Part shown: positions 1 to 64,000 of the stretch, in pieces
How positions within the stretch are numbered: position 1 is the stretch's first letter
Layout: each line of letters begins with the position of its first letter
Notes under the pieces: model-generated
Database searches by the model: none
What the model was told of the DNA's origin: nothing
Seen by the model: only the letters and a program-made list of their open reading frames with translations
Translations under genes and position numbers: made by a program
Virus record (IMG/VR): IMGVR_UViG_3300045988_134537
Reading direction: 5' to 3' (one strand)
Source of the DNA: a virus
DNA length: 64,000 nt

Positions 1-403
1 GAGAGAGATATGAGAAAGAGGTTTATGTGATGAGGGATATGAAAGATGTTTATGTAATGTGGGAGAGATATGAGAAAGAGGTTTATGTGATGAGGGATAT
101 GAAAGATGTTTATGTGATGGGAGAGAGATATGAGAAAGAGGTTTATGTGATGGGAGATATGAAAGATGTTTATGTGATGAGGGATATGAAAGATGTTTAT
201 GTAATGTGGGAGAGATATGAGAAAGAGGTTTATGTGATGAGGGATATGAAAGATGTTTATGTGATGAGGGAGAGATATGAGAAAGAGGTTTATGTGATGG
301 GAGAGAGATATGAGAAAGAGGTTTATGTGATGGGAGATATGAAAGATGTTTATGTGATGGGAGAGAGATATGAGAAAGAGGTTTATGTGATGGGAGAGAG
401 GGG
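1..403. repeat. Tandem array of alternating 33-nt (GAGAGATATGAGAAAGAGGTTTATGTGATGG-like) and 27-nt (GATATGAAAGATGTTTATGTGATGG-like) units, at least 13 copies, cut by the window start
   Basis: Direct reading; both units share the core GATATGA-AGA-GTTTATGT-ATG; track ORF 27..527 is the periodic translation of this array. Confidence 0.9.
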
Positions 404-545
404 GTACCTATCACGAACCTCCCGCCCCCGAAACGCGTTTTCTCCCCCACACCCCCTTCGCTGGAAAACCGGAAACGCGTTTTCACCTCAAACATATAAA
501 CTCGCTGATTATCAACAGTTTATTTAAATTATTGATAATCAATGT
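404..545. promoter_or_regulatory. GC-rich block with duplicated palindrome GAAACGCGTTTTC (two copies about 41 bp apart) followed by inverted TGATTATCA / TGATAATCA motifs; origin-like or packaging-site-like region
   Basis: Perfect 10-bp palindrome AAACGCGTTT twice; TGATTATCA (about 511) and its reverse complement TGATAATCA (about 533, again about 645) in AT-rich context. Confidence 0.4.
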
Positions 546-878
546 ATTATTATAACATATTGATTATAAGCCACTTAAATAAGAATATATCCTACATATT
601 AATGTACGCGTGTAATACCGCTCTTGTGTTTTTTGTAACTTACTGATAATCAGATAATAGAATCGAAATTAATACAAGTTAACAAAAAAAATATAGCATA
701 TATATATGTAATATTGATAAATGTCGTATATTTGCGTCGTGATCGAGAGAGATTACGAGTTAACATAGTGAATCTATATAGTGTACCCGTTGGGTGAATT
801 ATATATGTATCTGTAATTGCCTGCGTTGTGGGTCATTAAATTGAATATCATTTGTTTAACAATTAAAATATATTGGAT

Positions 879-1418
879 ATGATTACGAAAAAAAATGTAA
901 ACAAACTACAGAATGCTGTTATCAAAGAAAATGCTGCAAATTTGGTAGGTGCCGTAAAGTTATACAACGCTTTATTTGCTAATGGAGCTGATCTTAAGTC
1001 TATTTGCAAGGCCTTGGAAATACCGGCAGAATACGCCGTAAAGGTTGCAGCCCTCGCCAAGGATAAAAAACGCTTGGTAGCTGTGTGTAGCCAAATGTTA
1101 CCGAAAGTTGACGATACATTTGTTAAATTTGCTTTATACTCTAAAGTGTATAAGGATACCAATGCAGACAAAGAGAAAGGCGTTGAGGCTAAAACGGCTG
1201 ATTGGTGCGCTGAGAATGTGGTTTACGGTAGCGAATATAAATCATTTGGTTTTACTACTGCCGAATCATTGGAGACCAAAAAAAGCACTAAATGGTTGAT
1301 AAAAGAAAACGGCGAGTATAAAGCTACTTATGTGGCTGTTAAGATCAAATCTTATTCTATTCGCACTGTGGCAAAGTGTGTAAGTGAATACCTCGCACAT
1401 GAAAGCAACCAGCAGTAA
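879..1418 (+). CDS. hypothetical protein (track ORF 873..1418 begins at TTG; first ATG at 879)
   Basis: Long ORF with protein-like composition; no recognised domain. Confidence 0.55.
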   Translation: MITKKNVNKLQNAVIKENAANLVGAVKLYNALFANGADLKSICKALEIPAEYAVKVAALAKDKKRLVAVCSQMLPKVDDTFVKFALYSKVYKDTNADKEKGVEAKTADWCAENVVYGSEYKSFGFTTAESLETKKSTKWLIKENGEYKATYVAVKIKSYSIRTVAKCVSEYLAHESNQQ

Positions 1419-1599
1419 CAAGGCACGGAGAGCGCCGTTAAGCTCTCCAAAGGTTTGACGCGTACCGTTAAACGCGCTTGTACGCCGTTGTCAGTGGGTG
1501 CACGTCCCGCGTATGCTTTAGACTGAAGCTGACAAAACAGAGAGTTATTTTACATATTGGAGATAGATATACCTTTGCCCTTGCCGTTGGCAATTAAAG

Positions 1600-1810
1600 G
1601 GCTGGTATTACTGCATGTACTACATTGGATAAATGTAGTTATGTTAGGTATGTTAGTACAGTTTGGAAAACATACCGTTGTACGCGGTTTATCTCCAGAC
1701 CGAAACGTGCCTTACTTGCCTGCACGTAAAATAGGACAAGGCTGTAGATTAAATTACAGGGTATAAACATGTAGCCTAACATGTAGGAACATGTTGTATC
1801 AAAACGCAAG
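1600..1810. promoter_or_regulatory. Cluster of ACATGT/TACATG-type palindromic half-sites (AACATGT three times at about 12-bp spacing, ACTACATT/AATGTAGT inverted repeat); candidate operator array
   Basis: Direct reading of repeated short palindromes in a non-coding stretch. Confidence 0.3.
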
Positions 1811-1870
1811 GACACAATCGCCTTTATTTGTGGCTAAGTTGTGTAGCAGACGGAAAATATAATAACAACA

Positions 1871-1969
1871 TAGTACGGGCCTGTACACAAGAACTACGTA
1901 CTAATTACGGGCTGTTGGTTGTAGCATAAAATCTCTATAGGATAGGAATGCGCGTCCGGTTCGATTCCG
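1871..1969 (+). ncRNA. Composite element copy 0: hairpin (7-bp stem TAGTACG/CGTACTA, 19-nt loop) followed by a tRNA-like T-arm (TCCGG-TTCGATT-CCGGA) and a partial acceptor-like pairing; not a canonical tRNA
   Basis: Canonical GGTTCGATTCC T-arm motif; element sits 30-35 nt upstream of gene start 2003; too short and lacks a D/anticodon cloverleaf. Confidence 0.4.
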
Positions 1970-2002
1970 GAGCAACCTCTAAATTATAAATAATATAATA
2001 GC

Positions 2003-2173
2003 ATGGAAAAGAAAGCAATGATCAACGCTTTAATTGAAGCGTTCAATAAATCTAAAAACAGTTGCGTAAAAATAACATTGCGTAACTATATCGAGACGGT
2101 GAAAGCACTAAGCGAAAGTGAGTACAAAGAGGCGGAAGGTTTCTATATTGAAGCACTTAACCGCTGGGGTTAA
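2003..2173 (+). CDS. small hypothetical protein, 56 aa (MEKKAMINALIEAFNKSKNSCVKITLRNYIETVKALSESEYKEAEGFYIEALNRWG), below the ORF-track size cutoff
   Basis: ATG-initiated ORF translated by hand; directly downstream of element copy 0 and abutting gene 2196..2402. Confidence 0.4.
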   Translation: MEKKAMINALIEAFNKSKNSCVKITLRNYIETVKALSESEYKEAEGFYIEALNRWG

Positions 2174-2195
2174 TTATAATTAAAGCATAAAGAAA

Positions 2196-2402
2196 ATGGA
2201 AAGGAAATTTAAATCTCACATGGTAGATGTCCGCGGTCTGTCCAGGAAAGAAGCCAAAGAAAAGCGGAAAAGAGTATATCGTGAATTTATGTTGTATCGT
2301 GATCTCAAAGAAGCGTATCATGCCGATACGGGAAAGGACAAATGCAAACGCAAAGTCCATACATCACGAACATACGTGAAGGAAAACATAAACAGTATTT
2401 AA
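2196..2402 (+). CDS. small basic hypothetical protein (68 aa, Lys/Arg-rich)
   Basis: Track ORF; followed by a strong hairpin + T-run. Confidence 0.5.
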   Translation: MERKFKSHMVDVRGLSRKEAKEKRKRVYREFMLYRDLKEAYHADTGKDKCKRKVHTSRTYVKENINSI

Positions 2403-2408
2403 ACAGGA

Positions 2409-2450
2409 GTAGGGTTGTTCCGAATATCGGAGCAGCCCTATTTTTGTATC
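2409..2450 (+). terminator. Rho-independent-type terminator: 8-bp stem TAGGGTTG/CAGCCCTA with inner TCCG/CGGA stem, followed by TTTTTG; flanked by alternative pairings GAGTAGG/CCTACTC and ATCCTAC/GTAGGAT
   Basis: Direct reading of inverted repeats and the downstream T-run. Confidence 0.5.
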
Positions 2451-2506
2451 CTACTCTTTCTATTTACGGGTAGGATATTCTGAGAGTGAACGGCGGATGT
2501 GAGCTA

Positions 2507-2603
2507 TATTGGTCTAAAACGAAACTAAAATATGATAGTTTGGATATAATGCCGGTATTTTGTCTATATCATGTCGTTAAAATTGGTCTAAAACGAAACT
2601 GTA
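2507..2603. repeat. Two copies of the 19-bp direct repeat ATTGGTCTAAAACGAAACT separated by about 55 bp; the second is followed by a GGCGG...CCGCC hairpin + T-run
   Basis: Direct reading; only two copies, repeat too short for CRISPR. Confidence 0.6.
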
Positions 2604-2929
2604 GGCGGTTTTCTGACCCAAAATATGGTGCCGGATGCCGCCTTTTTCGTCTCTATGGATTGAAAATTAGGCTTATTGTACTTTTCTTAAAAATAAGGTA
2701 TGATTGATTATCAATTAGTTAGGTTTTATAATACCCGTATTTTCGGACATACTTATTGTAAATTTTTTATTTTATGTGGTGGTTTTTATTAGTAGCTGAC
2801 CTGTATTTTTTATCGGTTGGAGTAAGGTCTATGTTAGAGTACGGACCAGATCAGTATAATATTGTGATGGTTTTTTGCTTTTCGTTTTTGGCTTTGATTA
2901 TAGGTCTGAATATCTATCTTGATAGGAGG

Positions 2930-3125
2930 AGCAGGCGGTAGGGCGTGGGCTGAAGTCTCTCTATTCTCTCTATGGAATGATATTATCTCTAAACACCCCA
3001 CACTCCATGCCAGAGTATAAGCTTGTAGCGCTCTCCGTATGCCGGTAGTGAGGCCGAGAGCGCAGTTTCTATGCGGAAAGCCGGAGGATTAGCGGGAGTT
3101 GGAGAGGGGGAGAGGGAGGGCACTC
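2930..3125. other. GC-rich structured segment inside the AT-rich 1-kb non-coding region: 8-bp inverted repeat GCGCTCTC/GAGAGCGC (about 3028-3063), CT-rich tract (about 2957-2982) complementary to GA-rich tract GGAGAGGGGGAGAGGGAGGG (about 3101-3120); candidate structured ncRNA or regulatory element
   Basis: Local GC content far above surroundings; long-range complementary tracts; no ORF. Confidence 0.3.
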
Positions 3126-3350
3126 TCTTCCAACAAGATTAAGACTTACAGCGTTTTAAAACAGTATTCTGTAGGTTTTCCAACAAAATAAAGTATGATA
3201 GCGTTTTAAAACAGTATTCTGTAGGTTTTCCAACAAAATAAAGTATGATAGCGTTTTAAAACAGTATTCTGTAGGTTTTCCAACAAAATTCAACAGATCA
3301 GTGCTTTAAAACGGCATAATGTGAGTTTATTCTACAAAATTCAATAGGTT
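3125..3350. repeat. 50-bp tandem repeat (AGCGTTTTAAAACAGTATTCTGTAGGTTTTCCAACAAAATAAAGTATGAT): 3 perfect copies plus flanking degenerate copies; each unit contains the palindrome GTTTTAAAAC
   Basis: Direct reading; period exactly 50 bp (GCGTTTTAAAAC at about 3151, 3201, 3251). Confidence 0.85.
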
Positions 3351-3418
3351 GAGAGTTGAAAACTATATTCTATAGATTAGTAGTAATCGGAATGTATAAC
3401 AATTAAAACATAAACAAC

Positions 3419-3679
3419 ATGAACGTATATGACTTTGCGCCTGACTTAGATTTGAGTAAGGAGGAAGAAGGTTCTATTTTTGGGGTAAAAGGAATAGAAG
3501 ACGGTGATGGTATAGTATATGCTAAGGTAGTTAGCTGTGAAGAAGTTAAGGATTACAGTTGTGAGGGGTGTATTTTTTATGATTGTTATAAGGATAAATG
3601 TTTATTATCGCGTAGTGATAGTTGTATAGATGGAGATTGGATTTGTAGGTACGAACAGGCTGCCATAGAGGGGGAGTAG
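3419..3679 (+). CDS. hypothetical Cys-rich acidic protein (86 aa)
   Basis: Track ORF, ATG start. Confidence 0.5.
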   Translation: MNVYDFAPDLDLSKEEEGSIFGVKGIEDGDGIVYAKVVSCEEVKDYSCEGCIFYDCYKDKCLLSRSDSCIDGDWICRYEQAAIEGE

Positions 3680-3787
3680 GCGGCGCCTTGGGCTAAGGCC
3701 TGCGGTTGTAGGTGGAGCGTAGGCCAGGGCAGAGCCGGAACAGTTTATTGTGGAACGTGAAAAGAACAGATAAAAAAAGGAGGAGAT

Positions 3788-3868
3788 ATGAAAAAGATAT
3801 TTAAGACATTCTCTATTATGTTTGTCATAGAAATAGTGTTGATAGCTATTTTAGATGCTATGGCGTAA
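3788..3868 (+). CDS. possible 26-aa hydrophobic peptide (MKKIFKTFSIMFVIEIVLIAILDAMA) preceded by AAAGGAGGAG
   Basis: Hand-translated; strong SD-like purine tract; very short. Confidence 0.25.
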   Translation: MKKIFKTFSIMFVIEIVLIAILDAMA

Positions 3869-3912
3869 GTGAGGAAGATTTTCTTCATTAATTTTCTTAT
3901 GCTTTAGACAGA

Positions 3913-3993
3913 ATGCTCCCGTCTGCGAAGATCGGAGTATTTGCTTTATGGGATTCATGGTGCAGTAGGTCGGTTCGATTCCGGCGATCTCAC
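3913..3993 (+). ncRNA. Composite element copy I: hairpin (stem ATGCTCC/GGAGTAT, loop CGTCTGCGAAGATC) + tRNA-like minihelix (TGGGATT acceptor-like strand, T-arm GTCGG-TTCGATT-CCGGC, GATCTCA, then C)
   Basis: 7/7 acceptor-like pairing including wobbles; canonical T-arm; 3' tail ATCTCACA-A-rich shared with copy II; 30 nt upstream of gene 4023. Confidence 0.45.
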
Positions 3994-4022
3994 ACAACAT
4001 TAAAAACAAAGGAGGAAAGAAA

Positions 4023-4364
4023 ATGAAAGATGGTATTACATTACATCCAGAACACGGATTGAATCCGTCTATAGAAGTCTGCATGATATGTGGCGAAGAG
4101 ATGGGCATTGCTTTATTAGGAAATAATATCAAAGGTCAGGCGCCGCATCATATATGCACGGGCGGAGTATGTGACGATTGCAAAAAGATAATAGATGATG
4201 GTGGTTGTTTTATTATCGAGGTTGAAGATGGATCAGATCAAAAGAATCCGTATCGTACAGGAAGATATTGTGCGATAAAGAAAGAGGCGGCAAAGAAGAT
4301 ATTTGGACAGGAGCATAATATTGTGTACATGGAAAAGTCTGCATACAGTCAAATAATACCATAA
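4023..4364 (+). CDS. hypothetical Cys-rich (zinc-ribbon-like) protein, 113 aa
   Basis: Track ORF; AAAGGAGGAAAG upstream; multiple CxxC pairs. Confidence 0.6.
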   Translation: MKDGITLHPEHGLNPSIEVCMICGEEMGIALLGNNIKGQAPHHICTGGVCDDCKKIIDDGGCFIIEVEDGSDQKNPYRTGRYCAIKKEAAKKIFGQEHNIVYMEKSAYSQIIP

Positions 4365-4378
4365 AAATAAAGAAGGAT

Positions 4379-4693
4379 ATGTTTACAAAAGAAGAGCGAT
4401 TATTCATATGGAAAAAGGTATATGAGATGATTGATAGGTTAGAGGATGGGGAATACATATGTGTTGCGTTAAGAAATGTAGTGTTTATGTATTTCAAAAC
4501 ACATAAAAATATCTATGAGTTTCGTTCAGACGAAATGGTGAGAATATATTTCCCGGAATTGGAGGAGAAGATAAGTATGGCCACAGAACCAGAGGAGACA
4601 AGAACGTTTTATGGGTGGTTTGGTTGTCTTAGTCCAGAAACGAAGGAGGTAAGGCTGAATATTGTGAAAGATATTATAAAAGAATTAGAATAG
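4379..4693 (+). CDS. hypothetical protein (104 aa)
   Basis: Track ORF, ATG. Confidence 0.55.
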   Translation: MFTKEERLFIWKKVYEMIDRLEDGEYICVALRNVVFMYFKTHKNIYEFRSDEMVRIYFPELEEKISMATEPEETRTFYGWFGCLSPETKEVRLNIVKDIIKELE

Positions 4694-4739
4694 TATTTTT
4701 GTTAATCTATTTTATTCATCAAATTAAGTTTTGGGTTTT

Positions 4740-4847
4740 GGCATGTCGGTTCGTGAGGATAGGCATGCCTATTTCTGCATCATAGAGGGGATGACGCGGC
4801 GTGCCGGTGCGTATGTGCCGGTCCTGGTTCGATTCTGGGCATCTCAC
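4740..4847 (+). ncRNA. Composite element copy II: hairpin (stem GGCATG/CATGCC, loop TCGGTTCGTGAGGATAGG) + D-armless tRNA-like structure (GGGGATG acceptor-like strand, GCCGG/CCGGT hairpin, T-arm CCTGG-TTCGATT-CTGGG, CATCTCA, then C)
   Basis: 6/7 acceptor-like pairing; canonical T-arm; same 3' tail as copy I; 22 nt upstream of gene 4869. Confidence 0.45.
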
Positions 4848-4868
4848 AAACAATAAAACAAAAAAGTT

Positions 4869-5078
4869 ATGAGAATATATAAGAATGATATTATAAAGGC
4901 GTCAGCAATAAGCACCGGAGCCGACAGAGGCGTGTTGCTGTGTTCAATAACAGATTCAGGCTTTACGTCTATAGCGGGCGTAATATCGGCTGTTAAGGAT
5001 AGGTTACCAAACGAAGATCACAAGAAGATGGTTTTTGAAATCTTGAATGATACGAAAAAAAGAGTACGGAAGATATAA
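4869..5078 (+). CDS. hypothetical protein (69 aa)
   Basis: Track ORF. Confidence 0.45.
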   Translation: MRIYKNDIIKASAISTGADRGVLLCSITDSGFTSIAGVISAVKDRLPNEDHKKMVFEILNDTKKRVRKI

Positions 5079-5160
5079 TAATTGCGGAACAAAAGTATTG
5101 TAATAAAGAGTAGAAAACAATATGTTTATGTAATATTAGTTTTTTCATTTTTATTGAAAG

Positions 5161-5195
5161 GAGCGCCGGCCTGTGAAGGTATGCGCTCTTTGTAT
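5161..5195 (+). terminator. Hairpin GAGCGC / GCGCTC with 16-nt loop CGGCCTGTGAAGGTAT followed by a T-rich tract; member of the conserved-loop hairpin family
   Basis: Direct reading. Confidence 0.5.
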
Positions 5196-5222
5196 TTGTA
5201 TAATACATAAAACAATAATAAG

Positions 5223-5477
5223 ATGACAGATAATAACATAGATGTGAATATCGTACCTGTAAAGAATGGTATGAAACGTGTTGTGGTATCATATTACCAT
5301 TATTCACGCAAGGACAAAAATCACATGAGTTCCCAAACGGATTACGTTTGGGAAACAAAGAATGAAGAAATGTTTAAATACTTTGAGGCCAGGAGGACAA
5401 AAGTATTTTATAGTCAGATTCGTGCCATGTGTAGATTCTATGGCAAGAAAAATGTACGTAAATACAAAAAGTTATGA
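5223..5477 (+). CDS. hypothetical protein (84 aa)
   Basis: Track ORF. Confidence 0.5.
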   Translation: MTDNNIDVNIVPVKNGMKRVVVSYYHYSRKDKNHMSSQTDYVWETKNEEMFKYFEARRTKVFYSQIRAMCRFYGKKNVRKYKKL

Positions 5478-6241
5478 TATTAAAAACGACAACCAACGAG
5501 TTTTGTTTCATTAACGTAAGTTTCTACGAAACAATAGCAGATCCTCGTCATTTCTTTGAACAGGATTATGAAGAGATGCCAGAATATGAGGAGGAATCGG
5601 ATTTTGATTTTGATTCTTATTACAATAAGTTTATTCCTTTTGTACAGGAATGGGCGAATGAGGTAAGTGAACGCCTTTACGGATATGGCGTGAATAACAT
5701 AAAGGTAACATCGGTCGGATATCCGAAAGAATATAATTATGGTACTGATTGGATGAACGTAGAGGTAGAGTTTTGTGATGAATGGAGGCAAAAGATGTTA
5801 TCTAACATTAGTAAGATTGTCAATGATGATAAATGCAAGAAGTATGCGGAGACTAATTACCGGTCGGTATCAGGATACATCTTTTTAGGGCCTGAAGATT
5901 TAAAGGAATTTGAAAAGGAAATAATAGAAAGAAAGTCGGATTTCGGATATGATGTAACAATATTATTAAATATGTATCTAACTTTGGCTTTTGTAAAAGA
6001 ATTTGGATTTAAAGCCGGAGAAGCATGGAGTGAAATAACAGAATATGCTTACGGATGTTTATCGTATTCCGATTTTGCAACAACAGAGATGCTTATACCG
6101 GAAGGTTCGGAGCATTTATTCAAAGACATTTACACGGCAAAGGCCGACGAATTATATCATCATGTCCTGGATAAATTCGGATGGGCGTGGCGTGATCCGA
6201 AATATAAGTCAGAAACAGAATTATGCGCGATGCTAAAGTGA
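5474..6241 (+). CDS. hypothetical protein with acidic N-terminal segment (255 aa)
   Basis: Track ORF; 4-nt overlap with upstream gene. Confidence 0.6.
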   Translation: MILKTTTNEFCFINVSFYETIADPRHFFEQDYEEMPEYEEESDFDFDSYYNKFIPFVQEWANEVSERLYGYGVNNIKVTSVGYPKEYNYGTDWMNVEVEFCDEWRQKMLSNISKIVNDDKCKKYAETNYRSVSGYIFLGPEDLKEFEKEIIERKSDFGYDVTILLNMYLTLAFVKEFGFKAGEAWSEITEYAYGCLSYSDFATTEMLIPEGSEHLFKDIYTAKADELYHHVLDKFGWAWRDPKYKSETELCAMLK

Positions 6242-6346
6242 GCAAAAGAAAAAGGCTTGACCATTGAAGAGTTAAGTATTTAATTGTTAAACATAAGGCA
6301 GTAGTGGTGCGTGAGTATAGGTGCTGCCGTTAAAATATTTTATAAG

Positions 6347-6595
6347 ATGAAAAAAGAAGAGATTCAAACTATTTTATACACAATCAAAGAAGGAGACAGT
6401 ATTAAAATCAAAGTACAAGACAAAAGTGAAGAGATAAGACTGCGGGATCATGTAAGAAGAGTACAGAAATACGGATACAGGTTTTGTTTGTCTCATTTAC
6501 ATGATGGAATTTTCTATCTGGAGAAGTTGAAAGAAGGGGATAAGGATAAATACTATAGAGTAATAAACAGAGGAAATGGAAAGACCGGAGTATAA
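6347..6595 (+). CDS. hypothetical protein (track 6311..6595 begins at GTG; first ATG at 6347)
   Basis: Track ORF. Confidence 0.45.
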   Translation: MKKEEIQTILYTIKEGDSIKIKVQDKSEEIRLRDHVRRVQKYGYRFCLSHLHDGIFYLEKLKEGDKDKYYRVINRGNGKTGV

Positions 6596-6869
6596 TAAGC
6601 TACGCAAAATGGCTAAGACTACTCCAGGTCTGATAGTGGACGAGGTGCAAAACATGATGCGTGTATCGCTGTATGATAATGGGGAACTTAAGAAGGTGGT
6701 AGTAGTAATGAAATGCGATTCTTTTTTACAGTCAAAAAGTAACATAGAAAAGATAATGTTATTATCATCTTCTATAGAAGATAGAAAAAACAAAGAAAAA
6801 AATAAAACAAAATCAGAAAATGAACAGAATAACAAAAATAAGAGAAGAAATAGGAGGAAAACAGGTTGA
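6576..6869 (+). CDS. hypothetical protein with Lys/Asn-rich low-complexity tail; overlaps both neighbours
   Basis: Track ORF; tail comes from an A-rich tract and may be non-genic. Confidence 0.3.
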   Translation: MERPEYNKLRKMAKTTPGLIVDEVQNMMRVSLYDNGELKKVVVVMKCDSFLQSKSNIEKIMLLSSSIEDRKNKEKNKTKSENEQNNKNKRRNRRKTG

Positions 6870-7203
6870 TTTGACCTTTTACGGGCGCTTTTGCAGCCTT
6901 ATCGAAGGTGATAGGAAGATAATACTAAGGGCAATAAAAAACGGTCGTAAGAAGGGCGTAATTGGGGCCATTCAGCCTGGGAGACATGATAGAATTTGGA
7001 CCACATGGTCTGTCGCTTTTGATGATCTGAAGGTAGGGGATACGGTAGAGTTCAGTACATCTGGAAAATACAATCCCGGATTTCATGCTACGGAAAAGTA
7101 TGTAGGGTGTGTAGAATGGATAAAAGGATCGGAATGTGCGATAAAAACCGGTAAGGGAATAGCAGTAGTATTAATTAAACACGTAGAAAGGATAGTAAAA
7201 TGA
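6820..7203 (+). CDS. hypothetical protein (127 aa)
   Basis: Track ORF. Confidence 0.5.
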   Translation: MNRITKIREEIGGKQVDLTFYGRFCSLIEGDRKIILRAIKNGRKKGVIGAIQPGRHDRIWTTWSVAFDDLKVGDTVEFSTSGKYNPGFHATEKYVGCVEWIKGSECAIKTGKGIAVVLIKHVERIVK

Positions 7204-7484
7204 TGGGGTTGAGAGAATTTGTAGAACTTTTTGACAAGAATGAAGTAAAGAACTTGTTTAAAGCGTTAGATTTATGTATGGAATATGTAAGATTAGATTT
7301 ACATGTGTTTAATGTAGGAGCTCATGTAACATGTTCATACAGTAATGATCTTGAATCGCTTTCACAGGCAGAAGGTTGTAATGTGAATATGATAATAGAG
7401 GTGCCTCGCTTATTCGAAGCGTTCATGGAATACGCTTCACCGGAAATGAAGTTGTATTATGAAAAACTAACAGAGACAGTATAA
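7200..7484 (+). CDS. hypothetical protein (94 aa)
   Basis: Track ORF; ATGA overlap with upstream gene. Confidence 0.5.
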   Translation: MMGLREFVELFDKNEVKNLFKALDLCMEYVRLDLHVFNVGAHVTCSYSNDLESLSQAEGCNVNMIIEVPRLFEAFMEYASPEMKLYYEKLTETV

Positions 7485-7485
7485 T

Positions 7486-7959
7486 ATGAAAGAGGAAGTA
7501 GAACGGATAAAGAGGTTGGTTGGCATAGATCATAATAGATGGGAGCAGCCTTGTACATGTGATAAATGCAAGAACATGTGTAAGGTTCCTTGTATTGGTA
7601 CACCAAAGGACATAGAAGCTATCATAGATGCAGGATATGCTGACAGGCTAAAAGAGACAATGTGGATGGTGGGGTATCTTGCAGTGAAAGAAAAACCAAT
7701 AGCGATGATCCAACCAACAGAGAAAGACGGGTGGTGCGTGTTCCGCCGGCCAGACGGTCTCTGCGAGCTGCATGACCGTGGACTAAAGCCGACTGAAGGA
7801 GTTCTGGCTTCTTGTAAGGTGGTTGAAGAAGACGATATTCCGACATACGAAACATCCGTACTTAGAGCAGTAGCTCACGAGTGGGTTAAGGTGGAGAACT
7901 TTGGAAATGTAATGAAGGTCGTTTTTAAATTTTTGCATGAAAATGAACGTAGAAAATAA
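7486..7959 (+). CDS. hypothetical Cys-cluster protein (CTCDKCKNMCKVPC motif), 157 aa
   Basis: Track ORF; clustered cysteines suggest a metal-binding site. Confidence 0.55.
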   Translation: MKEEVERIKRLVGIDHNRWEQPCTCDKCKNMCKVPCIGTPKDIEAIIDAGYADRLKETMWMVGYLAVKEKPIAMIQPTEKDGWCVFRRPDGLCELHDRGLKPTEGVLASCKVVEEDDIPTYETSVLRAVAHEWVKVENFGNVMKVVFKFLHENERRK

Positions 7960-8347
7960 ATTAGATAAAGTGGTTAAGATCCTAAAAGAAAAAGGATTTA
8001 TTGTGTATAAGAAAGGCGGGAAGGAGCCAGGTGTGTTTTACGCTAAAGAAGGTGACAGCCGAATAGGATTCGTTTATCCCAACAACGGATATATATACGA
8101 CAGGATAAAAATGTGGTCTTTTTCAAGGATATATAAACCGCATAAGAAAACAGGGTCTTCGTGTTTAATGTGTGTCAGCGACGAATTTACTATAGAAAAT
8201 GCGATTAAGAGCATAGAAGATAGACTGTGGGTAAATTATATAAAAGACGGTAACAGAAAACGACCAGAAGAATATAAAGATATAAGAGAATTTGTTGGTA
8301 GCTTCACTAAATTCTACAGCTCTGTAGAATTAGTTGAGGTTAAGTAG
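7937..8347 (+). CDS. hypothetical protein (136 aa)
   Basis: Track ORF. Confidence 0.55.
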   Translation: MKMNVENKLDKVVKILKEKGFIVYKKGGKEPGVFYAKEGDSRIGFVYPNNGYIYDRIKMWSFSRIYKPHKKTGSSCLMCVSDEFTIENAIKSIEDRLWVNYIKDGNRKRPEEYKDIREFVGSFTKFYSSVELVEVK

Positions 8348-8365
8348 TTTTCCATGCGAGTTAGT

Positions 8366-8404
8366 TGCCGGCACTGGTCTGTGAAGATAGGTGCCGTTTT
8401 TTTT
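8366..8404 (+). terminator. Rho-independent terminator: stem CGGCAC/GTGCCG, 16-nt loop TGGTCTGTGAAGATAG, then T-run of about 10
   Basis: Direct reading; loop shares CTGTGAAGATAG with the other family members. Confidence 0.7.
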
Positions 8405-8426
8405 TATTCAAGAAAGGAGGACAAAG

Positions 8427-8678
8427 ATGGGAAAAAGAGACAAGGAGATACCTTATGAGGTAGTCATACAGGAAAGAAAAAGAGTGGATTTATACGGTAA
8501 CGTAGTGTATTATATCTACTGGTTTGATAAATATGGGAACGATATTACAAACGAATGGAAATTCTGGAGCAAGGGTCCGAAAAAGAAATACGATAGAGTT
8601 AATCGTTATCTAACGGATAGTTGGATAAAGGAATACTGTAAGAACAACAATTTAAAAATAAGTAGAATAAAGGAATGA
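8427..8678 (+). CDS. hypothetical protein (track 8391..8678; likely real start is the ATG after GAAAGGAGGACAAAG, MGKRDKEIPYEV...)
   Basis: Track ORF; the non-ATG upstream extension lies within the terminator hairpin. Confidence 0.5.
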   Translation: MGKRDKEIPYEVVIQERKRVDLYGNVVYYIYWFDKYGNDITNEWKFWSKGPKKKYDRVNRYLTDSWIKEYCKNNNLKISRIKE

Positions 8679-8765
8679 AGCCAGGAAAGTATGTTATGGT
8701 AACAAACGAGTGTGGTGCCTTGGATGTTATAAAAGAAAAATTCGATAACATAAATATAGTGGAAT

Positions 8766-9134
8766 ATGGATCTGAATGAATTGTACAAAGAAATAGAAAA
8801 AGCAGAGGTTGATCTGAATGCAAAAAGATTAAAGTACATCAAAGAGGCATTAGTGGAGAACGGTGGAAGTATAAAGCTAAAATTCAAAGAATTTAAAGAG
8901 TTTAAAGAAACTAATGATGCGTTTGACTTCGATGATCAGTTTCCGGTGATAATAGAAATTGCTGGGATTCCTATGTATTTAACGGAAGTGTATGTCAAAA
9001 AAAACGATTTTCGTATAGTTCTGCTGGATTATGATGATATGACTTTAGGTGATTATGATAATACAGGGGAAAATGAACAGGTTGCTTATTTTATTAACTA
9101 TTGTTTAAATCAAGACAAAGATGGGAAAGAGTAG
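8766..9134 (+). CDS. hypothetical protein (122 aa)
   Basis: Track ORF. Confidence 0.55.
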   Translation: MDLNELYKEIEKAEVDLNAKRLKYIKEALVENGGSIKLKFKEFKEFKETNDAFDFDDQFPVIIEIAGIPMYLTEVYVKKNDFRIVLLDYDDMTLGDYDNTGENEQVAYFINYCLNQDKDGKE

Positions 9135-9309
9135 AAAAGATTATGAGAAGTTTCTTAACTCCATATCTCCAGATAGAGACGATGAAACATGGATCATTGG
9201 AGGAAAGAACAGGTATTGCGGTAGAGAGAATTATGGCACTATGATCAAAAGGTATGATCCTATTGGTTTTAATGTAGGATACAGGGAGTGGGTAGAACAG
9301 CCAGAGTAA
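9121..9309 (+). CDS. hypothetical protein (62 aa)
   Basis: Track ORF. Confidence 0.4.
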   Translation: MGKSRKDYEKFLNSISPDRDDETWIIGGKNRYCGRENYGTMIKRYDPIGFNVGYREWVEQPE

Positions 9310-9402
9310 GGCGGCGCCTGCCCTGCCATGAGGTCGGCCTGGCTGTCTGTGGCCAGGACCGTACATTAGTCAGATAGTGAACGACGAAAACAATACAAAT
9401 GT

Positions 9403-9882
9403 TTGTTAATTATGAGAGTAGAAGATTTAACGAAGTTTGAAGGAGAATGTCCTAACATAGTCGTATTTGGTACATATATGGATATTAGGGTTCCATTAAC
9501 GAAGAAATGGAAGAAAATTATTAACGAGAGAGGAGATAAGCCAAACACGTATCATAACTGTTTGATTAGTTATATCTCAGAGCAGATCGCGTTGTCCGGA
9601 TTCAACATGAAAAGCATCGGGAACCTGTTAATAAAGGGAATCGTTTTCAATCAAAACGATTACTATAAGTATAACGACGTAGGAGGATTCCCGGCAACTA
9701 TCAACGATTTGGGATATTGGGATAAAAACAGGGTAGAGCCAAATGAAGATTTTCACACTGTTAGGCTGTTTAATACAGTAAGTGTATATGGATTGATGTT
9801 TGGGCCCATAAAACAAAATAATTTCATTACGTTGGAAAACGATATAATGCAGATTAATGTTGGCAGCATAACTTACATCTAA
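9403..9882 (+). CDS. hypothetical protein (159 aa)
   Basis: Track ORF. Confidence 0.55.
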   Translation: MLIMRVEDLTKFEGECPNIVVFGTYMDIRVPLTKKWKKIINERGDKPNTYHNCLISYISEQIALSGFNMKSIGNLLIKGIVFNQNDYYKYNDVGGFPATINDLGYWDKNRVEPNEDFHTVRLFNTVSVYGLMFGPIKQNNFITLENDIMQINVGSITYI

Positions 9883-9893
9883 AGAGATAAATC

Positions 9894-10649
9894 ATGAAGC
9901 TATTATATTTAGTAGAGTCAGGAGAATCGAAGTTCCTTGTCTTTGACGAAATGCCTGATAAAATTAGCACAAAGTACGGAGATGATACCATTATTGGAAG
10001 GATAGGAGGTATATTCTATGATTTCCTTGCAAAGAGAAATGAGCGAAGAGAAGCTTTCGGAGGTAGAAAGTTCGATATCGTACTTGACAACGGGGAGATA
10101 GAGAAGTGTGAAGGGCAATGGTGGGATGCGGCGACAGACAGAGCAAGAGAAGAATTGGAAAAAGAGGGAAATCCACTTTCTAAAATGGTACTGATTGGTG
10201 TTTCTTCGGTAGATAGATTATTGGATTGCTATGTGTATTATGGGTTATGGGCCTCCGAAAGTAAGATTGAAGAAATGATAGCTGACTACAAAGGTCGTAT
10301 ATATGAGTATTACGAATTTAAGGAAGAGGTCATTAATAAGATAAATGAGACCCTTAGAAAATCATATATTCAATCTTGGAAAGAACGGATAATACGATCT
10401 GGGATGAGACAGAAAGGGAAAGACGTGTTTGAATCACCGGATGGATTGTATATTGAGATGGTATATGAGAACAAAGCGTTTGTGCCATATAGACCTATAA
10501 AAGAAATCCAGGATTTACCTATAGATGCAAAGTATATACCGCTTCTTACAAGGATATTTGGAAAGAACATACTTGCGGAGATAGGAGGAGATAAGATATT
10601 TATAACTACTGGAAAATATGCTGTGAATTTTTGGTGCTGGAAAAAGTAA
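9894..10649 (+). CDS. hypothetical protein (251 aa)
   Basis: Track ORF. Confidence 0.6.
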   Translation: MKLLYLVESGESKFLVFDEMPDKISTKYGDDTIIGRIGGIFYDFLAKRNERREAFGGRKFDIVLDNGEIEKCEGQWWDAATDRAREELEKEGNPLSKMVLIGVSSVDRLLDCYVYYGLWASESKIEEMIADYKGRIYEYYEFKEEVINKINETLRKSYIQSWKERIIRSGMRQKGKDVFESPDGLYIEMVYENKAFVPYRPIKEIQDLPIDAKYIPLLTRIFGKNILAEIGGDKIFITTGKYAVNFWCWKK

Positions 10650-10683
10650 GCATAATGTAAAAAGAAGATTAAAATAATAGCTT

Positions 10684-10998
10684 ATGACATTTCGAGAATT
10701 TATGCAGGAGAACGGCTATGACCGGATAACTACCTTTTGGGAAGATTTAAGCATAGCCGACAAGTATGGTGTAGCAGGTGTCAAAGATACCTACAAACGT
10801 GCATTCAGTGAATGGAAAGATGATTATAAGTTTTTCACGGAATTAACGCTCGTATTGAATCATAAAATCTGGCAACATTATGAAAGCAATCATGAACTGG
10901 CTGCATTGTATGACCGGTTGTGGCGAGAAGCTGACGAGTACGCTATGAACAACTTTAAGGGAGAAGAGCTTGATTATTATTACAGAGTAACAGATTAG
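10684..10998 (+). CDS. hypothetical protein (104 aa)
   Basis: Track ORF. Confidence 0.55.
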   Translation: MTFREFMQENGYDRITTFWEDLSIADKYGVAGVKDTYKRAFSEWKDDYKFFTELTLVLNHKIWQHYESNHELAALYDRLWREADEYAMNNFKGEELDYYYRVTD

Positions 10999-11001
10999 AA
11001 A

Positions 11002-11460
11002 GTGATTATGAAAAATACGATAGTAACAGGTAGCCTAATTGTATTCAGTGACGGATTTGTTTGGAAAAGATTGTCCAACGAAAAAGCCTACAAGATATGG
11101 GTGTCGGCAGAAAATGAAGATTTTGAGTTATACAAGGTGAGGGTAGATGATGAGTCTGAGTCATTAATAGAGAATCTTGAAGACTTGCAGGATGCCTTTA
11201 AACAAGGTCATTATGTATGCATAGAAGTAGGTAAGCTACCATATAGCATAGGTTTGAATTACTTACGAAATCTACAAGAGTTATCGGTGGAAGCTGTGGA
11301 TTATCTATCAGGACTAAAAGAATGTAGCAGAGAAGAGTCATTTAACATCATTCAAGAGTGGGCTAAAGAGTTTACGGAAAAATATGAAAATTATGATTTT
11401 AATGGTTCATACTATGATGTAATAGATGCATTTATTGATGAGAAGTTAAAAACTATTTAA
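11002..11460 (+). CDS. hypothetical protein (152 aa)
   Basis: Track ORF. Confidence 0.55.
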   Translation: MIMKNTIVTGSLIVFSDGFVWKRLSNEKAYKIWVSAENEDFELYKVRVDDESESLIENLEDLQDAFKQGHYVCIEVGKLPYSIGLNYLRNLQELSVEAVDYLSGLKECSREESFNIIQEWAKEFTEKYENYDFNGSYYDVIDAFIDEKLKTI

Positions 11461-11473
11461 AATATAAAAAAAC

Positions 11474-12274
11474 ATGGAAGACAGACTTATTACAACAAAA
11501 GAAGTAGGGAATTATCGTATAAAAATATACTATGATACTGACAGTATATGTCCTTGTGAAAGTTGGGATATGGCAGCATGTTTCTTATGGGAATGTATCT
11601 ATTTACCTCGACTGCAAGATGTGTGCGATTGGAGAGAAGTGTTTGGTAAATACGGAGATAGTCGACACTCACTTATAGATGCACTACATAAACTTATTAG
11701 TGAATATGTTAAATGGAAAGACTTGCTGAATTATTTTAAGAAAGGCAAGATTGACGGTTATCGACTGAGATATGATAACCATGATAAAATGTGGTATTAT
11801 AAAGAAATTTTTAGCATTTCTCCATCAGATCTTTACACGTATGATTATACGTATGAATTTATAGAAGACTTAGGATGTGAAGAATTGATTCAGATTCTTT
11901 CAGACTTAGGCAAGGATATATTTGTCAAAGAATGGTCCACAACAGGATACAGTCAAGAGGATTATGTTAAAGGTATAGCTTTCTGTACAAAGGAGAGGTA
12001 CACAAAAATGGTTAGTAATAATACTTCCGATTGGAAAACCCAAATTGACAAATTGATTGATGATGAAGTTAAATCCATAGGTATGTGGATATGGGGAGAT
12101 GTAAAGGGGTATGTGCTTGAAAAGAAAGTGAAATTTGTCAAGAAATACAAAGATGAATCCAGGGAGGATGAAGAGGGAGAAGAATGGGAAGAGGTTGATT
12201 CCTGTTGGGATTATTATATGGAAACAGACGAATTGATAGAAGAAATAATGAAAAAACATAATCTGAAAGAATAA
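11474..12274 (+). CDS. hypothetical protein with acidic C-terminus (266 aa)
   Basis: Track ORF. Confidence 0.6.
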   Translation: MEDRLITTKEVGNYRIKIYYDTDSICPCESWDMAACFLWECIYLPRLQDVCDWREVFGKYGDSRHSLIDALHKLISEYVKWKDLLNYFKKGKIDGYRLRYDNHDKMWYYKEIFSISPSDLYTYDYTYEFIEDLGCEELIQILSDLGKDIFVKEWSTTGYSQEDYVKGIAFCTKERYTKMVSNNTSDWKTQIDKLIDDEVKSIGMWIWGDVKGYVLEKKVKFVKKYKDESREDEEGEEWEEVDSCWDYYMETDELIEEIMKKHNLKE

Positions 12275-12490
12275 GGAGATGGGGAGATCATGAGGGTGTA
12301 TTATCAGAAAGAACACCAAAGAATTACAAATAATACTGATTCAGGTCAATGGCTGATAGTGACGGACGCCACAGGAGACAGGTGGGTAAAGTGCGAAGAG
12401 CTCCGGTTCGGGGGGGGGAGACGCGGCCTGCATCACATGGCGTAAGGCTACAGTAGATGAAATTGTTGAACATTTTAAAAACAGATAATT

Positions 12491-12904
12491 ATGGGATATA
12501 TATGTACAAGATGTGGTGGAACAAATGTTGTCTGTGAAGCCATAGTAAATCCGAATACTGGAAAAATAATAGATTATCTTGATGAATCTTTCATGCATGC
12601 TATTTGCTCGAATTGTGAAAACGAGGTGATAATATCCAACATTGAAGGAGTCAAACATGAAATTGATTTAAGGTTTCATGAATTTGTAGAAAAAACAGGT
12701 AAGGAGCCTGAATACGTAGAATGTCAGATTGTACGGAAAAAGACAGGAGATGAACAAAGAAAGACAATAAAACTATCATTGGACATTAACGATGATGACA
12801 ATGATGATGTTTTTTGTTATTGCAATGGGATAGAATCGTTTAAGCAACTTACTGAATACGGAGTGGGAGAATTTATCGTAACATTTTGTTGGAGTTTCTT
12901 TTAA
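12491..12904 (+). CDS. hypothetical zinc-ribbon protein (CTRCGG ... CSNCEN), 137 aa
   Basis: Track ORF; two CxxC pairs. Confidence 0.55.
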   Translation: MGYICTRCGGTNVVCEAIVNPNTGKIIDYLDESFMHAICSNCENEVIISNIEGVKHEIDLRFHEFVEKTGKEPEYVECQIVRKKTGDEQRKTIKLSLDINDDDNDDVFCYCNGIESFKQLTEYGVGEFIVTFCWSFF

Positions 12905-12917
12905 AACCTATACAGAT

Positions 12918-13283
12918 ATGAAAATAATAAAAATTCCTATTACAGAGCAAAACAGAGAAGTCTATTGGTCTAGAAACAAAGATAAGAAGGCTTGGGAGAA
13001 GTTAATGAGTGAGTGCCCATCCATGACATCAAAAGAGTTTTGGAATAATGAATGGGAAGAATTTGATAAAGAAGAGATTTCGACGCATTGGTATTTCATT
13101 GTTGGCAAACCGGAATCGATAATAGATGAGTTGATTAATTTGGAGATAGGGGACACAAACGTATTCTATCCACATATAAAGGAGAATAGACCTTGGGATA
13201 TTGAAGAAATGGACTGGTATGATCTTAGAGAACATGCCAATACCATGAGTGATTTTATTCAGAAGTTATATAACTACATTTAA
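12918..13283 (+). CDS. hypothetical protein (121 aa)
   Basis: Track ORF. Confidence 0.55.
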   Translation: MKIIKIPITEQNREVYWSRNKDKKAWEKLMSECPSMTSKEFWNNEWEEFDKEEISTHWYFIVGKPESIIDELINLEIGDTNVFYPHIKENRPWDIEEMDWYDLREHANTMSDFIQKLYNYI

Positions 13284-13294
13284 TAACATATCTT

Positions 13295-13570
13295 ATGAAA
13301 ACACAAGAAGAATATGCCCGTGAGATTGACGAGATTGTTCTCCGGGATGTAGAGAGTTGCCAGGGTGATTGGTTTAATATCGATAAAGAGATATTCATGC
13401 AGCCAGAGAATAAGAACAAGGCATTTATTTTGGGAACCCGGAAGACCGGATGTGATTTAATAATACTGGGTGGCACTAATTGTGATGAAGGTAGTATGGA
13501 TTGGCTTTTTGGAAGTCTTGGCAATGAAAATTTCTATATATGTCAGCCGGCATCTTTCTATAAATCATAG
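13295..13570 (+). CDS. hypothetical protein (91 aa)
   Basis: Track ORF. Confidence 0.5.
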   Translation: MKTQEEYAREIDEIVLRDVESCQGDWFNIDKEIFMQPENKNKAFILGTRKTGCDLIILGGTNCDEGSMDWLFGSLGNENFYICQPASFYKS

Positions 13571-13835
13571 CAAGAAATTGAGAAAGTGAATCCGCTATAT
13601 GCTTTTAAGGTGGCTACTGCTTATTTCAGGGGACAGGGTTTGGTTCCGGTATTTGAAGATTGTCATTGCAGACTTATCATTTTGAGGTATGGGGTGGGTT
13701 AGATGAGGATAATAATCCCATCACTGGAGGAGAATCAAAAAATGGTTTCTACTCGCCTTTTGCAATTAACGTATATATCATAAAAAACGGCGAAGGTGTG
13801 CAGGTTGCTCAAATTGATGATGTGGATATAATAGA

Positions 13836-14090
13836 ATGTGTATAAACGAAGGTAGCATGATAGAAATAATAAGATACAGGCTTCCGGTTTATTGGGCTTG
13901 CGCTCTGATAAATGATGATTATACCGGACTGTCTGAAGAAGAAATACAGGAAATAGATGCTTTTTTGAAAAAAGCAGAAGGTTATCCGGTAGATGTAGAT
14001 TTGGAAACACAAGGGTTTTACCGTTGTAATGACGCAGGAACACTTCCCGGAGAGTGTGCAGATTTTATTTTTCATAAGTGTAATGATTAA
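13836..14090 (+). CDS. hypothetical protein (84 aa)
   Basis: Track ORF. Confidence 0.45.
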   Translation: MCINEGSMIEIIRYRLPVYWACALINDDYTGLSEEEIQEIDAFLKKAEGYPVDVDLETQGFYRCNDAGTLPGECADFIFHKCND

Positions 14091-14101
14091 ACTAAAATAA
14101 T

Positions 14102-14998
14102 ATGGAAACTACAAACAAACTGTTTTATTCAGGTACAAAATTCTTTACAGAAAATGAAGAAGATTATAGAATAACAGTTAGAATCTCTTTGGATGATGAC
14201 TGCAAAAATAACATATGCGACTGGAGCATAACAGCCGACGTTGACTGGAAAAACAAGCATGGAAAATATGAGGATTACTTAGGAGGCTGCTGCCACGATG
14301 AAGTCGCAAAACATTTTCCGGAATTAGCGAAATTCATATCGTTGCATCTTTGTAACCATTATGGTGCTCCTATGTATCCGGTAGAAAATGGCATATATCA
14401 CGTTAGAAGAAGCGGTATGTCTGTGGCAATGGAGTATTTGCGTATATCAGAGCAAGAATGCGCAGAATTATATAAAGCCTCTGAGGATGAGTTGTATTTC
14501 AAGTATATGCTTTTCAATCTGGGGATTGTGAATAGATGGAAACGTGAATCAGAAGAGCTTATTGTGGAACTTGAAAAAATGTGTGGAAAAAAGTGGGTTA
14601 ATCCATATAAGCCGGAAGAAGAAAGATTTGTTTTAACACTAACAGACGAGGAACGATCTCTTATTGAAGAGCGTATTAAAGCCGGGTATTACTCCTCAGA
14701 AAATATCGAAAAGCATATGGAAGAGGCTCATAAAGCAAAGATGGCAGCAAAGCGTGCTGAAATTTGTGAGCGATACGATAAGAAAATCAGACAAGCAGAA
14801 GCAGAAAAGAAGATAATGCTCTGTGTGTTTGATTATGGGTTGTCTACCGATAATGTTATATATTATTCTCACACGAACACTTTGTCTTTCAACTGGAACG
14901 GTTATGGAGAAAAAATCACACAGGAAGAGTTTGATGATTTTGTGAATAAGGTAGACCGCTCTCAGTTGCCGGAAGGTATTAAGTTTGAGCTTAAATAA
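14102..14998 (+). CDS. hypothetical protein (298 aa)
   Basis: Track ORF. Confidence 0.6.
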   Translation: METTNKLFYSGTKFFTENEEDYRITVRISLDDDCKNNICDWSITADVDWKNKHGKYEDYLGGCCHDEVAKHFPELAKFISLHLCNHYGAPMYPVENGIYHVRRSGMSVAMEYLRISEQECAELYKASEDELYFKYMLFNLGIVNRWKRESEELIVELEKMCGKKWVNPYKPEEERFVLTLTDEERSLIEERIKAGYYSSENIEKHMEEAHKAKMAAKRAEICERYDKKIRQAEAEKKIMLCVFDYGLSTDNVIYYSHTNTLSFNWNGYGEKITQEEFDDFVNKVDRSQLPEGIKFELK

Positions 14999-15299
14999 AA
15001 TACAGGATATGGAAAGATTGGATTTTGAAACATTGTTTCGTATTGTAAGATGGGATTACAACCGTTGTTTCAAGGATGAGTCGTTAGACAAGGATTTGTT
15101 TATGGGAAAATACGGGAAAGTTATGGGTGAACATTATTATAACAAGTTTGTCCATGAGTTTAACGGAAATATTCTGAAGATGGTTGGTTACTTCAGAGGT
15201 TCCGAAAAAGAGGGGCAAGTCTTCTGCGATATGATAACCGAACGTATTGAAAAATACGAAAAGAGAATGTCATATGATAAAGGTAAGTTAAACAATTAA
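14985..15299 (+). CDS. hypothetical protein (104 aa)
   Basis: Track ORF. Confidence 0.5.
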   Translation: MSLNKIQDMERLDFETLFRIVRWDYNRCFKDESLDKDLFMGKYGKVMGEHYYNKFVHEFNGNILKMVGYFRGSEKEGQVFCDMITERIEKYEKRMSYDKGKLNN

Positions 15300-15311
15300 A
15301 AAGATATTTAT

Positions 15312-16373
15312 ATGAACAATTCAATGGTCGCTCACTTGTGGGCTCATGAACAAGAAGAATCAGCATCAGGGAGCAATTTCTTCTTTGAAGGTACAAGTAT
15401 TTATTCTTATGGGCATCACTTTGGAGTCGGGAGAATAGTAAAAAACAAACAAGGGAAGAAAGCATACCTGATAAATGAAGATTATTATTCTGTTATCACG
15501 AGCAAACATCAATGCTATGTTCGTAATGCGATACCAACTCAGGCAATGGTTTTCAGTGTAGGGGATAATATATCGGATACTGGTAATATGAGGTTTGTTG
15601 CCAGCAAACTGGAATCAATTAAGAAGTCTATTGAAAAATACAAAAGAGCTAAAACAGAATTATCTTATACAGATATTTGGGGCGCTTTTGGGAATATGAT
15701 GGATTACATTCAGTTCTTTAACATGGGAACTGCTAAGAGTATCCTTAAAAAGAGTGCTAATGATTGGCTTGGAACCAATCATGAATTATCCAAAAGCGAA
15801 GATAGTATCAAGCGTAAGCACGTACATGAATTAAAACGCATCTTTCAAATTTTATTGGATCATCAAGGATTAAAAGTGTTAGGGACCGTAAATGTGATTG
15901 TTGATGAAGTTTGCGGGGAAGGTACATGGATTAAGTATTCAGAAAGATCTGAAAGATGGAGAAAGGGTGAGGAAGAAAGAGAAAGAATAAAATTAGAGAG
16001 ATTAAGAAAGGAAGAAGAAGCCCGTTACAAGGATTTTGATGAAAAACTGGAAGAGTGGAAGTCAGGAGAAATCAATTTCTTGAATACACCTTTCTATATT
16101 CCTGGTGAAAAACCTAACGCCTGGATTCGTATAAAAGGAAATATTATTGAGACAAGTAAACAGATAAAGATTGGAATAGCAGAAGCCAGAAAACTGTGGC
16201 GGGCTGTGTCGGCAATGCACCGGGGCGCCGAGTTTCGGCACGGTCTGGTGGAGGACGTCACCGGTCACCAGTGGAGTCTAAATCGGTACGAAAACGATTT
16301 GCTAACCGCTGGATGTCATAGGATAGCATATAACGAAATGGAGAGAATAGCAAAACAACTGGGATGGGTGTAA
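15312..16373 (+). CDS. hypothetical protein (353 aa) with charged coiled-coil middle segment
   Basis: Track ORF. Confidence 0.6.
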   Translation: MNNSMVAHLWAHEQEESASGSNFFFEGTSIYSYGHHFGVGRIVKNKQGKKAYLINEDYYSVITSKHQCYVRNAIPTQAMVFSVGDNISDTGNMRFVASKLESIKKSIEKYKRAKTELSYTDIWGAFGNMMDYIQFFNMGTAKSILKKSANDWLGTNHELSKSEDSIKRKHVHELKRIFQILLDHQGLKVLGTVNVIVDEVCGEGTWIKYSERSERWRKGEEERERIKLERLRKEEEARYKDFDEKLEEWKSGEINFLNTPFYIPGEKPNAWIRIKGNIIETSKQIKIGIAEARKLWRAVSAMHRGAEFRHGLVEDVTGHQWSLNRYENDLLTAGCHRIAYNEMERIAKQLGWV

Positions 16374-16419
16374 GTAGTCCATCTTGTTTTATTGATTACA
16401 TAATTAAAAATAAAAAGAT

Positions 16420-17160
16420 ATGGAAAATCCAATTATTGTTCCGTTTGATTTAAATACGGCGAGAAAAATTAAAAGTGGAGAAATAGAAGGTTCGGTGTTA
16501 ATTAATAATATTGAAATAGAATTTGTATATGAGTCGAAAGACTGTGCAGGTCCTTATAATTTACTTTTTGTAAGAAAAGATGAATATGGAATAAGCGCTA
16601 TATATGCTAACACAGAAGGTTGTGCTCTTGGCGATACCACTCTGGAATTGAGGGTAGAGGCTGGAGCGTATTTTAAGGAAGGAGATATATTAACAAGCAC
16701 TAAAGGATGTCAATTCATATATGATGGACTTATTACCGAAGGGGCAATGGGAAGTATATGCGGAATGACAACATATGGAGATATTGAGTTTGATCGTTGC
16801 GCATTATGGACTGATGTGTATGACAGAGATAAAAATCGGAATGTAAGAAAGGCTATAGAAGAAGAGAAGAAATTTTTAGCAGAAAAGATTATAAAAGCCA
16901 AAGACAGTAGAAAAATAAATATAATAAAAAGATATTTAAGTGAATATGAGCATCTATTAGATGAGATGCCGAAACACGACTTCAAACCATTTGAACGAGT
17001 GCTGGTGAGAAGAACTAACCAAGAGAGGTGGAAATTGCATTTATTCTCCAGAGGATCAGGAACATATGACGAATATGAATGTTTGGGAGGCGTAACATTT
17101 AGTCAGTGTATCCCATACGAAGGGAACGAACATCTTTTAGGAACTAACAAAAATTTTTAG
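16420..17160 (+). CDS. hypothetical protein, 246 aa, paralog A of 17512..18252
   Basis: Track ORF; shares N-terminal (IVPFDLNTARKI / VTIPFDLETAKKI) and C-terminal (DFKPFERVLV...YECLGGVTFSQCIPYEGNEHLLG / DFKPFDKVLV...YECLNGVVFVHCIPFEGNECLLG) blocks with the downstream gene. Confidence 0.65.
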   Translation: MENPIIVPFDLNTARKIKSGEIEGSVLINNIEIEFVYESKDCAGPYNLLFVRKDEYGISAIYANTEGCALGDTTLELRVEAGAYFKEGDILTSTKGCQFIYDGLITEGAMGSICGMTTYGDIEFDRCALWTDVYDRDKNRNVRKAIEEEKKFLAEKIIKAKDSRKINIIKRYLSEYEHLLDEMPKHDFKPFERVLVRRTNQERWKLHLFSRGSGTYDEYECLGGVTFSQCIPYEGNEHLLGTNKNF

Positions 17161-17439
17161 GAACTAAGGTGATTATACACCATTTTATATCAAAAATGAA
17201 AAATGATATACATTTGTACGAAGCATCATACTGGGTATCACCAATACCCTCTACCGGTTGCTCAAAAGTGAGATCACCGGATTCTTTTACCGAACAAAAC
17301 GTTTTTGATTTTACCCATCTTACGTTTTCAAGATGGAACCTTATATCAAAGACCTCTTTTACCCAACCGTCTTGTCCGAAACAAGGGACTGAGTGATTCG
17401 ATTGAGTGAAACAAAGTTAGAAAAGAAGAATATGAAATT

Positions 17440-17470
17440 AATTATCATCCGTATGTTTTACAACATACGG
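17440..17470 (+). terminator. Perfect 11-bp hairpin CATCCGTATGT / ACATACGGATG with 6-nt loop between the two paralogs
   Basis: Direct reading. Confidence 0.45.
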
Positions 17471-17511
17471 ATGTCGTAAAATAGTATATAATTACTAAAA
17501 CAAATAAGATT

Positions 17512-18252
17512 ATGGAACATAAAATGGTAACAATCCCGTTTGATTTAGAAACGGCAAAGAAAATAAGAAAAGGCGAAAGATTAGGTCAGATTGTGGCAGA
17601 GAAAGGACGAAATAGAGCAGAAATAGTATATGAAGATAATTTGTGTAATGAATATCCTTTATTGGTTGTAATTCATTCGATTCCTGTATTAGCGGATTGG
17701 TTTTCGTCCACGGGGAAAGCGTTTAACGACGCAAATCGTCTTCTTCTTGAAGTTCCAGAATATGCCACATTCAAAGATGGAGATGTGCTAAGCGACGAAG
17801 AAGGAAATTATATTTTTATCTTAAATACTAATGGGAAATATTTAACATCTTTGTATGCGAGTCTTGCAGCGGGAACAAGTCTTAATATATCGGATAATAT
17901 TGCTGCAAGCGAAAACAATATAGAACGTTATAGACTTGCAACAGATTCGGAAAAACAGAGGATGATTAACGCATTAAAGGCAAGCAATAATCCAAAGGCT
18001 AAGGAGTATCTGAAACGTTTCTTCGGAATTGAAGAAAAGCCGAAATATGATTTTAAGCCGTTTGACAAAGTGTTAGTAAAATATTATGAAGATGACAATT
18101 GGGAGGGCAATTTATTCATAAAAACAATTACAGACGATCAGGATGGGGAGACTAAATATGAATGTTTGAATGGGGTGGTGTTTGTTCATTGTATTCCTTT
18201 TGAGGGTAACGAGTGTCTTTTGGGAATTACTGAAAATCCAGAAAAAAAATGA
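17512..18252 (+). CDS. hypothetical protein, 246 aa, paralog B of 16420..17160
   Basis: Track ORF; see paralog A. Confidence 0.65.
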   Translation: MEHKMVTIPFDLETAKKIRKGERLGQIVAEKGRNRAEIVYEDNLCNEYPLLVVIHSIPVLADWFSSTGKAFNDANRLLLEVPEYATFKDGDVLSDEEGNYIFILNTNGKYLTSLYASLAAGTSLNISDNIAASENNIERYRLATDSEKQRMINALKASNNPKAKEYLKRFFGIEEKPKYDFKPFDKVLVKYYEDDNWEGNLFIKTITDDQDGETKYECLNGVVFVHCIPFEGNECLLGITENPEKK

Positions 18253-18443
18253 AAACGGTAAAGTTATCTGATTTTTCTCCTTATGACAGAAACAAAGGAG
18301 GAATGCAAGAATTGCATCATAAAATTGAGTCCAAAATACTTCAGTATTGGGGCGAAGATAGTGGTATTCTGATCGGCATCACTCCGATATATAAGAGACA
18401 TTTGTGGAGCGAAGAAGTAAATGTTATAAATGATAAACAATAA
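18249..18443 (+). CDS. hypothetical protein (64 aa)
   Basis: Track ORF, ATGA overlap. Confidence 0.45.
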   Translation: MKTVKLSDFSPYDRNKGGMQELHHKIESKILQYWGEDSGILIGITPIYKRHLWSEEVNVINDKQ

Positions 18444-19031
18444 ATATGAAAACAATAACATACGAAGTTGATATGATCAAGTCCATTTGTAATATAAGCG
18501 AACAAGTCAAGAGTTTTATCAATCCAGAACAAATAAAAGCAATTGCGGAGTCAAATGAACCGATTTTGCTTTTATCTAACAACTGAAAAATCATGAGGTA
18601 TGTATGTGTTTTTATCTGCTTTCTGTTATGGCTTATTTTTACGTTGCTATTATCATTCACTGTCATAGGATTGGTTATAAGCGTGAGTGATGAATGGCAG
18701 GAAATGGATGACAAAATAATAGATAAACTTTAATAAAATATGAATAAGAATATAATCAACAACGCTCAACTTTTAGAGATTAAAACTAAGATTAGACAAC
18801 TTGGAGCAATGATGAATGCATATCAATGCAGGTTTGTGGTTTCTTCGGGTCAATTGTTTTTTTTGTGGATGATGAATATGCTGGAACGGTTAAACTGACT
18901 AATCTTGATAATGGAGAATCTAACATATCATTCCCTTCATGTGACGATGGATTGATAATCAATCCAGCCGATAAGCATATTAAATAATTTCAAAACTAAA
19001 AATATTTAAATTAATTAAACAATAATAAGAC

Positions 19032-19301
19032 ATGAAACAAGATATAGAATATGCTGTTCCTCTTTTTAAAGCTGGTGCAGAATGGCGCATTAACAGCGTG
19101 TGGCACGATGCAAGAGAAAAGCCAGACAAAGGGAAGCTGCTCATTGTGGAGGATATTGACAGTGCTTATGATTTGGTCTATTTTTTAACCAAGAGCAAGC
19201 CATGGGAAGAACTTTCGGAAAAGAATCATTATATGCGCTGGGCATACATCGAAGACTTGCTCCCATGCAAAGAAGAAGAGGGAGGGGGTGATAATGAATA
19301 A
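19032..19301 (+). CDS. hypothetical protein (89 aa)
   Basis: Track ORF. Confidence 0.5.
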   Translation: MKQDIEYAVPLFKAGAEWRINSVWHDAREKPDKGKLLIVEDIDSAYDLVYFLTKSKPWEELSEKNHYMRWAYIEDLLPCKEEEGGGDNE

Positions 19302-19548
19302 AAGATTAAGAAATGCCATAAAGAAAGCAGAAAACAAACAAAATGAAGCAGACCTTGCACTGCAATCCATTTGGAAACATCTTGCTTTCTCAGGATTTAG
19401 AGATATTGAGCCTAATTTGAGCATGACTCCAGGAAATGAAATCATGCTTGAATGGAACTGTTCAGAAATGAATGCGAATGAGATTATAGACTGTATGGAA
19501 TCAGCAGGATATATAACTCCCGATGATTTTATTGGAGTGTTAGATTAA
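19288..19548 (+). CDS. hypothetical protein (86 aa)
   Basis: Track ORF. Confidence 0.5.
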   Translation: MIMNKRLRNAIKKAENKQNEADLALQSIWKHLAFSGFRDIEPNLSMTPGNEIMLEWNCSEMNANEIIDCMESAGYITPDDFIGVLD

Positions 19549-19656
19549 AGTATAAAATTATGAAGAGAGAAGATATTGGAAAAGCAGCAAAGATTTATCA
19601 AGAAAAAGACATGATATCTGGGCAGGTAAAGGCTTAAGAAGAAAATTTGAAAGGTT

Positions 19657-19860
19657 ATGACTGACAGAGAACTTCTTGAAGAAAACAATAAGATGTTAAA
19701 GGAAATTCTAAGTTTTGTGAGAAAAGTCGATTCTACTGAATACAGAGATCATCAAGACTTTATGGAATTTCTTAGAAATGTGGCAGCCGATATATGGGTA
19801 GAATATACGGAGCCTGAACAAAGAAGTAAGTTGTTTAATTTAATAAATAAAGAAAAATGA
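19657..19860 (+). CDS. hypothetical protein (67 aa)
   Basis: Track ORF. Confidence 0.45.
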   Translation: MTDRELLEENNKMLKEILSFVRKVDSTEYRDHQDFMEFLRNVAADIWVEYTEPEQRSKLFNLINKEK

Positions 19861-20525
19861 AAACAGTTTTTGATTTAAGCAGGGATGAGATTGTATCATT
19901 GACATGCAAAGAGATATATCTGTATATAGACAAAGAGCTTGCTGGTAAAGGTATTCCAATTGAAGCTAAAAACTGGAATATAAAGAACGAAAAAGAAGTC
20001 GTGTATCCAAGAATGGGAGTTCCGGTATTTATGTTAAAAGATATCGGCATCGGTTTTAGAACCATAGAAGGTGCAACAGAGGTGGCTAATTTGCTTGTCA
20101 AGTATAATGCATTTAAAACAGAATCGAGATATCTGGCAGGATCGTATGAACAGTTTTGGATCATGAAGGAGGGTGTTTGCCCGGCTGTTAAAGGAGAAAC
20201 AGGATATAGCAAGGAAGAGTTTGATAAGATAGATGAGAAAAATAAAAACCCTGAATTGACAAGTATAAACACCTTCAATGACACCGTGAAAAAAGCCAAT
20301 GAAATCAAAGATAGGGTATTGAAATACGTGTACAATATAAAACAAGAGCGTTCATATAACAACGACATGGTTGGCATCTTTGAGAGGTATAAAGATATAG
20401 CAGATGGCGACATGGAGGTGGCTATGAATTTTATCAAGGAGGCCTATCCATTCAATGAAGAAACAGAGTCGTTTATCAGAAAAAAGTTTGACATGCCTAT
20501 ACCGGACGAATCAAAAGAGCAGTAA
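19857..20525 (+). CDS. hypothetical protein (222 aa)
   Basis: Track ORF. Confidence 0.6.
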   Translation: MKTVFDLSRDEIVSLTCKEIYLYIDKELAGKGIPIEAKNWNIKNEKEVVYPRMGVPVFMLKDIGIGFRTIEGATEVANLLVKYNAFKTESRYLAGSYEQFWIMKEGVCPAVKGETGYSKEEFDKIDEKNKNPELTSINTFNDTVKKANEIKDRVLKYVYNIKQERSYNNDMVGIFERYKDIADGDMEVAMNFIKEAYPFNEETESFIRKKFDMPIPDESKEQ

Positions 20526-20600
20526 TTAAGCTAAATTAAATCATTTTGAATCTTTTTTATTATCAAAAGACATATCTTTGTCCAAAAAAAAACAAACAGG

Positions 20601-20855
20601 ATGGAAGAAAAAGAGATAAAAGAAGCTATGATTGAGGCTCTGACGCACTTAGAGGGGTGTAAGTATTTCGTGGCTACGATAGTAAATGAAGAGGAAAGAA
20701 GATTTGATATGAGCCAACGAATGTCACAGCATCAATTGGCGTTAGTTATAAAAGGTATCTTATCTAATAATGAGATGATGATGATGGACGTTTTGCAGTG
20801 GTGTTCTGAAAGATTTAAAAACAGTATAGAGAAAGGAAAGAAATCAACTAATTAA
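20601..20855 (+). CDS. hypothetical protein (84 aa)
   Basis: Track ORF. Confidence 0.5.
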   Translation: MEEKEIKEAMIEALTHLEGCKYFVATIVNEEERRFDMSQRMSQHQLALVIKGILSNNEMMMMDVLQWCSERFKNSIEKGKKSTN

Positions 20856-20866
20856 ATATTAATACA

Positions 20867-21337
20867 ATGAATCGCTGGTTTGAAATTACGGTAAAAGCCG
20901 AGATTGATAATATCGAGAACGGCAAAAAAAAGAAAGTAACTGAAAAGTATTTAGTGGATGCCTTGTCTTACACAGAGGCAGAATCAAGATCGTTGGAGAT
21001 CTTCAAGGATTTGTACAATTCTTTCGAGGTTGTAAAAATTAATCCTATTAAAGTGTCGGAAATCTTCTTCAACGGAGAAGCTGAGTACTGGTATAAGTGT
21101 AAGGTGAATTACATTACACTGGATGAAAAGAAAGGTAAAGAAAAGAAAACTCCATGCTATATGTATATCCAGGCCGGCAATCCTAAGGATGCCGAAGCTG
21201 TGTTGACTAAAGGTATGCAGGGTACGTTAGGAGACTGGAATTGCGAGTCTATTGTGGAAACGAAAATCATTGAAGTGTTTAAATACGATCTTCAGAAGGG
21301 AGCTGAAAAATTAGGCGAGAAGAAGAGTGAAGAGTAA
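20867..21337 (+). CDS. hypothetical protein (156 aa)
   Basis: Track ORF. Confidence 0.55.
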   Translation: MNRWFEITVKAEIDNIENGKKKKVTEKYLVDALSYTEAESRSLEIFKDLYNSFEVVKINPIKVSEIFFNGEAEYWYKCKVNYITLDEKKGKEKKTPCYMYIQAGNPKDAEAVLTKGMQGTLGDWNCESIVETKIIEVFKYDLQKGAEKLGEKKSEE

Positions 21338-21566
21338 GGCTGATGTAGTTTCCAACATAGCGCTTGTTGTGGCGATAATATCATTGCTTTCAGCAGGCGC
21401 TTTCCTTCTGATAGTGATTAAGACAGACGAGGTATCTAAATTATTAATGAACGTACCTTATCTACTGGCTTCAGCGGGATTATTCTTTTCAATAATATCA
21501 TTATTATTCGAATGGAAAGCAAGGAAAAGAAGCTATACGTCTGCGAAAAATGCGGACGAAAAGTGA
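21327..21566 (+). CDS. small membrane protein (two predicted TM helices), 79 aa
   Basis: Track ORF; hydrophobic stretches. Confidence 0.45.
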   Translation: MKSKADVVSNIALVVAIISLLSAGAFLLIVIKTDEVSKLLMNVPYLLASAGLFFSIISLLFEWKARKRSYTSAKNADEK

Positions 21567-22036
21567 TGATAAGAAGTCATGGCTTATGCCAGGCTTGCAG
21601 GAGCAAAGAGTTGACTCCGAAGAAAAAAGACAGAATTACATCCATTAAAAACAGCAGCAAGAAGAAAAAGTTAGAAAACCCGGATTTATCCGGGTTTTTT
21701 CGTCTTATGTTGGAGGAATTGAGTACTATTCGAATGTCTATGACTGGTAAGGCTATTCATTTTCCTACAGTATGTAACGTCTGTCACATACTTCCGAAAA
21801 GGTTATATAAGTCGGTTGCCACTTGCAGAGATAATATAGTTTTCCTTCATGAATCGGAGCATACGGTATTCGACATGTATCTTGACCGGATGGAATTTGA
21901 TAAACTTGAAACAGAATTTCCTTTTGTGTGGAAGTATGCGGTAAAGAAGGTACTGGATATGGAAAGCAGGGGAATGATTAAAGAAAGAGGTAGATTAATT
22001 ATTGAAATAATTGACAGATATGAGAAAACTTTATAA
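21512..22036 (+). CDS. hypothetical zinc-ribbon protein (CEKCGRK ... CQACRSK), 174 aa
   Basis: Track ORF; overlaps upstream gene by about 55 nt. Confidence 0.5.
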   Translation: MESKEKKLYVCEKCGRKVMIRSHGLCQACRSKELTPKKKDRITSIKNSSKKKKLENPDLSGFFRLMLEELSTIRMSMTGKAIHFPTVCNVCHILPKRLYKSVATCRDNIVFLHESEHTVFDMYLDRMEFDKLETEFPFVWKYAVKKVLDMESRGMIKERGRLIIEIIDRYEKTL

Positions 22037-22192
22037 AATAAGAATAGAAGCTGACGATGAAACTATCTTTTATGCTCACATACGAAGAGAGAGTTATGGT
22101 AAGGATATAGCTATCGCAGTGAAAGATAGAGATAAAGATGAAGTGGAAACAGTGTTACATTGTATTAAAGAAGAATTGATTAGAGGAAGATC

Positions 22193-23509
22193 ATGAAAGA
22201 AAAAATAAAAATATTGACAGATTTAGGATTTGTACCTATGGTGGAAGGAGAAGGAAATACGTTGTTTAGAATGAACGATGTTGTGATATCGGTGTCAGAT
22301 CCCAACCAAACACCAGAGCAGTTAAAGAAGGAGGTTATGTCTTTAATAAAGAACAGAGACATAGCAGAAAGAGGCGGACAGGTTCCAGTAGTTGAAGAGC
22401 CGGCGCCTGAGCCAGAGCAGGCCCAGAAGGAGGAACCGGAAGCTCCGGAGGAGGGAGCCGCTTCTAACCCTGGAGAAGAGGATTCGAATCCGTTTACAGA
22501 AAATCAGGAAACGTTAGAGCCGTTTTATATCTGTGATGAGTTAAAGAAGATCGAGACTCCCAAATTCGTAAGATTGACATTAGACGGTAATCGTTTTTAT
22601 GTAAGAAAGATGGATGATGGGACAGCCAAGATATATGCTTCGGTAACAACCATGATCAGAGACGGATTCGTAGATGACAAGACGGCTCTTCAAGAATGGA
22701 GACAGGAGATGAGGATGATTGGTCGCAATCCGGAAGAAGTATCAGAATATGATGCAGATAAAGGAACGATCATGCACTACCTATACGGATTGTACTTGAC
22801 GGGTAGAGATATGGTCTTAAATCGAAGTTTTATAGTTAAGACAGTGCAAGAAGGCAAGCTTAAAATATCAAAAAAGAATCTTGACAAATTCTTTGGTAGC
22901 ATAGATGATCTTGACGATATGATTGTCAGAGTTATGAAGTTTGCTAAGTTTTGTTCGGAGTATAAGGTTAAGCCGATGATGATTGAAAGAATATTGTCAT
23001 TAGAAGATTATTTGGTAGCTACGCCGATAGATGCGATGGTTAAAATGACATTCAAATACAAAGAAGAAGGTTATTTTGGAGCCGTGTATCAAAGGGCTAC
23101 GGGGCAGTTCAAAAAAGGAGATCCGAAGAAGGAAGTAAGAGAAGTGGAGAAAGAAGAGATTGTTATCTTAGATTTTAAATCAGGTGACATACGAAATGAA
23201 CATGCTTTTCAATTGGAGGCTGAAAGGAGAATGGTTAAAAACTGGTACGGAATTGATGCACGTATTATGAATTTTTCTCCAAAAAGCACGAACAGTAAAG
23301 GTTATACGCTAAAAGAATGGTCTGATAAAAATGCTGCTATGGAGAAAGCGGACTGTGTGTTCCAACAAGGGATGTTGAATCATATCAGAAAAGATAAGAG
23401 GTTCAAAGTGAGAAAAGGAGTGCTGAATATCAATAAGCCGTACAATGAAGAGGATCATATTGTCGTATATGATATTGCTGAGGAAATGTCTAAAAGATTC
23501 GTAATATGA
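22193..23509 (+). CDS. hypothetical protein, 438 aa, with acidic Pro/Glu-rich linker; C-terminal part weakly resembles a PD-(D/E)XK / YqaJ-type nuclease fold (LDFKSG ... HAFQLEAE)
   Basis: Track ORF; motif resemblance only, weak. Confidence 0.6.
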   Translation: MKEKIKILTDLGFVPMVEGEGNTLFRMNDVVISVSDPNQTPEQLKKEVMSLIKNRDIAERGGQVPVVEEPAPEPEQAQKEEPEAPEEGAASNPGEEDSNPFTENQETLEPFYICDELKKIETPKFVRLTLDGNRFYVRKMDDGTAKIYASVTTMIRDGFVDDKTALQEWRQEMRMIGRNPEEVSEYDADKGTIMHYLYGLYLTGRDMVLNRSFIVKTVQEGKLKISKKNLDKFFGSIDDLDDMIVRVMKFAKFCSEYKVKPMMIERILSLEDYLVATPIDAMVKMTFKYKEEGYFGAVYQRATGQFKKGDPKKEVREVEKEEIVILDFKSGDIRNEHAFQLEAERRMVKNWYGIDARIMNFSPKSTNSKGYTLKEWSDKNAAMEKADCVFQQGMLNHIRKDKRFKVRKGVLNINKPYNEEDHIVVYDIAEEMSKRFVI

Positions 23510-23739
23510 GTGATATTGTTATTCCTAAAGGAGATTATGTGGAAATCGTAAAACCGATATGTATCAATCCTTTTGGTGATTATTTTATTAACATCAAAAG
23601 GGGTTCAAGATTAAGATTATCGAAAGATTTGAAAATAGGGGATAAGTATGCAATATGCATACTCACATCTTACGAGAAATATGGCAAGACTGTTAATGTG
23701 ACAATGCCTATACTGGTTAGAAACACAAGAAGAGTATGA
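23506..23739 (+). CDS. hypothetical protein (77 aa)
   Basis: Track ORF. Confidence 0.45.
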   Translation: MSDIVIPKGDYVEIVKPICINPFGDYFINIKRGSRLRLSKDLKIGDKYAICILTSYEKYGKTVNVTMPILVRNTRRV

Positions 23740-24086
23740 AAAGAAAAATTAGAAGAACCGGGGAGATAATAGACGTAATCACCTTCAATGGTTCAACTAT
23801 AAGAAGAGACTATGACAAAATACAATTCTATGACAGCAACGGAAGTGTGATAAATGAGAGTTTAAATTATTATCTCGATACCCTTCCTGTGGATGATGAG
23901 AACAAAGATGTAGACTGGGAACAACGTAGATTCGATCTTGTTAAGGCTTATTCTATTGAGTTCATTAAAATGCAAGATAGAAAAGGAGAAATAGATTGCG
24001 GAGTATATATACCAGATGTGGTGTCATGGTCTATAACTATAGCGGATAGAATCATAGAAGCAATGAGAGGAGTTAAAAATGCTTGA
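23736..24086 (+). CDS. hypothetical protein (116 aa)
   Basis: Track ORF. Confidence 0.5.
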   Translation: MKRKIRRTGEIIDVITFNGSTIRRDYDKIQFYDSNGSVINESLNYYLDTLPVDDENKDVDWEQRRFDLVKAYSIEFIKMQDRKGEIDCGVYIPDVVSWSITIADRIIEAMRGVKNA

Positions 24087-25092
24087 TTTCAGAAGATACG
24101 AAAACGTACCCCGGTTTCAACTTGACCGCAGGCCCGGAAGGAGCCGACTGAAGCTAACCTGCCCAGCTTGCGGGAAAAGCCGGTGTCTCACCCCTTATAT
24201 TGATGTGGCAACAGGCCAGGTTGTTGGCAACGAGTTCGGAAGATGCGATCATGAACGGACTTGCGGTTACGATAAACGACCTACTGGTAAGGATGTAGGT
24301 GACAAAGATCTTTGGATCTCGGGAAACAAGTGTATAAGAGCTTATCGTCCTCCTGTAAATCCTGACGTTGTAAATTACATACCTTTTAGCGAGTTTGAGA
24401 GGACTGTAGTTCCAGACGATAGAAACACCGTATTTAGATTTTTATCGTCTCTATGGGGAAAAGAAAGGGTATCTGACGTATTTAGAAGGTATCATGTTGG
24501 AACAATGGACTTATGGGGATGGAAAGGGTGTTGTATATTCTGGCAGATAGATAAGGACTTTGTATGCAGAACCGGCAAGATTATGGATTTTTATATAAAG
24601 ACCGACAGCCAGGGGAATGAGATTGATGTAAAAAGAGTGAAGGAAAAAGACGGTGACAATGAGCGACCTCATGTCATGTTTTATCACTCGTTGCATGCAA
24701 GAGACTTCTTGTTTAGACAATGCCTGTTTGGAGAACATCTTCTAAGCCAGTATCCAGATAAGGTAGTTAATTTGGTGGAGTCAGAAAAGACGGCTATTAT
24801 ATGCGCCGTGAATAAACCAGATGAGTTGTTTGTAGCTACCGGTGGGTTGCAGAACTTAAGACCGGAAGTGATAGATGTTTTAAAAGATAGAAAGACTGTA
24901 GCTTTTCCGGACAAAGGACAAGCATTTGACACATGGAGTAAAAAGATAGATGGGATGATGATGAAGTCAAGGATAAAAGTATCGGACTATCTTCAGAGTG
25001 TTGAGAATGTAGGGGACGGAGATGATGTGGCAGATTTGATAATTAATAACAAAGTAAAAGAGAAATATTATGAGCCTGGACGTTTATATTAA
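24079..25092 (+). CDS. putative DNA primase: N-terminal zinc ribbon (CPACGKSRC ... CDHERTC) plus C-terminal TOPRIM-like segment (LVESEKTAII ... VAFPDKGQAFD)
   Basis: Motif-level resemblance to TOPRIM (conserved Glu, Asp-x-Gly) and a primase zinc finger; position next to the DnaB-like helicase. Confidence 0.5.
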   Translation: MLDFRRYENVPRFQLDRRPGRSRLKLTCPACGKSRCLTPYIDVATGQVVGNEFGRCDHERTCGYDKRPTGKDVGDKDLWISGNKCIRAYRPPVNPDVVNYIPFSEFERTVVPDDRNTVFRFLSSLWGKERVSDVFRRYHVGTMDLWGWKGCCIFWQIDKDFVCRTGKIMDFYIKTDSQGNEIDVKRVKEKDGDNERPHVMFYHSLHARDFLFRQCLFGEHLLSQYPDKVVNLVESEKTAIICAVNKPDELFVATGGLQNLRPEVIDVLKDRKTVAFPDKGQAFDTWSKKIDGMMMKSRIKVSDYLQSVENVGDGDDVADLIINNKVKEKYYEPGRLY

Positions 25093-25423
25093 GAGCAAGA
25101 AGAAAGAAGAGGATCGTAAATGGGTTGCAAACATCACCCACAACATGAACAAGATGGCACAAAAAATATTCGTATCAGAAAACAAAGAAACACTATACGA
25201 TTATGTTTGGAGACCGGAAGAATTGGGTAGGGAAATAGATACTAAGGAGATGGTGAAGATACTCACAAAAGGTATATATATTATGATCTCCAAGAGAAAG
25301 AGTCTTTTGAGATACGAACCAGAAAACGGATGGGGGTCTTATGATTCATTTCTTAAGTTTCTTATCGAATACAAAGAGGCGTGTGAAGATCGTCCTGGTT
25401 ATATAATTGAAGCAAGCAGATAA
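25070..25423 (+). CDS. hypothetical protein (117 aa)
   Basis: Track ORF. Confidence 0.5.
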   Translation: MSLDVYIKSKKKEEDRKWVANITHNMNKMAQKIFVSENKETLYDYVWRPEELGREIDTKEMVKILTKGIYIMISKRKSLLRYEPENGWGSYDSFLKFLIEYKEACEDRPGYIIEASR

Positions 25424-25682
25424 TATGGAAAATTACAAAAACACTTTAAATGAGGTAGTGGTGATCGAATCGTCACCAGAAACGTATTTTGTTTACGCTA
25501 TTCGTAATGCTATTCGTATCTCTAAATGTGCGTATCCGACAGCCAAGAAAGTAATTTTCAAAAGAGAGGATGTAGAGGTAGAGATTTCGGAAATGGAAAC
25601 TGAAAACAGTTTGTATGAAAAGTTTAAAGAAAAACAAAAGAATAGGGTATGGAACTTAATGAGCGCCAACAACGGGTTTTAA
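25407..25682 (+). CDS. hypothetical protein (91 aa)
   Basis: Track ORF. Confidence 0.45.
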   Translation: MKQADNMENYKNTLNEVVVIESSPETYFVYAIRNAIRISKCAYPTAKKVIFKREDVEVEISEMETENSLYEKFKEKQKNRVWNLMSANNGF

Positions 25683-26215
25683 GAGGCGAAATTTGTCCTT
25701 ATTGCGGAAGAGAAACCGAGTTGATCAATGCCGATAAAGTATATAACAGAAAAGGCTTAGGGATGGTTATGATGTGCAAACCATGCAACGCTTATGTCGG
25801 TGTTCATGAATCAGGGCCGAATAAGGGAAAAGCTAAAGGCCGGCTTGCAGGGCCATCACTGAGATCTCTTAAGATAAGAGTCCATGCCGAACTTGACAGA
25901 CTATGGTCTACGCCGGAGGAACGGGAAAGGATGTATAAAGATTTATCTGAATTTCTCGCTATACCGGAAGAGTACACACATATAGGTATGTTTGGCGAGA
26001 AGACGATGGGAAAAGTCTTTCAGTTCTGTCATGTAAACAAAGAGCGATCAGGTTCGAGAATAGAATGGCATAAACCTGGAGATAAGTGCCCTAATAAAAA
26101 CAATCAAATAGTGTCAGGCAGTAGCGCATGTAGAGGATGTCCTGAGTATCTTCATGATGAGAAAGACGGATATGTCTGGTGTGATCCTGATATGAGCTAC
26201 GGCAGGTTGAAATAG
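25649..26215 (+). CDS. hypothetical zinc-ribbon protein (CPYCGRE ... CKPCNAY; C-terminal CRGCPEY), 188 aa
   Basis: Track ORF. Confidence 0.5.
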   Translation: MELNERQQRVLRGEICPYCGRETELINADKVYNRKGLGMVMMCKPCNAYVGVHESGPNKGKAKGRLAGPSLRSLKIRVHAELDRLWSTPEERERMYKDLSEFLAIPEEYTHIGMFGEKTMGKVFQFCHVNKERSGSRIEWHKPGDKCPNKNNQIVSGSSACRGCPEYLHDEKDGYVWCDPDMSYGRLK

Positions 26216-26266
26216 GGCGCGAATTGCCTATCTTTGTGCTATTATTAATCAAAAAAATATAAGCAC

Positions 26267-26545
26267 ATGGGCAGATCAACAGAGTACTACAGGACTCATC
26301 CCGAGGCCAGGAAGAAAAAGGCTAAAAAGGACAAGGAGATAAATGCCAGACCGGAACAGAAAGCCAAACGCCGAGAGCTTGGTCGTAAAAACTACGAAAC
26401 GGACAAGAAGAAGGGAAAGGGCTGGAGGAAAGGCAAGGATTGTTCTCATACCAAGAACGGTCTTAGGTATAAATCAGTAAAAGCTAATAGGGGATCCAAA
26501 TCGGATACGAAAGGTGACAAAAATGCAAGAGGATCTGAAAAATAA
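26267..26545 (+). CDS. highly basic Lys/Arg-rich small protein (92 aa), probable nucleic-acid binder
   Basis: Track ORF; composition. Confidence 0.45.
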   Translation: MGRSTEYYRTHPEARKKKAKKDKEINARPEQKAKRRELGRKNYETDKKKGKGWRKGKDCSHTKNGLRYKSVKANRGSKSDTKGDKNARGSEK

Positions 26546-27641
26546 AATAGATATAAGAAGGATATTCAAAACCTCTAAACAGGTTATGGAAGAGGCGTAT
26601 GAGAATATATTGAAATACAGGCGGGGAGAGCTTATCCCCGCTAAAACCGGATACGATTATATTGACGAGGCTTTGCTTGGAGGTATTTTTCCTCAGCACG
26701 CTATTGCCATAGGAGCCCGGCCATCTGTAGGTAAATCGTATGTGGCCCAAAAGATATTGGAAAATGTGATGAATCCGATGATCAACCCGCAAGCAGAAGA
26801 TTATTTTCTTGTTAATTGCGAGTTCGAAATGAATCCTCAAGATCTTCTTCTTCGTAGAATGAGCCAGGATATGAAAAAGCGAGCTCCTGAAATATTAAGA
26901 AGGCAAGATTCTAATACAGTAGAAGAGATGAGGATGTTTGAAATCCTTCAAGGTGAAATCAGGAATAATATAATATACATCGATGCTCCGTGTACGGTAA
27001 AAGAGTTTGAGGCGGCTGTGTATCATATAGCTACCAAACACAAAGACAAACGTCTTATAATATTTAAAGTCGATCATATTGCTTTGATAAAAAGAATGGG
27101 GTTAGATCCTAAGTCGGCTATAGATGATTTGGTGGCGGTTATGAACGAAGCTAAATTAGTATATAAAAACATATTTTTCCTCATCATATCCCAATTCAAC
27201 AGAGAAATAGAAGGAAGGATAAAAAGCCCACAAGAGCAGCCTCCGCGTCTTTCTGATTTTTACCAATCTGATACGCTGGGTCAGTTATGTACGTTAATGA
27301 TAGGTTTGCACAATCCTCGTAGGTACGGGCTGGATAAGTATATGATATTTGGGAAAGATTGGTATCAGACTCTTGATAGGTTTAAAACTGAAAACAAAAC
27401 ATCATTCAGGACAGCCGGACTTGTGTTTCATCATATACTGAAGGTAAGGCAAGTTAGTATGGAAGAGCTTACTAATACAATCCACCCAGAGATACTGCCG
27501 GGGCATGGATGGATGTACGGGGAGGGCGGGACGAAGTTCGTGAACCCCAACCAGCCGCCGACGCCGCCTAAGCTCTATACTGTGGAAGACGTTACGGACA
27601 ATCAGGAACAAGAGACAAAAGAAGAACAGTCATTGTATTAA
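26523..27641 (+). CDS. dnaB: replicative DNA helicase, DnaB family (RecA-like C-terminal domain); track ORF begins at GTG 26514
   Basis: Walker A GARPSVGKS, Walker B-like IFKVDHIALI, ISQFNREIEGR matching the DnaB SQLNR motif, upstream YIDEALLGGIFP. Confidence 0.75.
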   Translation: MQEDLKNKIDIRRIFKTSKQVMEEAYENILKYRRGELIPAKTGYDYIDEALLGGIFPQHAIAIGARPSVGKSYVAQKILENVMNPMINPQAEDYFLVNCEFEMNPQDLLLRRMSQDMKKRAPEILRRQDSNTVEEMRMFEILQGEIRNNIIYIDAPCTVKEFEAAVYHIATKHKDKRLIIFKVDHIALIKRMGLDPKSAIDDLVAVMNEAKLVYKNIFFLIISQFNREIEGRIKSPQEQPPRLSDFYQSDTLGQLCTLMIGLHNPRRYGLDKYMIFGKDWYQTLDRFKTENKTSFRTAGLVFHHILKVRQVSMEELTNTIHPEILPGHGWMYGEGGTKFVNPNQPPTPPKLYTVEDVTDNQEQETKEEQSLY

Positions 27642-27656
27642 AAAAAAATAAGAACC

Positions 27657-28259
27657 ATGAGACTAACAGTAGAAGAAAACGAATACCTGATAAGTAAGTT
27701 CCTTTTGGTTCTTACTGAGTTTGCAGGGGATGAAAGAGAGATGTTTTTAATCAACTCCATACATGATAAGGCGGTGGCGGATATGAATTATCGTCTTCCG
27801 TCTTTAATAAGCAGAGAACGTAAAAGACGAGTTATTGAGCTCCTTAAAGAAGGAACCAGAATAATCAAGGACTTTTCCGGCTATGCTGGTGATATGGGTA
27901 TGATTAACGAATACGATCGTCTAAAGAAAGAAATAGGAACCGTCCAAGACCAGCTTGGTGACGTAGAAGGTCAACTTCGGGCAGCAGGAGAAGTTATTAA
28001 AAAAGAACTTGATATGATTGCTGACCGAATCAAAGAAGATCTTCTTGATCGAGAACTGGCTAAAAGTAATGCCGAGGCTGAAAGAAAAGCCAAAGTAGAT
28101 CCGAGATACGAAGTAGCTTTAGGTGATTACAAGGAGATGCTGGAAGTGATTTTTACAACCAGAAACAAGTATTCTACGGTAGATTCTGTACATGACGATC
28201 TTCGACAGTCGGTATCTACCGGTAGAAATTCGATTATTAAAGAAGGGTACAACAGTTAA
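27657..28259 (+). CDS. hypothetical coiled-coil protein (200 aa)
   Basis: Track ORF. Confidence 0.55.
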   Translation: MRLTVEENEYLISKFLLVLTEFAGDEREMFLINSIHDKAVADMNYRLPSLISRERKRRVIELLKEGTRIIKDFSGYAGDMGMINEYDRLKKEIGTVQDQLGDVEGQLRAAGEVIKKELDMIADRIKEDLLDRELAKSNAEAERKAKVDPRYEVALGDYKEMLEVIFTTRNKYSTVDSVHDDLRQSVSTGRNSIIKEGYNS

Positions 28260-28274
28260 AAACAAGGAGGGAAT

Positions 28275-28472
28275 ATGGAAAAGAAGGAATTTAAAGTAGG
28301 AGAAGTGTTTACTGCCGGACTTGTAAGATTAAAATGTGTGGAAGGTGATACATGCGATAGGTGTATATTTGAAAAATACAATTATTGTTCATGTACAGAC
28401 ATGATTATTGGTCCATGTGAACATATTGATAGACAAGATAACAAGGATGTTATTTTCATTAAAGCTGATTAG
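28275..28472 (+). CDS. small Cys-rich protein (65 aa)
   Basis: Track ORF; GGAGGG upstream. Confidence 0.45.
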   Translation: MEKKEFKVGEVFTAGLVRLKCVEGDTCDRCIFEKYNYCSCTDMIIGPCEHIDRQDNKDVIFIKAD

Positions 28473-28474
28473 GT

Positions 28475-29188
28475 ATGTACATCAATTTCAGACAACTTGC
28501 AGCATCAGACATGACTCCTAATGATCTTGCTAATCTTCTTGCCATAAGACAGAAGGATACGGTTATGATCGAAGCCATGCCGGAAGAAGATGCTGGGAGG
28601 TATATAGATCTTGGCCTGGTTGAGAAATTAAAATCAGGCGTGATGAGATTGACCAACAAAGGAACGTCTTTTGTGAATTATATAGAGACACCGGAAATGA
28701 CAGACGAGGTTCTGGAAACGTTGAAGATTATGATAGGAATGTACGAATCGTATTCAAAAGACATAGGTGTCAGCAGAAAAGAAGCGGAATCCAGATTGTG
28801 TTGGTTTATGGGTAACACCTCATTCAAGAAAGAGGTCATACTTCAGGTAACGGAATCTTATATAGCAGAGTCAGGAGATTATACAATGAGCTTATGTAAC
28901 TTCATATGGAAACCGCCTTCTCAGGCTTTTTCAGTTCATATGAACCTTAAAAATTCAAAGCTCTTTGACTTAATAGCTGAAAAATTTAAGATCGCTACCG
29001 AGCCTTATTTGGAGTCTAAGAAGAATAAGGAAATGGATTGGTTGTTTGCCGTATCTAAATTGCCTACGCCGCCGGCTAAAGGCAATCCGGATTATTTGTT
29101 TACCGGAAGTTCTGAAACAGACAAAGAGCGATTGAAAAACATAAAAACGTATTTATTTAACAAAATTAGAAAGCAATGGAAAAAGTAA
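28475..29188 (+). CDS. hypothetical protein (237 aa), immediately upstream of the ACP gene
   Basis: Track ORF. Confidence 0.6.
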   Translation: MYINFRQLAASDMTPNDLANLLAIRQKDTVMIEAMPEEDAGRYIDLGLVEKLKSGVMRLTNKGTSFVNYIETPEMTDEVLETLKIMIGMYESYSKDIGVSRKEAESRLCWFMGNTSFKKEVILQVTESYIAESGDYTMSLCNFIWKPPSQAFSVHMNLKNSKLFDLIAEKFKIATEPYLESKKNKEMDWLFAVSKLPTPPAKGNPDYLFTGSSETDKERLKNIKTYLFNKIRKQWKK

Positions 29189-29427
29189 GAATCAGAAAGA
29201 TAATAGAGGATATAATTATTACTCAGTTTCTTAATTCGGAAATAGATATAGTTCATGAAGAAGATGTGACGTTTAAAGAACTTGGATTAGATTCTGTTGA
29301 TCAAATTGAACTGGAAGTGATGGTGGAACAAAAATTCAATATTGTTATTATTGATTATGATATGGAGACCATCAAAGATATGACTGATCTTGTTTACAAA
29401 ATAATAACAGAAGGGTATGGGAAGTGA
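29176..29427 (+). CDS. acyl carrier protein-like (83 aa) with phosphopantetheine-attachment motif LGLDSVDQIEL
   Basis: Alignable along its length to bacterial AcpP (KKII ... F.EDLGxDSxDxVELxMxxExxF ... I). Confidence 0.75.
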   Translation: MEKVRIRKIIEDIIITQFLNSEIDIVHEEDVTFKELGLDSVDQIELEVMVEQKFNIVIIDYDMETIKDMTDLVYKIITEGYGK

Positions 29428-29911
29428 CATAATTTTATGCATGGCTTTAATAGCGTCATTTGCTTTTGTTATACAGTTTTTGTTGTCGATATTAGGATCT
29501 GATCTGGATACGGATATTGACATTGACAGTGCTTCTGATTTAAGTATGTCTTTGTCGGACATTATATCATTCAAGGGCATAACACATTTTATTCTTGGAT
29601 ATAGCTGGACTACCTACTTTTCGGGTTCCCATTTAGTAGGGGTTGTGATAGGGTCGTTTTTCTTTATCGTTTTGTTTTACGTATATAAGTTACTTCTTAA
29701 GTTAAAGCAAGAAATGGTGTACGAATGTCCGGAAGATTTAAACGGAAGAGAAGTGGAGATAGTATTTAGATCAGGGAAGAATCATTATATGGTAAATATT
29801 TCGAAAAATGGAAGACAGGAGCAAATGAGATTAAGATGCTTGTCTGGAAAAACTTACAAAAACGGTGACAAGGTGAATATAAAATACGAAGAAGGAGAAC
29901 TAAGTATCTAA
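29417..29911 (+). CDS. NfeD-like (YqiJ/YuaF-type) membrane protein: N-terminal TM helices + C-terminal OB-fold beta-barrel (GDKVNIKYEEGELSI)
   Basis: Architecture and C-terminal motif; gene sits immediately upstream of an SPFH/flotillin gene as in yqiJ-yqiK / yuaF-floT operons. Confidence 0.6.
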   Translation: MGSDIILCMALIASFAFVIQFLLSILGSDLDTDIDIDSASDLSMSLSDIISFKGITHFILGYSWTTYFSGSHLVGVVIGSFFFIVLFYVYKLLLKLKQEMVYECPEDLNGREVEIVFRSGKNHYMVNISKNGRQEQMRLRCLSGKTYKNGDKVNIKYEEGELSI

Positions 29912-29943
29912 TTTTTTTTATCAACAATTAAATTTTAAAAGTT

Positions 29944-31644
29944 ATGACAACAATCATGTACGTGTCAGCTATCTTAGCTGTAGTGATTATTTTGACAATC
30001 ATCGGAGTCTTATCAAGGTATCGTAGATGTAAGCCTAATCAGGTCTTGGTCGTTTATGGTAAGACAGGTGGGGAAAAGAAGTCGGCAAAATTATATCATG
30101 GTGGAGCGGCATTCGTCTTGCCTATTATTCAAAGCTATGATATTTTGTCTATGGAGCCTATGCAAATAGATTGTAGGCTCACCGGTGCTTTGTCGTCTCA
30201 AAATATCAGAGTGGATGTACCTACTACTATTACAGTAGCAATCAGCACAAATCCTGAAATTATGCAGAATGCAGCAGAAAGGCTTTTGGGGATGGATACT
30301 GAATCTACTGAAAATCTTATTACGGATATTGTTTATGGCCAAATGCGTTTGATCATTGCTGAAATGACGATTGAAAAACTTAATTCTGACAGGGATGAGT
30401 TTTTGGATAAGGCAAGAAAAAACATTGATAACGAACTTAATAAGTTAGGCCTTTACCTCCTAAATATCAACATCAGTGACATCAGAGACGAAGCCGGCTA
30501 TATCATGAATCTTGGCAAAGAAGCTGAAAGTAAGGCCCTGAACGAAGCACAGGCTAATATCGAAGAACAGGAAAAGCTGGGTGCTATTAAGATTGCTGTA
30601 CAGCAGAAGGAGAAAGAAACGGCTGTGGCTAATACCAAAAAAGAACAAGAGATTCAAATTGCTTGTACTGAAAAAGAAAAGGAAACGATAGTAGCTGAAA
30701 CGAAGAAAGAAAAAGAAATAGCCTTGGCTTTAACCGATAAAGAGAAACAGATCGGCGTAGCTCAAGCAGATAGAGACAGGGCTGCGGTTATCGCAAAAAC
30801 TTTAACCGACAAGGAATCGGCGATTGTAAGATCTAAGGCAGAACTTGAAGTAAATAAAGCCGAGGCTGAAAGGATGGAAGAAGTCGGAAAGAATAAGGCT
30901 GAAGCTGACAAGGAAGCAGCTATAGCAATACAAGACTCTGAAGCTCAGATTAAGAAGGCTGAGGCTGAGAAAAATGCGTCTATAGGATACAACAATGCCC
31001 AGAAGGAGGTTGCTGTGTCAGTATCAGAACTACAGATTATCAAAGCTCAATCAGAAAAGAAGGCCGGAGAAGAAAAAGTTAAATCGGAAGCGGCTGTAAA
31101 AACGGCAAAAGAGCTTGCTGATAAAGAAGTGGAAGAAGCTAAGGCTAAGAAAGTTCAGGCTGCGCTTAAGGCTGAAAAGATTGTGCCGGCTGAAACCCAG
31201 AAGGAAGAGGCTATCTTACAAGCTGATGCCGAGGCCGAGAAGATCAAACGCCGGGCTGAGGCTGAGGCAGCAGCACATTTGGCAAAAGCTGAGGCAGAGG
31301 CAAAAGCTATTCAGATGAAGCTGGAGGCAGAAGCCGAAGGTAAGAAAAAGTCGTTAATGGCAGAAGCCGACGGATTTAAGGCTATGGTGGAAGCAGCAGA
31401 ATCCAATCCCCAGATCGCCATCCAGTACAAGATGGTTAATCAGTGGAAAGAAATTGCTGGAGAACAGGTTAAAGCATTTGAGCACATTAACCTCGGAAAT
31501 ATCACGGTATTTGACGGCGGTCAGAACAGTACCGGTAATTTCCTTAACAATGTTGTCAAGACCGTCGCTCCGGCATTGGGAGTCATCGATCAGCTTCCGA
31601 TTGCAGATACTTTAAAGAAATTAAAAGGAGATGACAAAAAATAA
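29944..31644 (+). CDS. flotillin-like SPFH (band-7) domain protein, YqiK/FloT-type: N-terminal TM helix, SPFH domain, long Ala/Glu/Lys-rich coiled coil
   Basis: Collinear resemblance to E. coli YqiK / B. subtilis FloT (TM, then ILSMEPMQIDCRL, IRVDVPTTITVAIS, GYIMNLGKEAESKAL, then EA-repeat coiled coil). Confidence 0.8.
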   Translation: MTTIMYVSAILAVVIILTIIGVLSRYRRCKPNQVLVVYGKTGGEKKSAKLYHGGAAFVLPIIQSYDILSMEPMQIDCRLTGALSSQNIRVDVPTTITVAISTNPEIMQNAAERLLGMDTESTENLITDIVYGQMRLIIAEMTIEKLNSDRDEFLDKARKNIDNELNKLGLYLLNINISDIRDEAGYIMNLGKEAESKALNEAQANIEEQEKLGAIKIAVQQKEKETAVANTKKEQEIQIACTEKEKETIVAETKKEKEIALALTDKEKQIGVAQADRDRAAVIAKTLTDKESAIVRSKAELEVNKAEAERMEEVGKNKAEADKEAAIAIQDSEAQIKKAEAEKNASIGYNNAQKEVAVSVSELQIIKAQSEKKAGEEKVKSEAAVKTAKELADKEVEEAKAKKVQAALKAEKIVPAETQKEEAILQADAEAEKIKRRAEAEAAAHLAKAEAEAKAIQMKLEAEAEGKKKSLMAEADGFKAMVEAAESNPQIAIQYKMVNQWKEIAGEQVKAFEHINLGNITVFDGGQNSTGNFLNNVVKTVAPALGVIDQLPIADTLKKLKGDDKK

Positions 31645-31807
31645 ATACAATGGCCCAAGGTTACACTTGGGCCTAATTGAAGAAGCAAAAGCAGCATTTA
31701 TAGATTTCATGCCAGCAGGAATAGTGATTTTTAGTGCTTTACTAATTACGATATTTTTAACATGGATTTTGGACAAGATTTAGAACCAGAAGAACTGACC
31801 AAGCATT

Positions 31808-32167
31808 ATGATCAGTGTTATGGAATTGATTTTGAAACAGAAGAAGAGGAGGATGAAGAGTATGACTGATGAGGAATTTGTATTGGATAATAAGAAAAAG
31901 GTTGTTGTAAGAAAAAGAATATCTTATTTAAACAAAGGAGATAAAGTATGGATTGTGTCTTCCGACGGGTATCTGCTGCACACGGACGTAGTTAGAGCCG
32001 AACGCGGACGGTCTTATGTGGATATAGACGGGATTCTGTATTGGAAGCGAGGATTAGATGGTAAGCATCGTAATCGTAATAACTACATGCAGTTTGCCAT
32101 GACACCAGAAGACGGTAAGAAGTATGTCGTATATTACCCGGAAGGATTTAAAGACAATGACTTATGA
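31808..32167 (+). CDS. hypothetical protein (119 aa)
   Basis: Track ORF. Confidence 0.5.
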   Translation: MISVMELILKQKKRRMKSMTDEEFVLDNKKKVVVRKRISYLNKGDKVWIVSSDGYLLHTDVVRAERGRSYVDIDGILYWKRGLDGKHRNRNNYMQFAMTPEDGKKYVVYYPEGFKDNDL

Positions 32168-33183
32168 TGGTCCCGGAAACACATTTGCTATATAAGGAGT
32201 TTAATGGTGTGAAACGTCTTGCCATATCTTATTCCCAGATAGATACGTTTCTTACTTGTCCAATGAAATGGTATAAGACTTACGTAGAGGGCAAAAGGTC
32301 TACAGAAAAACAAGAAGCTACGTCTTATGGTACGGTTATTCATAAGACACTGGAATACTTCTTCAAGAACGGAAGGCAGCCTTCTGGCAAAGACCTTGGA
32401 GAAGCAATAAGTTACTATTCCTATCAAGAAGACATACCTTGGCAATCACCGGAAAATATGATGATAGCCATGAAACAATCCGGGGAGCTTCTTGCTTGGA
32501 TTGTGGATCTGTTTAAAAAAGATGGGAATAGATTTATGATAGCTGATAGTGATCTTAATCCTTGTGAGAAACTTATCAGACATGGCGTTATAGTTGGAGT
32601 CGAAGAAGATTTTGTGCTGCCGTACCGTCTTCCTAAGCCAGTTGACATAAATGGGGTAATTCATACCCATGTGTACATAGTAGGATCAGTAGACCTTCAT
32701 CTGGCTATAAAGAGCAAGAACGTAATTCACCATTATGTCATAGATTGGAAATCAGGGAATAAGGTTTTTGATTCTAAGAAGTTGGAAACGAATTTACAGC
32801 ATCCTATATATTCGTTTTACATCTATAGAAAATATGGTGGGGTTCTACCAGATATGAACATCTATTTCTTTACCAGAACCAGGCAGTACCAAAAGGTTAA
32901 GGTGGATGAAGAACGTAAAACAAAATCTATAGAGATGCTAAATGACACTTTATCTAAAATGTATGATTTTGAAGATAATAGTGTAAAAACATTTCAGGCA
33001 TACATCCAGGGGGCAGAAGGAGCCAGATATAGCAAGCGGCGTGCCACCCTAAGCCAGCCTGTTTCGCAAAACAAGCTACCCTGCCCGTCGGCGCTGTGTT
33101 ATTATTGTGACTTTGGATTACATAACAAAAACGAATGCCCTTTCTCTTCAGATTGGGATCCGTCTAAAAAGATAAAACGATGA
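32164..33183 (+). CDS. PD-(D/E)XK nuclease of the Cas4/RecB family with C-terminal Cys cluster (probable Fe-S)
   Basis: N-terminal Cys (TCPMKWY), motif I GTVIHKTLE, D (GSVDLH), IDWK, QHPIY (QhxxY), C-terminal CPSALCYYC...C. Confidence 0.7.
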   Translation: MMVPETHLLYKEFNGVKRLAISYSQIDTFLTCPMKWYKTYVEGKRSTEKQEATSYGTVIHKTLEYFFKNGRQPSGKDLGEAISYYSYQEDIPWQSPENMMIAMKQSGELLAWIVDLFKKDGNRFMIADSDLNPCEKLIRHGVIVGVEEDFVLPYRLPKPVDINGVIHTHVYIVGSVDLHLAIKSKNVIHHYVIDWKSGNKVFDSKKLETNLQHPIYSFYIYRKYGGVLPDMNIYFFTRTRQYQKVKVDEERKTKSIEMLNDTLSKMYDFEDNSVKTFQAYIQGAEGARYSKRRATLSQPVSQNKLPCPSALCYYCDFGLHNKNECPFSSDWDPSKKIKR

Positions 33184-33322
33184 AATACGAGGATGTTCAA
33201 AAGTTAAGAACGAAATACCGGCAAGATCCGGAAGTTATAAACGTAGAATACATGAGAGACGTTGCTGTAAGATGCGGGAATTTCAAGAAAGCGTTTGAGC
33301 TTCAGGAGAAGCTGGAGGATAT

Positions 33323-33679
33323 ATGGTTCAACTATTTAAAAGGAGTGTAATGAAAGAAGATCTAATATGTGGAGTAGCGATCCTTTTGTATTTAGTTTTA
33401 TTATACTTACTCACGACAATTTTCATAAAAACAGGTGAAGCAGTAGGTCGTTATAAGATGAAGAAGAAAACTGACAAAATCAAAGTAGGTCAAAGATACG
33501 AACATAAGAGCTACTTTGAGGATCCATTTGAAAGAGGCAAGCATGTGATTAAGATATTAGACATAAAAGAAGGGTACGCTCTATATGAGTACGAAGAAAA
33601 ACCATATATACGTTCTTCTGTGAGTCTTGAAGATATTGTTAAAAAATACATTTTAATTACTGATGTTAAACACAAGTAA
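33323..33679 (+). CDS. hypothetical membrane-anchored protein (118 aa)
   Basis: Track ORF; N-terminal hydrophobic helix. Confidence 0.5.
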   Translation: MVQLFKRSVMKEDLICGVAILLYLVLLYLLTTIFIKTGEAVGRYKMKKKTDKIKVGQRYEHKSYFEDPFERGKHVIKILDIKEGYALYEYEEKPYIRSSVSLEDIVKKYILITDVKHK

Positions 33680-33682
33680 GTC

Positions 33683-34060
33683 ATGAAAAAAGAAGTCACA
33701 ATCAAGGAAGATATGGCTGTGCTTTATAAAAATACAGGAAAAGAACTATGGATTTATAACGGACTTTTCAGAAACAAGGTGTTGTCTATAAAAAAAGATA
33801 AAGCCATTATCATGTGTGAAACTGATGCTGAATATGCTGTACTGATAGAAGATAATCAGTTTATTGCCGTAGCAAAAAACATGGATTATGATTACTGCTG
33901 CGCATTCACATTAGGTAATGCCGAGGCTTATGGGGATCGTATGGGCATATCGTGCAGTGTATGCTTGCTTGAAGATAACGAAGATAAAGCAAGGGAGATG
34001 TTGAAAGAGGCGATAATAGAACTTTCAAAAAACAGTAAAATAGATTGCGATGGGCTTTGA
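33683..34060 (+). CDS. hypothetical protein (125 aa)
   Basis: Track ORF. Confidence 0.5.
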   Translation: MKKEVTIKEDMAVLYKNTGKELWIYNGLFRNKVLSIKKDKAIIMCETDAEYAVLIEDNQFIAVAKNMDYDYCCAFTLGNAEAYGDRMGISCSVCLLEDNEDKAREMLKEAIIELSKNSKIDCDGL

Positions 34061-35471
34061 ACTTAGACCTTACCAAAAAGAGGCAGTAGATGCCGGGCTT
34101 AAGTTCCTTACAGGAAGATCTAAGAAGCCTGGCATAGAAGTCTTGCCGTGTGCAGCGGGGAAGTCTTTGATAATTAGCAAGATAGCTCATGAATTAAAAA
34201 GACCTATCCTTGTATTACAGCCATCTAAAGAGATTCTGGAGCAGAATTATGCGAAGGCTGTATCATTCGGTTCTAAACCTACCATATATTCTGCTTCATG
34301 TAAAAAAAAAGAGTTATCGGCTATGACTTATGCTACACTTAAAAGCATAAAGAAAGACGTAGCAAGGTTGAAAGATATAGGGATAGACACATTATTGATA
34401 GATGAGGTGCATAGCGGGTATTCTCCTGAAGAAGGTTCTGAATTTATGGAGTTTATGAACAGGTTCCCAGAGGCGAAGGTGCTGGGCTTCACCGCCACTC
34501 CCTGCCGCCTCCGAACCTACAGTTCCATGCTGGAAGGAAACTACAGCAAGCTCAATATGCTGACGAAAGACGAGCATAATTTCTTCAAGAAAATAGTTCA
34601 TGTGACTCAAATACAAGAATTAACTTCTCAAGGGTTTTGGTGTCCACTTAAGTACGAACGATGGTCTTTTGATGAATCGGCTCTGATGTTAAACAGTACC
34701 GGAGCCGAATACACCAACGAATCTATTAAAGAAAGTATTGTACGAAACGGCTTAAACAACTCTATCTACAAGCGCCTTCTTCAACTTATGAACGAGCGTA
34801 AAGCCATTTTGGTTTGCATGGATTCTATCGAATCATGTAATAGAATATCAGAGTTCATGAATGCCAGGATGGGAGCCATAACCGGTGTCGTAACATCGCT
34901 AACAACCAAAAAGAAAAGAGAGCAAATCATATCCGATTTCAAAGAAGGTAAGTTGAAGGTGGTTTTTAATTATTCAACGCTTGCTACCGGATTTGATTTT
35001 CCTGAACTTGATTGTGTGATGTTTGGTCGACCAACTTTCTCATATTCAACTTATTACCAAATATTAGGCCGCGCCGTCCGCATCCATCCTGACAAGAAAG
35101 AGGCGCTGATAGTTGATTGCTGCGACAACATGAGACGCTTTGGTCGGATAGAAGACCTGACAATCGAGCAATTCCCTTCTAAGGGCTGGTGTATGTTTGC
35201 CGGCGATCAACTTCTGTCTAATATAAGGATGGGTGATATTATTACCAAAGACGAGATCCTTCGTCGGGCAGCCTCGCTTAAATCTGTGAATGGAGATGGT
35301 AGGAGAGAAGACGATCTTGACAGCATAATAATGTGGTTTGGAAAATATGAAGGAATTAGATTCAAGGACATACCAGTGTCGTATTTTAGGTTCTTGGCTG
35401 AGAATATGGCAGTAAAACCAGGAGACAGGAAAGAAAAGATTATCGAATATTATAATAGAATAAAAGCATGA
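34050..35471 (+). CDS. superfamily-2 DEXH-box DNA/RNA helicase
   Basis: PYQ...GKS (motif I), LLIDEVH (motif II), GFTATP (motif III), QILGRAVR (motif VI). Confidence 0.8.
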   Translation: MGFELRPYQKEAVDAGLKFLTGRSKKPGIEVLPCAAGKSLIISKIAHELKRPILVLQPSKEILEQNYAKAVSFGSKPTIYSASCKKKELSAMTYATLKSIKKDVARLKDIGIDTLLIDEVHSGYSPEEGSEFMEFMNRFPEAKVLGFTATPCRLRTYSSMLEGNYSKLNMLTKDEHNFFKKIVHVTQIQELTSQGFWCPLKYERWSFDESALMLNSTGAEYTNESIKESIVRNGLNNSIYKRLLQLMNERKAILVCMDSIESCNRISEFMNARMGAITGVVTSLTTKKKREQIISDFKEGKLKVVFNYSTLATGFDFPELDCVMFGRPTFSYSTYYQILGRAVRIHPDKKEALIVDCCDNMRRFGRIEDLTIEQFPSKGWCMFAGDQLLSNIRMGDIITKDEILRRAASLKSVNGDGRREDDLDSIIMWFGKYEGIRFKDIPVSYFRFLAENMAVKPGDRKEKIIEYYNRIKA

Positions 35472-35830
35472 ACAGCAAAAGACGTAAGAAAATAGAGGAT
35501 ATTATTTCCAATTTGGAAAAGCATAAAACAGATCTTGAGTTTATCAAATCAAAGCTGTCAGAGGTTAGGCATAATCTGGATTCAGCCAAGGATGATGTTG
35601 ATATGATTTTAGACGAAGAGACGGAAGCAAGAGATAATATGCCGGAGTCGTTACAAGATACAGAAAGATATTATCAATCAGATGAGGCTGTAGCTAATAT
35701 GGAGGCGGTTGTTGATGATATAGAAAGTATTGTAGGGGATTTAGAGAATGCGGTTTCAACCATTGATGATAAAATCAATGACATAGAAACTGGTATTATA
35801 GGGAATTTAGAGGCAGCCATAGGCGCATAA
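35468..35830 (+). CDS. hypothetical acidic coiled-coil protein (120 aa)
   Basis: Track ORF. Confidence 0.5.
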   Translation: MNSKRRKKIEDIISNLEKHKTDLEFIKSKLSEVRHNLDSAKDDVDMILDEETEARDNMPESLQDTERYYQSDEAVANMEAVVDDIESIVGDLENAVSTIDDKINDIETGIIGNLEAAIGA

Positions 35831-35865
35831 CGTAAAAATATAATCATAAAATTTAACACAATATA

Positions 35866-35906
35866 TTTGTATAGATATAATACGATACATATTTTTGTAT
35901 CGTATT
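35866..35906 (+). promoter_or_regulatory. Bacteroides-type promoter candidate (TTTG at about 35866-35869, 20-nt spacer, TATTTTTG at about 35890-35897) overlapping a perfect 11-bp inverted repeat AATACGATACA / TGTATCGTATT (about 35879-35906) that could also terminate the upstream gene
   Basis: Match to TTTG-N19-21-TAnnTTTG; palindrome read directly. Confidence 0.4.
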
Positions 35907-35927
35907 ATTTTTTATGTGTTATATTTT

Positions 35928-36662
35928 ATGAAAACAAATGTTACAATGGTATCAAAAGACCGAGAATTATTTGGCGTAATAATTAAGCAGGACACTAAAA
36001 CTTCGTTTATGTCCTTAACAGACCTTCAGGAAGCCTATACGAAGAAGAGGGTTGAGATGGGGTGGAATGAAAAGAGAATAGAGAATATCCTATCTAATAA
36101 GGAGAGTGCGGAACGTGTTTACTATATCCTTGAAAAACAGGGATATAAGATAGAATCAGGATTTCCTGGTTTTATACAATCTGTTGAAAAAGAGTCACTT
36201 ATAAAAGTGATGAAAAAAATGGGAGCTTATAAGACAATGGGTAGAGGAGAGAATAGGAGAACTATGTGTAATCCATATATATGGGTGCTTGTAGCTATGG
36301 AACTAAACCCTATGTTGTATGCTGAGGTTGTTACGTGGTTAACAGATAAGCTTATCTTAAACCGAATAGAGGCAGGTGATAAATACAATGTCTTGTCAAG
36401 AGCTATATCAAGATTTCCGGATGCCGATTACTCCAAGATGGCTAAAGGCTTAAATTGGATTGTATTTAATGAGCATGAAAGCATGATAAGAAATAGGGCT
36501 ACACAGGAGCAGTTGAAAGAACTTGAAACCCTACAGTCTAATCTTGCATTCTGCATAGAGATGGGAACCATCTCTTCTTTCTCTAATTTAATGAACATGA
36601 TGAGATCTATATATGTAAAGAAATGGGGAGAAGAGGCTGTAACTTCTAAAAACGTAAAATAA
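35928..36662 (+). CDS. hypothetical protein, possible KilA-N-like DNA-binding N-terminus (track ORF begins at TTG 35895; first ATG 35928)
   Basis: Track ORF; weak resemblance only. Confidence 0.55.
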   Translation: MKTNVTMVSKDRELFGVIIKQDTKTSFMSLTDLQEAYTKKRVEMGWNEKRIENILSNKESAERVYYILEKQGYKIESGFPGFIQSVEKESLIKVMKKMGAYKTMGRGENRRTMCNPYIWVLVAMELNPMLYAEVVTWLTDKLILNRIEAGDKYNVLSRAISRFPDADYSKMAKGLNWIVFNEHESMIRNRATQEQLKELETLQSNLAFCIEMGTISSFSNLMNMMRSIYVKKWGEEAVTSKNVK

Positions 36663-36663
36663 T

Positions 36664-36951
36664 ATGGGAGTAAAAGAAATAAGAGAACTACTTAGACTCT
36701 ACAATCTCGAACATAGTGTCGTCCAGAACAAAAACTCTGGGCGGTATTCTATTATTCTCCATAACAACATCATAGGAACGAACGTAGATGGAGAGAAGGT
36801 AGTTGTGTTCAGAACCATTCCGGATGGAAGCAATACGTTCTCTATGGAGCGAAATAGATTCTATGAGGGGTTTGTAGAGGCTTTTGATGACGATAAGGCG
36901 ATTGAAGCCGTAAGACAGTATTTTGAGAAAAACAGAAATGATAGGGTATAA
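36664..36951 (+). CDS. hypothetical protein (95 aa)
   Basis: Track ORF. Confidence 0.5.
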   Translation: MGVKEIRELLRLYNLEHSVVQNKNSGRYSIILHNNIIGTNVDGEKVVVFRTIPDGSNTFSMERNRFYEGFVEAFDDDKAIEAVRQYFEKNRNDRV

Positions 36952-37003
36952 GACGAAGATGGATTATATTACTATCGAAATGAGGTAAAACAACGATAAA
37001 GCA

Positions 37004-37561
37004 ATGGAAAAGATGGATGATAATACTAAAAATATCCTTTATCCAAAAGGATCTATTTTTCGCATATTAAAAGATGATATAATCAGTGCCGAATTTAAAA
37101 TCGTCAAAGGAGCTATAGCGGAGGCAGTATCAGACATAGAAGTAAATGATAAATATGCTGAGGTTTGTTGCAATGGGGAGACGTTCGTCATAGAAACGGA
37201 TATTATGGATATTATTCTTACCAAAGACCCCATAGAAAACAAATCGGTGAAAAATGACATCATTGATGATAAACTACGATGGGATTTACTTCCAATGGAA
37301 GAGATTGAGGACATTGTAAAAGTCTATCATGCTGGTGCAAAGAAGTACGGACCCAATAAATGGCAGAACCTTGACAACGGGTTTGAACGGTATCGTGCTG
37401 CGATGTTTCGACACCTAATGGAATACATGAAAGGGGAAAGAGTGGATTCTGATACAGGATGTTTTCATCTTGCACAATGTGCATGGAACTGTATAGCTAT
37501 GCTGTGGTATGACAAGCATGGAAAAGGGTTGATACCAATAAATAAGGAGGAAAAGAAATGA
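37004..37561 (+). CDS. putative dATP/dGTP pyrophosphohydrolase (MazG-like, phage dGTP_diPhyd-type N-terminal domain)
   Basis: KLRWDLLP ... AGAKKYGPNKWQN resembles the KxRxDLxP ... GAxKYG..NW signature as I recall it. Confidence 0.45.
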   Translation: MEKMDDNTKNILYPKGSIFRILKDDIISAEFKIVKGAIAEAVSDIEVNDKYAEVCCNGETFVIETDIMDIILTKDPIENKSVKNDIIDDKLRWDLLPMEEIEDIVKVYHAGAKKYGPNKWQNLDNGFERYRAAMFRHLMEYMKGERVDSDTGCFHLAQCAWNCIAMLWYDKHGKGLIPINKEEKK

Positions 37562-37869
37562 CAATAGAACAACTAAATTATTTATTAAGAAAAGAGCTTT
37601 ATGCTATAAAAAACCATAAAGACAATATTGATAGAATCAAAAAAGAATACTTTGATTCCAATTATGGGTTAAAAGAAGGAGATAAGATCCGTATTTTACA
37701 CGAAACAGGAGATGAAATGATAGGCTTCTTGAAAAAAGTTGAAGTATGTGAAGACGGAGATCTGTACTTGACAATCCAAAAACAAAACGAAAAAGGTGAC
37801 AGAGGCAGAGGAAAATGGAATATGTATCTATCATCAAAATTAATTAAAATAGAAAAATTATTAGATTAG
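37558..37869 (+). CDS. hypothetical protein (103 aa)
   Basis: Track ORF; GGAGG upstream. Confidence 0.5.
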   Translation: MTIEQLNYLLRKELYAIKNHKDNIDRIKKEYFDSNYGLKEGDKIRILHETGDEMIGFLKKVEVCEDGDLYLTIQKQNEKGDRGRGKWNMYLSSKLIKIEKLLD

Positions 37870-37876
37870 CAACGAT

Positions 37877-38407
37877 ATGATTAGAGCAAGATTTTACATT
37901 AAAAAATCCGACTGCGACAACGACTACCGTCCAGTCAAATGGCCTATAAAATATCCATATTGGTGTAGTGCAGAATCCGATAATTCATTTGTATTGGTAG
38001 CATATGCTGAAGATGAAGACAGCATAAAAGAATTGTGGCCGGAGGCGTATGATATTAATGTCTTAGAGAAAGATACCGAAATTAGATTCACATTAAGATT
38101 TCCTAAGCCGGAATGGTATGAATTGTACGAAAAGGAATTAGAAAAATATAATAGATTCATATGGATTACAGATGCGTGCATGAGAGACGGTATAATAAGA
38201 AAAGTAAAAGCTAAGATAGAAGAGTATGATGGTCTTTTGTTAGCCGACATTCCTGATAGGTTTACTCCTTATGAAATAGGAAGGGATGCTTTTGAGAGCA
38301 AAGAAGAAGCTTTAAAACATGCAGAGAAACGGAGAACGTACCTGATCGAGTCTACTAAGAAACAATTGAATGAACTTGAAAATCTAAAATTTAAATGCGA
38401 TGATTAA
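37877..38407 (+). CDS. hypothetical protein (176 aa)
   Basis: Track ORF. Confidence 0.55.
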   Translation: MIRARFYIKKSDCDNDYRPVKWPIKYPYWCSAESDNSFVLVAYAEDEDSIKELWPEAYDINVLEKDTEIRFTLRFPKPEWYELYEKELEKYNRFIWITDACMRDGIIRKVKAKIEEYDGLLLADIPDRFTPYEIGRDAFESKEEALKHAEKRRTYLIESTKKQLNELENLKFKCDD

Positions 38408-39113
38408 CTACGCGGCAAAAGCCAGAAAAGCTTATTTGATAAACAATTTCGATAAGATTCTTAACAGTCTCAACACGCTTCATTCAACGGTTGAAACCAT
38501 GACGTTGTTCGTAAACGACCAGGCTTATAATTACATTCTTAAGCTAAAGGAAGTAATTAAAACCAGTCCTATGTATAAGCACAATATCAAGCGTCTTTTA
38601 AATGATATGGACAAAGAGATAAAGAGGTACAATGCTTCTATCTACTACATAAATAAAGAGCGTAGTGAGGTTATAGCTGATATAACACAAGCGATGGAAG
38701 ATTGCCTCATGCCATACATAGACGACCTGGCCGGCGCTATAAGGGCAGCCGTGTGGTCGAAGGGTGTGTCCGAGGAGTGGACGGAAGCGGCGGTACTGTC
38801 CCTAATCGTATCCTCCTTGGCCACGACATCAGGCAGACTTATTTCAGGTGGATATCAGATCATGAAAGAAATGGGTGGGGGTCAAGGTGGTAATCCATTT
38901 ACGTTTATGAGCATTGATAAGATAAGACACTTATCTACATCATTATCTGATGCTATTACCGGTGGAGAAATAGCTCTTGAAGAAAAAGAAGCCAATGACA
39001 TAACTAAGGCAATGGATATTTTTATTGAGAAAATGTCTGATTCGGATATTGTTGATAAGGTAATTAGCATACTCGAAGAGGCTGAATCTAAAAATAAGGA
39101 GGAGCGATCGTGA
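38400..39113 (+). CDS. hypothetical protein (237 aa)
   Basis: Track ORF. Confidence 0.55.
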   Translation: MINYAAKARKAYLINNFDKILNSLNTLHSTVETMTLFVNDQAYNYILKLKEVIKTSPMYKHNIKRLLNDMDKEIKRYNASIYYINKERSEVIADITQAMEDCLMPYIDDLAGAIRAAVWSKGVSEEWTEAAVLSLIVSSLATTSGRLISGGYQIMKEMGGGQGGNPFTFMSIDKIRHLSTSLSDAITGGEIALEEKEANDITKAMDIFIEKMSDSDIVDKVISILEEAESKNKEERS

Positions 39114-39301
39114 ATTATTTGGATGGGTATGTAGAAGAAGTTCTTTCTGAGCCGTACTATGATGATTATGGCTCTGGGGTTTTTAGGTGGTGGGTGAAAG
39201 TGTCTTACGTTTGTGAAGGCATAGGAGCTGTCACTACCTTAATGTTTGATACGAGAGAAGAAGCAGAGGCAGTAAAAATAGGTTATAAATTTTTATGTTG
39301 A
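39110..39301 (+). CDS. hypothetical protein (63 aa)
   Basis: Track ORF. Confidence 0.4.
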   Translation: MNYLDGYVEEVLSEPYYDDYGSGVFRWWVKVSYVCEGIGAVTTLMFDTREEAEAVKIGYKFLC

Positions 39302-39308
39302 AAATAAT

Positions 39309-39545
39309 ATGAGGTATTTTGTTTTATTGATGGCACTTGTGTTATCATCATGTTCGCATGATGATAGTCAGGTTAATAACGGATGGGTTATATATGATTT
39401 ACGTCCTTTACAGGGTGGACGTGTGATGTATTATGCTGAAGACGAAAGAATTTCAATATTTAAACATAATAGAATCATAAAATTCGTTAGATACCAAGGG
39501 GAATACAATATCGGAGATTCTATTAAGATCGTGAAAGTAAAATAA
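39309..39545 (+). CDS. small lipoprotein (signal peptide MRYFVLLMALVLSSC with lipobox-like LSSC)
   Basis: N-terminal hydrophobic signal + Cys at about +17. Confidence 0.5.
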   Translation: MRYFVLLMALVLSSCSHDDSQVNNGWVIYDLRPLQGGRVMYYAEDERISIFKHNRIIKFVRYQGEYNIGDSIKIVKVK

Positions 39546-39546
39546 T

Positions 39547-40035
39547 ATGGAAAATAATTTAAAACTCGTATGCCCAAAATGTGGCACCCCTCACCAGCCT
39601 CATTCTCCGCACACGATGGATGCAGATGGATTTGAAAGGTGTGAGATAAGAACTGTCATGGAAGACAGGGGGTGGTGCTACGAATGCTCTTTTTGGCAAA
39701 ATATGTACGACAAGCACAAAGACGATCCAGGATGGGTTAGGATAGACGGTGAAAGCTGGGTGCTTAAGCCTATGGTGGAAAACGTACCGAGCGGATGGAA
39801 CAGCCTTGGATGTGGTGGAAGAAAGATGTATATCAATATCGAAGGGAAAGGCATTGTTGTATCAAATAACTGCTGGTGCCAAGGTGATGTTTCGGACGCA
39901 TTCAAGGATCTTATGCCTGATAATGCTACTTGGGCTACGAAGGAGGAATTTGACAAAGCTCCTGTAGTAGGATATATTGTAGAAGGTATTGGTTTAGTTT
40001 TCACAGATAGGGAAGGTCATGAAGTTAATGCTTAG
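39547..40035 (+). CDS. hypothetical Cys-rich zinc-ribbon protein (162 aa)
   Basis: Track ORF; CPKCG, CYEC. Confidence 0.55.
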   Translation: MENNLKLVCPKCGTPHQPHSPHTMDADGFERCEIRTVMEDRGWCYECSFWQNMYDKHKDDPGWVRIDGESWVLKPMVENVPSGWNSLGCGGRKMYINIEGKGIVVSNNCWCQGDVSDAFKDLMPDNATWATKEEFDKAPVVGYIVEGIGLVFTDREGHEVNA

Positions 40036-40278
40036 AAACTTGTTTCATATTCCTCTTAGAATAGTTGAAAGGAAATTAACTAATGGGGAAGTAGAATATT
40101 GATGCCAATATCAAAACATTTTTGGGAAATGGAAAAACAGGATAAAATACGATATGTTTGGCATGTCGTGTTATGCTGTTTTTTATTCATTCGAAGATGC
40201 GTATGAATTTAATTATGGTAAGAACAAAGAAGAAAAGGTAAAGGTAGTGGATTCTTGTTACAAGAAAAGATGGTAACT

Positions 40279-40324
40279 ACAATAATCCCCGGCCATACAA
40301 TAGGTGTACGGTTGGGGATTATTG
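40279..40324. terminator. Bidirectional terminator candidate at the strand-switch: perfect 12-bp inverted repeat ACAATAATCCCC / GGGGATTATTGT around a 22-nt loop
   Basis: Direct reading; lies between the convergent + and − gene blocks. Confidence 0.5.
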
Positions 40325-40390
40325 TAATATATGATTAATAACCGTCTTATCTTATACTAATACATTTTAGTACTATTTTTATATCTTTTA

Positions 40391-40840
40391 TTATAATTCT
40401 ACATAGGTGTCAATAGGAACAAAGCTGCCAATTGTACTTATCTTATATATTGAATGAATAAGGTGAGTACTTGGACTTAATTTCAGTTGAGGTACTTGAT
40501 TGGATCCTTCTGTAATAAAGAAATAATAAAAAACGTCTCCAATCGTAAACTGTAACATAATATCACCTGTTACCTGTCCTTCATTAAAGTAAGCCTGGAT
40601 ATATTGTTCAAAATTTGATATCGTACAACTTATAGGATTACCGCCCATCGTACATACCTTGCTATTATTAATTTCATCTAAAACATAGGAAGCCGCCATA
40701 GTTGCTCCATTAGATCGGTATCTACAACCAAGAATAGGTACAGGATTTCGCCATGTGGTTGTAGGGGCCGAAATCGAACAAGCAAAAACAGGGATCTTGC
40801 CGCCAGCAACTGTATTAATATTTTCAAATCTTCTTCTCAT
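40391..40840 (-). CDS. hypothetical protein (149 aa), translationally coupled to the upstream gene (4-nt gap)
   Basis: Track ORF. Confidence 0.55.
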   Translation of the reverse strand: MRRRFENINTVAGGKIPVFACSISAPTTTWRNPVPILGCRYRSNGATMAASYVLDEINNSKVCTMGGNPISCTISNFEQYIQAYFNEGQVTGDIMLQFTIGDVFYYFFITEGSNQVPQLKLSPSTHLIHSIYKISTIGSFVPIDTYVEL

Positions 40841-40844
40841 AATT

Positions 40845-41300
40845 TTATAAAATTAATTCAGTAAAAGGACGGACATAATGTGAACTACCCCTTGAACCTG
40901 TATCCAAATGATCTCCTTGGATGTTTATATCATAATACCACGAATAGGAAAATTTTTCATTTCGAGTGGATGTCCACATTCTATTACTCATTATCGTACC
41001 TCCTACCATTAAAAGGCATTCGTTTATTTCATTAGCATACAATGATATCAAAAAAAACTCTCCGGCGCCACCTACATATCCATTTTGACCATTTTTAAAT
41101 AAATAGCTATTAGCTTTATTAAAAGCGTAATCTGTATTACTGGTATCATATTCAAGATACGCATTCTGATTTTCACGCCCCCAATAATCCTTTTTAATAG
41201 TTCCCATATGAGAACTATCTTGTGCAAATATATTGTCTATTTCTCCATCCTTACCCCAACGAAATGTGCCAATATATTCGGTGGCTATAACAAAACACAC
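40845..41300 (-). CDS. hypothetical protein; no in-frame ATG (track starts at GTG); frame stays open upstream to about 41513
   Basis: Track ORF; hand-translation of the upstream extension shows 71 more sense codons without ATG. Confidence 0.45.
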   Translation of the reverse strand: MCFVIATEYIGTFRWGKDGEIDNIFAQDSSHMGTIKKDYWGRENQNAYLEYDTSNTDYAFNKANSYLFKNGQNGYVGGAGEFFLISLYANEINECLLMVGGTIMSNRMWTSTRNEKFSYSWYYDINIQGDHLDTGSRGSSHYVRPFTELIL

Positions 41301-41674
41301 TTTATCTACAAGAGCTATTCCATTGCATAGATCATTGGAATATCCTTTATTAGACCAATTTTCTTTTGTATATAATCCTCCATCTACATGTTGGATGTAT
41401 ATGCCTTTATTGATTATAAGCGAGGGATTTACCCCATCCCTATTTGAAATCTTCGTCTCATGATTTTTGTTTGCAAGATAGCAATAATTGACAACATAAA
41501 AGAAACCGGTTCCCTATCATCTCTGACTGAGAACCGGTAAGAAAACAATTTCAGAAAAAATTAAACCTACATAATCTTTCAAGTAAGAACAAAAAACGTA
41601 CAATCTACTCTTTGACGATGCTAATATAACATATTGGAATCATACAAAAACAATGCAAGTCCGATATTCTTCGT

Positions 41675-44600
41675 CTACTTGTAGCTAACATCATCGTCCC
41701 CTTCCGAATCAGGAGTAGCGCCGATGAAGAACATCATTGACTTGTTGTTCGTCTGCTGCCACCAATTATAGGCGCGCGCTACGTCTTCCGGCGTCTTGAT
41801 ATTATACCATTGTTTGATAAACGTCTGTTTGGCGAGTTGCCTAAATAACTTAGACTCTCCCTTGTATGTACCGGATGTTACTTTATCAAGTGAATAATTC
41901 CTAAGATCGGTAAGATCCTTCAGTTTTCGCCCCATAACAAACGGATCGTTAATGATATCTACCACGTTAAGCTCCATAATAAACGGCATCTGTGAAGCTA
42001 TTTCGTTTATGGTTCTGAATCCGACATAGGATCCAAATTGAGTAAGCCAACTTTCTTCGTTTTCATCATCATCACGCCATCCGGCAAGAAGCATAGATAC
42101 GGCCTGCATGATAAGGAACGTGCCGGCATAGACACTGAGACGTTTGAGATTGGTTTTTTCTACCTCATTCATATTGTCTTTATTTTCATTCCAGGCATCT
42201 ATGATGTTTTTCATACCAGACTCGGAAGCCAGGCTAAATGTTTTGGCTATCATATTCTTTAACGTAATTGACAGTCCTTCCTCTTCTTGCATTGTCTGGA
42301 AATTGAAGCCACGTCTTTTCCACAGACGTTGAGCCGCCAGCACCAACCATCCTCGGTGGGCGGTCATGAACCTGGCTATCCAGTTGCGCGATGCGGCAGT
42401 TCGGTTTTCTTCATTCAAAGATCCGTTACATATCTGCGACAAGCTACGAACTTGATTTCTGGTTATAGCCATCTGGGTTTCAACTTCCTCAACAGTAACA
42501 CCCGATCCGGGCTTTACAACCACCTTCCCATCCACGACATCTACCATACTCCATAAAGTACGATCTTTTAATGCATTCCATTCTCTTTTTATGGTACTCT
42601 GTTCTTTACCACGTTCTTTTTCCATCTTGAAATCCTGGAACGTGTAGAACCGGCCTTTATAGTATCGCACGTTATCCATAGTGGCAATCATAACCTGCGG
42701 ATCAAGAGGGTAGTTCAGGATTTCCATAAAAGCATACATCGGTGAACGCATTAAGGTCCTGGCCACTCTATTGTATCCGGCACCATACATTCTGTTTCGT
42801 ATGTTGAAAATACCCATTCTCTCACCTATGACATATAATTTACTTTTTCTATCTATGTCTCCGGTTTCTGCTATACAAGATGGCGCAAGGCGTGAAAACT
42901 CAGCCGATGCGTATTTAAGGGAGTCTTTGCTTATATACTGTCCTACGGCAGATTCCATGATGAGGTTGATATGGCCGGTAAGGGCGCCGGTAGCTGCCAC
43001 AAACGGAGACAGTGCCAAGTTCATAACCGACATAAATCTTTCAACAGCCATCATAATTCTTGTAAGGTCTACCGTATATCCTCCGATGTTCACCGTAAGT
43101 TTTTTGGTGTTCATCCTAATGCCATAATAATGATCGTTGAAGAAGTCCCTGAACATCTGATATGCTTGGGTTGCTTCAGCCTTCTTACCGCCTTCAAATT
43201 GTTTATTCAGTAACATCTGCTCCAGTCCTTGGGCAAGCTCTATAGACTTCTGCTTTTCGTTATATAACGATGACTGCATCATAAGCATCGAATAAGAGTA
43301 GCCAAAATCGTGAGATACATCATCTTGGTTCTCCAACTCATATATGTAGTATTTAGGTATAGACCTAAGTCTGTCTTCCGGATCATATACTTCCCCTTGC
43401 CTGGTCTTACCATATAGAGAATCGTCTACTCTGTCCAGGCACAGATCTGATACAAAATTACGAACCGTATTTTTGAAGTTAATACCCAATCCTTCCATAC
43501 GTTCTATGTCTTGTTTTGATATCTGTGGAATAGCATACAAATTGGGACTCTGCTCTTTGTATAGATCAAGGGATTGTCTTTTTATTTCCTTGAGTTTTTG
43601 AATCATATTCCACTGCTCTACGTTTTTAGTAGCAACTTCATTACCGTCAGCATCATACTTGATACCAAAGTCATTGAAATACGATTCATCACGATACAGG
43701 CTTTTCTTAGGCATGCGATGACCATACCCATGATCTTTTACATAATCAGGATTACGGCCGCTATTTTCGGCTTCAGATTCAGCCACCCATGCCCTTGCAG
43801 GATCGAAAGACAGGTACGATATGTCCATGCCATAATCTTGGGTGGATGTACCGTTTTGTACGTCCTTAACCATCTGCGCCACATCTATCTCACCTCGACC
43901 TATTTTGTCGATCATGGCCGCATATCCGGTAGGCGCCATGCGTTTATAGTACGAAAAGACCTGGCTCCTGGCAAATTCATTAACAATAGCATTGGTCTCT
44001 TCTATGCCCTCTTCTCTTGTATTATTTAAAAACAAGCTGGCCATCTTAGCATTAACAGCATTCCTGAAATCTCTACCGTCTAATTCTTTGCTTATACCAA
44101 GCTTTTCTGACAGGTAGTTGGTTTCAGATACGGTAAACAGATATCGGTTATCAGCAGCCTTAAACAGCTTATCCCTTAAAGCCTGAATCCTTTTTGCTTT
44201 CTTCGCCGTAGTATGACGTTGTACGAACTTCCATTCCACTTCCTTGGAGTCAGCAAGAGCATTTAAATAAGACTGATTTACTTCGTTTTCGGCCTTACTG
44301 CTTTTAGTAAGGTACTTATCAATATCTTCAAGACCCACCATCTTAGCATAATCTATTAAGATAGCGTAATCAGCTTCAATAGCTTCAGATGCGGCCCTAA
44401 AAGCATCTCTTTCAGATGAGGTAAATGTCGCTTCGTTAATTTCTCCGATATCAGCCACATCTCGGTTGTTTCCGATTATTTCCTTGATAATGGCCTTATT
44501 TTTTTCTATATCTTTCACAATCGAATCCACGTCAGTCGCATCTCTATCACTTGTCGTAGAACTAATGATATCATGCGCCATTTTAAGATACGAAGCCTTG

Positions 44601-47600
44601 TTATTTGATTCGGTACGCGCCGACTGTTCCGATTCTACTTCATTCCAAAACCGATCATTGAACGACAGGTGACCTCCCAACATAAGTGTCTTCAGCGCAG
44701 CTTCTCCTCCCGACTCGCTCTGAATCGTTCTTAATTTTTGCAAAAACGATTCTGATACGGCATTGGTAACATTATTTGATTCCTTTCTCCAAACTTCATT
44801 TATAGCTTGTATTTCTTTAGCCATCTTAAGTTGGTCGCCGGTTTTTTCCACTCTCCTGGTTCCTACATATATGTATTCTGAAGCTGCTTCCTTACGTTGT
44901 TTACGAAGCAGTCCTTCTTCTTCGTAATTGCTGCTTTTAAAATAGGCAACCTCATCAAAATTACCACCGCTATCAATAAAAGGCTGCCTCAATATCCGTT
45001 TTTGCCTGGATAGAGCATTAAGGTATTCTTTGGTTGTTTGAGAAACCGGATGCCCTAATTCTTCTTCAGCCTTTTTGTATATGGATTCCATTCTTGTGGC
45101 ATAACTTTCGCTAAATTCCAGTTCCGAATTTTCAGCATCCCACTTTTCCATCTGTTCTGTATAAATCTTTTCCTGCTCGATGGTAAAAATATCGGTATTA
45201 ACTCTATCAGACGATGGTTTGAATTTAGCGTTTTCAGTAACCGTATTTCCATCCTTGTCAACTACTTCTCTTTTAAATACGTAATTACGGTTATTGTCAA
45301 CCACATCACCAATTTCTTCTTCTGATATCTCTATGTTCATGGCAGTCGCAAACGCTCGCATCTGCGCCAGCTTCTTATTACGATCGTATTTAGCCATATC
45401 AAGAGCACTACGAAGGTAATTAGAAGTTTTGCCGTCTACTTTCTGAAGCAGTTTTTCAAATTCAGATTTGTTAAAACCATGCTTTTTAGCATATGCCAGG
45501 AAGTCGGATATGGCGGGCTGGGCATTCACCATCGCATTGTAATTGTCTTTGGCAATCATAGCTCCAAGAGCGTTATTGAACGGACTGGAAGAATGCTCTA
45601 ATATACCAAACCACCTACTTATCCAAGAAACATCGTGTTGAACCTTGTCGAAAAATTCTTTTACTCTCTTTACCTTATCTGCCGGCACATGAAGTTCGTT
45701 CATTAACTTATCAAGCAACGTACTTTCATCAAGGTCTTGTACTGATTTAATATCAGACTGAATACCATTGATGTCGGCAATGACGGTATTGATCCTATTT
45801 GTATAATCTTGCTTTTCACGTTCATCAAATTCGGTACTTCTGTTACGGATATATCCTCGAAGATCGTTCATGATCGGAAGAACCTGATTGTTGATAATAT
45901 CTACGTTCTTTCGATCATTGGTATTGAAATGAAGCTTACCGTCTTTGGTATCACCATGAAGGATAGTATTTACTACGTTGCTTAAGTATCTGACCTGAGC
46001 TTCGGCTGTGGAGATCATGCTGTTCATGGCAGCCGCCATCTCATTCTTGTCTATTTCGGTCTCTACCTTATTTATCTTATCCTCTATGGTCTTAAGCTGA
46101 GCAAGGGTCATAGACGTAGTTACAGCCCTATCAGAGCTTATCTGACGCAAGTCTCTTAAGGTTTTTCTCAATGCCCGGATCTTAGACTCAAGAAACTTGT
46201 TCTTGTTCATAGAGGAAAGGGAGTATAATGTAAAGTCATTATCCTTTAACAGAGAGGTGTCAAATCCTTTATCTATGTCGGTAATAGCAAGATCACGAAT
46301 GTTTTTAATAACGTTATTCAAATCTTGTCTTTGAGTAGATAAAGCTGATTTAAGCCAGCTTACGATTCCAGAGAGAAGCTGCCGGACACGCCCCAGGAAG
46401 GAGGTGGGCTCTACAGGCGCCTGTGCTGTGCCGGTCTGCATCTCCCTGGCGAGGATCTTTCCAAGAATTTCTCTCCTAACCGCATTATCAAGTTCGGTTC
46501 CTTCATATACTTTACCGTATGTATTATAATACTGACCTGCATACTGGTTCCACTCTTCCGTACCTTCTACGTCTTGCAAAACATCCTCAACAGCATTCTG
46601 ATCTCTGTATGCCTCTACAAGGAAGTGGGATGTTTCTTCTACTAAATCAGATAAAGTAGCATCTTCACCAACTGCTATTACGTTATTGGCAATATCCGCC
46701 AATGCCTTAGCAGAAGGTTCATGCCCGTATTTGGTTTGATACTTCTCTATATAGTCGGTCATACCTATGACACTAACGCCCAGCGTTTTCAATATCTCTA
46801 CAATAGAATTTCGTTGGTCACGTTCCTGCCTGCTATAATCCGATACGATCTTAGCTTTAGTATCAGCATAAAGATCGTTGTCTTCTAATATGAATGAAAC
46901 TACAAGCGCATCAAAATGATCGTACTTGGCGTCCAATTCATTGTATCTTCCTGACTTGAGATCGTTCTTTATCTGCCCCCTGCTAACCCTTTCCGTTCCT
47001 CCGGTGGCGAGTCTCATAGTTACCTTACTGTTATCCAACGAGCTTATGGTTATCATACCTTGGTCGTTCATGGAAACATCGGAACCAAAATGATTACGGA
47101 GCTCGGTGTATGATAAGGCTGAATTGAAAAGTCTAATTTGTCCTGTATGACCTTCTCCTGTAAGATAATAGCTTCTTGTTTCAGGATCGAATATCTTAGA
47201 TCCTGACAAAAGACCTTTCTTTATAAGGTAGTTAATTATACCACCTTTTGTTGATAAAGAAGTAGAAGCAGAAGCGGTCATGACCGGTATAAAAGATTTG
47301 GGGTTGTTAAGAACATACTTTCCAGCTTTGTAAGTAATGTCTGCCACGCCATCCACGGCAGATTCTTGAACGGTGCCTGATAAGAACCCTATTCTAATAT
47401 CATTCCCGCCAGAGCGAAGAGCTTCTCCGTAATCTTCAAATAATTGGCTACGATCGTTCATGAAAAACAAACGAGGCTCTCCGGTCTGATACGTTACACC
47501 CACAGGATTAGAATCTGTTTCTGGTAGCTCTTCTGGGCTAAATATCTTAAGACCGTCTTTTATAACCATATAATTAACACCCTTATCCTGTACCATAGAT

Positions 47601-48097
47601 ACGGGAGTGAAGTCTGAAGATATGGTATCTTGTAGATACTGCCCGGCGTCTATTCCAGGTCCTTCCGGTACGGAAATACTTGACGGGACCATAGCATCCA
47701 CCAACATAATATTATCACCCAGATTTTGGCTGTAGAATCCAAAGCCCGATTCTTGGATTTCATAAGGTGCATCTGATTTTGACACAAGAACAGGGTTACT
47801 TATCTTAGAAGCCTTATCCAGCACCCTTTCCCTATAGGCTTCCGGAATAAGATCGATGTTGGATTTCACCTTATTGTAGGCCTGTTTATTAACAGGTACA
47901 TTCCTTCTCCAGTCGCCAAAAGCCTTTAAGAACTTATTAGAAAATACGGTTTTAAAAACAGTAGTAGCCCGTTCCCTGTTCTCCATAAGAGGAATAGATG
48001 CTATTTTATCAAACAACATAGACCTGTCCCCTGATCTGGTAGAGACAGAAACAACTTTCTTTTTATTATCTCTTTTAATAATACACGTTGATGTCAT
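41675..48097 (-). CDS. giant virion-associated protein (2140 aa), tail/ejection or virion-RNAP-type giant of crAss-like phages; no catalytic motif recognised
   Basis: 6.4-kb uninterrupted ORF; only shadow ORFs on the opposite strand. Confidence 0.9.
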   Translation of the reverse strand: MTSTCIIKRDNKKKVVSVSTRSGDRSMLFDKIASIPLMENRERATTVFKTVFSNKFLKAFGDWRRNVPVNKQAYNKVKSNIDLIPEAYRERVLDKASKISNPVLVSKSDAPYEIQESGFGFYSQNLGDNIMLVDAMVPSSISVPEGPGIDAGQYLQDTISSDFTPVSMVQDKGVNYMVIKDGLKIFSPEELPETDSNPVGVTYQTGEPRLFFMNDRSQLFEDYGEALRSGGNDIRIGFLSGTVQESAVDGVADITYKAGKYVLNNPKSFIPVMTASASTSLSTKGGIINYLIKKGLLSGSKIFDPETRSYYLTGEGHTGQIRLFNSALSYTELRNHFGSDVSMNDQGMITISSLDNSKVTMRLATGGTERVSRGQIKNDLKSGRYNELDAKYDHFDALVVSFILEDNDLYADTKAKIVSDYSRQERDQRNSIVEILKTLGVSVIGMTDYIEKYQTKYGHEPSAKALADIANNVIAVGEDATLSDLVEETSHFLVEAYRDQNAVEDVLQDVEGTEEWNQYAGQYYNTYGKVYEGTELDNAVRREILGKILAREMQTGTAQAPVEPTSFLGRVRQLLSGIVSWLKSALSTQRQDLNNVIKNIRDLAITDIDKGFDTSLLKDNDFTLYSLSSMNKNKFLESKIRALRKTLRDLRQISSDRAVTTSMTLAQLKTIEDKINKVETEIDKNEMAAAMNSMISTAEAQVRYLSNVVNTILHGDTKDGKLHFNTNDRKNVDIINNQVLPIMNDLRGYIRNRSTEFDEREKQDYTNRINTVIADINGIQSDIKSVQDLDESTLLDKLMNELHVPADKVKRVKEFFDKVQHDVSWISRWFGILEHSSSPFNNALGAMIAKDNYNAMVNAQPAISDFLAYAKKHGFNKSEFEKLLQKVDGKTSNYLRSALDMAKYDRNKKLAQMRAFATAMNIEISEEEIGDVVDNNRNYVFKREVVDKDGNTVTENAKFKPSSDRVNTDIFTIEQEKIYTEQMEKWDAENSELEFSESYATRMESIYKKAEEELGHPVSQTTKEYLNALSRQKRILRQPFIDSGGNFDEVAYFKSSNYEEEGLLRKQRKEAASEYIYVGTRRVEKTGDQLKMAKEIQAINEVWRKESNNVTNAVSESFLQKLRTIQSESGGEAALKTLMLGGHLSFNDRFWNEVESEQSARTESNNKASYLKMAHDIISSTTSDRDATDVDSIVKDIEKNKAIIKEIIGNNRDVADIGEINEATFTSSERDAFRAASEAIEADYAILIDYAKMVGLEDIDKYLTKSSKAENEVNQSYLNALADSKEVEWKFVQRHTTAKKAKRIQALRDKLFKAADNRYLFTVSETNYLSEKLGISKELDGRDFRNAVNAKMASLFLNNTREEGIEETNAIVNEFARSQVFSYYKRMAPTGYAAMIDKIGRGEIDVAQMVKDVQNGTSTQDYGMDISYLSFDPARAWVAESEAENSGRNPDYVKDHGYGHRMPKKSLYRDESYFNDFGIKYDADGNEVATKNVEQWNMIQKLKEIKRQSLDLYKEQSPNLYAIPQISKQDIERMEGLGINFKNTVRNFVSDLCLDRVDDSLYGKTRQGEVYDPEDRLRSIPKYYIYELENQDDVSHDFGYSYSMLMMQSSLYNEKQKSIELAQGLEQMLLNKQFEGGKKAEATQAYQMFRDFFNDHYYGIRMNTKKLTVNIGGYTVDLTRIMMAVERFMSVMNLALSPFVAATGALTGHINLIMESAVGQYISKDSLKYASAEFSRLAPSCIAETGDIDRKSKLYVIGERMGIFNIRNRMYGAGYNRVARTLMRSPMYAFMEILNYPLDPQVMIATMDNVRYYKGRFYTFQDFKMEKERGKEQSTIKREWNALKDRTLWSMVDVVDGKVVVKPGSGVTVEEVETQMAITRNQVRSLSQICNGSLNEENRTAASRNWIARFMTAHRGWLVLAAQRLWKRRGFNFQTMQEEEGLSITLKNMIAKTFSLASESGMKNIIDAWNENKDNMNEVEKTNLKRLSVYAGTFLIMQAVSMLLAGWRDDDENEESWLTQFGSYVGFRTINEIASQMPFIMELNVVDIINDPFVMGRKLKDLTDLRNYSLDKVTSGTYKGESKLFRQLAKQTFIKQWYNIKTPEDVARAYNWWQQTNNKSMMFFIGATPDSEGDDDVSYK

Positions 48098-48120
48098 AGT
48101 AAAACATTTTTGTTATGAGA

Positions 48121-48128
48121 CAAAGGTA
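48121..48128 (-). promoter_or_regulatory. TAccTTTG (−7-type Bacteroides promoter element) about 23 nt upstream of the giant gene ATG
   Basis: Motif match only; −33 element not clear. Confidence 0.2.
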
Positions 48129-48238
48129 GTTAAAAATCAAGCATATCATAAAAAATAAAGCCACCTAACTTCTCAGTCTGATGGCTTAAAATGATATGAA
48201 AAAAAATTATAATCTGACGAAAAATCGTCAAGTTCAGC

Positions 48239-48562
48239 TTATATGTAATGCATGTACCCATCTCGGTGAATAAACCTTCCCGATTCAAAGCGCTCAATAT
48301 CTTCAGGGCAAATAGGGCCCGAATCCTCTCTCCTGGCTTCAAACCAAAGCCCCGGCTTACGAAGTCGGCAAGTTATGATATAGTTAAAGCAATTGTGCGT
48401 AAAATGGAAAACAGATCCTACAGGGAAATACCTATCAGCTTGAAATACGATTCTTTTTCGTTTAGTATCAAACGTGATATCTCCTACTATCTTAGCCACG
48501 TAATAGCTTCTGCCATTTAACGTTTCATCTGTTTGTGGTATCCAATAATAACCTCTTGCCAT
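48239..48562 (-). CDS. hypothetical protein (107 aa)
   Basis: Track ORF. Confidence 0.5.
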   Translation of the reverse strand: MARGYYWIPQTDETLNGRSYYVAKIVGDITFDTKRKRIVFQADRYFPVGSVFHFTHNCFNYIITCRLRKPGLWFEARREDSGPICPEDIERFESGRFIHRDGYMHYI

Positions 48563-48600
48563 GCCACAAATATATGAAAAAGTCGGATAACTTACGTACC

Positions 48601-48912
48601 CTACTCTATTATTTGTTTAAATAGTCCAATTTCATCTATTTTGACATGACCGCTTTGCATACGACCATTATTAGGATTATGTAGAAAATTGAAACCACTT
48701 TCTTTTTCCTGTCTTTCAAAAGAGCTGATATCCTTTCCTCTACGGGCTCTTTCAAAAGCTTTATTGAACAACTTGCCTCTAAAGGTCTTGACGAGGATCT
48801 TGGTAGCGTTATTGCCGGCTCTTACCATTGCTTTCCTTGCCCGGTCCTCCGAGACAAAACTGCTTCGGAAAATATACGATGCTGCTGCTTGTATATCTTG
48901 TTTAGTAATCAT
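48601..48912 (-). CDS. hypothetical protein (103 aa)
   Basis: Track ORF. Confidence 0.5.
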   Translation of the reverse strand: MITKQDIQAAASYIFRSSFVSEDRARKAMVRAGNNATKILVKTFRGKLFNKAFERARRGKDISSFERQEKESGFNFLHNPNNGRMQSGHVKIDEIGLFKQIIE

Positions 48913-49262
48913 ATGCCAAACATTCCTTTCAAGATACTATTTTTTATACTATATATCAATTTCATCTCATCTCTATCATATACGCCAAAAAAGGATTCAC
49001 TGGGGTCCTTTGGATTTACGCTCAGTTGAATTATACAATTGTAAAGATAGACCTTAAGTTCATAATTATCAGAGTATCTATCCCGTATGGTTTCAAATGT
49101 CTTAATTAATTCTTCAACAAGTACTCTGCTAAATGAAAAAGGTTCTCTACAATCACCTTTAAATATGATATGATTTAAATCATTGGTATTATCAAATTCG
49201 TACTCTACCCGACTGTCGTCCATCATATCATAAGTGATTGACTTTTTGATTTTAAATCCCAT
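48909..49262 (-). CDS. hypothetical protein (117 aa)
   Basis: Track ORF, ATGA overlap. Confidence 0.5.
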   Translation of the reverse strand: MGFKIKKSITYDMMDDSRVEYEFDNTNDLNHIIFKGDCREPFSFSRVLVEELIKTFETIRDRYSDNYELKVYLYNCIIQLSVNPKDPSESFFGVYDRDEMKLIYSIKNSILKGMFGI

Positions 49263-49280
49263 ATTATTTTGTTTTTTTAG

Positions 49281-49646
49281 TTAATATAGATCTTCTGAAT
49301 ACAATTGTTCTCTAATGGCACTCCTATCTACTACCATTTCCTGATTATTGCTCTTAACAAGTTCAGATGCTTCCTCTCTTGTTAAAAAATGATTCTTGCT
49401 TGTCAAAAATCCTTGAACACTACAGTTTTTATGGGCTATACCGTATGCCGCAAGTTGAGATAGTATAGAGGGGTGTCTCAATCCACAGAACACGGTGCCG
49501 GATGGTATATTGGTGGGCTGATAGGGTCGTTTCTTGTCGTCCTGTACCCAGATGGCCGCGCATATCACGATTTCTTTATTACACATGACTATAAATTTAA
49601 TATTCCGTTTTTGCCAATATGTTTCTTTTCTTCTTCGGTAGGCCAT
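49281..49646 (-). CDS. hypothetical protein (121 aa)
   Basis: Track ORF. Confidence 0.5.
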   Translation of the reverse strand: MAYRRRKETYWQKRNIKFIVMCNKEIVICAAIWVQDDKKRPYQPTNIPSGTVFCGLRHPSILSQLAAYGIAHKNCSVQGFLTSKNHFLTREEASELVKSNNQEMVVDRSAIREQLYSEDLY

Positions 49647-49864
49647 TCTTTCTTGAACTTACCGTGCCACGTTCCAGGAACTACCACCACTTCGCCTCCC
49701 TTACTATATTCAATAGCGGCACATTCAGAACAAAGAGGCTTGCCTTCATATCCCTTTAGCGACTTATCGTAAATACGATTCTTACAAGGTCTTATAAGAG
49801 CCCAGTAATATGATGTGGCTGTATTATCTATACAGCCACATTTTGAACATACAAACAAGCTCAT
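49589..49864 (-). CDS. hypothetical zinc-ribbon protein (CSKCGC ... CSEC), 91 aa
   Basis: Track ORF. Confidence 0.45.
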   Translation of the reverse strand: MSLFVCSKCGCIDNTATSYYWALIRPCKNRIYDKSLKGYEGKPLCSECAAIEYSKGGEVVVVPGTWHGKFKKEWPTEEEKKHIGKNGILNL

Positions 49865-50640
49865 TCCGCAATCTCCCAGTCATTAGACATAATATCATGT
49901 TCGGTTGGATTCCAATTTGATGCTACTTTTTGACCTGTATCTATCATCAATATATTTACGTCAAACATACAGATATACTTTTTACCCCAATCGATTCTTT
50001 TTATCTTACGACCTAATTTAAGCCGTTCTAAAGCCTGTTCGAATGTCATGCCACGACGAGGCAGTTTGAGATACTTTTTAAGTCTGTCGGCAGCTTCATT
50101 TGGTGTATGGCCATCGTATTCGAAAGCGGTTTCTCTTTCAGGAACATCAAACAAATCCCAGTATTTGCTTTCATAGTGATTAGATACCTGACCGGTAGGT
50201 AGAATCGCCATCACAATAAACCAATCATCAGAACCGAAGCATTTTTCTCCGTCGCTGTGTCTCCTTGATTTGCAAACTTCAACCTGTCCGTTTCTGGCTA
50301 ATAGATTAAAGAAGGCAGCGTTATACAACATGCAGTACCGATACAATTCATTGAAAGTATGGTATCCATCAGAGACTTCTCCCACGTCTACAGGCTTCTT
50401 GTTTTGAATACTACCCAAAATCTTCTCTACATAGAGCTGTATTTTATACAGACCCATTTCGGTGTGGCCGTATTTGTTCAAGATCTTATTGACATCGTAT
50501 TGTATATTAAAATCTTTTTCAAATTCTACTTCAGGATGATTAGGATAGCAGTAGTCCACTGATGCTTCTAACACAGACTTTATGTGTTCTATTATCCTCG
50601 CAACATCATCATGTTTAAAAAAAATGCTTAAATCTTTCAA
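49861..50640 (-). CDS. two-domain protein with C-terminal DUF2829 (Tad2-like) domain (MTFEQALERLKLGRKIKRIDWGKKYICMF ... NWNPTEHDIMSNDWEIAE); no in-frame ATG before residue 57. A 23-codon ATG-initiated leader (MTKEEFESAINEDIKFVERFKHFF, about 50621..50689) lies in the +1 frame across a T8 tract
   Basis: Track ORF starts at TTG; DUF2829 hallmarks (MxFxEALxxLKxGKKVxRxGW and W.PsxxDLLaxDWE) as I recall them; hand-translation of the leader. Confidence 0.6.
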   Translation of the reverse strand: MKDLSIFFKHDDVARIIEHIKSVLEASVDYCYPNHPEVEFEKDFNIQYDVNKILNKYGHTEMGLYKIQLYVEKILGSIQNKKPVDVGEVSDGYHTFNELYRYCMLYNAAFFNLLARNGQVEVCKSRRHSDGEKCFGSDDWFIVMAILPTGQVSNHYESKYWDLFDVPERETAFEYDGHTPNEAADRLKKYLKLPRRGMTFEQALERLKLGRKIKRIDWGKKYICMFDVNILMIDTGQKVASNWNPTEHDIMSNDWEIAE

Positions 50641-50751
50641 CGAATTTAATATCTTCGTTGATTGCTGATTCGAACTCTTCTTTTGTCATCACTCTAATTA
50701 CATCTTTTTTTAAATCGTCTAATCCCATGATTTATTTTAAATTAGTTGTTA

Positions 50752-51384
50752 TTATACTTTTTTTATCCTACAATACAAATCCAATAAGAACTCAGCAGAA
50801 AAACCATCCCATGCATTATTCTGCCAAATATCTACTTTGTTAATAAACCAAGACCATGTAGGACCATCATATGAAGAATCAGATGATGATCCCAATCCGA
50901 TTTTCTCCATTTCATTCGCCACATCAGAATAAGGATCTAAATCGACTCCCCTAATCATGTTAATAATATCACCCTTGTCTAATGTAAATTGAAACCGCTC
51001 CTTGTTAGTAAGCGAATCTTGATTCAATTTACCAGTCGCAAGCCATTCTCCATCATGATACAATTCGGCAAGTTTCTTTACCTTATTTTTAAGAAAAGAA
51101 TACTCTTGTATGACTTCTATAAAATCAGCTTCGTTAGCTTTACCTTCTATAAAGATAACGGTTTTGCTTCCAGGTCTATGATCGTCTAAGCTTGCCGGGA
51201 TTCCTAATATCGTCCATCCTTTAAACTCAGCTATCTTAAAACGCATGACATCAAACACCTTATAAAAATCATCACAATCTACAGATTCTATTACCTTAAC
51301 ATCCTCTTCCGTAAATTTACCTCGTATTGAAATAACATGATGACCAGGGCAGCCATCGGTTCCGAAATATGCGATTCTAACCAC
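50752..51384 (-). CDS. hypothetical protein (210 aa)
   Basis: Track ORF. Confidence 0.55.
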   Translation of the reverse strand: MVRIAYFGTDGCPGHHVISIRGKFTEEDVKVIESVDCDDFYKVFDVMRFKIAEFKGWTILGIPASLDDHRPGSKTVIFIEGKANEADFIEVIQEYSFLKNKVKKLAELYHDGEWLATGKLNQDSLTNKERFQFTLDKGDIINMIRGVDLDPYSDVANEMEKIGLGSSSDSSYDGPTWSWFINKVDIWQNNAWDGFSAEFLLDLYCRIKKV

Positions 51385-51404
51385 GATATTTACAATATTT
51401 TAAT

Positions 51405-51620
51405 TTATTTTGCTAAAACATTCATATAACATGGCACATCTACCACATCTCTTCTACGAAGTCCCTTATCAAAATAAGAAACTATATAAGTGTTTTTACC
51501 TTCGTGATCAGGCCTGGGATCGAAACATTCAAAAACGAATCTTGTTACACCTTCCAAATGACCAAGCATGAAAACAAATTCGCCACCGTATCTTTTATTA
51601 GCTAATTCTTCTACGGTCAT
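51405..51620 (-). CDS. hypothetical protein (71 aa)
   Basis: Track ORF. Confidence 0.45.
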   Translation of the reverse strand: MTVEELANKRYGGEFVFMLGHLEGVTRFVFECFDPRPDHEGKNTYIVSYFDKGLRRRDVVDVPCYMNVLAK

Positions 51621-51844
51621 AATCTGTCCCCTCCTAATCCTGAATTGATGCTAACGTACTTAACACGGACATCATTTCCACGTCCAAGCTGACCCCAGCC
51701 GGGCGATGGCGTTCCCTTGGCCGGAGCAGGGACAGCCCTAAGCCGAGACCAGTCCTGCTTTTGCCTCATGGCTTCAGCCTCTTTGTAATACCGGTTACAC
51801 AGTTCTTGATCTTCGTAACCAACGTAATCTTCCTTATTTTCCAT
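51617..51844 (-). CDS. hypothetical protein (75 aa)
   Basis: Track ORF. Confidence 0.45.
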   Translation of the reverse strand: MENKEDYVGYEDQELCNRYYKEAEAMRQKQDWSRLRAVPAPAKGTPSPGWGQLGRGNDVRVKYVSINSGLGGDRL

Positions 51845-51975
51845 ATAGAATACTTTTTCAACAAAAGTACGACATTCATGAATTAATTAGATTTAAAATA
51901 AAACAATATGAATTAAAATAAAAACCCGATACGTTAAAATCGCATCGGGCCCGGTATTGAAAAAAAATAGGTTCA

Positions 51976-52149
51976 GATCTTGGGTAAAGATTCGAGCCAA
52001 TTTTTAACATCTTTATATTTAGGGTCTTTGTCTATTCTATCTTTCAGTTCATGCAATGCTGAGTCCATAACCGTATTCGGTACGCCAATCAACTCTCCTA
52101 TTAAATACAATGGGGTTTTATTCGATTTAGATTCGTGTGCTATATTCAT
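51976..52149 (-). CDS. possible small protein, 57 aa (MNIAHESKSNKTPLYLIGELIGVPNTVMDSALHELKDRIDKDPKYKDVKNWLESLPKI)
   Basis: Hand-translated minus-strand ORF in a 470-bp gap otherwise lacking genes. Confidence 0.3.
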
Positions 52150-52312
52150 GTCAAAAAAAAGTTATGTGAAACAAACCGGCCACGGGTATTCTATTGCCCG
52201 CCGACCGGTATAATATTTTTATTCTTTTTTTTCCAAACGGGAAAAACGGGAATGCGGGAATCATATTTTTTACTATGGCTCCCGCACCACCGGAAGGACC
52301 TGGATCTGGATC

Positions 52313-52606
52313 TCAGGTCAGATCCTTCCAGTTTATTTTTTCGCCGAGGTAATCTTGCACGGCAAGCCATCTTATAAAGGCTACTCCTTCGGGAGCATCC
52401 GGATCATCCAAATACATTAACGTAGCTTTCACCAACTCGTTCTCACATTTGAAGACCTTCGGAAAACCATCCGAATAGTACATTGCAAAGACATATTGGA
52501 CATCGCCCCATGTCGCTTTATCCGGCTTCTTCGCTCCGCACTTTTCAAAAATATCTTTTATTTCCGGCTGCTTCCAGATCCTCTTGGATCCATCGACGTT
52601 GACCAT
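52313..52606 (-). CDS. hypothetical protein (97 aa)
   Basis: Track ORF. Confidence 0.5.
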   Translation of the reverse strand: MVNVDGSKRIWKQPEIKDIFEKCGAKKPDKATWGDVQYVFAMYYSDGFPKVFKCENELVKATLMYLDDPDAPEGVAFIRWLAVQDYLGEKINWKDLT

Positions 52607-52699
52607 CTTCTTTACCGCCTCATCAGCGAGAGCATTAGAAAAATGGTAGCCGTAAGTATCTACATATTTCTGATAAGCTGGATCCTCTGCGTCTGCTCC

Positions 52700-53068
52700 T
52701 CAATAAGAACGACCTCTGCCACGTCCGCGACCTCTACGCATCTGAGGTCCGTCACCGTAGTATCTGTCGTCTCCATAGTAATCGGTCGGGTAGGATTCGT
52801 AACCCATCCTCCGGTATTCCCGGTCCTCCATTTCATGACGACGTTCGCGCTCTTCAAGCCTTCTTTCCCTTTCTTCCAGCTCGTTTTCTCGCTCTTCCAT
52901 TTCCTTCATCTTCTCATGCATACCGTAATGGTCGTAAATACCACCACCGTACCCCATGTACGTCCCATCAGAACGCCGGCTTCTGCCTCTGCCTCCACCT
53001 CGTCTGTCTTCTATCTCGTCATATCCAGGATATTCTCTGTGTCCTGAATTTAAATCATATACTATCAT
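52700..53068 (-). CDS. low-complexity Arg/Gly/Glu-rich protein (RGRGRGRG, GYGGG, EERERRLEERERR repeats), 122 aa; candidate nucleic-acid-binding or packaged protein
   Basis: Track ORF; striking composition. Confidence 0.5.
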   Translation of the reverse strand: MIVYDLNSGHREYPGYDEIEDRRGGGRGRSRRSDGTYMGYGGGIYDHYGMHEKMKEMEERENELEERERRLEERERRHEMEDREYRRMGYESYPTDYYGDDRYYGDGPQMRRGRGRGRGRSY

Positions 53069-53075
53069 ATTATAC

Positions 53076-53570
53076 TTATTTCAAACGTTCTACAATTAAC
53101 TTCTTTAAATCTTCGAATGAATCAGTAAGGTCATTCACCTTATTTTCTATACCAGCTATTTTACGATCCTGCTCTCTCGTTTGTTTGAATGCCGGATTGA
53201 TGTCTTCTAATATAGATTCACAAGCCTCTATCTTGGCACGATGGGCATCTACGCTGTTTATTATGTCTTGACTGGTGTTTTTTATAGCATTCAGTTCGTT
53301 CATAATCGGATCTATGCTGGTAGATAATGTTATGCCCATAGCCTTAGCCACATTCTGGGATTCCGGGACCGTATAGGTCTTGGTTTCGCCAGTGAGCTCT
53401 ACCGTCAGATCCACCACTCGGGTCTGCATCGCCTGATACTGACCTGGCTGAGGAGGAAGATACCTGGGTTCGGATACGGCTACTACCTTTCCCAATTCGT
53501 ATTTAGGTACTGTATTAGTATCAAGGGTATGTACCTGAAACCCTTTCTTCAAATCTGAAAACATGATCAA
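53076..53570 (-). CDS. hypothetical protein (164 aa), probable small virion component
   Basis: Track ORF. Confidence 0.55.
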   Translation of the reverse strand: MIMFSDLKKGFQVHTLDTNTVPKYELGKVVAVSEPRYLPPQPGQYQAMQTRVVDLTVELTGETKTYTVPESQNVAKAMGITLSTSIDPIMNELNAIKNTSQDIINSVDAHRAKIEACESILEDINPAFKQTREQDRKIAGIENKVNDLTDSFEDLKKLIVERLK

Positions 53571-53620
53571 AATATTAGTTAGGTGAAAATAGGGTGATGA
53601 TCTTCATCACCCTACTGAAA

Positions 53621-54034
53621 TCATTTACCTGCTTTAACTTCAGACGCCTGGGCTGCCGCTACTGGAACACAGCAATCCATTAATCTTAACACGCCACGAA
53701 CTTTATTGAAGTACAGAAGGCGTTCTGTGCCATTTACCATAGCAGCACCCGTGACAGCTACGTTAATAGGGTTCACGACATTCACTCCCGTAACCGGGCA
53801 ACAGGTGTCGGCTCCTACTGTTGAAACTGTGCTGTTTGCCGGGACCGCAATCTGTACCGGTAGAGCACTTCCGGCTGTGGGGACTACTTGCCTTATCTTA
53901 AGAAGGATAAGACCCTCACACGGAAGGGCGATCCAAGCCCGTGGGTTAATACCGAAGATTGTATTTGTCGTACTGACAATAACATTCTTCGTAACCATCT
54001 CATACAACGATCCTATTTTAGAAACACAAGCCAT
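53621..54034 (-). CDS. hypothetical protein (137 aa)
   Basis: Track ORF. Confidence 0.5.
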   Translation of the reverse strand: MACVSKIGSLYEMVTKNVIVSTTNTIFGINPRAWIALPCEGLILLKIRQVVPTAGSALPVQIAVPANSTVSTVGADTCCPVTGVNVVNPINVAVTGAAMVNGTERLLYFNKVRGVLRLMDCCVPVAAAQASEVKAGK

Positions 54035-54186
54035 AATTAAACTTTTTTAATTCAATTATCAATCTGTAAATACTACATTTGCAACTGGGATAGGCAGAGG
54101 TCGCGTCTTTGCTGATAAGGGTTTCTCTAAGTTCTCCCTTCCCATTCTCTTTAAAAACTTAGTCCACATTTTAAAAATTAGAGAAA

Positions 54187-54843
54187 ATGACGAACGAAGA
54201 ATTTATTAAGAACGTCTCCCTTGAGGGAGAGGAATGGAGAGACGTGGTCGGATTTGAGGGACTTTATATGGTATCATCCTTTGGGAGAGTAATTTCCCTT
54301 AAAAGAGAAGTTAGAAATACACATTGCTCTTACAGAGTTGTAAGACAACGCATACTAACACCAAATAAAAGAACAAGTAGACCCGAATATCACAGTTACC
54401 ATCTATATAAAAACAAAAGAAATAGAAAATCAATAACAGCTCATAGAATCGTGGCTACCGCATTTATCCCCAATCCTAATAATTATCCAGATATAGACCA
54501 TATAGACGGAAATTCTCTGAATAATAATGTACATAATTTAAGATGGTGCAATCAAGTTATGAACATGAACAATCCGATCACAAGAAAAAGACTGTCTAGC
54601 TCTAAAACAGGCAAACTAAACACAAAGAAAAGCATACCTGTCGTACGAATCAGCGATGATGGAATGATTGAAACATTTCCCTCCGTGATGGAAGCATATA
54701 GAAATGGATATAATCACTCATCCATACTAAAATGTTGCAAACATAAAATGCACACACATAAAGGATGTAAATGGATGTTTTTATCCGATTACGAAAACCT
54801 TACCAGTAAATCAAAGAACGACATCTTCCAAACGTCAGACTAA
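54187..54843 (+). CDS. HNH homing endonuclease (NUMOD4 + HNH_3 type), free-standing, opposite strand to the surrounding structural genes
   Basis: EEWRDVVGFEGLYMVSSFGRVISL (NUMOD4); AHRIVATAFIPNPNNYPDIDHIDGNSLNNNVHNLRWCNQVMNMNN (HNH_3). Confidence 0.85.
   Translation: MTNEEFIKNVSLEGEEWRDVVGFEGLYMVSSFGRVISLKREVRNTHCSYRVVRQRILTPNKRTSRPEYHSYHLYKNKRNRKSITAHRIVATAFIPNPNNYPDIDHIDGNSLNNNVHNLRWCNQVMNMNNPITRKRLSSSKTGKLNTKKSIPVVRISDDGMIETFPSVMEAYRNGYNHSSILKCCKHKMHTHKGCKWMFLSDYENLTSKSKNDIFQTSD
54187..54843 (+). mobile_element. Free-standing homing-endonuclease gene insertion
   Basis: Only + strand gene within the − strand block. Confidence 0.6.
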
Positions 54844-54846
54844 AAA

Positions 54847-55935
54847 TCAAATAGCTGCATTCCCGTTGTTGCAACCATTATTGCATCCGCAACTATTGTT
54901 GCAACAACCTCCATTGTATCCACCAAATCCTTGATACGGATAACCACCATAGCCATTACCAGCAAACGGATTGCAGACTAAATAACTCGGAACGGGACAA
55001 GGACGAATTTGGTTGACAATGTTTTGAGTTTGAGCTTGCTGTGCCGAGAACAATTCCAACGTCTGTTTCTGCTCACGCAACGAATCAATTGTATGCTGCA
55101 TTTCCCTCTTTTCCAGATCACAGAAAGCGTTCTGAATTTGCTGAGATTGAGCATCAAGTTTAGCAGACAAGATATTGAATTGGCTTGTAGCTTGCTCACG
55201 ATTGTTAGCCAGACCTTGGTTGAGACCGTTCTGCAAGATATTGGTTTGTTCCAACGTTCGAAGCTGGTTATCAAAACCTTGCTGAGTAATCATTCCCTGA
55301 GTCTGGCAAGTGCTTTGATTGATTAACGAACTCAGATTGCAGCAGCAAGAGCTGATTTGATTTCCTATTTCACAACCTTGTTGTTGAACTGCGTTGATAA
55401 CAGCCTGAGAAGTCATACCTACCTGACCAGCTACTTTATCAATAGCACCCTGTACGTTGCAGATAGCGTTCTGAAGTTGAGTAGTAGAACAGTTCAAAGC
55501 AGAAGCAATCTGATCTATGGCGCTACGATTACCTTGAATTGCCTGCATCAAAAGTTCACGACCGTAATCGTTATTCAACTGAGCCGGCAAACCATTGGCA
55601 CAACAATCACCGCCATTTCCAAAACCGTTACCGAAGCCGCGTCCACCCCACAGCCAGAACAAAACAATTATCCAGAGCCACCAACCGTTAGCCCCGCCGA
55701 AACCGTCCTGGTTGTTACGACCGTTCATCAAAGCCGCCACCAGATTAGGATCCATTTTATTACCACCTATCAAATTAGCAAACATGCCGGGAATCATTGA
55801 AAGAAGACCGTTGGTAGCTGCTGCACCACCGCCGTTAGCCCCGGCTCCATCTAAAAGGACGATTTTATCACCACCCATAATTTTATAGTATTTAATTGTT
55901 AAACATACGTGCATGAAGCACGTAACAAAGATCAT
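54847..55935 (-). CDS. Gly/Asn/Gln-rich protein with internal TM helix (WWLWIIVLFWLW) and Cys-rich C-terminus (CCNNSCGCNNGCNNGN), 362 aa
   Basis: Track ORF; composition. Confidence 0.55.
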   Translation of the reverse strand: MIFVTCFMHVCLTIKYYKIMGGDKIVLLDGAGANGGGAAATNGLLSMIPGMFANLIGGNKMDPNLVAALMNGRNNQDGFGGANGWWLWIIVLFWLWGGRGFGNGFGNGGDCCANGLPAQLNNDYGRELLMQAIQGNRSAIDQIASALNCSTTQLQNAICNVQGAIDKVAGQVGMTSQAVINAVQQQGCEIGNQISSCCCNLSSLINQSTCQTQGMITQQGFDNQLRTLEQTNILQNGLNQGLANNREQATSQFNILSAKLDAQSQQIQNAFCDLEKREMQHTIDSLREQKQTLELFSAQQAQTQNIVNQIRPCPVPSYLVCNPFAGNGYGGYPYQGFGGYNGGCCNNSCGCNNGCNNGNAAI

Positions 55936-56058
55936 GATTGTAAGGTGGAATATGGGTGTATTTATTTCCTATAGAAGAGAAGTATTTTCAGAAAAGACAG
56001 AAACAAAAAAATAGGTAGTGTTTTTTTTGTTCTTTTAAAACACTACCTGTAAACAAAC

Positions 56059-56943
56059 TCAAGCAAATTTACCATATTTTAAAAATACATTTTTGAGTTT
56101 TCCTTTTATGCCATTGAGGGTCACTTCGTATCCAGATCCTGTCATGTAGATAGTTTGTTGATTAACTCTTTCACCAGAATATTTATCAACAAAATAAGAC
56201 CTATATACTCCATATCCTTTAGCTACAACATTGCTATATAGTTCCCATTTTCCAAGACCGTTTCTAAACATAAACTTAGCTTCTTCAAGAAATGATCGAA
56301 GATTCTTTTCGGCGATAATAACACCATTCTGTTCTAACTTTTTAGCAATATCACGAATCAACCACATATTATTATGGTCTACTTTCCTAAAAGACTCGGC
56401 AAATTCCACATCAGGTTTATGCTCTTCTATTGTTTTCAAGGCTTGTTGCTTCTCTGCCTCTGCCTGCGACTTTTCAGCTATAGCTCTCTGAGCAGCTTCA
56501 TACTGATCAGCCCATGCCCTTGCCGCATCTGCTGGATTAGAAAAGTCAGGAACCAAAATTCCCTTGCCGCCTGAACTTGTTTTGTATTCTCCTGTTTTAC
56601 GAATAGAAGGAAGAACCTCAGATGTTACCCATTTCTTAAATCTCTTAGCAGACTCTAATTTTGAAGATAATATAAGAGAATATAAACCAGATTCATTAAT
56701 TATTCTTATACTATCTATATATCTGGTTTTCAATATAGATCGTTTTACGCCCCATTGATTATCAGATACTTGCAAAAGCATAGAATCATCATCATCTACA
56801 TGTCTTTTTACCGCATCTTTAGCATTTATATATCCAAGAGATTTAGCCACATCTGACGCCACAAACCAAACATCTCCTTTTGGATCTACAATAATTCTAA
56901 GCTCTCCAAAATCCGAACTTTCAAAAACAGAAACTTTATCCAT
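56059..56943 (-). CDS. Bro-N domain protein (phage antirepressor-like)
   Basis: FGELRIIVDPKGDVWFVASDVAKSLGY ... ESGLYSLILSSKLESAKRFKKWVTSEVLPSIRKTGEY. Confidence 0.85.
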   Translation of the reverse strand: MDKVSVFESSDFGELRIIVDPKGDVWFVASDVAKSLGYINAKDAVKRHVDDDDSMLLQVSDNQWGVKRSILKTRYIDSIRIINESGLYSLILSSKLESAKRFKKWVTSEVLPSIRKTGEYKTSSGGKGILVPDFSNPADAARAWADQYEAAQRAIAEKSQAEAEKQQALKTIEEHKPDVEFAESFRKVDHNNMWLIRDIAKKLEQNGVIIAEKNLRSFLEEAKFMFRNGLGKWELYSNVVAKGYGVYRSYFVDKYSGERVNQQTIYMTGSGYEVTLNGIKGKLKNVFLKYGKFA

Positions 56944-57230
56944 GATAAAAAAAATAGGCCCAAAAGAGAATGTCAGATCCCACTATGACAAACCCTAATG
57001 AGCCAAAAATATCTTTCAACATCAAACAACCAGAGGTGGGATCTCGTTGTTCATTGTTTCTGAAACAAAGATAGGAACAGGATCTTAAATAGCAAATATT
57101 TTAATACTTTTTAAATCAAACCAGGGCCCGCATCACTGCGAACCCTGATCTACACTAATCTAAACTAATACCATGAAAAACTTAAATCTAAAAACTAAAG
57201 AACACACAAATGTATGAAAATGTATGCTTT

Positions 57231-57428
57231 TCACAAAGAATCTGTATCCTGTTCTTTGGTATGGTTAAATACATGGGATATAGTTCTGATACTTAATCCG
57301 GTTTGATTTTGTATCAGATTATAAATATAGGATTTTGAAACTACAGTTCTTAATTGACCTAAATCATTCATAATGTTTTTATACATAAGATGAATGCTGT
57401 TGTTACGTTTGATGGTACTGATTCTCAT
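57231..57428 (-). CDS. hypothetical protein (65 aa)
   Basis: Track ORF in a gap between larger genes. Confidence 0.35.
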   Translation of the reverse strand: MRISTIKRNNSIHLMYKNIMNDLGQLRTVVSKSYIYNLIQNQTGLSIRTISHVFNHTKEQDTDSL

Positions 57429-57654
57429 TTCCTACTGTTATTAGTTACGTTCGGTTCTTACTTTTTCCTTATTTCCATAATCCCTTCCTGAAACTAATAT
57501 CGCAAACTTAACAAAAAATAATCCATAAACAATGAAAACCTAACTTTTCTTGTATGTTATTGATATACGTACATATATGAGAAAAGTGAGACTTTCACAA
57601 GCCTCACTTCCCAAATTGTGATTATGAAAAAACTATATCATATATATACAAAAA

Positions 57655-59913
57655 TTATTTGCATTCTAATTTATTAAGATCACCTAATTCAGACTTGCTT
57701 ATGGTCATGTCTTGTGTCAAGCCAGATCTGTTTTGGTATGGAGCATAATCGGTTTCTACCGTCTTAGCCTTCTGAGTAGAATCGTATTTCACCTCCGATT
57801 CGGTCCCTGTCAGATTTTGGTAGATAGATCCGGAACTGCTCTCGCTTACTTTAGTCCAGATCTTGTTACCTACTCTTATAAAATTATCATAAATACCTTC
57901 GGCTGTTATAACACCATCTTGCTCTACGATATTAGGACCCGATTTTTCCTTTAACAAATACGGGTGCCTGGTGTAAAAATAGTGTTCAAAATCATTCCCG
58001 GCATACGAAGAGTCATACCTCTCTAAATAAAACAATTTTGATAAAGAAGGGTCGGTGCTGGTCATGCTATAATCAAACAACATCAACCTGTCTTTTCCAG
58101 ATAAAGATAATTCTATTGATTTCAAAATATCAGGATCATCAGAAATAAGACCCAAAGATGGACCAGGTTTGAAGTCAAGATACTTATAGGCATTATCATA
58201 TAATTTTGTTTTATGGAGTTTGTTGTCAAGGTAAGATTGGTATAAATCGAATAAGGATAATGGGTTTTCGCTATCTTGTTTTTTGTTCATGTACCGACTA
58301 AATTCCCGATCCACATCCGCGTAAGAAACATCAAGTACCGCCGGATGCCCAAACGCCATCCTGGTCATTACCATGTCCTCCGTGTTCTGAGAATCCATGA
58401 ACGATCTGACGTATTTTTTAATGGAATCCATGAGCGTATTATCATCTACGTTCCGTACTTTCTCTTTATCCAAAACGCCGTTCTTAAAACAAGATTCAGG
58501 ATATATTTTAGCAGGAAAGTGAGTTAGGTCGTGCTTGGCTAACACTGTTGATATTTGATACATCTCGTTAAGATCATCTTTGCTGATCCTTTGATATAGA
58601 TTATCTCCTACCTTAAGCAATGAATGTTTCTCAAATGCCTCTACTGGGTCTATATCGGATTCAGAATAAACGATATTCAAATTATCCATATACTCCGGTA
58701 ATAATCCAAAATAATAATCTGTGCTATCACCAAGAACATCGTCTATAGAAGATGCCAGCGTAGGAGCATAATTCACATCATTGTGCCTGGCCACATAAAT
58801 ATCAAGATCCAGCATCAAATTATCTATCTTATTCAAAGATTGTTCTGTGCCATCATAAGTTTCCGATGTCCCTATTATATCTATACCAAACCACGTACAA
58901 GCCTCTTCTATATCCCATATCATGCTTCTTAAATCAGATTCGGTGTCAGCGTTAGCCCTATTTAAATAAGCTGATATACGAGCTCTTAGAAATTCTATTT
59001 TACCGGGATTATAATAAGACAGGTCTTGTAGCTTAGATAAAGATCTTTTCTTCCCTTCTACCACATCATCACCTTCTATGTTTATTACCGGTATCTTTTC
59101 CATAGATGAAAACTCATCAAACATAGATTCAGCAAATTTTTTATCAGAAACAAATTTCTCGACCAGCTCAGGATACAGGTTCCTCAACGATTCAAAAGCA
59201 GATGAAAATTCAGAAAAGTTTTTTATGCCGCCTACTGTTTTGCACATAGCCCAATAAAGCTCAGAAGGATTATATGGTACTTTTTTACCAAATTGGTTAA
59301 ACACTCCCTCCTTGTAAACAATAGGACCATACTGATAGTCAATAGACATAAAATAATTATCTTTTTCCCTATCATGTTCGTTATTGGAATAATCCAATAA
59401 CTTCCTCATGGATGTCGAAACTTCATTAAGAACAGAAGGGTCAGATAAGATTCTACTTATCTCTGTTTCATTATACAAGCCTGATCTTCTTAAATTCTGC
59501 TCATTCAGTATCAAACTACCATCTACATAAAAATAATGAAGAATGATGTTGGATAATGATGGTGCCGTATAAACACCATAGGTAGATAAAAGAAAATCTC
59601 TTACATCCTTAACATCCTGATCCGTTAGAGGATCGGCAAAATAAGTTTGACGCTTCATATACGACAGCACGTCTTCTAAAAGAGGTTCACCATTGGAATC
59701 GGTATTAAACATCTCCCCTGGAGCCGGGTTATTCCAATGACCGTAATACGACAAAAAACCAGGAGTGTAAGCCTTAGCCCATACCTGAAGAGCCCGCTCA
59801 CTGTTTCCTAATAATTTTAAGGCGCTTTCGTAAAGAACGGAAGACTCCCCGTTAGGGGCCTCAACCCGTTCTATTTTATTTTCCTTCTTTTCTATCTGAC
59901 ATTTGACACCCAT
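57655..59913 (-). CDS. large hypothetical virion-associated protein (about 752 aa from the first ATG; track ORF 57655..59934 starts at TTG)
   Basis: Track ORF. Confidence 0.8.
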   Translation of the reverse strand: MGVKCQIEKKENKIERVEAPNGESSVLYESALKLLGNSERALQVWAKAYTPGFLSYYGHWNNPAPGEMFNTDSNGEPLLEDVLSYMKRQTYFADPLTDQDVKDVRDFLLSTYGVYTAPSLSNIILHYFYVDGSLILNEQNLRRSGLYNETEISRILSDPSVLNEVSTSMRKLLDYSNNEHDREKDNYFMSIDYQYGPIVYKEGVFNQFGKKVPYNPSELYWAMCKTVGGIKNFSEFSSAFESLRNLYPELVEKFVSDKKFAESMFDEFSSMEKIPVINIEGDDVVEGKKRSLSKLQDLSYYNPGKIEFLRARISAYLNRANADTESDLRSMIWDIEEACTWFGIDIIGTSETYDGTEQSLNKIDNLMLDLDIYVARHNDVNYAPTLASSIDDVLGDSTDYYFGLLPEYMDNLNIVYSESDIDPVEAFEKHSLLKVGDNLYQRISKDDLNEMYQISTVLAKHDLTHFPAKIYPESCFKNGVLDKEKVRNVDDNTLMDSIKKYVRSFMDSQNTEDMVMTRMAFGHPAVLDVSYADVDREFSRYMNKKQDSENPLSLFDLYQSYLDNKLHKTKLYDNAYKYLDFKPGPSLGLISDDPDILKSIELSLSGKDRLMLFDYSMTSTDPSLSKLFYLERYDSSYAGNDFEHYFYTRHPYLLKEKSGPNIVEQDGVITAEGIYDNFIRVGNKIWTKVSESSSGSIYQNLTGTESEVKYDSTQKAKTVETDYAPYQNRSGLTQDMTISKSELGDLNKLECK

Positions 59914-60211
59914 AGTGATAAATATTTTGGACAAAGGTACTATAAAAAATATAAATCATGATAATTTAACCAACAAAACCACCATACTCTAGAAGGACCA
60001 ACTCTTTTATTTGAAGTTTTAGCCTTATTCTCTACTCCCTTCAAAGATATAGTAACCTTGCTCTTGTATTCAATATCCCTTCAGTTGCAAACTCCTTCAC
60101 TTACGTTTCCAACAAATCTGTCATCAACATAAACCTCTATATCCCCCTGCTGATTGGTCTTCAACTGGTAAGAAACAAGACTTGAAGTATCTTCGTATCT
60201 CCTTCTCATAC

Positions 60212-63200
60212 TCAACACTCCTTATTTAACTCATTTATAGAATCTGAATTATCAGATTTTTTTACAAGATTCTTATTCCTGTCTATCTCTTCCTGACTCA
60301 TGTTTCTTATCATGTTCTGTATTTCTCTTCCAGATTGTAATAAGGAACGTATAAATTCACTGGAACTTATTTTAACTCCAAGATCGGGTTTAGCCCTGAA
60401 CGCCTCACCGGTGTTGATGTTGTACAAATCATACAAACCTGAGTTCATGTAGAATTTGTATATCCAGTTTCCACCAGCTTTTTTGTATCCTAATTTGGTT
60501 AGCTCAGTTACACTCATGCCAAATTTAATGCCATTACGAGCTATTATCTTCTCTGGTATAGATTCTACCTTAGCCGGAACAGATATATATGCTTCGTTAC
60601 CGCCATACAAGAAATAAGGAGATGTTACCCTTGATATCGGAGGAAACACTTCTTCGGCTATATAAGGTTTATCTTTTGCAACCTTAGACCCTTGCTTTGG
60701 ATTGGATATTCTAATAAAAGGATTGTAAGTCATAAAGGTTAAACCGTATTCCACCTTATATCCCGACACGTTATTGAGGCTCCTTATAGCTTTAACTGTA
60801 TGATTATGGGCAATAGTATCTATCCCATATCTGGATTCCATATCAGTCATGATATTATTAACCTCATCTCCTTCTACATAAATCTCATCTCCTTCTTGAA
60901 TAGAGGTTATGCCGGCAGCCCTTCTAAGTAGCCATAAAGTAACTTCAGCAATGTCAGAGAACTTATCTCCGTTCTTCCTATAGTTATCTACTCTTCCTTC
61001 TTCAGATCCAGGTAATTCGACATTTCTTTCAACTTCGACATTTGTTCTGGATTGTCCTTTGCCTTCTCCATCTCCCTTTTTATCGCCATCTTCCTCAGTG
61101 CGTACTGCACCGCCTTCTGCACTTCCTTCTTTTCCATCATTTAAAATATTATCTGATTCTGACTCTATAGACTCCACGACAGCATCATACTCTGGTATGC
61201 CGCTAAGGAAATCTGCTACGTTATTCAAAAACTCTATTTTTTCCTCGTTTGTCATATCAAGGCTTTCCACGGGCTCCCATATGGCAGGCAAGTTGTTTGA
61301 TTTTATTGCAGTAGAAACATCTTCTACAGTTTTATTATCCACCGTAGGCAAAACTTTAGAAACCAAACTATTGATATCAGATTCCATTTTTTCTACTTCC
61401 TCTTTTGTGCCATATTCTTTTAGGGTATCCATGCCATTGACTCTAAGAGAATAATTCAAAGCCTTGCTTGGAACAAAATTAATATATTTCAAAAAGTTTT
61501 TCAACTCTGATATAATTTGTTCGTCAGATCTTGGCCCAACATAATCAACCACCACCTGATCTGTTTGAGAACGAAGCCAAGAAACGTATTCTTCTAAGGT
61601 CTTACCACCTTTACTGGAAGGAGTGGATATTTTATCACCTACTGTTCCTTTAGGTTCTAATCCCATTTCTTCCTTAAGGCTTTTAGGATTACCTCTCTCA
61701 CGAAGAAACCTCAAATCACCTCCTACAATCTTCCTTGCTATAAAATCAAAAATATTAGCATAAGACGGCAATCCTTCTTTTTCTATATGAGATTCTATTT
61801 CGTTTAACATAAGAGAGAAGTTTTTCCTGGAGGTACGCTTCTTGCCAGGTAAAGACCGCGCAGCTTGTGCCGCAGGAGTCGGCTGAGCTAATGGCGCCGG
61901 CTGAGTCTCCCGGACAGCCCCTTCCTCTGGCATTTCCTCTTCATAAACATCCACGTCTTCTTTAGAAGTAACGGTCTTACCCTCATCAGAGAAAGGAAGA
62001 TCATCCTCTATAAGTGATTTAGGTCTGGAAGATGATTTACCAAACTGAATCCTGATCTTAGGAGCAACAAACATCTCACCTTCGAAATCTATTCCAGATT
62101 CTACTTCAGACGTCACAATGTCTTTCACACTCCTACTTCCATCTTCTACCCACTTAACAACATCAGGAACTGTAGATAATTTTTCTATAGCCTCACGAGC
62201 TTTTCTAAGCCCTGAAATAGGATTCAAATACGATACTTGATACGAAGCCGGATCAAGACCTAACTTGGTTAGATACGCATTAAGATCTTGTATATCATCT
62301 TGACCCATCTGTAGCAATTCAGAATCACCGGATTCAAGCAGCATATCTATAAAAGACATCCATTTCTGCCCTTCCTCTGATTCCACAGAACGTAGGCTAA
62401 CTGGGAAAAGATAATTAAGACCGTTTTTACCTTTGATGACAACTACCGGAACTCTTACATTTTTGTAATTATTCCCCTTGTCATTTAATATAGAATAAGC
62501 AAATGGGAAGCCTGTGTATTTAGATCCGTTCTTAAGCACGACTTTACCATTTAATACATATCCGACATCAGATACTTTTTCAGCACCTTTTTCGGTAATA
62601 GGGAGATTTTCTACCTGGCCATATCCTTGACCGTTCACCTTCATGTTAAACACCGGTCTTCCGGGAAGGGTCTGGGCAACAACATGCGTGCCGACGCCGA
62701 TGGTAGCCGACCGGCCGGCGTCCTTCTTCCACTTGTTAAAAGCCGTTCTTCTTATTTTACTTATACCATCTATGCCTCCTGTATCAGCTTTTACAACAGA
62801 AACGAATCTGTTCCCACTCATGACCTTGATAACCATATTGGATACCAGTTTATTCTCAGCAGATTCTATTCTTTTTTTATCGCCGGACTGAACAGCGTCA
62901 TTGTATTCGGCAAAAAGAGACTGATTATAGGTATCATTTACATCTATTTCGAGATTAACCTTATCTCCTTTTTTCAAAGAAGATAATGCTTCCTGATCTA
63001 TTTTATCTACCTCATTCTCTCCGAATCCGACACCTGTTCTGTACGGAACCAATTCATCTGAATCAAGACGCTTATAAACCAAAGAATAGGAATTACCCAC
63101 GTCCTGAATAGACACGTCTGTGTAACGGTTAATAACACGAGCCGATTCTTTGTCTATAGACCATCTCGCATGATAAGGCAGTTCTATCACGGTAGCCGTT

Positions 63201-63949
63201 TCTCCACCTATGTTAAGAGAATACCTTTTAGTGCCATTAGCGTTCGTTTCAGAGCTTATTTGAATAGGAACCAATGATTTTATAGAAGATATAAATTTAT
63301 CAGCTCTAAGACCTGCAATTTCATACCTTTCATTGCCGTCATTGGAGATTCTTCTTACCATCAACGTCTCTGGATTCTGGACGCTATCTATGTTAGCTCC
63401 CGGTGTATTGTCAGATTCGTCTAATTCATTTACAAGAGAATCTATATTAACATCATCCTCTCCAAAATTACTTAACGTAGATTCGGAAATACGACCTTTA
63501 TCAATAATCCTGTTTTGTTCGATATAAGGAAGGAGATCTGTGATGTTTCCAACCTGGCCAAGATCTTCTATGGTAAATACCGAATCGGCAAGCTCATCTT
63601 CGTCAACCTTCTCCCCTTTATCCCGTCTGTTCATTATGTCAACATACGAAGAAATAGCATCATCAAGCTCCTTCCTTTGATCTGGTTCTAAATTGGATTT
63701 AGCCATATCAATAATAGCTTTATTATCCTCATACACAGATCTCGGACTTGTAAGCCTATCAGCCTTCTCAGATAATGATTTTATGAGATTAACAGGACTG
63801 TCACCCAAAGACGATACATAATCATCAAAATCTTGTTTATATTTATCATACACATCTTTTTCTCTCGCAGTAAGAAGATCGGCATTACCTGTATATAGTT
63901 TATCAATTATAGACTGCCTTACGGCCGGAACCATAATAGGATTATCCAT
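60212..63949 (-). CDS. giant virion-associated protein, at least 1245 aa; frame remains open upstream to the window end (...KESPLTESVSDEDYEAA then MDNPIM), so the N-terminus probably lies beyond the window
   Basis: Track ORF; hand-translation of 63950-64000 shows no stop. Confidence 0.85.
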   Translation of the reverse strand: MDNPIMVPAVRQSIIDKLYTGNADLLTAREKDVYDKYKQDFDDYVSSLGDSPVNLIKSLSEKADRLTSPRSVYEDNKAIIDMAKSNLEPDQRKELDDAISSYVDIMNRRDKGEKVDEDELADSVFTIEDLGQVGNITDLLPYIEQNRIIDKGRISESTLSNFGEDDVNIDSLVNELDESDNTPGANIDSVQNPETLMVRRISNDGNERYEIAGLRADKFISSIKSLVPIQISSETNANGTKRYSLNIGGETATVIELPYHARWSIDKESARVINRYTDVSIQDVGNSYSLVYKRLDSDELVPYRTGVGFGENEVDKIDQEALSSLKKGDKVNLEIDVNDTYNQSLFAEYNDAVQSGDKKRIESAENKLVSNMVIKVMSGNRFVSVVKADTGGIDGISKIRRTAFNKWKKDAGRSATIGVGTHVVAQTLPGRPVFNMKVNGQGYGQVENLPITEKGAEKVSDVGYVLNGKVVLKNGSKYTGFPFAYSILNDKGNNYKNVRVPVVVIKGKNGLNYLFPVSLRSVESEEGQKWMSFIDMLLESGDSELLQMGQDDIQDLNAYLTKLGLDPASYQVSYLNPISGLRKAREAIEKLSTVPDVVKWVEDGSRSVKDIVTSEVESGIDFEGEMFVAPKIRIQFGKSSSRPKSLIEDDLPFSDEGKTVTSKEDVDVYEEEMPEEGAVRETQPAPLAQPTPAAQAARSLPGKKRTSRKNFSLMLNEIESHIEKEGLPSYANIFDFIARKIVGGDLRFLRERGNPKSLKEEMGLEPKGTVGDKISTPSSKGGKTLEEYVSWLRSQTDQVVVDYVGPRSDEQIISELKNFLKYINFVPSKALNYSLRVNGMDTLKEYGTKEEVEKMESDINSLVSKVLPTVDNKTVEDVSTAIKSNNLPAIWEPVESLDMTNEEKIEFLNNVADFLSGIPEYDAVVESIESESDNILNDGKEGSAEGGAVRTEEDGDKKGDGEGKGQSRTNVEVERNVELPGSEEGRVDNYRKNGDKFSDIAEVTLWLLRRAAGITSIQEGDEIYVEGDEVNNIMTDMESRYGIDTIAHNHTVKAIRSLNNVSGYKVEYGLTFMTYNPFIRISNPKQGSKVAKDKPYIAEEVFPPISRVTSPYFLYGGNEAYISVPAKVESIPEKIIARNGIKFGMSVTELTKLGYKKAGGNWIYKFYMNSGLYDLYNINTGEAFRAKPDLGVKISSSEFIRSLLQSGREIQNMIRNMSQEEIDRNKNLVKKSDNSDSINELNKEC

Positions 63950-64000
63950 AGCAGCCTCATAATCTTCATCTGATACAGACTCCGTAAGCGGTGACTCTTT

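What the first reader, a model, noticed from the sequence alone, without database searches (positions are those of the whole stretch)
1871..4847. Three copies of a composite hairpin + tRNA-like minihelix element immediately upstream of early genes
At about 1871-1969, 3913-3993 and 4740-4847 (all + strand) there is a stem-loop followed by a structure with a canonical tRNA T-arm (G-TTCGATT-C flanked by 5-bp stems) and a 7-bp acceptor-like pairing ending in a discriminator-like C. Copies I and II share the 3' tail ATCTCACA-A-rich and acceptor strands TGGGATT/GATCTCA and GGGGATG/CATCTCA. Each element ends 22-35 nt before a start codon (2003, 4023, 4869). None folds into a full cloverleaf: they are only about 45-61 nt from the acceptor 5' strand to the discriminator, with the D arm or both D and anticodon arms missing. 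They look like tRNA-like punctuation or minihelices, which could be RNase P / RNase Z processing sites in polycistronic early transcripts, primers, or host-factor mimics, rather than decoding tRNAs.
Basis: seen in the sequence. Interest (0 to 1): 0.6.

Follow-up and report, generated by a model that had tools for sequence, protein, structure and literature searches.

The report
Anticodon-less tRNA mimics in phage leaders
Three short RNA structures that copy only the top half of a tRNA (acceptor stem plus T-arm, no anticodon) sit in the leaders of small gene cassettes of a gut crAss-like phage; the same design recurs in many unrelated Bacteroides phages and most likely gives the host's tRNA-trimming enzymes a place to cut phage transcripts.

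Summary
GGTTCGATTC occurs exactly three times in 64 kb (0.10 expected). Each copy is the T-arm of a tRNA-like structure (TLS) at 1916-1979, 3949-3993 and 4787-4847. Each T-arm stacks on a 6-7 bp acceptor-like stem, and each TLS ends 21-29 nt before an ATG.

None is a tRNA. ARAGORN at default settings and Rfam find nothing beyond the T-arm. The would-be anticodon regions are absent, variable or deletable in relatives.

The structures are conserved in more than 100 related contigs. Substitutions preserve pairing: 96-98% of cells are paired, against 27-52% in slid controls.

The same layout, with unrelated acceptor sequences, occurs in other gut phage lineages. One is the cultured Bacteroides fragilis phage BF1-TP2.

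The upstream hairpin is not specific to the TLS. It is a genome-wide cassette element: a conserved TTTTTYCAT box followed by a GNRA-capped hairpin. It also occurs without a TLS, and in relatives it lies 5 nt upstream of a genuine tRNA-Met.

Best reading, inferred and not shown: the TLS are RNase P / RNase Z processing sites in cassette leaders, and cutting releases small tRNA mimics. The cassettes are also mosaic junctions, like T4 PeSLs.

This is a new variant of a known kind and is not in Rfam.

The parts
1871..1903 (+). Hairpin upstream of TLS-I. A 7-bp outer stem (1871-1877/1897-1903) with an inner tetraloop hairpin whose loop is ACAA, GCAA or GAAA among relatives.
   Evidence: Sequence. 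The outer stem is 100% paired in 21 distinct relatives.
1916..1979 (+). TLS-I, 64 nt. Acceptor 1916-1922/1972-1978. Long arm 1924-1927/1948-1951 plus 1931-1934/1940-1943, capped by a variable 5-nt loop. T-arm 1955-1971. Discriminator C1979.
   Evidence: 96.5% of cells paired against 32-45% in slid controls. Double compensatory changes occur in the inner arm and in the T stem.
1980..2173 (+). A-rich 23-nt leader followed by a 56-aa ORF (2003-2173). A second ORF lies at 2196-2402.
   Evidence: No family match was found.
2403..2447 (+). Strong intrinsic-terminator-like hairpin (21 bp, then UUUUUGU) that closes the two-gene unit headed by TLS-I.
   Evidence: -32.1 kcal/mol, z = -10.6.
3878..3909 (+). 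Conserved upstream box of cassette II (TTTTCTTCAT...GCTTTAGAC). It looks promoter-like.
   Evidence: It is nearly invariant in 44 distinct relatives.
3913..3940 (+). Hairpin H1(II): AUGCUCC-C-GUCU-GCGA-AGAU-C-GGAGUAU, with a GNRA loop.
   Evidence: Five of 6 lower-stem pairs show changes on both sides. The ATG at 3913 changes to GTG or ACG with compensating changes on the other strand, so the stretch is not coding.
3949..3993 (+). TLS-II, a 45-nt minihelix. Acceptor UGGGAUU/GAUCUCA, linker CAUGGUGCAGUAG (the GG is invariant), T-arm GUCGG-UUCGAUU-CCGGC, discriminator C.
   Evidence: 97.1% of cells paired against 39-49% in slid controls. Ten pairs change on both sides against 1.4 in shuffles. 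CM score is 119.7 bits.
3994..4364 (+). A-rich 29-nt leader with AAAGGAGGA, then a 113-aa ORF (4023-4364).
   Evidence: The only match is phrog_11852, of unknown function.
4710..4734 (+). Conserved upstream box of cassette III (TTTTATTCAT-N7-AGTTTTGG).
4740..4769 (+). Hairpin H1(III): GGCAUGUC-G-GUUC-GUGA-GGAU-A-GGCAUGCC.
   Evidence: It is 100% paired across 29 distinct sequences, and 5 pairs vary by wobble.
4787..4847 (+). TLS-III, 61 nt. Acceptor GGGGAUG/CAUCUCA, linker ACGCGGCGU, dispensable hairpin 4803-4822, T-arm 4823-4839, discriminator C4847.
   Evidence: 97.5% of cells paired against 27-52% in slid controls. The hairpin is deleted in L040 and L072. CM score is 30.4 bits.
4848..5078 (+). 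A-rich 21-nt leader followed by a 69-aa ORF (4869-5078).
5139..5188 (+). The same cassette without a TLS: box GTTTTTTCAT, then a GUGA-capped hairpin at 5161-5188, upstream of the ORF at 5223.
   Evidence: (24.0 bits).
8349..8406 (+). The same cassette without a TLS: box TTTTCCAT..GTTAG, hairpin 8369-8396 (GUCU-GUGA-AGAU apex), then U9, then a leader and an ATG at 8428.
   Evidence: (z = -3.3).
57117..57179 (-). The same cassette without a TLS, on the other strand: exact box GTTTTTCATGGTATTAGTTTAG and a GUGA-capped 16-bp hairpin at 57117-57152.
   Evidence: z = -6.3.
48158..48187 (-). Another box + GAGA-capped hairpin + U-tract without a TLS. Similar ones lie at 41505-41538 (-) and 57581-57612 (-).

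Best explanation
What is shown. Each site is a tRNA-derived structure that lacks an anticodon. A 6-7 bp acceptor stem stacks on a canonical 5-bp T-arm (loop UUCGAUU). The two are joined by a short GG-containing linker that could mimic the D-loop, with or without a dispensable extra arm. The structure sits in the leader of a small gene cassette whose layout is: conserved box, GNRA-capped hairpin, TLS, then an A-rich leader of about 20-30 nt, then the ATG.

Most likely mechanism (inferred). The cassette is transcribed as one RNA. The host's tRNA end-maturation enzymes treat the TLS as a pre-tRNA. RNase P cuts at the 5' end of the acceptor stem and detaches the hairpin-bearing leader. RNase Z or another 3' nuclease cuts after the discriminator. 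The result is an mRNA with a short, unstructured, A-rich leader and a small stable tRNA mimic that can receive CCA.

Because the cassettes are conserved repeats, they also act as recombination junctions where downstream ORFans are swapped.
For: 1. The structure is real.
- Three exact T-arm cores are present against 0.10 expected.
- In relatives, 96.5-97.5% of cells are paired against 27-52% when partners are slid. Compensatory double changes occur in classes I and II, and 18 wobble-mediated pair types occur in class III.
- Acceptor stems in other phage lineages have completely different sequences but keep 7 of 7 pairs: GGGCGGU/ACCGUCC, UGGGACG/CGUCCCA, CGGAUGC/GCAUCCG, UGGGAAG/CUUCCCA, AGGGGAU/AUCCCCU.

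2. It does not decode.
- No tRNA is called at default settings.
- Rfam matches only the T-arm.
- The mid region is 13 nt in II. In I it is an arm with a variable 5-nt loop. In III the arm is deletable.

3. It has everything RNase P needs. It has a 12-bp acceptor/T stack, a T-loop, a single-stranded 5' leader and a 3' tail. Model hairpins made of just the acceptor stem, T stem and T loop are cleaved at the canonical site by bacterial RNase P. Phage M3 and C4 RNAs are also known substrates (PMC11143913).

4. In a relative (L034) the same hairpin type lies 5 nt upstream of a genuine tRNA-Met, where RNase P must cut. It also precedes tRNA-Gln in the L123 type.

5. The phage's true tRNAs also lack an encoded CCA, so they need the same 3' processing.

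6. The distance from the TLS end to the ATG is 17-32 nt in 16 of 21 acceptor-defined families, even when the downstream gene differs.

7. Downstream gene contexts switch directly after the TLS, while the upstream context stays constant.
Against: - No RNA-end data exist, so cleavage is entirely inferred.
- Position 1:72 is mismatched in I (U.U) and III (G.A). No CCA is encoded. Both could lower RNase P efficiency or shift the cut site.
- Single-sequence folding is no better than shuffles.
- Class III shows no double compensatory changes.
- A per-family shuffle test of acceptor pairing is only modestly significant for individual elements (p = 0.008-0.6).
- Cutting off the 5' hairpin and leaving a 5'-monophosphate could destabilise the mRNA rather than help it.
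- Cassettes without a TLS evidently work, so the TLS is an optional add-on whose benefit is unknown.
Confidence: 0.45

Rival explanations
1. The product matters, not the cut. The TLS are highly expressed, stable tRNA mimics that act in trans. They might act as decoys or sponges for host factors that recognise the acceptor/T-arm half of tRNA, such as tRNA-targeting defence toxins, CCA-adding enzyme, modification enzymes or EF-Tu. Copies with G3:U70 might be alanine-charged minihelices.
For: - The same box + hairpin cassette drives genuine tRNAs in relatives, which suggests a cassette used for abundant stable RNAs.
- The bare minihelix form recurs in an unrelated 43.8-kb contig that carries four modules in 3.2 kb (L140).
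- TLS-II, TLS-III and the L124 type carry a G3:U70 wobble. The L124 type also has A73.
- Some relatives, but not this window, encode a 220-aa nucleotidyltransferase annotated as poly(A) polymerase / CCA-adding-like.
Against: - G3:U70 is not conserved across families. It even shifts to 4:69 in one class II variant.
- No conserved identity set was found.
- The tight 17-32-nt coupling to a start codon is not needed for a trans-acting RNA.
- The nucleotidyltransferase gene is absent from the window.
Confidence: 0.2
2. The TLS is an uncleaved cis element of the 5' UTR. It is a compact, autonomous fold that insulates the A-rich ribosome-loading leader from upstream sequence, or protects the mRNA 5' region.
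For: - The short distance to the ATG is constant across different downstream genes.
- The leaders are A-rich, as expected for Bacteroidota translation initiation (sequence).
- The element is modular and optional.
Against: - Any stable hairpin would insulate. That does not explain strict retention of the tRNA T-loop sequence, G53-C61 and the 12-bp stack across lineages.
- The upstream hairpin already supplies a stable 5' structure.
Confidence: 0.12
3. The TLS are decaying remnants of tRNA genes that once sat behind the cassette promoter. They persist only because they hitch-hike in repeated, recombining cassettes.
For: - Real tRNAs occupy the same slot in relatives.
- Some TLS keep recognisable tRNA parts. 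L140 has a canonical D-arm, and BF1-TP2 has a tRNA-Leu-like D-arm.
- Mid regions are highly variable.
Against: - Substitutions in the stems are overwhelmingly pair-preserving.
- The T-loop is invariant.
- Loss is always of the anticodon and D parts, never of the acceptor/T half. That is selective retention, not random decay.
- The minimal form is conserved between unrelated phages.
Confidence: 0.1
4. The function is at the DNA level. The repeats and their hairpins would serve as recombination linkers like T4 PeSLs, as promoter hairpins for a phage RNA polymerase as in N4, or as replication or packaging signals near the genome terminus.
For: - Downstream gene contexts switch exactly after the TLS. 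One class II copy is fused to the class III downstream sequence.
- All three copies lie within about 2.5 kb of the terminus inferred for crAssE-Sib.
- The crAss-like virion RNA polymerase prefers single-stranded templates in vitro (10.1101/2020.03.07.982082).
Against: - Homologous recombination does not need a tRNA-shaped repeat. It also does not explain G.U-mediated, strand-specific pair conservation (G.U pairs become A.C on the other strand).
- The modules also occur in 30-70-kb phages that share only a few distant proteins with this window and were not classified further. Whether they encode a crAss-type polymerase was not examined.
- All copies are co-oriented with their genes.
Confidence: 0.08

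Closest known systems
Minimal RNase P substrates (acceptor-stem/T-arm model hairpins) and phage RNase P substrates such as P1/P7 C4 RNA and phi80 M3 RNA
   Same: Both have a coaxial acceptor + T-stem helix with a T-loop, a single-stranded 5' leader and no anticodon domain. Both are phage-encoded non-tRNA RNAs (PMC11143913).
   Different: Cleavage is not demonstrated here. No CCA is encoded. The element is embedded in mRNA leaders just upstream of ORFs rather than in an antisense-RNA precursor.
tRNA punctuation, and MALAT1/mascRNA-type tRNA-like 3'-end processing (from my own knowledge)
   Same: A tRNA-shaped element between functional RNA segments would let RNase P and RNase Z define the ends. 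After the cut, an upstream stable structure remains at the new 3' end and a small tRNA-like RNA is released.
   Different: Those systems are mitochondrial or nuclear. Here the host is a bacterium, the element lies in a 5' leader, and the upstream structure is a GNRA hairpin rather than a triple helix.
The tRNA-like domain of tmRNA
   Same: TLS-II and the armless form of TLS-III share its layout: acceptor stem, unpaired GG-containing D-loop analogue, T-arm, and a G3:U70 wobble. The only Rfam similarity is to the tmRNA T-arm.
   Different: The match covers only the 17-nt T-arm at 6.2 bits. There is no internal mRNA-like domain, tag ORF or pseudoknots. ARAGORN finds no tmRNA at default settings. 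G3:U70 is not conserved across families.
PeSL cassettes (promoter-early stem-loop) of T4-type phages
   Same: Both are conserved intergenic cassettes of about 100 bp, with a promoter-like box, a stem-loop and a leader, placed in front of small ORFans. Both coincide with sites of gene replacement (PMC2839356, PMC4122927).
   Different: The box sequence and the host are different. Promoter and terminator activity are untested here. PeSLs contain no tRNA-like module.
T4 stable RNAs (species 1 and 2; RNA C and D) encoded in the tRNA cluster (from my own knowledge)
   Same: Both are phage-encoded, tRNA-associated small stable RNAs that do not decode. The function of the T4 RNAs is still unknown.
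   Different: There is no sequence relationship. The T4 RNAs lie inside the tRNA cluster, not in mRNA leaders.

Membership tests
Canonical (decoding) tRNA | A full cloverleaf recognised by a standard predictor or covariance model | tested here: not met
   ARAGORN at default settings finds 0 genes in the window and none at the homologous sites in relatives. Rfam finds no tRNA-clan hit at gathering score or at E<=10 over 1700-5000. On TLS-only slices, only a bare T-arm match of 6.2 bits appears. Calls appear only in non-default ARAGORN modes (introns allowed, or 80% threshold), and those models break well-supported helices.
Canonical (decoding) tRNA | An anticodon arm with a 7-nt loop and a conserved anticodon | tested here: not met
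   TLS-II has only a 13-nt linker. The TLS-I arm ends in a 5-nt loop that varies (CUAUA, GUACA, GUAUA, AUAUA). The TLS-III arm has a 4-nt loop and is deleted in two relatives.
Canonical (decoding) tRNA | A T-arm with the T54-T55-C56-R57-A58 loop and a G53-C61 pair | tested here: met
   All three copies have GG-UUCGAUU-C. The T stems are 98-100% paired in relatives.
tmRNA | A tRNA-like domain whose two halves enclose a tag-encoding reading frame and pseudoknots | tested here: not met
   ARAGORN finds no tmRNA at default settings. The Rfam tmRNA model matches only positions 347-363 (the T-arm) at 6.2 bits, against a gathering score of 47. The two TLS halves are 13-32 nt apart.
RNase P substrate (minimal model-hairpin type) | An acceptor + T stem stack of about 12 bp, capped by a T-loop, with a single-stranded 5' leader and a 3' tail | tested here: met
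   All three copies and most other families have a 7 + 5 bp stack. The leaders between the hairpin and the TLS are 8-17 nt in the window. The requirement itself is taken from PMC11143913.
RNase P substrate (minimal model-hairpin type) | Actual cleavage at position +1 by RNase P | not testable with these tools
   This needs an in-vitro cleavage assay or in-vivo 5'-end mapping.
PeSL-like mobile regulatory cassette | A repeated, conserved intergenic cassette with a stem-loop in front of ORFans, at the boundaries of gene replacements | tested here: met
   At least 8 box + GNRA-hairpin cassettes occur in the window. The flanking ORFs have no family matches. There are two or more alternative downstream contexts per TLS class, with a constant upstream context.
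PeSL-like mobile regulatory cassette | Demonstrated promoter and terminator activity | not testable with these tools
   The box differs from the Bacteroides -33/-7 consensus in spacing (my reading). No transcription start or end data are available.
Bacterial Y RNA (YrlA) | A tRNA-like module joined to a Ro/Rsr-binding stem | tested here: not met
   There is no Rfam match at E<=10. The acceptor stem here has free ends followed by an mRNA leader.
attP / tRNA gene fragment left by an integrative element | Only one part (usually the 3' part) of a tRNA gene, present as a single copy | tested here: not met
   Both acceptor strands are present and pair with each other. There are three co-oriented copies per genome. 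Acceptor sequences covary between lineages. Identity to a host tRNA was not tested.

The most novel reading that the evidence does not exclude
Bacteroides phages of several lineages, including epsilon crAss-like phages, use a shared promoter-hairpin cassette to mass-produce a class of anticodon-less tRNA mimics. These RNAs would be processed and CCA-tailed by host enzymes. They would then act in trans, for example as decoys against defence toxins that attack the acceptor end of tRNA, or as sponges for tRNA-binding factors. Their variable inserted arms would be tRNA-scaffolded effector domains.
Probability: 0.2. Interest if true: 0.8.

Novelty: new variant of a known kind. Interest (0 to 1): 0.6.

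Why it matters
- If the TLS are processing sites, this would be a bacterial-virus version of tRNA punctuation. It would show how abundant gut phages such as crAss-like phages shape their early mRNAs, about which little is known.
- If the released RNAs act in trans, they would be a new class of phage tRNA mimics.
- The elements are currently annotated as small hypothetical proteins. Examples are WOZ57404.1 in crAssE-Sib and gp8 in BF1-TP2, so recognising them improves annotation.
- The modular box-hairpin-TLS-leader cassette could be a useful expression and insulation part for engineering Bacteroides.
- A cultured host-phage pair that carries the module exists (B. fragilis BL19 with BF1-TP2), so the question is directly testable.

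Tried and rejected
1. Rejected. The ARAGORN intron-mode 'tRNA-Val' at 4739-4847 needs a 21-nt intron and destroys hairpin H1(III), which is 100% paired in relatives. The low-threshold 'tRNA-Pro' and 'tRNA-Thr' have anticodons that are not conserved.
2. Small ORFs across the elements (3913-4026, 4731-4856). Rejected. The ATG at 3913 becomes GTG or ACG with compensating changes on the other stem strand.
3. A known Rfam family. None was found. The weak BTnc231 hit (E = 0.54) covers only the hairpin, which resembles that sRNA's terminator.
4. Alanine identity (G3:U70) as the family's point. Rejected as a general feature, because it is absent from most families.
5. A link to the CCA-adding-like nucleotidyltransferase gene of crAssE-Sib. 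That gene is absent from this window.
6. A conserved downstream gene, which would suggest a gene-specific leader. Rejected, because downstream genes differ.
7. The genome-contig scan. It was capped and dominated by chance matches. Only one true module was recovered, in a Bacteroides MAG.
8. A shuffle test of acceptor pairing per family. It has low power with 7-mers. My first descriptor (at least 6 of 7 pairs within 70 nt) would find a match by chance about once per element. I therefore rely on within-family covariation, on 7 of 7 Watson-Crick stems and on the consistent position of the 5' strand.
9. Literature searches for a description of these elements found nothing.

Full report
[quoted passage not shown] That record's end, set by PhageTerm (PMC11054128), corresponds to window position about 2485. 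Copy I therefore lies about 0.5 kb from one genome end, and copies II and III lie 1.4-2.4 kb inside the other end. All nearby ORFs are small, on the + strand and without family matches. An early-region location is plausible but not shown.

**Checking the observation.** GGTTCGATTC occurs exactly three times in 64 kb, all on the + strand and within 2.9 kb. The expectation is 0.10, and 0 of 100 shuffles reach three.

Each copy is the core of a canonical T-arm: a 5-bp stem, a UUCGAUU loop and a G53-C61 pair. The 7 nt that follow pair with a 7-mer upstream:
- TLS-I, 1916-1979: 64 nt, 6 of 7 acceptor pairs.
- TLS-II, 3949-3993: 45 nt, 7 of 7 acceptor pairs.
- TLS-III, 4787-4847: 61 nt, 6 of 7 acceptor pairs.

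Hairpins precede them at 1871-1903, 3913-3940 and 4740-4769. Start codons follow 23, 29 and 21 nt after the discriminator.

Folding energies of the single sequences are not better than shuffles, so the structure has to be judged on comparative evidence.

**They are not tRNAs.**
- ARAGORN at default settings calls nothing in the window or at the homologous sites in relatives. It does find the relatives' genuine Met/Gln/Arg/Cys cluster about 9 kb upstream.
- Rfam gives no hit at gathering score. At E<=10 it gives nothing tRNA-like over 1700-5000. On TLS-only slices the sole related hit is the 17-nt T-arm against the tmRNA model, at 6.2 bits.
- Non-default ARAGORN modes produce a 'tRNA-Val' with a 21-nt intron, plus sub-threshold 'tRNA-Pro' and 'tRNA-Thr'. 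These models break helices that are 99-100% paired in relatives, and their anticodons are not conserved.

**Comparative support within the lineage.** They yielded 26, 44 and 45 distinct versions of classes I, II and III.

| Class | Cells paired | Slid controls | Pair changes |
|---|---|---|---|
| II | 97.1% | 39-49% | 10 pairs change on both sides, against 1.4 in shuffles (0 of 500 reach this) |
| I | 96.5% | 32-45% | double changes in the inner arm and the T stem |
| III | 97.5% | 27-52% | no double changes; 18 additional wobble-mediated pair types; few broken cells |

The class II alignment also holds two non-class-II rows, which contribute some of the double changes.

Position 1:72 never pairs in I or III. 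The ATG at 3913 changes to GTG or ACG together with its pairing partner, which argues against the 37-codon ORF there. The extra arm of TLS-III is cleanly deleted in two contigs, leaving a TLS-II-like minihelix.

**Breadth.** I also scanned with a pattern that requires only the hairpin apex (GTGAGGATA) and a T-loop 40-70 nt downstream. It found the same layout in contigs of about 7-90 kb that share only a few distant proteins with this window.

The acceptor stems there are unrelated in sequence but fully paired: GGGCGGU/ACCGUCC, UGGGACG/CGUCCCA, CGGAUGC/GCAUCCG, UGGGAAG/CUUCCCA, AGGGGAU/AUCCCCU, GGAUCCG/CGGAUUC. The region between the acceptor and the T-arm ranges from 12 to about 65 nt. Some copies keep a D-arm, and none keeps a credible anticodon loop.

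One 43.8-kb contig (L140) has four modules in 3.2 kb. A Bacteroides MAG carries one module. The cultured Bacteroides fragilis phage BF1-TP2 carries box + hairpin + a 118-nt TLS, which ARAGORN does not call as a tRNA.

A caveat applies. My first descriptor (at least 6 of 7 pairs anywhere within 70 nt) would succeed by chance about once per element, and a per-family shuffle test is weak (p = 0.008-0.6). The case rests on three things: within-family covariation, the many 7 of 7 Watson-Crick stems, and the constant position of the 5' strand just after the hairpin.

**The hairpin is a separate, general element.** Its apex is conserved (N-GUYN-GNRA-NRAU-N) on a lower stem that varies in sequence but stays paired. 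It is preceded by a conserved box, TTTTTYCAT-N(7-12)-(G)TTTAG. That box is nearly identical in unrelated phages as GTTTTTCATGGTATTAGTTTAG.

The same box + hairpin occurs in the window without any TLS:
- + strand: 5139-5188 and 8349-8406 (the latter followed by U9).
- - strand: 57117-57179, 57581-57612 and 48158-48187.
- A similar hairpin without an exact box (TTTTTTCTG upstream) lies at 41505-41538 on the - strand.

GNRA-capped hairpins of this design number 14, against 4.2 in shuffles. In a relative, the same hairpin lies 5 nt upstream of the mature 5' end of a genuine tRNA-Met that heads the tRNA cluster.

Three roles fit the hairpin, and sequence alone cannot separate them: a 5'-terminal stabiliser, a terminator or attenuator (most copies have U-rich tails), or a loading site for an antitermination factor. 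Pause hairpins of that last kind are known in Bacteroides capsule operon leaders (PMC11685472).

**Cassette behaviour.** The distance from the TLS end to the ATG is 17-32 nt in 16 of 21 acceptor-defined families, whatever the downstream gene. Immediately after the TLS tail, sequence contexts diverge:

| Class | Downstream context cluster sizes | Upstream |
|---|---|---|
| II | 59 / 42 / 3 / 1 / 1 / 1 | constant |
| III | 67 / 28 / 2 / 1 | nearly constant |
| I | 34 / 14 | constant |

One class II copy is fused to the class III downstream sequence. This is the behaviour described for the PeSL promoter/stem-loop cassettes of T4-type phages (PMC2839356, PMC4122927).

**Mechanism.** What is shown is a conserved, structured element that imitates the acceptor/T-arm half of tRNA, lacks an anticodon, and sits in cassette leaders. 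What follows is inferred.

The retained features are exactly those read by tRNA end-processing enzymes: the 12-bp stack, the T-loop, a GG linker that could close the elbow, single-stranded flanks and no encoded CCA. Acceptor/T-arm model hairpins are cleaved by bacterial RNase P, and phage M3 and C4 RNAs are natural substrates (PMC11143913).

In a relative of this phage, the identical hairpin geometry sits at a real tRNA 5' end. I therefore favour RNase P/RNase Z processing, at confidence 0.45. It would separate the hairpin leader, a small TLS RNA and an mRNA with a short A-rich leader.

The rivals are:
- a trans-acting tRNA mimic (0.20);
- an uncleaved 5'-UTR insulator (0.12);
- decaying tRNA remnants (0.10);
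- a DNA-level role (0.08).

**Novelty.** Rfam 15 holds no matching family, and four literature searches found no description. tRNA-like processing signals and PeSL-like cassettes are both known kinds. Two things appear to be new: their combination, and a widespread family of anticodon-less tRNA mimics in Bacteroides phage leaders.

Noticed in passing
window 3128-3312: A tandem array of a 50-nt unit (3.2 copies at 94% identity, extending to about 3.7 degenerate copies). It lies just inside the inferred genome terminus, between TLS-I and TLS-II. It could be iterons, an origin, or a packaging-related repeat.
   Followed up: partly
window 2510-2600: A direct repeat, GGTCTAAAACGAAACT, occurs twice about 75 nt apart, next to the position that corresponds to the crAssE-Sib record end (about 2485).
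   Followed up: no
window 2403-2447: A perfect 21-bp hairpin followed by a U-tract (-32.1 kcal/mol, z = -10.6). It is a strong terminator that closes the two-gene unit headed by TLS-I, right at the inferred genome end.
   Followed up: partly
window 3680-3745: An unusually GC-rich (about 65-70%) intergenic stretch in an AT-rich region. It folds to -30.8 kcal/mol (z = -2.1). Its function is unknown.
   Followed up: partly
window 57158-57179 (- strand); also L153, L142, L166, L447: A 21-22-nt box, GTTTTTCATGGTATTAGTTTAG, is almost identical in otherwise unrelated gut phages and always lies a few nt upstream of a GNRA hairpin. It is probably a promoter class, but its spacing does not fit the Bacteroides -33/-7 consensus.
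   Followed up: partly
L446 35764-36426 (crAssE-Sib 137063-137725): crAssE-Sib and some relatives encode a 220-aa nucleotidyltransferase annotated as poly(A) polymerase / CCA-adding-like. The gene is absent from this window (tblastn finds no hit).
   Followed up: partly
L001 2541-2699 (WOZ57404.1); L447 1546-1710 (BF1-TP2 gp8): These annotated 'hypothetical protein' CDSs lie exactly over the hairpin + TLS modules. They are probably spurious gene calls.
   Followed up: partly
L301, L244, L238, L314 (viral contigs): Bare acceptor/T-arm minihelices with 8-16-nt linkers (for example GGTGGGA-AATCTTGG-CAAGGTTCGATTCCTTG-TCCCACC-A) turn up in other viral contigs that lack the gut-phage hairpin. Anticodon-less tRNA mimics may therefore be more general among phages.
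   Followed up: no
window 20867-21337: A DUF4494-family gene. In several other phages (L153, L163, BF1-TP2) its homologue lies directly next to a hairpin + TLS module, but here it has none.
   Followed up: partly

What the first reader, a model, noticed from the sequence alone, without database searches (positions are those of the whole stretch)
3913..8404. Family of hairpins with a conserved approximately 16-nt loop (CTGTGAAGATAG core)
Four + strand hairpins have unrelated stems but near-identical loops: 3920-3933 CGTCTGCGAAGATC, 4746-4763 TCGGTTCGTGAGGATAGG, 5167-5182 CGGCCTGTGAAGGTAT, 8372-8387 TGGTCTGTGAAGATAG. A relaxed fifth copy is at 1878-1896. A relaxed loop variant TGTCTGTG occurs at about 9343-9350, and GTGCGAAGAGC at about 12392. 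Two of these are followed by T-runs (terminator-like) and two form the 5' half of the tRNA-like composite elements. Conservation of loop rather than stem sequence implies a sequence-specific reader (an RNA-binding protein, a nuclease, or a phage polymerase termination signal) rather than plain intrinsic termination.
Basis: seen in the sequence. Interest (0 to 1): 0.55.

Follow-up and report, generated by a model that had tools for sequence, protein, structure and literature searches.

The report
Capped RNA hairpin family in gut phages
A small RNA hairpin with an almost invariant 16-base cap recurs between genes of this crAss-like gut phage and of many other Bacteroides phages, always just before a U-run or a tRNA(-like) gene, so it looks like an undescribed signal that marks RNA ends and is read by some unknown factor.

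Summary
The "conserved loop" is structured. A variable 6-10 bp basal stem carries a cap, 5'-Y R G U N Y-GUGA-R N A U A G-3'. The cap folds as a Y-G pair, an R.A mismatch, a G.U wobble, three covarying pairs and a GNRA tetraloop.

All are intergenic and on the sense strand.

The related phage crAssE-Sib has 12-13 copies. The exact 16-mer cap occurs in at least 120 IMG/VR contigs and at least 120 metagenome contigs, on dozens of unrelated but complementary stems. It is also present in cultured Bacteroides phages (crAss001, DAC15, PhiCrAssBcn). No Rfam family or paper describes it.

About half of the copies are followed by a U-tract. About 28% are followed, typically 5 nt later, by a tRNA or mini-tRNA, against 1-2% for controls.

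Best reading: an RNA 3'-end-defining stem-loop. The end is made either by intrinsic termination or by RNase P cleavage. The cap is probably a docking site for an unidentified reader.

The parts
3911..3942 (+). Capped hairpin 1. The cap is CGTCTGCGAAGATC: C.C mismatch, G.U, TCT/AGA, GCGA loop. It lies 41 nt after the stop of a 26-codon ORF and 6 nt before tRNA-like element B.
   Evidence: -14.7 kcal/mol, z -3.2; 29.2 bits. In relatives the G.U alternates with A-U, and the outer pair A-U alternates with G-C through a G.U intermediate.
3949..3992 (+). tRNA-like minihelix B. The acceptor-like stem is TGGGATT/GATCTCA, the linker is 13 nt, and the T-arm is GTCGG-TTCGATT-CCGGC (3969-3985). ARAGORN does not call it.
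   Evidence: the T-arm matches the tmRNA/tRNA T-arm consensus; 71 orthologs; a TC->CT swap in the T-stem keeps pairing.
4739..4770 (+). Capped hairpin 2. The cap is GGTTCGTGAGGATA: G.A, G.U, TTC/GGA, GTGA. It lies 45 nt after the stop of ORF 4379-4693 and 17 nt before tRNA-like element C.
   Evidence: -16.9 kcal/mol, z -4.2; 31.6 bits.
4787..4846 (+). tRNA-like element C. The acceptor-like stem is GGGGATG/CATCTCA. It has one internal arm and a T-arm, CCTGG-TTCGATT-CTGGG (4823-4839).
   Evidence: the acceptor pairing appears in the MFE fold; own acceptor/T-arm detector, span 60; 43 orthologs; A/G changes opposite U.
5159..5190 (+). Capped hairpin 3. The cap is GGCCTGTGAAGGTA, with an extra C.U mismatch below it. 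It is followed by a U-rich tail and lies between ORFs 4869-5078 and 5223-5477.
   Evidence: -18.7 kcal/mol; 34.7 bits.
6297..6328 (+). The cap is GGTGCGTGAGTATA. It has no proximal U-run. The next ORF starts at 6348.
   Evidence: -16.2 kcal/mol; 24.5 bits.
8367..8398 (+). Capped hairpin 5. The cap is the canonical TGGTCTGTGAAGATAGG. It lies 19 nt after the stop of ORF 7937-8347 and is followed by T9 (8397-8405). The next ORF starts at 8427.
   Evidence: -16.4 kcal/mol; 35.9 bits. The loop is GTGA or GCGA in relatives.
41506..41537 (-). Capped hairpin 6. The cap is AGTCAGAGATGATA: A.A, G.U, TCA/TGA, GAGA. It lies 137 nt downstream of the 2140-aa virion RNA polymerase gene (41675-48097, - strand) and has a U-rich tail.
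   Evidence: -19.6 kcal/mol, z -4.4; 26.8 bits.
48157..48188 (-). Capped hairpin 7. The cap is AGACTGAGAAGTTA. It lies 50 nt after the stop of ORF 48239-48562 (- strand), has a U-rich tail, and sits just upstream of the vRNAP gene start.
   Evidence: -14.0 kcal/mol; 33.2 bits.
57581..57612 (-). Capped hairpin 8, a variant. The cap is GGCTTGTGAAAGTC, with G-C in place of the mismatch and the G.U kept. It lies 42 nt after the stop of ORF 57655-59934 (- strand).
   Evidence: -19.4 kcal/mol, z -4.9; 27.4 bits.

Best explanation
These are RNA stem-loops transcribed from the sense strand of intergenic spacers.

Structure. Each has a freely evolving 6-10 bp basal helix. On top sits a nearly fixed 16-nt cap, 5'-Y R G U N Y-G U G A-R N A U A G-3'. 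The cap folds as a Y-G pair (C-G or U.G), an R.A mismatch, a G.U wobble, a U-A pair, two covarying pairs and a GNRA (mostly GUGA) tetraloop.

Proposed role. The hairpins mark the 3' boundary of transcription or processing units. In about half of the family a U-tract follows at once, so intrinsic termination would leave 'hairpin + short U tail'. In about a third, the 5' end of a tRNA or of a stripped-down tRNA-like minihelix follows 2-10 nt later, with U at -1. RNase P cleavage there would leave the same kind of product, 'hairpin + about 5 nt tail'.

Role of the cap. The cap is dispensable for either reaction. It is therefore inferred to be the docking site of a trans-acting factor acting on that terminal hairpin. 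The factor is more likely host-encoded, because the phages carrying the motif are very diverse. It could protect against 3' exonucleases or control read-through.

Shown: the structure, the covariation, the purifying selection on the cap, the wide distribution, and the U-tract and tRNA contexts.
For: Structure:
- Identical fold for all 8 window copies, with z-scores from -3.2 to -4.9.
- G.U at pair 4 in 12/13 aligned members. Pairs 1-3 and all outer pairs change on both sides.

Tests of pairing that did not presuppose pairing:
- Exact 16-mer hits have at least 6 contiguous complementary flanking pairs in 31/50 viral contexts and 46/80 metagenome contexts. Chance is about 0.3%.
- RG-NNN-GNRA-NNN-TA sites with other triplets are complementary 91 times against 41 expected.

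RNA strand: G.U/U.G pairs are common and non-standard pairings (which would include the A.C expected if the opposite strand folded) are rare. All 8 window copies point the same way as the upstream gene.

Selection: polymorphic columns are 2/55 in conserved cap positions, 12/70 in outer stems and 52/210 in flanks, across 72-80 orthologs. Upstream of tRNA-Glu in crAss001, DAC15, PhiCrAssBcn4 and two uncultured phages, the cap is 16/16 invariant while the stems are completely replaced. In a sister epsilon species the hairpins before tRNA-Met and tRNA-Arg persist while the tRNA-Arg acceptor sequence has changed.

Context:
- By class: U-tract 52 and weak U 26 of 169; tRNA/TLS 48 of 169.
- A tRNA or TLS starts 0-19 nt downstream (mode 5) for 48/169 family hairpins, 4/181 other GNRA hairpins and 31/3000 random positions.
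- An ARAGORN tRNA lies within 40 nt for 16/68 family hairpins against 1/79 others.
- N(-1) is U in 24/29 and N(-2) is A in 18/29. From my own knowledge, this matches the known RNase P leader preference.

Density: 8 per 64 kb in the window; 12-13 per 151 kb in crAssE-Sib; none above 17 bits in 97 kb of unrelated bacterial or archaeal loci.
Against: - No transcript-end data exist for any copy.
- Two window copies (6297-6328, 4739-4770) lack a good U-tract. One (6297-6328) has neither a U-tract nor a tRNA-like element.
- Inside tRNA arrays the upstream unit is itself a tRNA, which needs no protective 3' hairpin.
- One crAssE-Sib copy (57015) lies antisense to its annotated neighbours.
- No candidate reader protein was found.
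- Host chromosomes could not be surveyed. I cannot say whether the motif is phage-specific or a general Bacteroidales feature.
- About a quarter of the family (43/169) fell in neither context class by my detectors, although several of these still look tRNA-like.
Confidence: 0.45

Rival explanations
1. Ordinary Rho-independent terminators. GNRA tetraloops are common in terminator hairpins. The shared cap would then reflect a folding or thermodynamic optimum, or common descent, and not a reader.
For: U-rich tails follow most window copies and 78/169 family members. All copies are downstream of stop codons on the sense strand. A Bacteroides sRNA terminator in Rfam (BTnc231) also has a C-GUGA-G apex.
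Against: The cap conserves three non-Watson-Crick positions (Y.G, R.A, G.U), which weaken the helix. The BTnc231 terminator apex is fully Watson-Crick. Many members have no U-tract and abut a tRNA instead. The cap is invariant while stems turn over completely between phage families. The cap is depleted of polymorphism. Common descent cannot explain dozens of unrelated stems.
Confidence: 0.2
2. A 5'-leader element of the downstream tRNA or tRNA-like RNA. The capped hairpin would act on the RNA that follows it, for example by tuning RNase P processing, insulating tRNA folding, or protecting a primary 5' end. It would not act on the RNA that precedes it.
For: The spacing to the tRNA/TLS 5' end is tight (mode 5 nt), whereas the distance to the upstream stop is loose (19-137 nt in the window). 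The hairpin persists inside tRNA arrays where the upstream unit is a tRNA. The cap is more conserved than the tRNA body.
Against: About half of the family has no tRNA-like element downstream, only a U-tract and a protein gene; this holds for six of the eight window copies. A U-tract directly after the stem has no role in a leader model.
Confidence: 0.15
3. A nut/boxB-like antitermination or read-through control site. A phage N-like arginine-rich protein would bind the GNRA cap on nascent RNA and modify RNA polymerase, so that the chain of terminators in the early operon is overridden in a timed way.
For: Five co-oriented copies punctuate the early-gene block 3.4-9.4 kb. The GNRA loop closed mostly by U-A resembles lambda boxB (own knowledge).
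Against: No conserved boxA-like or other sequence lies within 40 nt on either side (mean information 0.06-0.07 bits). Copies also occur after late/structural genes, after the Ro60 gene and in tRNA arrays. The motif occurs in phages of very different gene content, and no N homologue was identified.
Confidence: 0.1
4. A DNA-level element: a cruciform or protein-binding site for replication, recombination or packaging, or a mobile repeat of the REP/MITE type.
For: It is an imperfect palindrome repeated many times per genome.
Against: The G.U/U.G pairs and the GNRA loop are strand-specific; on the other strand they become A.C mismatches and a UYNC loop. Orientation follows gene direction. Copies share only the cap, not the stems or flanks, so they are not copies of a mobile unit.
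Confidence: 0.03

Closest known systems
Rho-independent (intrinsic) terminators with GNRA tetraloops
   Same: A stable hairpin directly downstream of a gene on the sense strand, often followed by a U-tract. GNRA loops are frequent in terminators (own knowledge). The Bacteroides BTnc231 terminator has a GUGA apex.
   Different: A 16-nt cap with three fixed non-Watson-Crick positions is conserved across unrelated phages. About 28% of members have a tRNA(-like) 5' end within about 20 nt downstream (mode 5 nt); most of those lack a U-tract.
Lambda/P22 boxB hairpins of nut sites (N-dependent antitermination)
   Same: A short hairpin with a GNRA-type fold, mostly closed by U-A. It is read (in lambda) by a peptide that recognises shape plus a few bases. 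Several copies occur per phage early region (own knowledge).
   Different: There is no boxA partner. A true tetraloop sits on a 4-bp stem above a mismatch. The sites are at gene 3' ends with U-tracts or before tRNAs, not downstream of promoters. No N-like protein is known here.
tRNA punctuation and RNase P-made 3' ends (mitochondrial transcripts; MALAT1-mascRNA; RNase P cleavage of bacterial polycistronic mRNAs)
   Same: A tRNA or a reduced tRNA-like minihelix lies directly downstream of a protective structure, so that RNase P cleavage would create the upstream RNA's 3' end (own knowledge). U(-1)/A(-2) spacers fit this.
   Different: Cleavage is not shown here. The protective structure is a capped hairpin, not a triple helix. 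The same hairpin is used interchangeably with a U-tract.
Histone mRNA 3' stem-loop and SLBP; iron-responsive elements
   Same: A small hairpin whose apex and one helical irregularity at fixed spacing are conserved while the lower stem varies. In histone mRNAs the end is made about 5 nt after the stem, and the hairpin is read by a dedicated protein (own knowledge).
   Different: Eukaryotic systems, unrelated sequence. This is an analogy of logic only.
Phage intercistronic hairpins: T4 C(UUCG)G hairpins, T7 RNase III sites, bacterial REP elements
   Same: Repeated stable hairpins between phage or bacterial genes that shape mRNA ends and stability (own knowledge).
   Different: T4 hairpins share only a tetraloop. 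T7 RNase III sites are longer two-helix structures. REP copies share their whole sequence. Here only a 16-nt cap is shared.
SRP RNA domain IV apex
   Same: Similar architecture: a GNRA tetraloop, three pairs, then a symmetric non-canonical internal loop that is a protein-binding platform (own knowledge).
   Different: The internal-loop sequence differs (AGG/AGC type against YRG/UAG). There is no Rfam SRP hit. I saw no evidence of mimicry.

Membership tests
Intrinsic (Rho-independent) terminator | Stable G+C-containing RNA hairpin on the sense strand downstream of a stop codon | tested here: met
   all 8 window copies, -14 to -19.6 kcal/mol, 19-137 nt after a stop codon.
Intrinsic (Rho-independent) terminator | U-tract starting within 0-2 nt of the stem | tested here: inconclusive
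   Strong in 3 window copies (8367-8398 with T9, 48157-48188, 41506-41537), moderate in 3, weak or absent in 2. Family-wide, 52 strong and 26 weak of 169.
Intrinsic (Rho-independent) terminator | Causes transcript release by RNA polymerase | not testable with these tools
   Needs Term-seq or in vitro transcription.
Any described RNA family (Rfam 15) | Match to a covariance model at or near its gathering score | tested here: not met
   No gathering-level hit in the window. With E up to 10 on 8 kb, 66 nt and 101 nt stretches, only chance-level hits appeared.
Lambda-type nut site (boxA + boxB) | Conserved boxA-like sequence near the hairpin | tested here: not met
   no position outside -7..+10 of the cap exceeds 0.28 bits across 127 distinct members.
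Lambda-type nut site (boxA + boxB) | Cognate N-like antiterminator protein | not tested
   No search for arginine-rich small proteins was made.
RNase P-dependent punctuation (tRNA or tRNA-like element downstream) | Acceptor/T-arm minihelix beginning a few nt after the hairpin | tested here: met
   2 of 8 window copies (elements B and C). 48/169 family members against 4/181 and 31/3000 for controls.
RNase P-dependent punctuation (tRNA or tRNA-like element downstream) | Leader nucleotides favourable for RNase P (U at -1) | tested here: met
   U(-1) in 24/29 and A(-2) in 18/29, against a background T of 0.35.
RNase P-dependent punctuation (tRNA or tRNA-like element downstream) | Actual cleavage at the tRNA-like 5' end | not testable with these tools
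   Needs an in vitro RNase P assay or 5'-P end mapping.
Canonical tRNA gene (for the composite elements in the window) | Cloverleaf recognised by a tRNA finder | tested here: not met
   ARAGORN finds 0 genes in the window. Elements B (44 nt) and C (60 nt) lack D and/or anticodon arms.
REP/MITE-like repeated element | Copies share the whole element sequence, including stems and flanks | tested here: not met
   Alignment A1 and the flank analysis: only the cap is shared.
T7-type class II termination signal (ATCTGTT) | Fixed TCTGT core sequence | tested here: not met
   The inner triplet covaries (TCT, TTC, CCT, TGC, ACT, TCA, CTT, TAT, TTT). From my own knowledge, the phage polymerase is of the two-barrel type and not T7-like; searches show only a virion structural protein related to crAss-like 'RNA-polymerase subunit' genes.

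The most novel reading that the evidence does not exclude
The cap is the recognition element of a dedicated, still unknown RNA-binding factor of Bacteroidales or their phages. Capped hairpins would then form a phage-wide 3'-end tag system. The tagged end would be made either by termination or by RNase P cleavage at tRNAs and at mini-tRNAs that have been reduced to pure processing signals. This would be a bacterial-virus analogue of histone-SLBP or MALAT1-mascRNA logic.
Probability: 0.3. Interest if true: 0.8.

Novelty: new variant of a known kind. Interest (0 to 1): 0.68.

Why it matters
crAss-like and other Bacteroides phages are among the most abundant viruses of the human gut, yet almost nothing is known about how their transcripts are ended, processed or stabilised.

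This hairpin is a compact, easily searchable element. It is present in cultured phage-host pairs: crAss001 with B. intestinalis and DAC15 with B. thetaiotaomicron. Its function is therefore directly testable by end-mapping, mutagenesis and pull-downs.

If a reader exists, that would reveal a new RNA-protein recognition module. It might also show a new use of tRNA-like elements as RNA-end generators in bacterial viruses.

In practice the motif helps annotation in three ways:
- it marks transcription-unit boundaries;
- it flags unannotated tRNA-like genes;
- it may be a signature of phage or prophage DNA in Bacteroidales-rich gut metagenomes.

Tried and rejected
- Rfam at gathering and permissive thresholds on the window and on single hairpins: nothing.
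- ARAGORN on the window: nothing.
- The generic promoter/terminator scan misses these hairpins because of their internal mismatch.
- Literature: sequence-string search found 0 papers. The crAssE-Sib paper, the phi14:2 vRNAP preprint, the crAss001 RNA-seq paper and the viral csRNA catalogue do not mention the motif.
- Distant relative through vRNAP homologues: only 3 hits. One 16.5-kb locus (L085, 46% identity) has only a look-alike hairpin, with loop TGTGATGG.
- Attempt to sample host chromosomes, which failed three ways. A TnpB-based genome scan gave only 5 loci, one of them Bacteroidales, with no motif. That locus has no housekeeping genes to extend from. The ThyA search returned only epsilon-crAss phages. 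The host question therefore stays open.
- Considered and dropped on sequence or structure grounds, partly from memory:
  - kink-turn, loop E and sarcin-ricin motifs;
  - 11-nt tetraloop receptor;
  - SECIS (not adjacent to an in-frame UGA);
  - group II intron domain 5;
  - Y RNA Ro-binding stem (a superficial GGUC...GAAGGUAG resemblance only);
  - 16S h35 mimicry;
  - N4-type hairpin promoter (variable distance to the tRNA start; RNA-type wobble pairs);
  - Bacteroides -7 promoter box upstream of the hairpin (seen in some contigs, not general).

Full report
**What the window is.**
The window has 37.7% G+C. Positions 3400-9400 are 93.5% identical over 88% of their length to phage crAssE-Sib (OR575929, 151 kb, human gut), an epsilon crAss-like phage. 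The region of the finding is a block of small + strand ORFs. From about 40 kb onward the genes run on the - strand, including a 2140-aa virion RNA polymerase homologue. ARAGORN finds no tRNA and Rfam finds nothing at gathering level.

**Check of the observation.**
- All four hairpins are present. One loop coordinate is 3 nt off: the true position is 8375-8390.
- The "16-nt loop" is actually structured. Every copy folds as outer stem / 1x1 mismatch / G.U wobble / three base pairs / GNRA tetraloop.
- The three inner pairs differ between copies in a compensatory way: TCT/AGA, TTC/GGA, CCT/AGG, TGC/GTA, ACT/AGT, TCA/TGA, CTT/AAG.
- A structure-aware scan finds 7 copies on both strands, against 0.125 per strand in shuffles. 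It misses only the copy at 5159-5190, which has an extra mismatch.
- Of the 11 long GNRA hairpins in the window, 8 carry G.U at pair 4 and 7 carry a mismatch at pair 5.
- A covariance model (R1, from alignment A1) separates 8 window copies (24.5-35.9 bits) from everything else (17.3 bits or less). The model was built from these copies, so the informative result is the gap.
- New copies are 6297-6328 (+), 41506-41537 (-), 48157-48188 (-) and 57581-57612 (-).
It survives because of the structure.

**Relatives.**
- In 80 epsilon-crAss contigs (94-99% protein identity) the five early-region hairpins are retained. Their variation preserves structure: GTGA alternates with GCGA, G.U with A-U, and A-U with G.U and G-C in outer pairs.
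- Polymorphic columns number 2/55 in conserved cap positions, 3/25 in variable cap positions, 12/70 in outer stems and 52/210 in flanks.
- The whole crAssE-Sib genome has 12 model hits plus one weaker member. These include copies 4 nt before tRNA-Arg, 6 nt before tRNA-Met, after tRNA-Lys and after the Ro60/TROVE gene.
- In a sister species (ThyA 82% identical) both tRNA-adjacent hairpins persist. Their stem changes preserve wobble pairing, while the tRNA-Arg acceptor sequence itself has changed.

**Beyond the lineage.**
- Bacteroides phage crAss001, from a different family (Steigviridae), has exactly one hit. Its cap is the identical 16-mer GGTCTGTGAAGATAGG, 6 nt before tRNA-Glu.
- The same arrangement is present in Kehishuvirus 'tikkala', the PhiCrAssBcn phages and DAC15/DAC17. 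Their hosts are B. cellulosilyticus, B. intestinalis and B. thetaiotaomicron.
- In an alignment of five such loci the 16 cap positions are invariant, while the basal stems are completely different yet complementary.
- These scans impose nothing on the flanks. Even so, 31/50 and 46/80 distinct contexts have at least 6 contiguous complementary flanking pairs, where chance gives about 0.3%. Most of the rest have one extra mismatch. The non-hairpin hits that I inspected by eye in the metagenome listing were G+C-rich contigs, which is what chance matches would look like; I did not quantify this.
- The same loci hold further members with other caps (TTC/GAA, TAT/ATA, TTT/AAA, TCC/GGA and others), 31 of 68 distinct 28-mers.
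- Excluding the searched cap (60 distinct stems), the consensus is Y9 R10 G11 U12 N13 Y14 GUGA R19 N20 A21 U22 A23 G24. Positions 10/23 are G.A in 31 and A.A in 16. Positions 9/24 are C-G in 28 and U.G in 22.
- Nothing outside the cap is conserved.
- Control loci from unrelated bacteria and archaea (97 kb) have no hit above 17 bits.
- Large metagenome contigs carrying the motif show prophage-like neighbours: a KilA-N domain by Pfam, and N-terminal sequences that I recognised by eye as DUF4494-like and VRR-NUC-like, without a profile search.
- I could not sample host chromosomes properly.

**Context.**
- In the window all eight copies are intergenic, on the sense strand, 19-137 nt after a stop codon.
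- Three have strong U-runs, three have moderate ones and two have weak or none.
- Two copies are followed by tRNA-like minihelices that ARAGORN does not call:
  - Element B (3949-3992) has acceptor TGGGATT/GATCTCA and T-arm 3969-3985.
  - Element C (4787-4846) has acceptor GGGGATG/CATCTCA and T-arm 4823-4839.
  - Both are conserved in relatives, with pair-preserving changes.
- Family-wide, a tRNA or tRNA-like acceptor/T-arm helix begins 0-19 nt (mode 5) after the hairpin in 48/169 distinct members. The figures for controls are 4/181 other GNRA hairpins and 31/3000 random positions. ARAGORN alone gives 16/68 against 1/79.
- The spacer ends in U(-1) in 24/29 and A(-2) in 18/29. From my own knowledge, this fits the established leader preference of bacterial RNase P.
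- U-tract members number 52 (strong) plus 26 (weak) of 169.
- The common denominator is a capped hairpin followed at once by something that can create an RNA 3' end.

**Interpretation.**
I commit, at moderate confidence (0.45), to an RNA-end-defining stem-loop. The 3' end is produced by intrinsic termination or by RNase P cleavage at an abutting tRNA or mini-tRNA. The invariant cap is a docking platform for an unidentified factor.
- The cap cannot be explained by hairpin stability, because it fixes three non-Watson-Crick positions.
- It cannot be explained by common descent, because the stems are unrelated.
- A host factor seems more likely than a phage one, because carriers include epsilon crAss-like phages, Steigviridae and prophage-like elements of different gene content.
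- In phi14:2, early genes are transcribed by the virion polymerase and later genes by host RNAP. Copies in both kinds of region therefore argue against a polymerase-specific signal.

The rivals are:
- plain terminators (0.2);
- a 5'-leader function for the downstream tRNA (0.15), favoured by the tight downstream spacing and by persistence inside tRNA arrays;
- a nut-like read-through switch (0.1), weakened by the absence of any boxA-like partner;
- a DNA-level element (0.03), contradicted by strand-specific wobble pairs and gene-parallel orientation.

**Novelty.**
No Rfam family matches. No paper in the searchable library contains the sequence or describes such a hairpin. I class it as a new variant of a known kind: terminator/processing stem-loops with a conserved, probably protein-read cap and an unusual coupling to tRNA-like elements.

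**Limits.**
- There are no expression data.
- Members used for covariation counts were partly selected by pairing. The non-circular tests are the 16-mer flank test, the triplet test and the orthologous comparisons.
- Half of the wide data set was selected by the exact cap, so consensus figures are quoted from the unselected half.

Noticed in passing
window 1917-1978, 3949-3992, 4787-4846: Three tRNA-like minihelices with an acceptor-like stem and a GGTTCGATTCC T-arm, lacking D and/or anticodon arms. ARAGORN and Rfam do not call them. They are conserved in 36-71 related contigs. They may be pure RNase P/processing signals or degenerate tRNAs.
   Followed up: partly
window 1873-1903: A hairpin upstream of tRNA-like element A. 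Its outer stem covaries in relatives (AGTACG/CGTACT to ATCACG/CGTGAT). It keeps the R.A + G.U platform but has a larger cap with a 3-nt bulge. The loop is GNRA in relatives (GCAA/GAAA/GTAA) but ACAA in the window. It is a divergent cousin of the family.
   Followed up: partly
window 3128-3289: A 50-nt tandem repeat, 3.2 copies, 94% matches (TTCCAACAAAATAAAGTATGATAGCGTTTTAAAACAGTATTCTGTAGGTT), in a non-coding stretch upstream of the early genes. More degenerate copies appear to follow up to about 3380.
   Followed up: no
window ~2508 and ~2583: Duplicated 19-mer ATTGGTCTAAAACGAAACT, about 75 nt apart, in a non-coding region. Ordinary terminator-like hairpins lie on either side, at about 2408-2442 and about 2600-2650.
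   Followed up: no
window 2930-3130, 3680-3740, 9309-9365, 12390-12440: Short G+C-rich islands in a 38% G+C genome.
   Followed up: no
window 3778, 4005, 8413 and other early-gene starts: Strong AGGAGG-type Shine-Dalgarno sequences precede many early ORFs. The presumed hosts are Bacteroidales, which from my own knowledge generally do not use SD pairing.
   Followed up: no
window 6239-6283: ORF 5474-6241 ends at TGA and continues in frame for 14 codons to TAA. This may be read-through or recoding, or it may be chance.
   Followed up: no
L083 22560-22980 (crAssE-Sib 72.56-72.98 kb): A repeated leader, GTGGTGATGG..TACTTCG, precedes tRNA-Tyr, tRNA-Lys and a further uncalled tRNA-like sequence, directly upstream of the Ro60/TROVE gene. 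crAss001 also encodes a TROVE protein. Y-RNA-like partners were not looked for.
   Followed up: no
L083 6998-7029 (crAssE-Sib ~57015, minus strand): One good family member (31.3 bits) lies antisense to both annotated flanking genes. It suggests an unannotated antisense transcript, or a copy that acts differently.
   Followed up: no
L095, L098, L099, L128, L273, L285 (gut viral/metagenome contigs): A recurrent module in prophage-like contigs: ORF stop, capped hairpin, 4-7 nt spacer, a 70-130 nt tRNA-like RNA not called by ARAGORN, then a gene whose N-terminus looks DUF4494-like to me (by eye, no profile search). This is the commonest context of the exact 16-mer.
   Followed up: partly
window 57119-57150 (-), 17444-17475 (-): Two fully paired GNRA hairpins without the cap signature (14.6 and 17.3 bits). 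They are probably ordinary terminators and show that the phage also uses uncapped ones.
   Followed up: no

Follow-up and report, generated by a model that had tools for sequence, protein, structure and literature searches.

Flotillin-NfeD pairs are widespread in bacteria, and their physiological role is poorly defined. The yuaF(nfeD2)-floT operon of Bacillus subtilis and the yqiJ-yqiK operon of Escherichia coli are related only distantly in sequence to the phage-borne pair described here. Closer counterparts are found in Bacteroidales, for example in Bacteroides thetaiotaomicron, where a 165-aa "transmembrane protein" (BCA48765.1) is encoded next to a flotillin. The solved structures nearest to the phage flotillin are those of the eukaryotic flotillin-1/flotillin-2 cage (9bq2 and 9l3g), a hetero-oligomer of two paralogs with lipidation and hairpin anchors. 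Among phages, Vibrio phage KIT04 encodes a "flotillin family protein," and acyl carrier protein (ACP)-like proteins are grouped in PHROG 5934 under "moron, auxiliary metabolic gene and host takeover." Literature searches for phage flotillins, crAss-like phages with flotillin or ACP, NfeD or SPFH proteins in phages, and Bacteroides flotillins returned nothing relevant.

The DNA analyzed here is a stretch of 64,000 nucleotides of viral origin (IMG/VR record IMGVR_UViG_3300045988_134537; the window), in which a first-pass annotation had recognized three consecutive genes for an ACP, an NfeD-like protein and a flotillin/SPFH protein. The three ORFs lie exactly where it placed them on the + strand, at 29176-29427 (83 aa), 29417-29911 (164 aa) and 29944-31644 (566 aa), and the identities given to them were borne out by the Pfam families PP-binding, Band_7 and Flot, by the NfeD-like fold and by the source names. 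Judged from the 96.4% nucleotide identity over 5 kb with crAssE-Sib (OR575929), an epsilon crAss-like phage, the window is assigned to the same type of phage, for which the genus Epsilonunovirus has been proposed (PMC11054128). Bacteroidia are the predicted hosts of crAssE-Sib, its lifestyle is possibly temperate or persistent, and repressor and anti-repressor genes are present in its genus (PMC11054128). The ACP, NfeD-like and flotillin genes are nowhere discussed in that paper; since the GenBank labels of OR575929 already include "acyl carrier protein" and "flotillin family protein," the novelty of the locus is lower than first assumed. The same arrangement, with identical phage flanks, occurs in that deposited complete genome and in well over 100 independent viral contigs, and the base composition of the segment is unremarkable. 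A chimeric assembly or host contamination, which the first-pass annotation had named as possible refutations, is thereby ruled out. Scans for sigma-70 promoters, terminators and Bacteroides-type promoters gave chance-level counts, and the block is not delimited by such signals.

The flotillin-family protein (29944-31644) has an N-terminal hydrophobic anchor, an SPFH domain (aa 30-211), an A/E/K coiled coil (approximately aa 212-449) and a Flot domain (aa 450-559); the anchor and the A/E/K-rich stretch can be read directly from the translated sequence. It matched Pfam Band_7 (PF01145) with 89.9 bits (cut-off 23.6) over aa 30-211, corresponding to profile positions 4-176 of 176, and Flot (PF15975) with 38 bits (cut-off 27) over aa 450-559. 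Because its score against the NCBIfam FloT equivalog NF058507 was 144.8 bits, under the cut-off of 700, we classify it as a flotillin-family protein and not as a FloT ortholog. Its closest solved relatives were the flotillin-1/2 cage complexes, whose alignments (E 1.7e-23 to 3e-18) cover aa 28-305, from the SPFH domain into the first part of the coiled coil, and a search of PDB sequences at E<=1e-3 returned flotillin-1/2 chains only, with no stomatin, prohibitin or HflK/C. Unlike those hetero-oligomers, the phage protein derives from a single gene, is anchored by an N-terminal hydrophobic helix and has an NfeD partner. Tandem repeats were considered as a source of flotillin length variation and rejected, only weak imperfect codon-level repeats being found.

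The 164-aa protein (29417-29911, + strand) is an inner-membrane protein that combines three transmembrane helices with a C-terminal OB beta-barrel and has an acidic D-x-D-x-D loop. In its structural model, helices are predicted at residues 2-25, 52-69 and 72-101, and the best structural matches of the OB domain are NfeD domains. The proposed Pfam check was passed by the other two proteins, whose PP-binding and Band_7/Flot matches lie above cut-off, but it failed for NfeD: PF01957 gave no match for the window protein at E<=0.1 or for 10 of its relatives at E<=1, and was matched by 1 of 70 members of the family (6e-5). A profile of the close relatives found no PDB sequence, and one of the broader family found YuaF only (E 0.46). 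In all, 406 members make up the NfeD-like family profile. On the model, the protein is best described as a remote NfeD-like operon partner of flotillin, and the annotation "transmembrane protein" in crAssE-Sib can be corrected to NfeD partner. Since 164 aa leave no space for it, a ClpP-like protease domain is absent.

A scan of Bacteroidales genomes with an alignment of nine NfeD-like sequences showed the NfeD-like gene directly 5' of the flotillin gene, as in the window, in 79 of 80 loci, forming a two-gene operon with a gap of about 40 bp; the bacterial NfeD-then-SPFH order, to which the first-pass annotation had likened the phage genes, is a recurrent one. Gene order, short gap and domain architecture are shared between phage and bacterial pairs. 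The NfeD-like proteins are 32-43% identical, and the flotillins match nearly full-length, with 62-66% identity by tblastn and 67-69% by global alignment, an overall level of about 65-68%. The most host-like parts of the phage flotillin are the SPFH (79%) and C-terminal (77%) domains, whereas the coiled coil is more diverged (48-61%). In contrast to the Bacteroidales operon, the pair is phage-borne, lies outside the sampled chromosomal clade, has an additional small transmembrane ORF and is polymorphic in its presence. Neighbor-joining topologies for the two proteins were congruent, with the window and its 76% sister clade, L251, forming one clade outside the chromosomal one. The pair is of host origin and probably reached the phage in a single capture of both genes together from a Bacteroidales-type host. 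This capture was not recent, since identity to any host gene is only about 68%.

Among phages the pair is rare. Flotillin-like matches occurred in 8 of 50,697 deposited phage records, a close one in only one of them, in agreement with the earlier remark that the genes are not part of the usual crAss-like or phage repertoire. The suggested synteny survey of related phages found ACP, NfeD-like and flotillin genes together in the species of the window and in L251, and the pair retained in both at a protein divergence of about 17% for flotillin and about 37% for the NfeD-like protein; the pair was absent from the other epsilon crAss-like phages compared by synteny. It recurs in a second lineage of gut phages (L141/L337-L389, 165-193 kb), with a flotillin about 42% identical and the NfeD-like gene directly upstream, at 8-81 bp, in 52 of 53 loci. 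That lineage has no other genes in common with the window phage across the flanking approximately 10 kb. Because the flanking phage genes are unrelated, the flotillins of this group and of KIT04 (29.7% identity) were either acquired separately or exchanged long ago.

The window carries the pair in a hypervariable cargo slot inside a block of replication genes. The left border is p237 (28475-29188, + strand), a conserved backbone protein; the right border is formed by the conserved backbone genes for p119 (31808-32167, + strand) and a PD-(D/E)XK exonuclease (32164-33183, + strand; Pfam PDDEXK_1, E 1.8e-20). The border role of p119, which has homologs in L251, L246, L334, L333 and L249, was taken from synteny tables. 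In relatives with p237 at 37-63% identity, the interval from p237 to the exonuclease is filled by different genes or contains none. Short ORFs 3' of p237 in distant relatives were considered as divergent ACP or NfeD genes and discarded, having no HMM support. No significant match was obtained for p237, p119, the 164-aa protein or p50 (see below) in Pfam, PHROGs, NCBIfam or PADLOC.

Near-identical genomes frequently lack an intact flotillin gene. Depending on the set of distinct loci, intact flotillin was missing in 14/79, 19/77 or 23/103 (approximately 18-25%). Junction mapping resolved at least nine distinct types of deletion; the commonest span 29912-31756 and take flotillin and most of p50, and the others have endpoints between 29438 and 31819. 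Fusion ORFs were recorded at deleted loci. The junctions show short T-run microhomology only, with no long repeats, and site-specific cassette boundaries were therefore rejected. The NfeD-like ORF was intact in all 23 flotillin-less loci, as would be expected if the deletions are recent or if its product has a role apart from flotillin. The pair is nevertheless under strong purifying selection comparable to that on replication genes: within-species pN/pS was 0.033 for flotillin and 0.062 for the NfeD-like gene, against 0.048 for the exonuclease, these being pooled values from non-independent comparisons, with dS saturated between clades. Since flotillin is so often deleted, the pair is dispensable. 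It would thus appear to be a non-essential accessory fitness factor, whose intact copies are strongly constrained but which has been removed again and again through microhomology-mediated deletion; the frequent loss could equally reflect a costly gene or a target of host immunity. The small ORF p50 (31631-31783, + strand), which overlaps the flotillin stop and encodes a C-terminal transmembrane helix, travels with flotillin and is deleted with it, and has a positional counterpart, p52, in L251. It is absent from the bacterial NfeD-like/flotillin loci, its dN/dS of 0.58 indicates weak constraint, and it is best regarded as a putative gene.

The best explanation, which we consider reasonably probable, is that the captured pair serves as an accessory, host-mimicking membrane scaffold, the ACP being a separate passenger. 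During infection or persistent carriage, the phage flotillin would be expressed and enter the cytoplasmic membrane by its N-terminal anchor. Its coiled coil and C-terminal domain could then oligomerize it into an SPFH cage, by analogy with the solved flotillin complexes, and the NfeD-like partner would be placed in the membrane beneath. Such a complex may supplement or replace the homologous host complex and benefit the phage by keeping or reshaping the organization of the inner membrane while it replicates. A point against this explanation is that the host already carries its own NfeD-like/flotillin pair.

The polymorphism of the locus could also be read as a sign of conflict, in which the membrane complex excludes superinfecting phages, blocks a membrane-associated host defence or is itself sensed by some host strains. 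Such a role is possible but unlikely. At least nine independent deletions combined with strong constraint on intact copies are what host-dependent, fluctuating selection would be expected to produce, the slot carries DNA methylase and radical-SAM genes in relatives, the pair was acquired by two unrelated phage lineages, and persistence in the host is possible for this phage (PMC11054128). However, no protein had a PADLOC match, no literature tying flotillin or NfeD to phage exclusion or defence was found, and a condition-dependent housekeeping benefit together with deletion-prone sequence explains the polymorphism equally. The more specific proposal, that an NfeD-flotillin membrane conflict device is subject to fluctuating selection that keeps intact and deleted alleles circulating in a human-gut phage group that is among the commonest, is rather unlikely; if true, it would for the first time assign a flotillin/NfeD pair a part in phage-host conflict.

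HflK/C-FtsH controls CII of phage lambda, and a related kind of interference is conceivable here: the phage flotillin might co-assemble with the approximately 68%-identical host flotillin, or cage FtsH like HflK/C, altering proteolysis or signaling. One outcome of such a hijack could be an altered lysis/persistence decision. The SPFH and C-terminal oligomerization domains are the most host-like parts of the protein, and the genus has repressor and anti-repressor genes (PMC11054128). Because the NfeD-like protein remains intact in flotillin-less genomes, it may work with host flotillin. Against this, the protein is of the flotillin type, without an HflK/C or stomatin chain among its PDB matches at E<=1e-3; an NfeD partner of its own is retained in each of the two phage lineages, pointing to a self-sufficient complex; and there is no FtsH-related gene nearby, FtsH and protease names being absent from the Pfam, NCBIfam and PHROG matches of the 10 genes between 26.5 and 33.2 kb. 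We regard this interference as improbable.

The first-pass annotation had further suggested that ACP and the pair, possibly with the 237-aa protein upstream, act together in membrane lipid chemistry. The ACP (29176-29427, + strand) is divergent: it matched Pfam PP-binding (26.7 bits, cut-off 20.8; E 6.8e-6) and PHROG 5934 "acyl carrier protein" (E 2e-8), whereas its best NCBIfam score, 30.3 bits, is below every ACP cut-off (66-146), placing it in none of the housekeeping or pathway equivalogs. Like the phage proteins of PHROG 5934, it is a small acidic PP-binding protein with a DS motif, but it is very divergent, no partner enzymes were found for it, and no relative occurs in any other deposited phage. 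The attachment motif LGLDSVDQIEL, with an intact Ser40 (codon at 29293-29295), has a DS invariant across 237 species variants. The serine is not conserved family-wide, since it is replaced by Asp (DD) in the sister clades L246 and L334. The within-species pN/pS of the gene was 0.33.

A single module formed by ACP, the pair and p237 is very improbable. In its favor, the p237, ACP and NfeD-like ORFs are contiguous, with overlaps of 11-13 nt, and ACP accompanies the pair in the window species and L251; but tight spacing is a general rule across this phage genome. None of the 80 bacterial NfeD-flotillin loci had an ACP or p237 homolog, and no ACP lies beside the pair at L141, the one locus of the second lineage inspected. 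In the sister phages L246, L247 and L334, the slot holds ACP beside a DNA methylase and two radical-SAM genes, without the pair. ACP is kept in every flotillin-deleted variant, and one ACP-less variant retains the pair. The 237-aa protein carries an N-terminal MarR-like winged-helix domain and is a DNA-binding protein of the conserved replication backbone, outside any membrane module, rather than a participant in lipid chemistry; its size had raised the idea of an Sfp-type phosphopantetheinyl transferase (PPTase), which its helical winged-helix nature excluded. A PPTase, for which a search elsewhere in the phage had been suggested, was not recognizable, nor was a lipid enzyme, in Pfam searches of the 10 neighboring genes and 48 further ORFs in the window that encode 100 aa or more, a search that divergent enzymes below Pfam sensitivity would escape; the annotation of crAssE-Sib contains neither a PPTase nor an acyl-loading enzyme. 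ACP is thus an independent accessory passenger of the slot, unrelated to the pair, and most likely it would rely on host AcpS.

That the segment is a functionless hitchhiker of recent host DNA or a chimeric assembly has next to no probability: frequent deletion does show it to be dispensable, but a pN/pS matching that of essential replication genes, retention of the pair across two phage clades, an identity to any host gene of only about 68%, and matching junctions in more than 100 independent contigs and a complete genome refute it.

A complete NfeD-like/flotillin pair has made its way into a group of human-gut phages that are abundant and uncultured, with a similar pair in a second phage lineage, and the region that holds it serves epsilon crAss-like genomes as a cargo hotspot. 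Selection on the pair matches in strength that on replication genes, yet natural knockouts are many. Near-identical flotillin-plus and flotillin-minus phages are thus already present in public metagenomes as a ready-made genetic contrast, which could be used to learn how flotillin scaffolds help or hinder a virus in Bacteroidales.

The three ORFs lie on the + strand exactly where the first-pass annotation had placed them, and encode an 83-aa acyl carrier protein (ACP; 29176-29427), a 164-aa NfeD-like protein (29417-29911), and a 566-aa flotillin (29944-31644). Start/stop overlaps of 11-13 nt occur at the junctions of the ACP gene with the NfeD-like gene and with the gene for an upstream 237-aa MarR-like winged-helix protein (p237, 28475-29188); a 32-nt gap separates the NfeD-like and flotillin genes. 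The ACP does carry an intact serine motif (LGLDSVDQIEL, with Ser40), passes Pfam PP-binding (26.7 bits vs a cut-off of 20.8), and matches PHROG 5934 'acyl carrier protein'. Two Pfam domains upheld assignment of the 566-aa protein to the flotillin/SPFH family: Band_7 over aa 30-211 with 89.9 bits, and Flot over aa 450-559 with 38 bits. Among solved structures, this protein is closest to the cage complexes of eukaryotic flotillin-1/2 (9bq2 and 9l3g; E 1.7e-23 to 3e-18); at E<=1e-3 it matched no chain of HflK/C or stomatin, and it differs from B. subtilis FloT in scoring far below the FloT equivalog cut-off (144.8 vs 700). The phage flotillin keeps the membrane anchor, SPFH domain, coiled coil, and C-terminal domain; likeness to the host protein is highest in the SPFH (79%) and C-terminal (77%) domains, and the coiled coil is the most diverged part (48-61%). 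Lengths range from about 410 to 659 aa among relatives and from about 410 to 595 aa among close ones (>=88% identity, protein matches P0050-P0169), this polymorphism being caused by in-frame indels in the A/E/K coiled coil that would alter the predicted cage-wall length. A perfect 8-bp GC-rich hairpin (GGCCCAAG...CTTGGGCC) is located at 31652-31673, 8 nt past the flotillin stop, and is not followed by a T tract on the + strand. This hairpin might serve in RNA stability or processing; it lies within the small p50 ORF (31631-31783) and raises doubt about p50 as a real gene.

Identification of the 164-aa protein was less direct. It had no match in Pfam, PHROGs, NCBIfam, or PADLOC, and a word-index search retrieved close relatives only. 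An exhaustive HMM search from a clean alignment gave 406 representatives at E<=1e-3, mostly of 160-180 aa. Pfam NfeD matched one of 70 members of this family (6e-5) and none of 10 members scanned one by one at E<=1, and the family profile aligned with YuaF over the right domain at E 0.46, so that direct sequence support for the NfeD claim is thin. Nevertheless, independent database naming supports it: 'NfeD family protein [Xylanibacter rodentium]' for one member at NCBI, 'membrane protein implicated in regulation of membrane protease activity' at IMG, and 'NfeD-like C-terminal domain-containing protein' for a viral homolog (34% identity) at UniProt. Together with the gene context beside flotillin, which is the strongest argument, this led us to consider it a remote NfeD-like protein.

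Over 28000-33000 the window shares 96.4% nucleotide identity with the human-gut phage crAssE-Sib (GenBank OR575929, 151,256 bp, with the name 'csAssE-Sib' in the deposit), which contains crAss hallmark genes such as those for muzzle and ring proteins. This phage has been placed in the epsilon crAss-like group (proposed genus Epsilonunovirus), with Bacteroidia as predicted hosts and a lifestyle discussed as possibly temperate or persistent (PMC11054128). Its homologous genes are annotated as 'acyl carrier protein', 'transmembrane protein', and 'flotillin family protein'; the terms flotillin, acyl carrier, and NfeD do not occur in the text of PMC11054128, indicating that the genes were annotated yet never analysed. 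Base composition over the region showed nothing unusual. Elsewhere in the window, an ORF at about 50755-51384 (- strand), as judged by coordinates, matches Pfam Tad2-like (Thoeris anti-defence 2-like, formerly DUF2829; E 6e-11), and a DUF2829 protein is annotated at the corresponding place in crAssE-Sib.

When one genome per species was scanned, relatives of the 164-aa protein (32-41% identity) turned up at 80 loci, in Bacteroides, Phocaeicola, Parabacteroides, Prevotella, and Leyella. A flotillin gene starts about 40 bp downstream in 79 of them, the exception lying at a contig end, which agrees with the NfeD-then-SPFH order of bacterial operons noted in the first-pass annotation. In 76 of these 79, the flotillin and the phage protein share 62-66% identity over about 540-560 residues; the remaining three (L141, L149, and L152; about 40%) are on phage contigs, not chromosomes. 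Homologs of ACP, p237, p50, or p119 (31808-32167) were found in none of the 80 loci. In neighbour-joining trees of both proteins, which with 18 sequences are rough and only indicative, the window and its nearest sister clade (L251) group just outside the chromosomal Bacteroidales clade, about equally far (67-69%) from every sampled genus, and the NfeD-to-flotillin divergence ratio is like that between bacterial genera. This fits a single, not recent capture of both genes together from a Bacteroidales-type donor, as far as such sequence comparisons indicate.

The contigs with L141, L149, and L152 are low in GC and 140-186 kb long, their ORFs being short and all encoded on the same strand; strong PHROG matches identify them as phages binned into MAGs. 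The flotillin of these phages has about 657 aa and shares about 42% identity with the window protein and with Bacteroides flotillins alike. IMG/VR contained 53 loci of this second lineage (58-100% identity; L337-L389), many on contigs of 165-193 kb, and the NfeD-like gene lies 8-81 bp upstream of flotillin in 52; in L366, this gene and the first 57 flotillin residues are absent. The flanking genes have no homolog anywhere in crAssE-Sib. Contigs of this lineage are partly binned into 'Clostridium', 'Gastranaerophilales', or 'Bacteroides' MAGs, and L141 has a lipoprotein-like 76-aa ORF upstream. Among 50,697 deposited phage records only eight had a flotillin-like match, crAssE-Sib being the sole close one (Vibrio phage KIT04 shows 29.7% identity). 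The pair is thus unusual for phages, as had been proposed, and rare overall but recurrent cargo of large gut phages.

Sorting relatives by p237 identity showed that the interval between p237 and a PD-(D/E)XK exonuclease gene (32164-33183) differs in content and is therefore a hypervariable cargo slot. It holds ACP, NfeD-like, flotillin, p50, and p119 in the window (p237 100%); ACP, NfeD-like, flotillin, p52, a 31-aa ORF, and p95 (p119-like) in L251 (76%); a p119-like ORF alone in L333 (63%); ACP, a DNA methylase, a p119-like ORF, a 53-aa ORF, and two radical-SAM genes in L246/L247 and L334 (60% and 58%); two other ORFs, one with a p119-like domain, in L249 (57%); nothing in L335 (52%); and two short unrelated ORFs (101 aa, 51 aa) in L253 (43%). 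In L248 and L336 (37%) short unrelated ORFs follow p237, and gene calling there gave no recognisable PD-(D/E)XK exonuclease. The genes that directly follow ACP in L246:6941-9946, L247, and L334:5950-8956, for a DNA (cytosine-5) methylase and two radical-SAM enzymes, may form a DNA-modification cassette. Some variants (L166, L177, L179, L215, L233, L234, L241, and L243) have 200-360 bp more between p50 and p119 (window 31784-31820), their ACP-to-exonuclease distance being 3191-3352 nt vs about 2988 nt, which marks another hotspot of indels where the slot ends on the right. TnpB/IS605 OrfB (Cas12f-like) genes occur at varied places in the replication block of relatives (L247:1592-2812, L333:7044-8159, L253:10792-11937, L249:1-687), and the downstream helicase of L247, L249, and L336 has intein or homing-endonuclease insertions.

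The ACP is thus optional cargo, found with different neighbours. The residues DS are invariant in 237 ACP variants of the window's species, and no ACP relative was found in any other deposited phage. In sister clades (L246:6675-6938, L334:5675-5938, aligned with 29176-29427) Asp replaces the attachment Ser ('FDDLD' vs 'LDSVD'), so the family may not always be a carrier protein. The first-pass annotation had suggested a search for a phosphopantetheinyl transferase elsewhere in the phage; no ACPS/PPTase and no fatty-acid or lipid enzyme was detected by Pfam in the 10 neighbouring genes and 48 other ORFs of the window with 100 aa or more, the lists of matching families being complete, or among crAssE-Sib annotations. 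If the ACP is modified, host AcpS would have to do it. The earlier observation was confirmed and its interpretation half right: the pair is real, host-derived, and uncommon in phages, but a 'lipid module' joining it to ACP and p237 is unsupported, given their absence from the bacterial loci and the presence of ACP with other cargo in L246/L247/L334.

Within-species pN/pS, pooled against the window, was 0.033 for flotillin, 0.048 for the exonuclease, 0.062 for NfeD-like, 0.072 for p237, and 0.326 for ACP, which is under weaker constraint than its neighbours; the signal is large even though the comparisons are not phylogenetically independent. Against the L251 clade, flotillin dN was 0.117 with dS saturated. 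Over 28475-33183 (vs L006-L085), pS was 0.06-0.07 for p237 and ACP, 0.13 for NfeD-like, 0.20 for flotillin, and 0.18 for the exonuclease, a sharp rise that suggests that diverged lineages have recombined at the slot or close to it. In public assemblies, the N-terminus of the 164-aa protein is fused to the flotillin C-terminus in many of its 'homologs'. Intact flotillin was absent from 14 of 79 ACP-anchored contigs, 19 of 77 p237-anchored contigs, and 23 of 103 distinct loci overall; these frequencies are rough, the samples overlapping and each being limited to a scan's 'best 80'. At least nine types of junction were mapped onto the window (29438>31284, 29711>31231, 29790>31819, 29913>31819, 29914>31756, 29916>31753, 30022>31819, 30080>31665, and 30633>31649), besides an in-frame coiled-coil deletion (30883>31123), and the variants came from several different source datasets. 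The commonest junctions sit in short T runs and no long repeats flank them, which points to microhomology-mediated deletion and not to a site-specific cassette. All deleted variants retain intact ACP, p237, and exonuclease genes, and the NfeD-like ORF is undamaged in all 23 distinct flotillin-less loci (pN/pS 0.096). The deletions could be young, or the NfeD-like protein could act without phage flotillin, e.g., with the host's; this is only a hint, because much of the NfeD-like diversity may predate the deletions.

The phage carries a complete host-like NfeD/flotillin pair. By analogy with solved flotillin complexes, the pair would form an SPFH cage at the cytoplasmic membrane of infected Bacteroidales cells and may supplement or replace the host complex during phage replication. 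Its place inside the replication block, where no separate delimiting signals were detected by scans that cover Bacteroides and crAss promoters poorly, suggests co-expression with replication genes. We ranked generic membrane-scaffold support first, the candidate benefit being membrane homeostasis in infection or persistent carriage. A role in conflict, excluding other phages or interfering with membrane-linked defence, was ranked second because of the presence/absence polymorphism of the pair and the kind of slot in which it lies. Third came modulation of host flotillin or FtsH. Two independent phage lineages with their own NfeD partner argue for a self-sufficient complex and not for simple poisoning of the host's. 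No surprising mechanism was demonstrated for the pair. The NfeD-SPFH operon, host-derived accessory genes in phage cargo hotspots, and the GenBank annotation were already known; new are the identity of the NfeD partner, the origin of the pair in Bacteroidales, its occurrence in a second phage lineage, the structure of the cargo slot, and the finding that strong constraint goes together with natural deletions that recur. Flotillin-plus and flotillin-minus phages offer a natural and tractable comparison for studying what flotillin does in phage infection.
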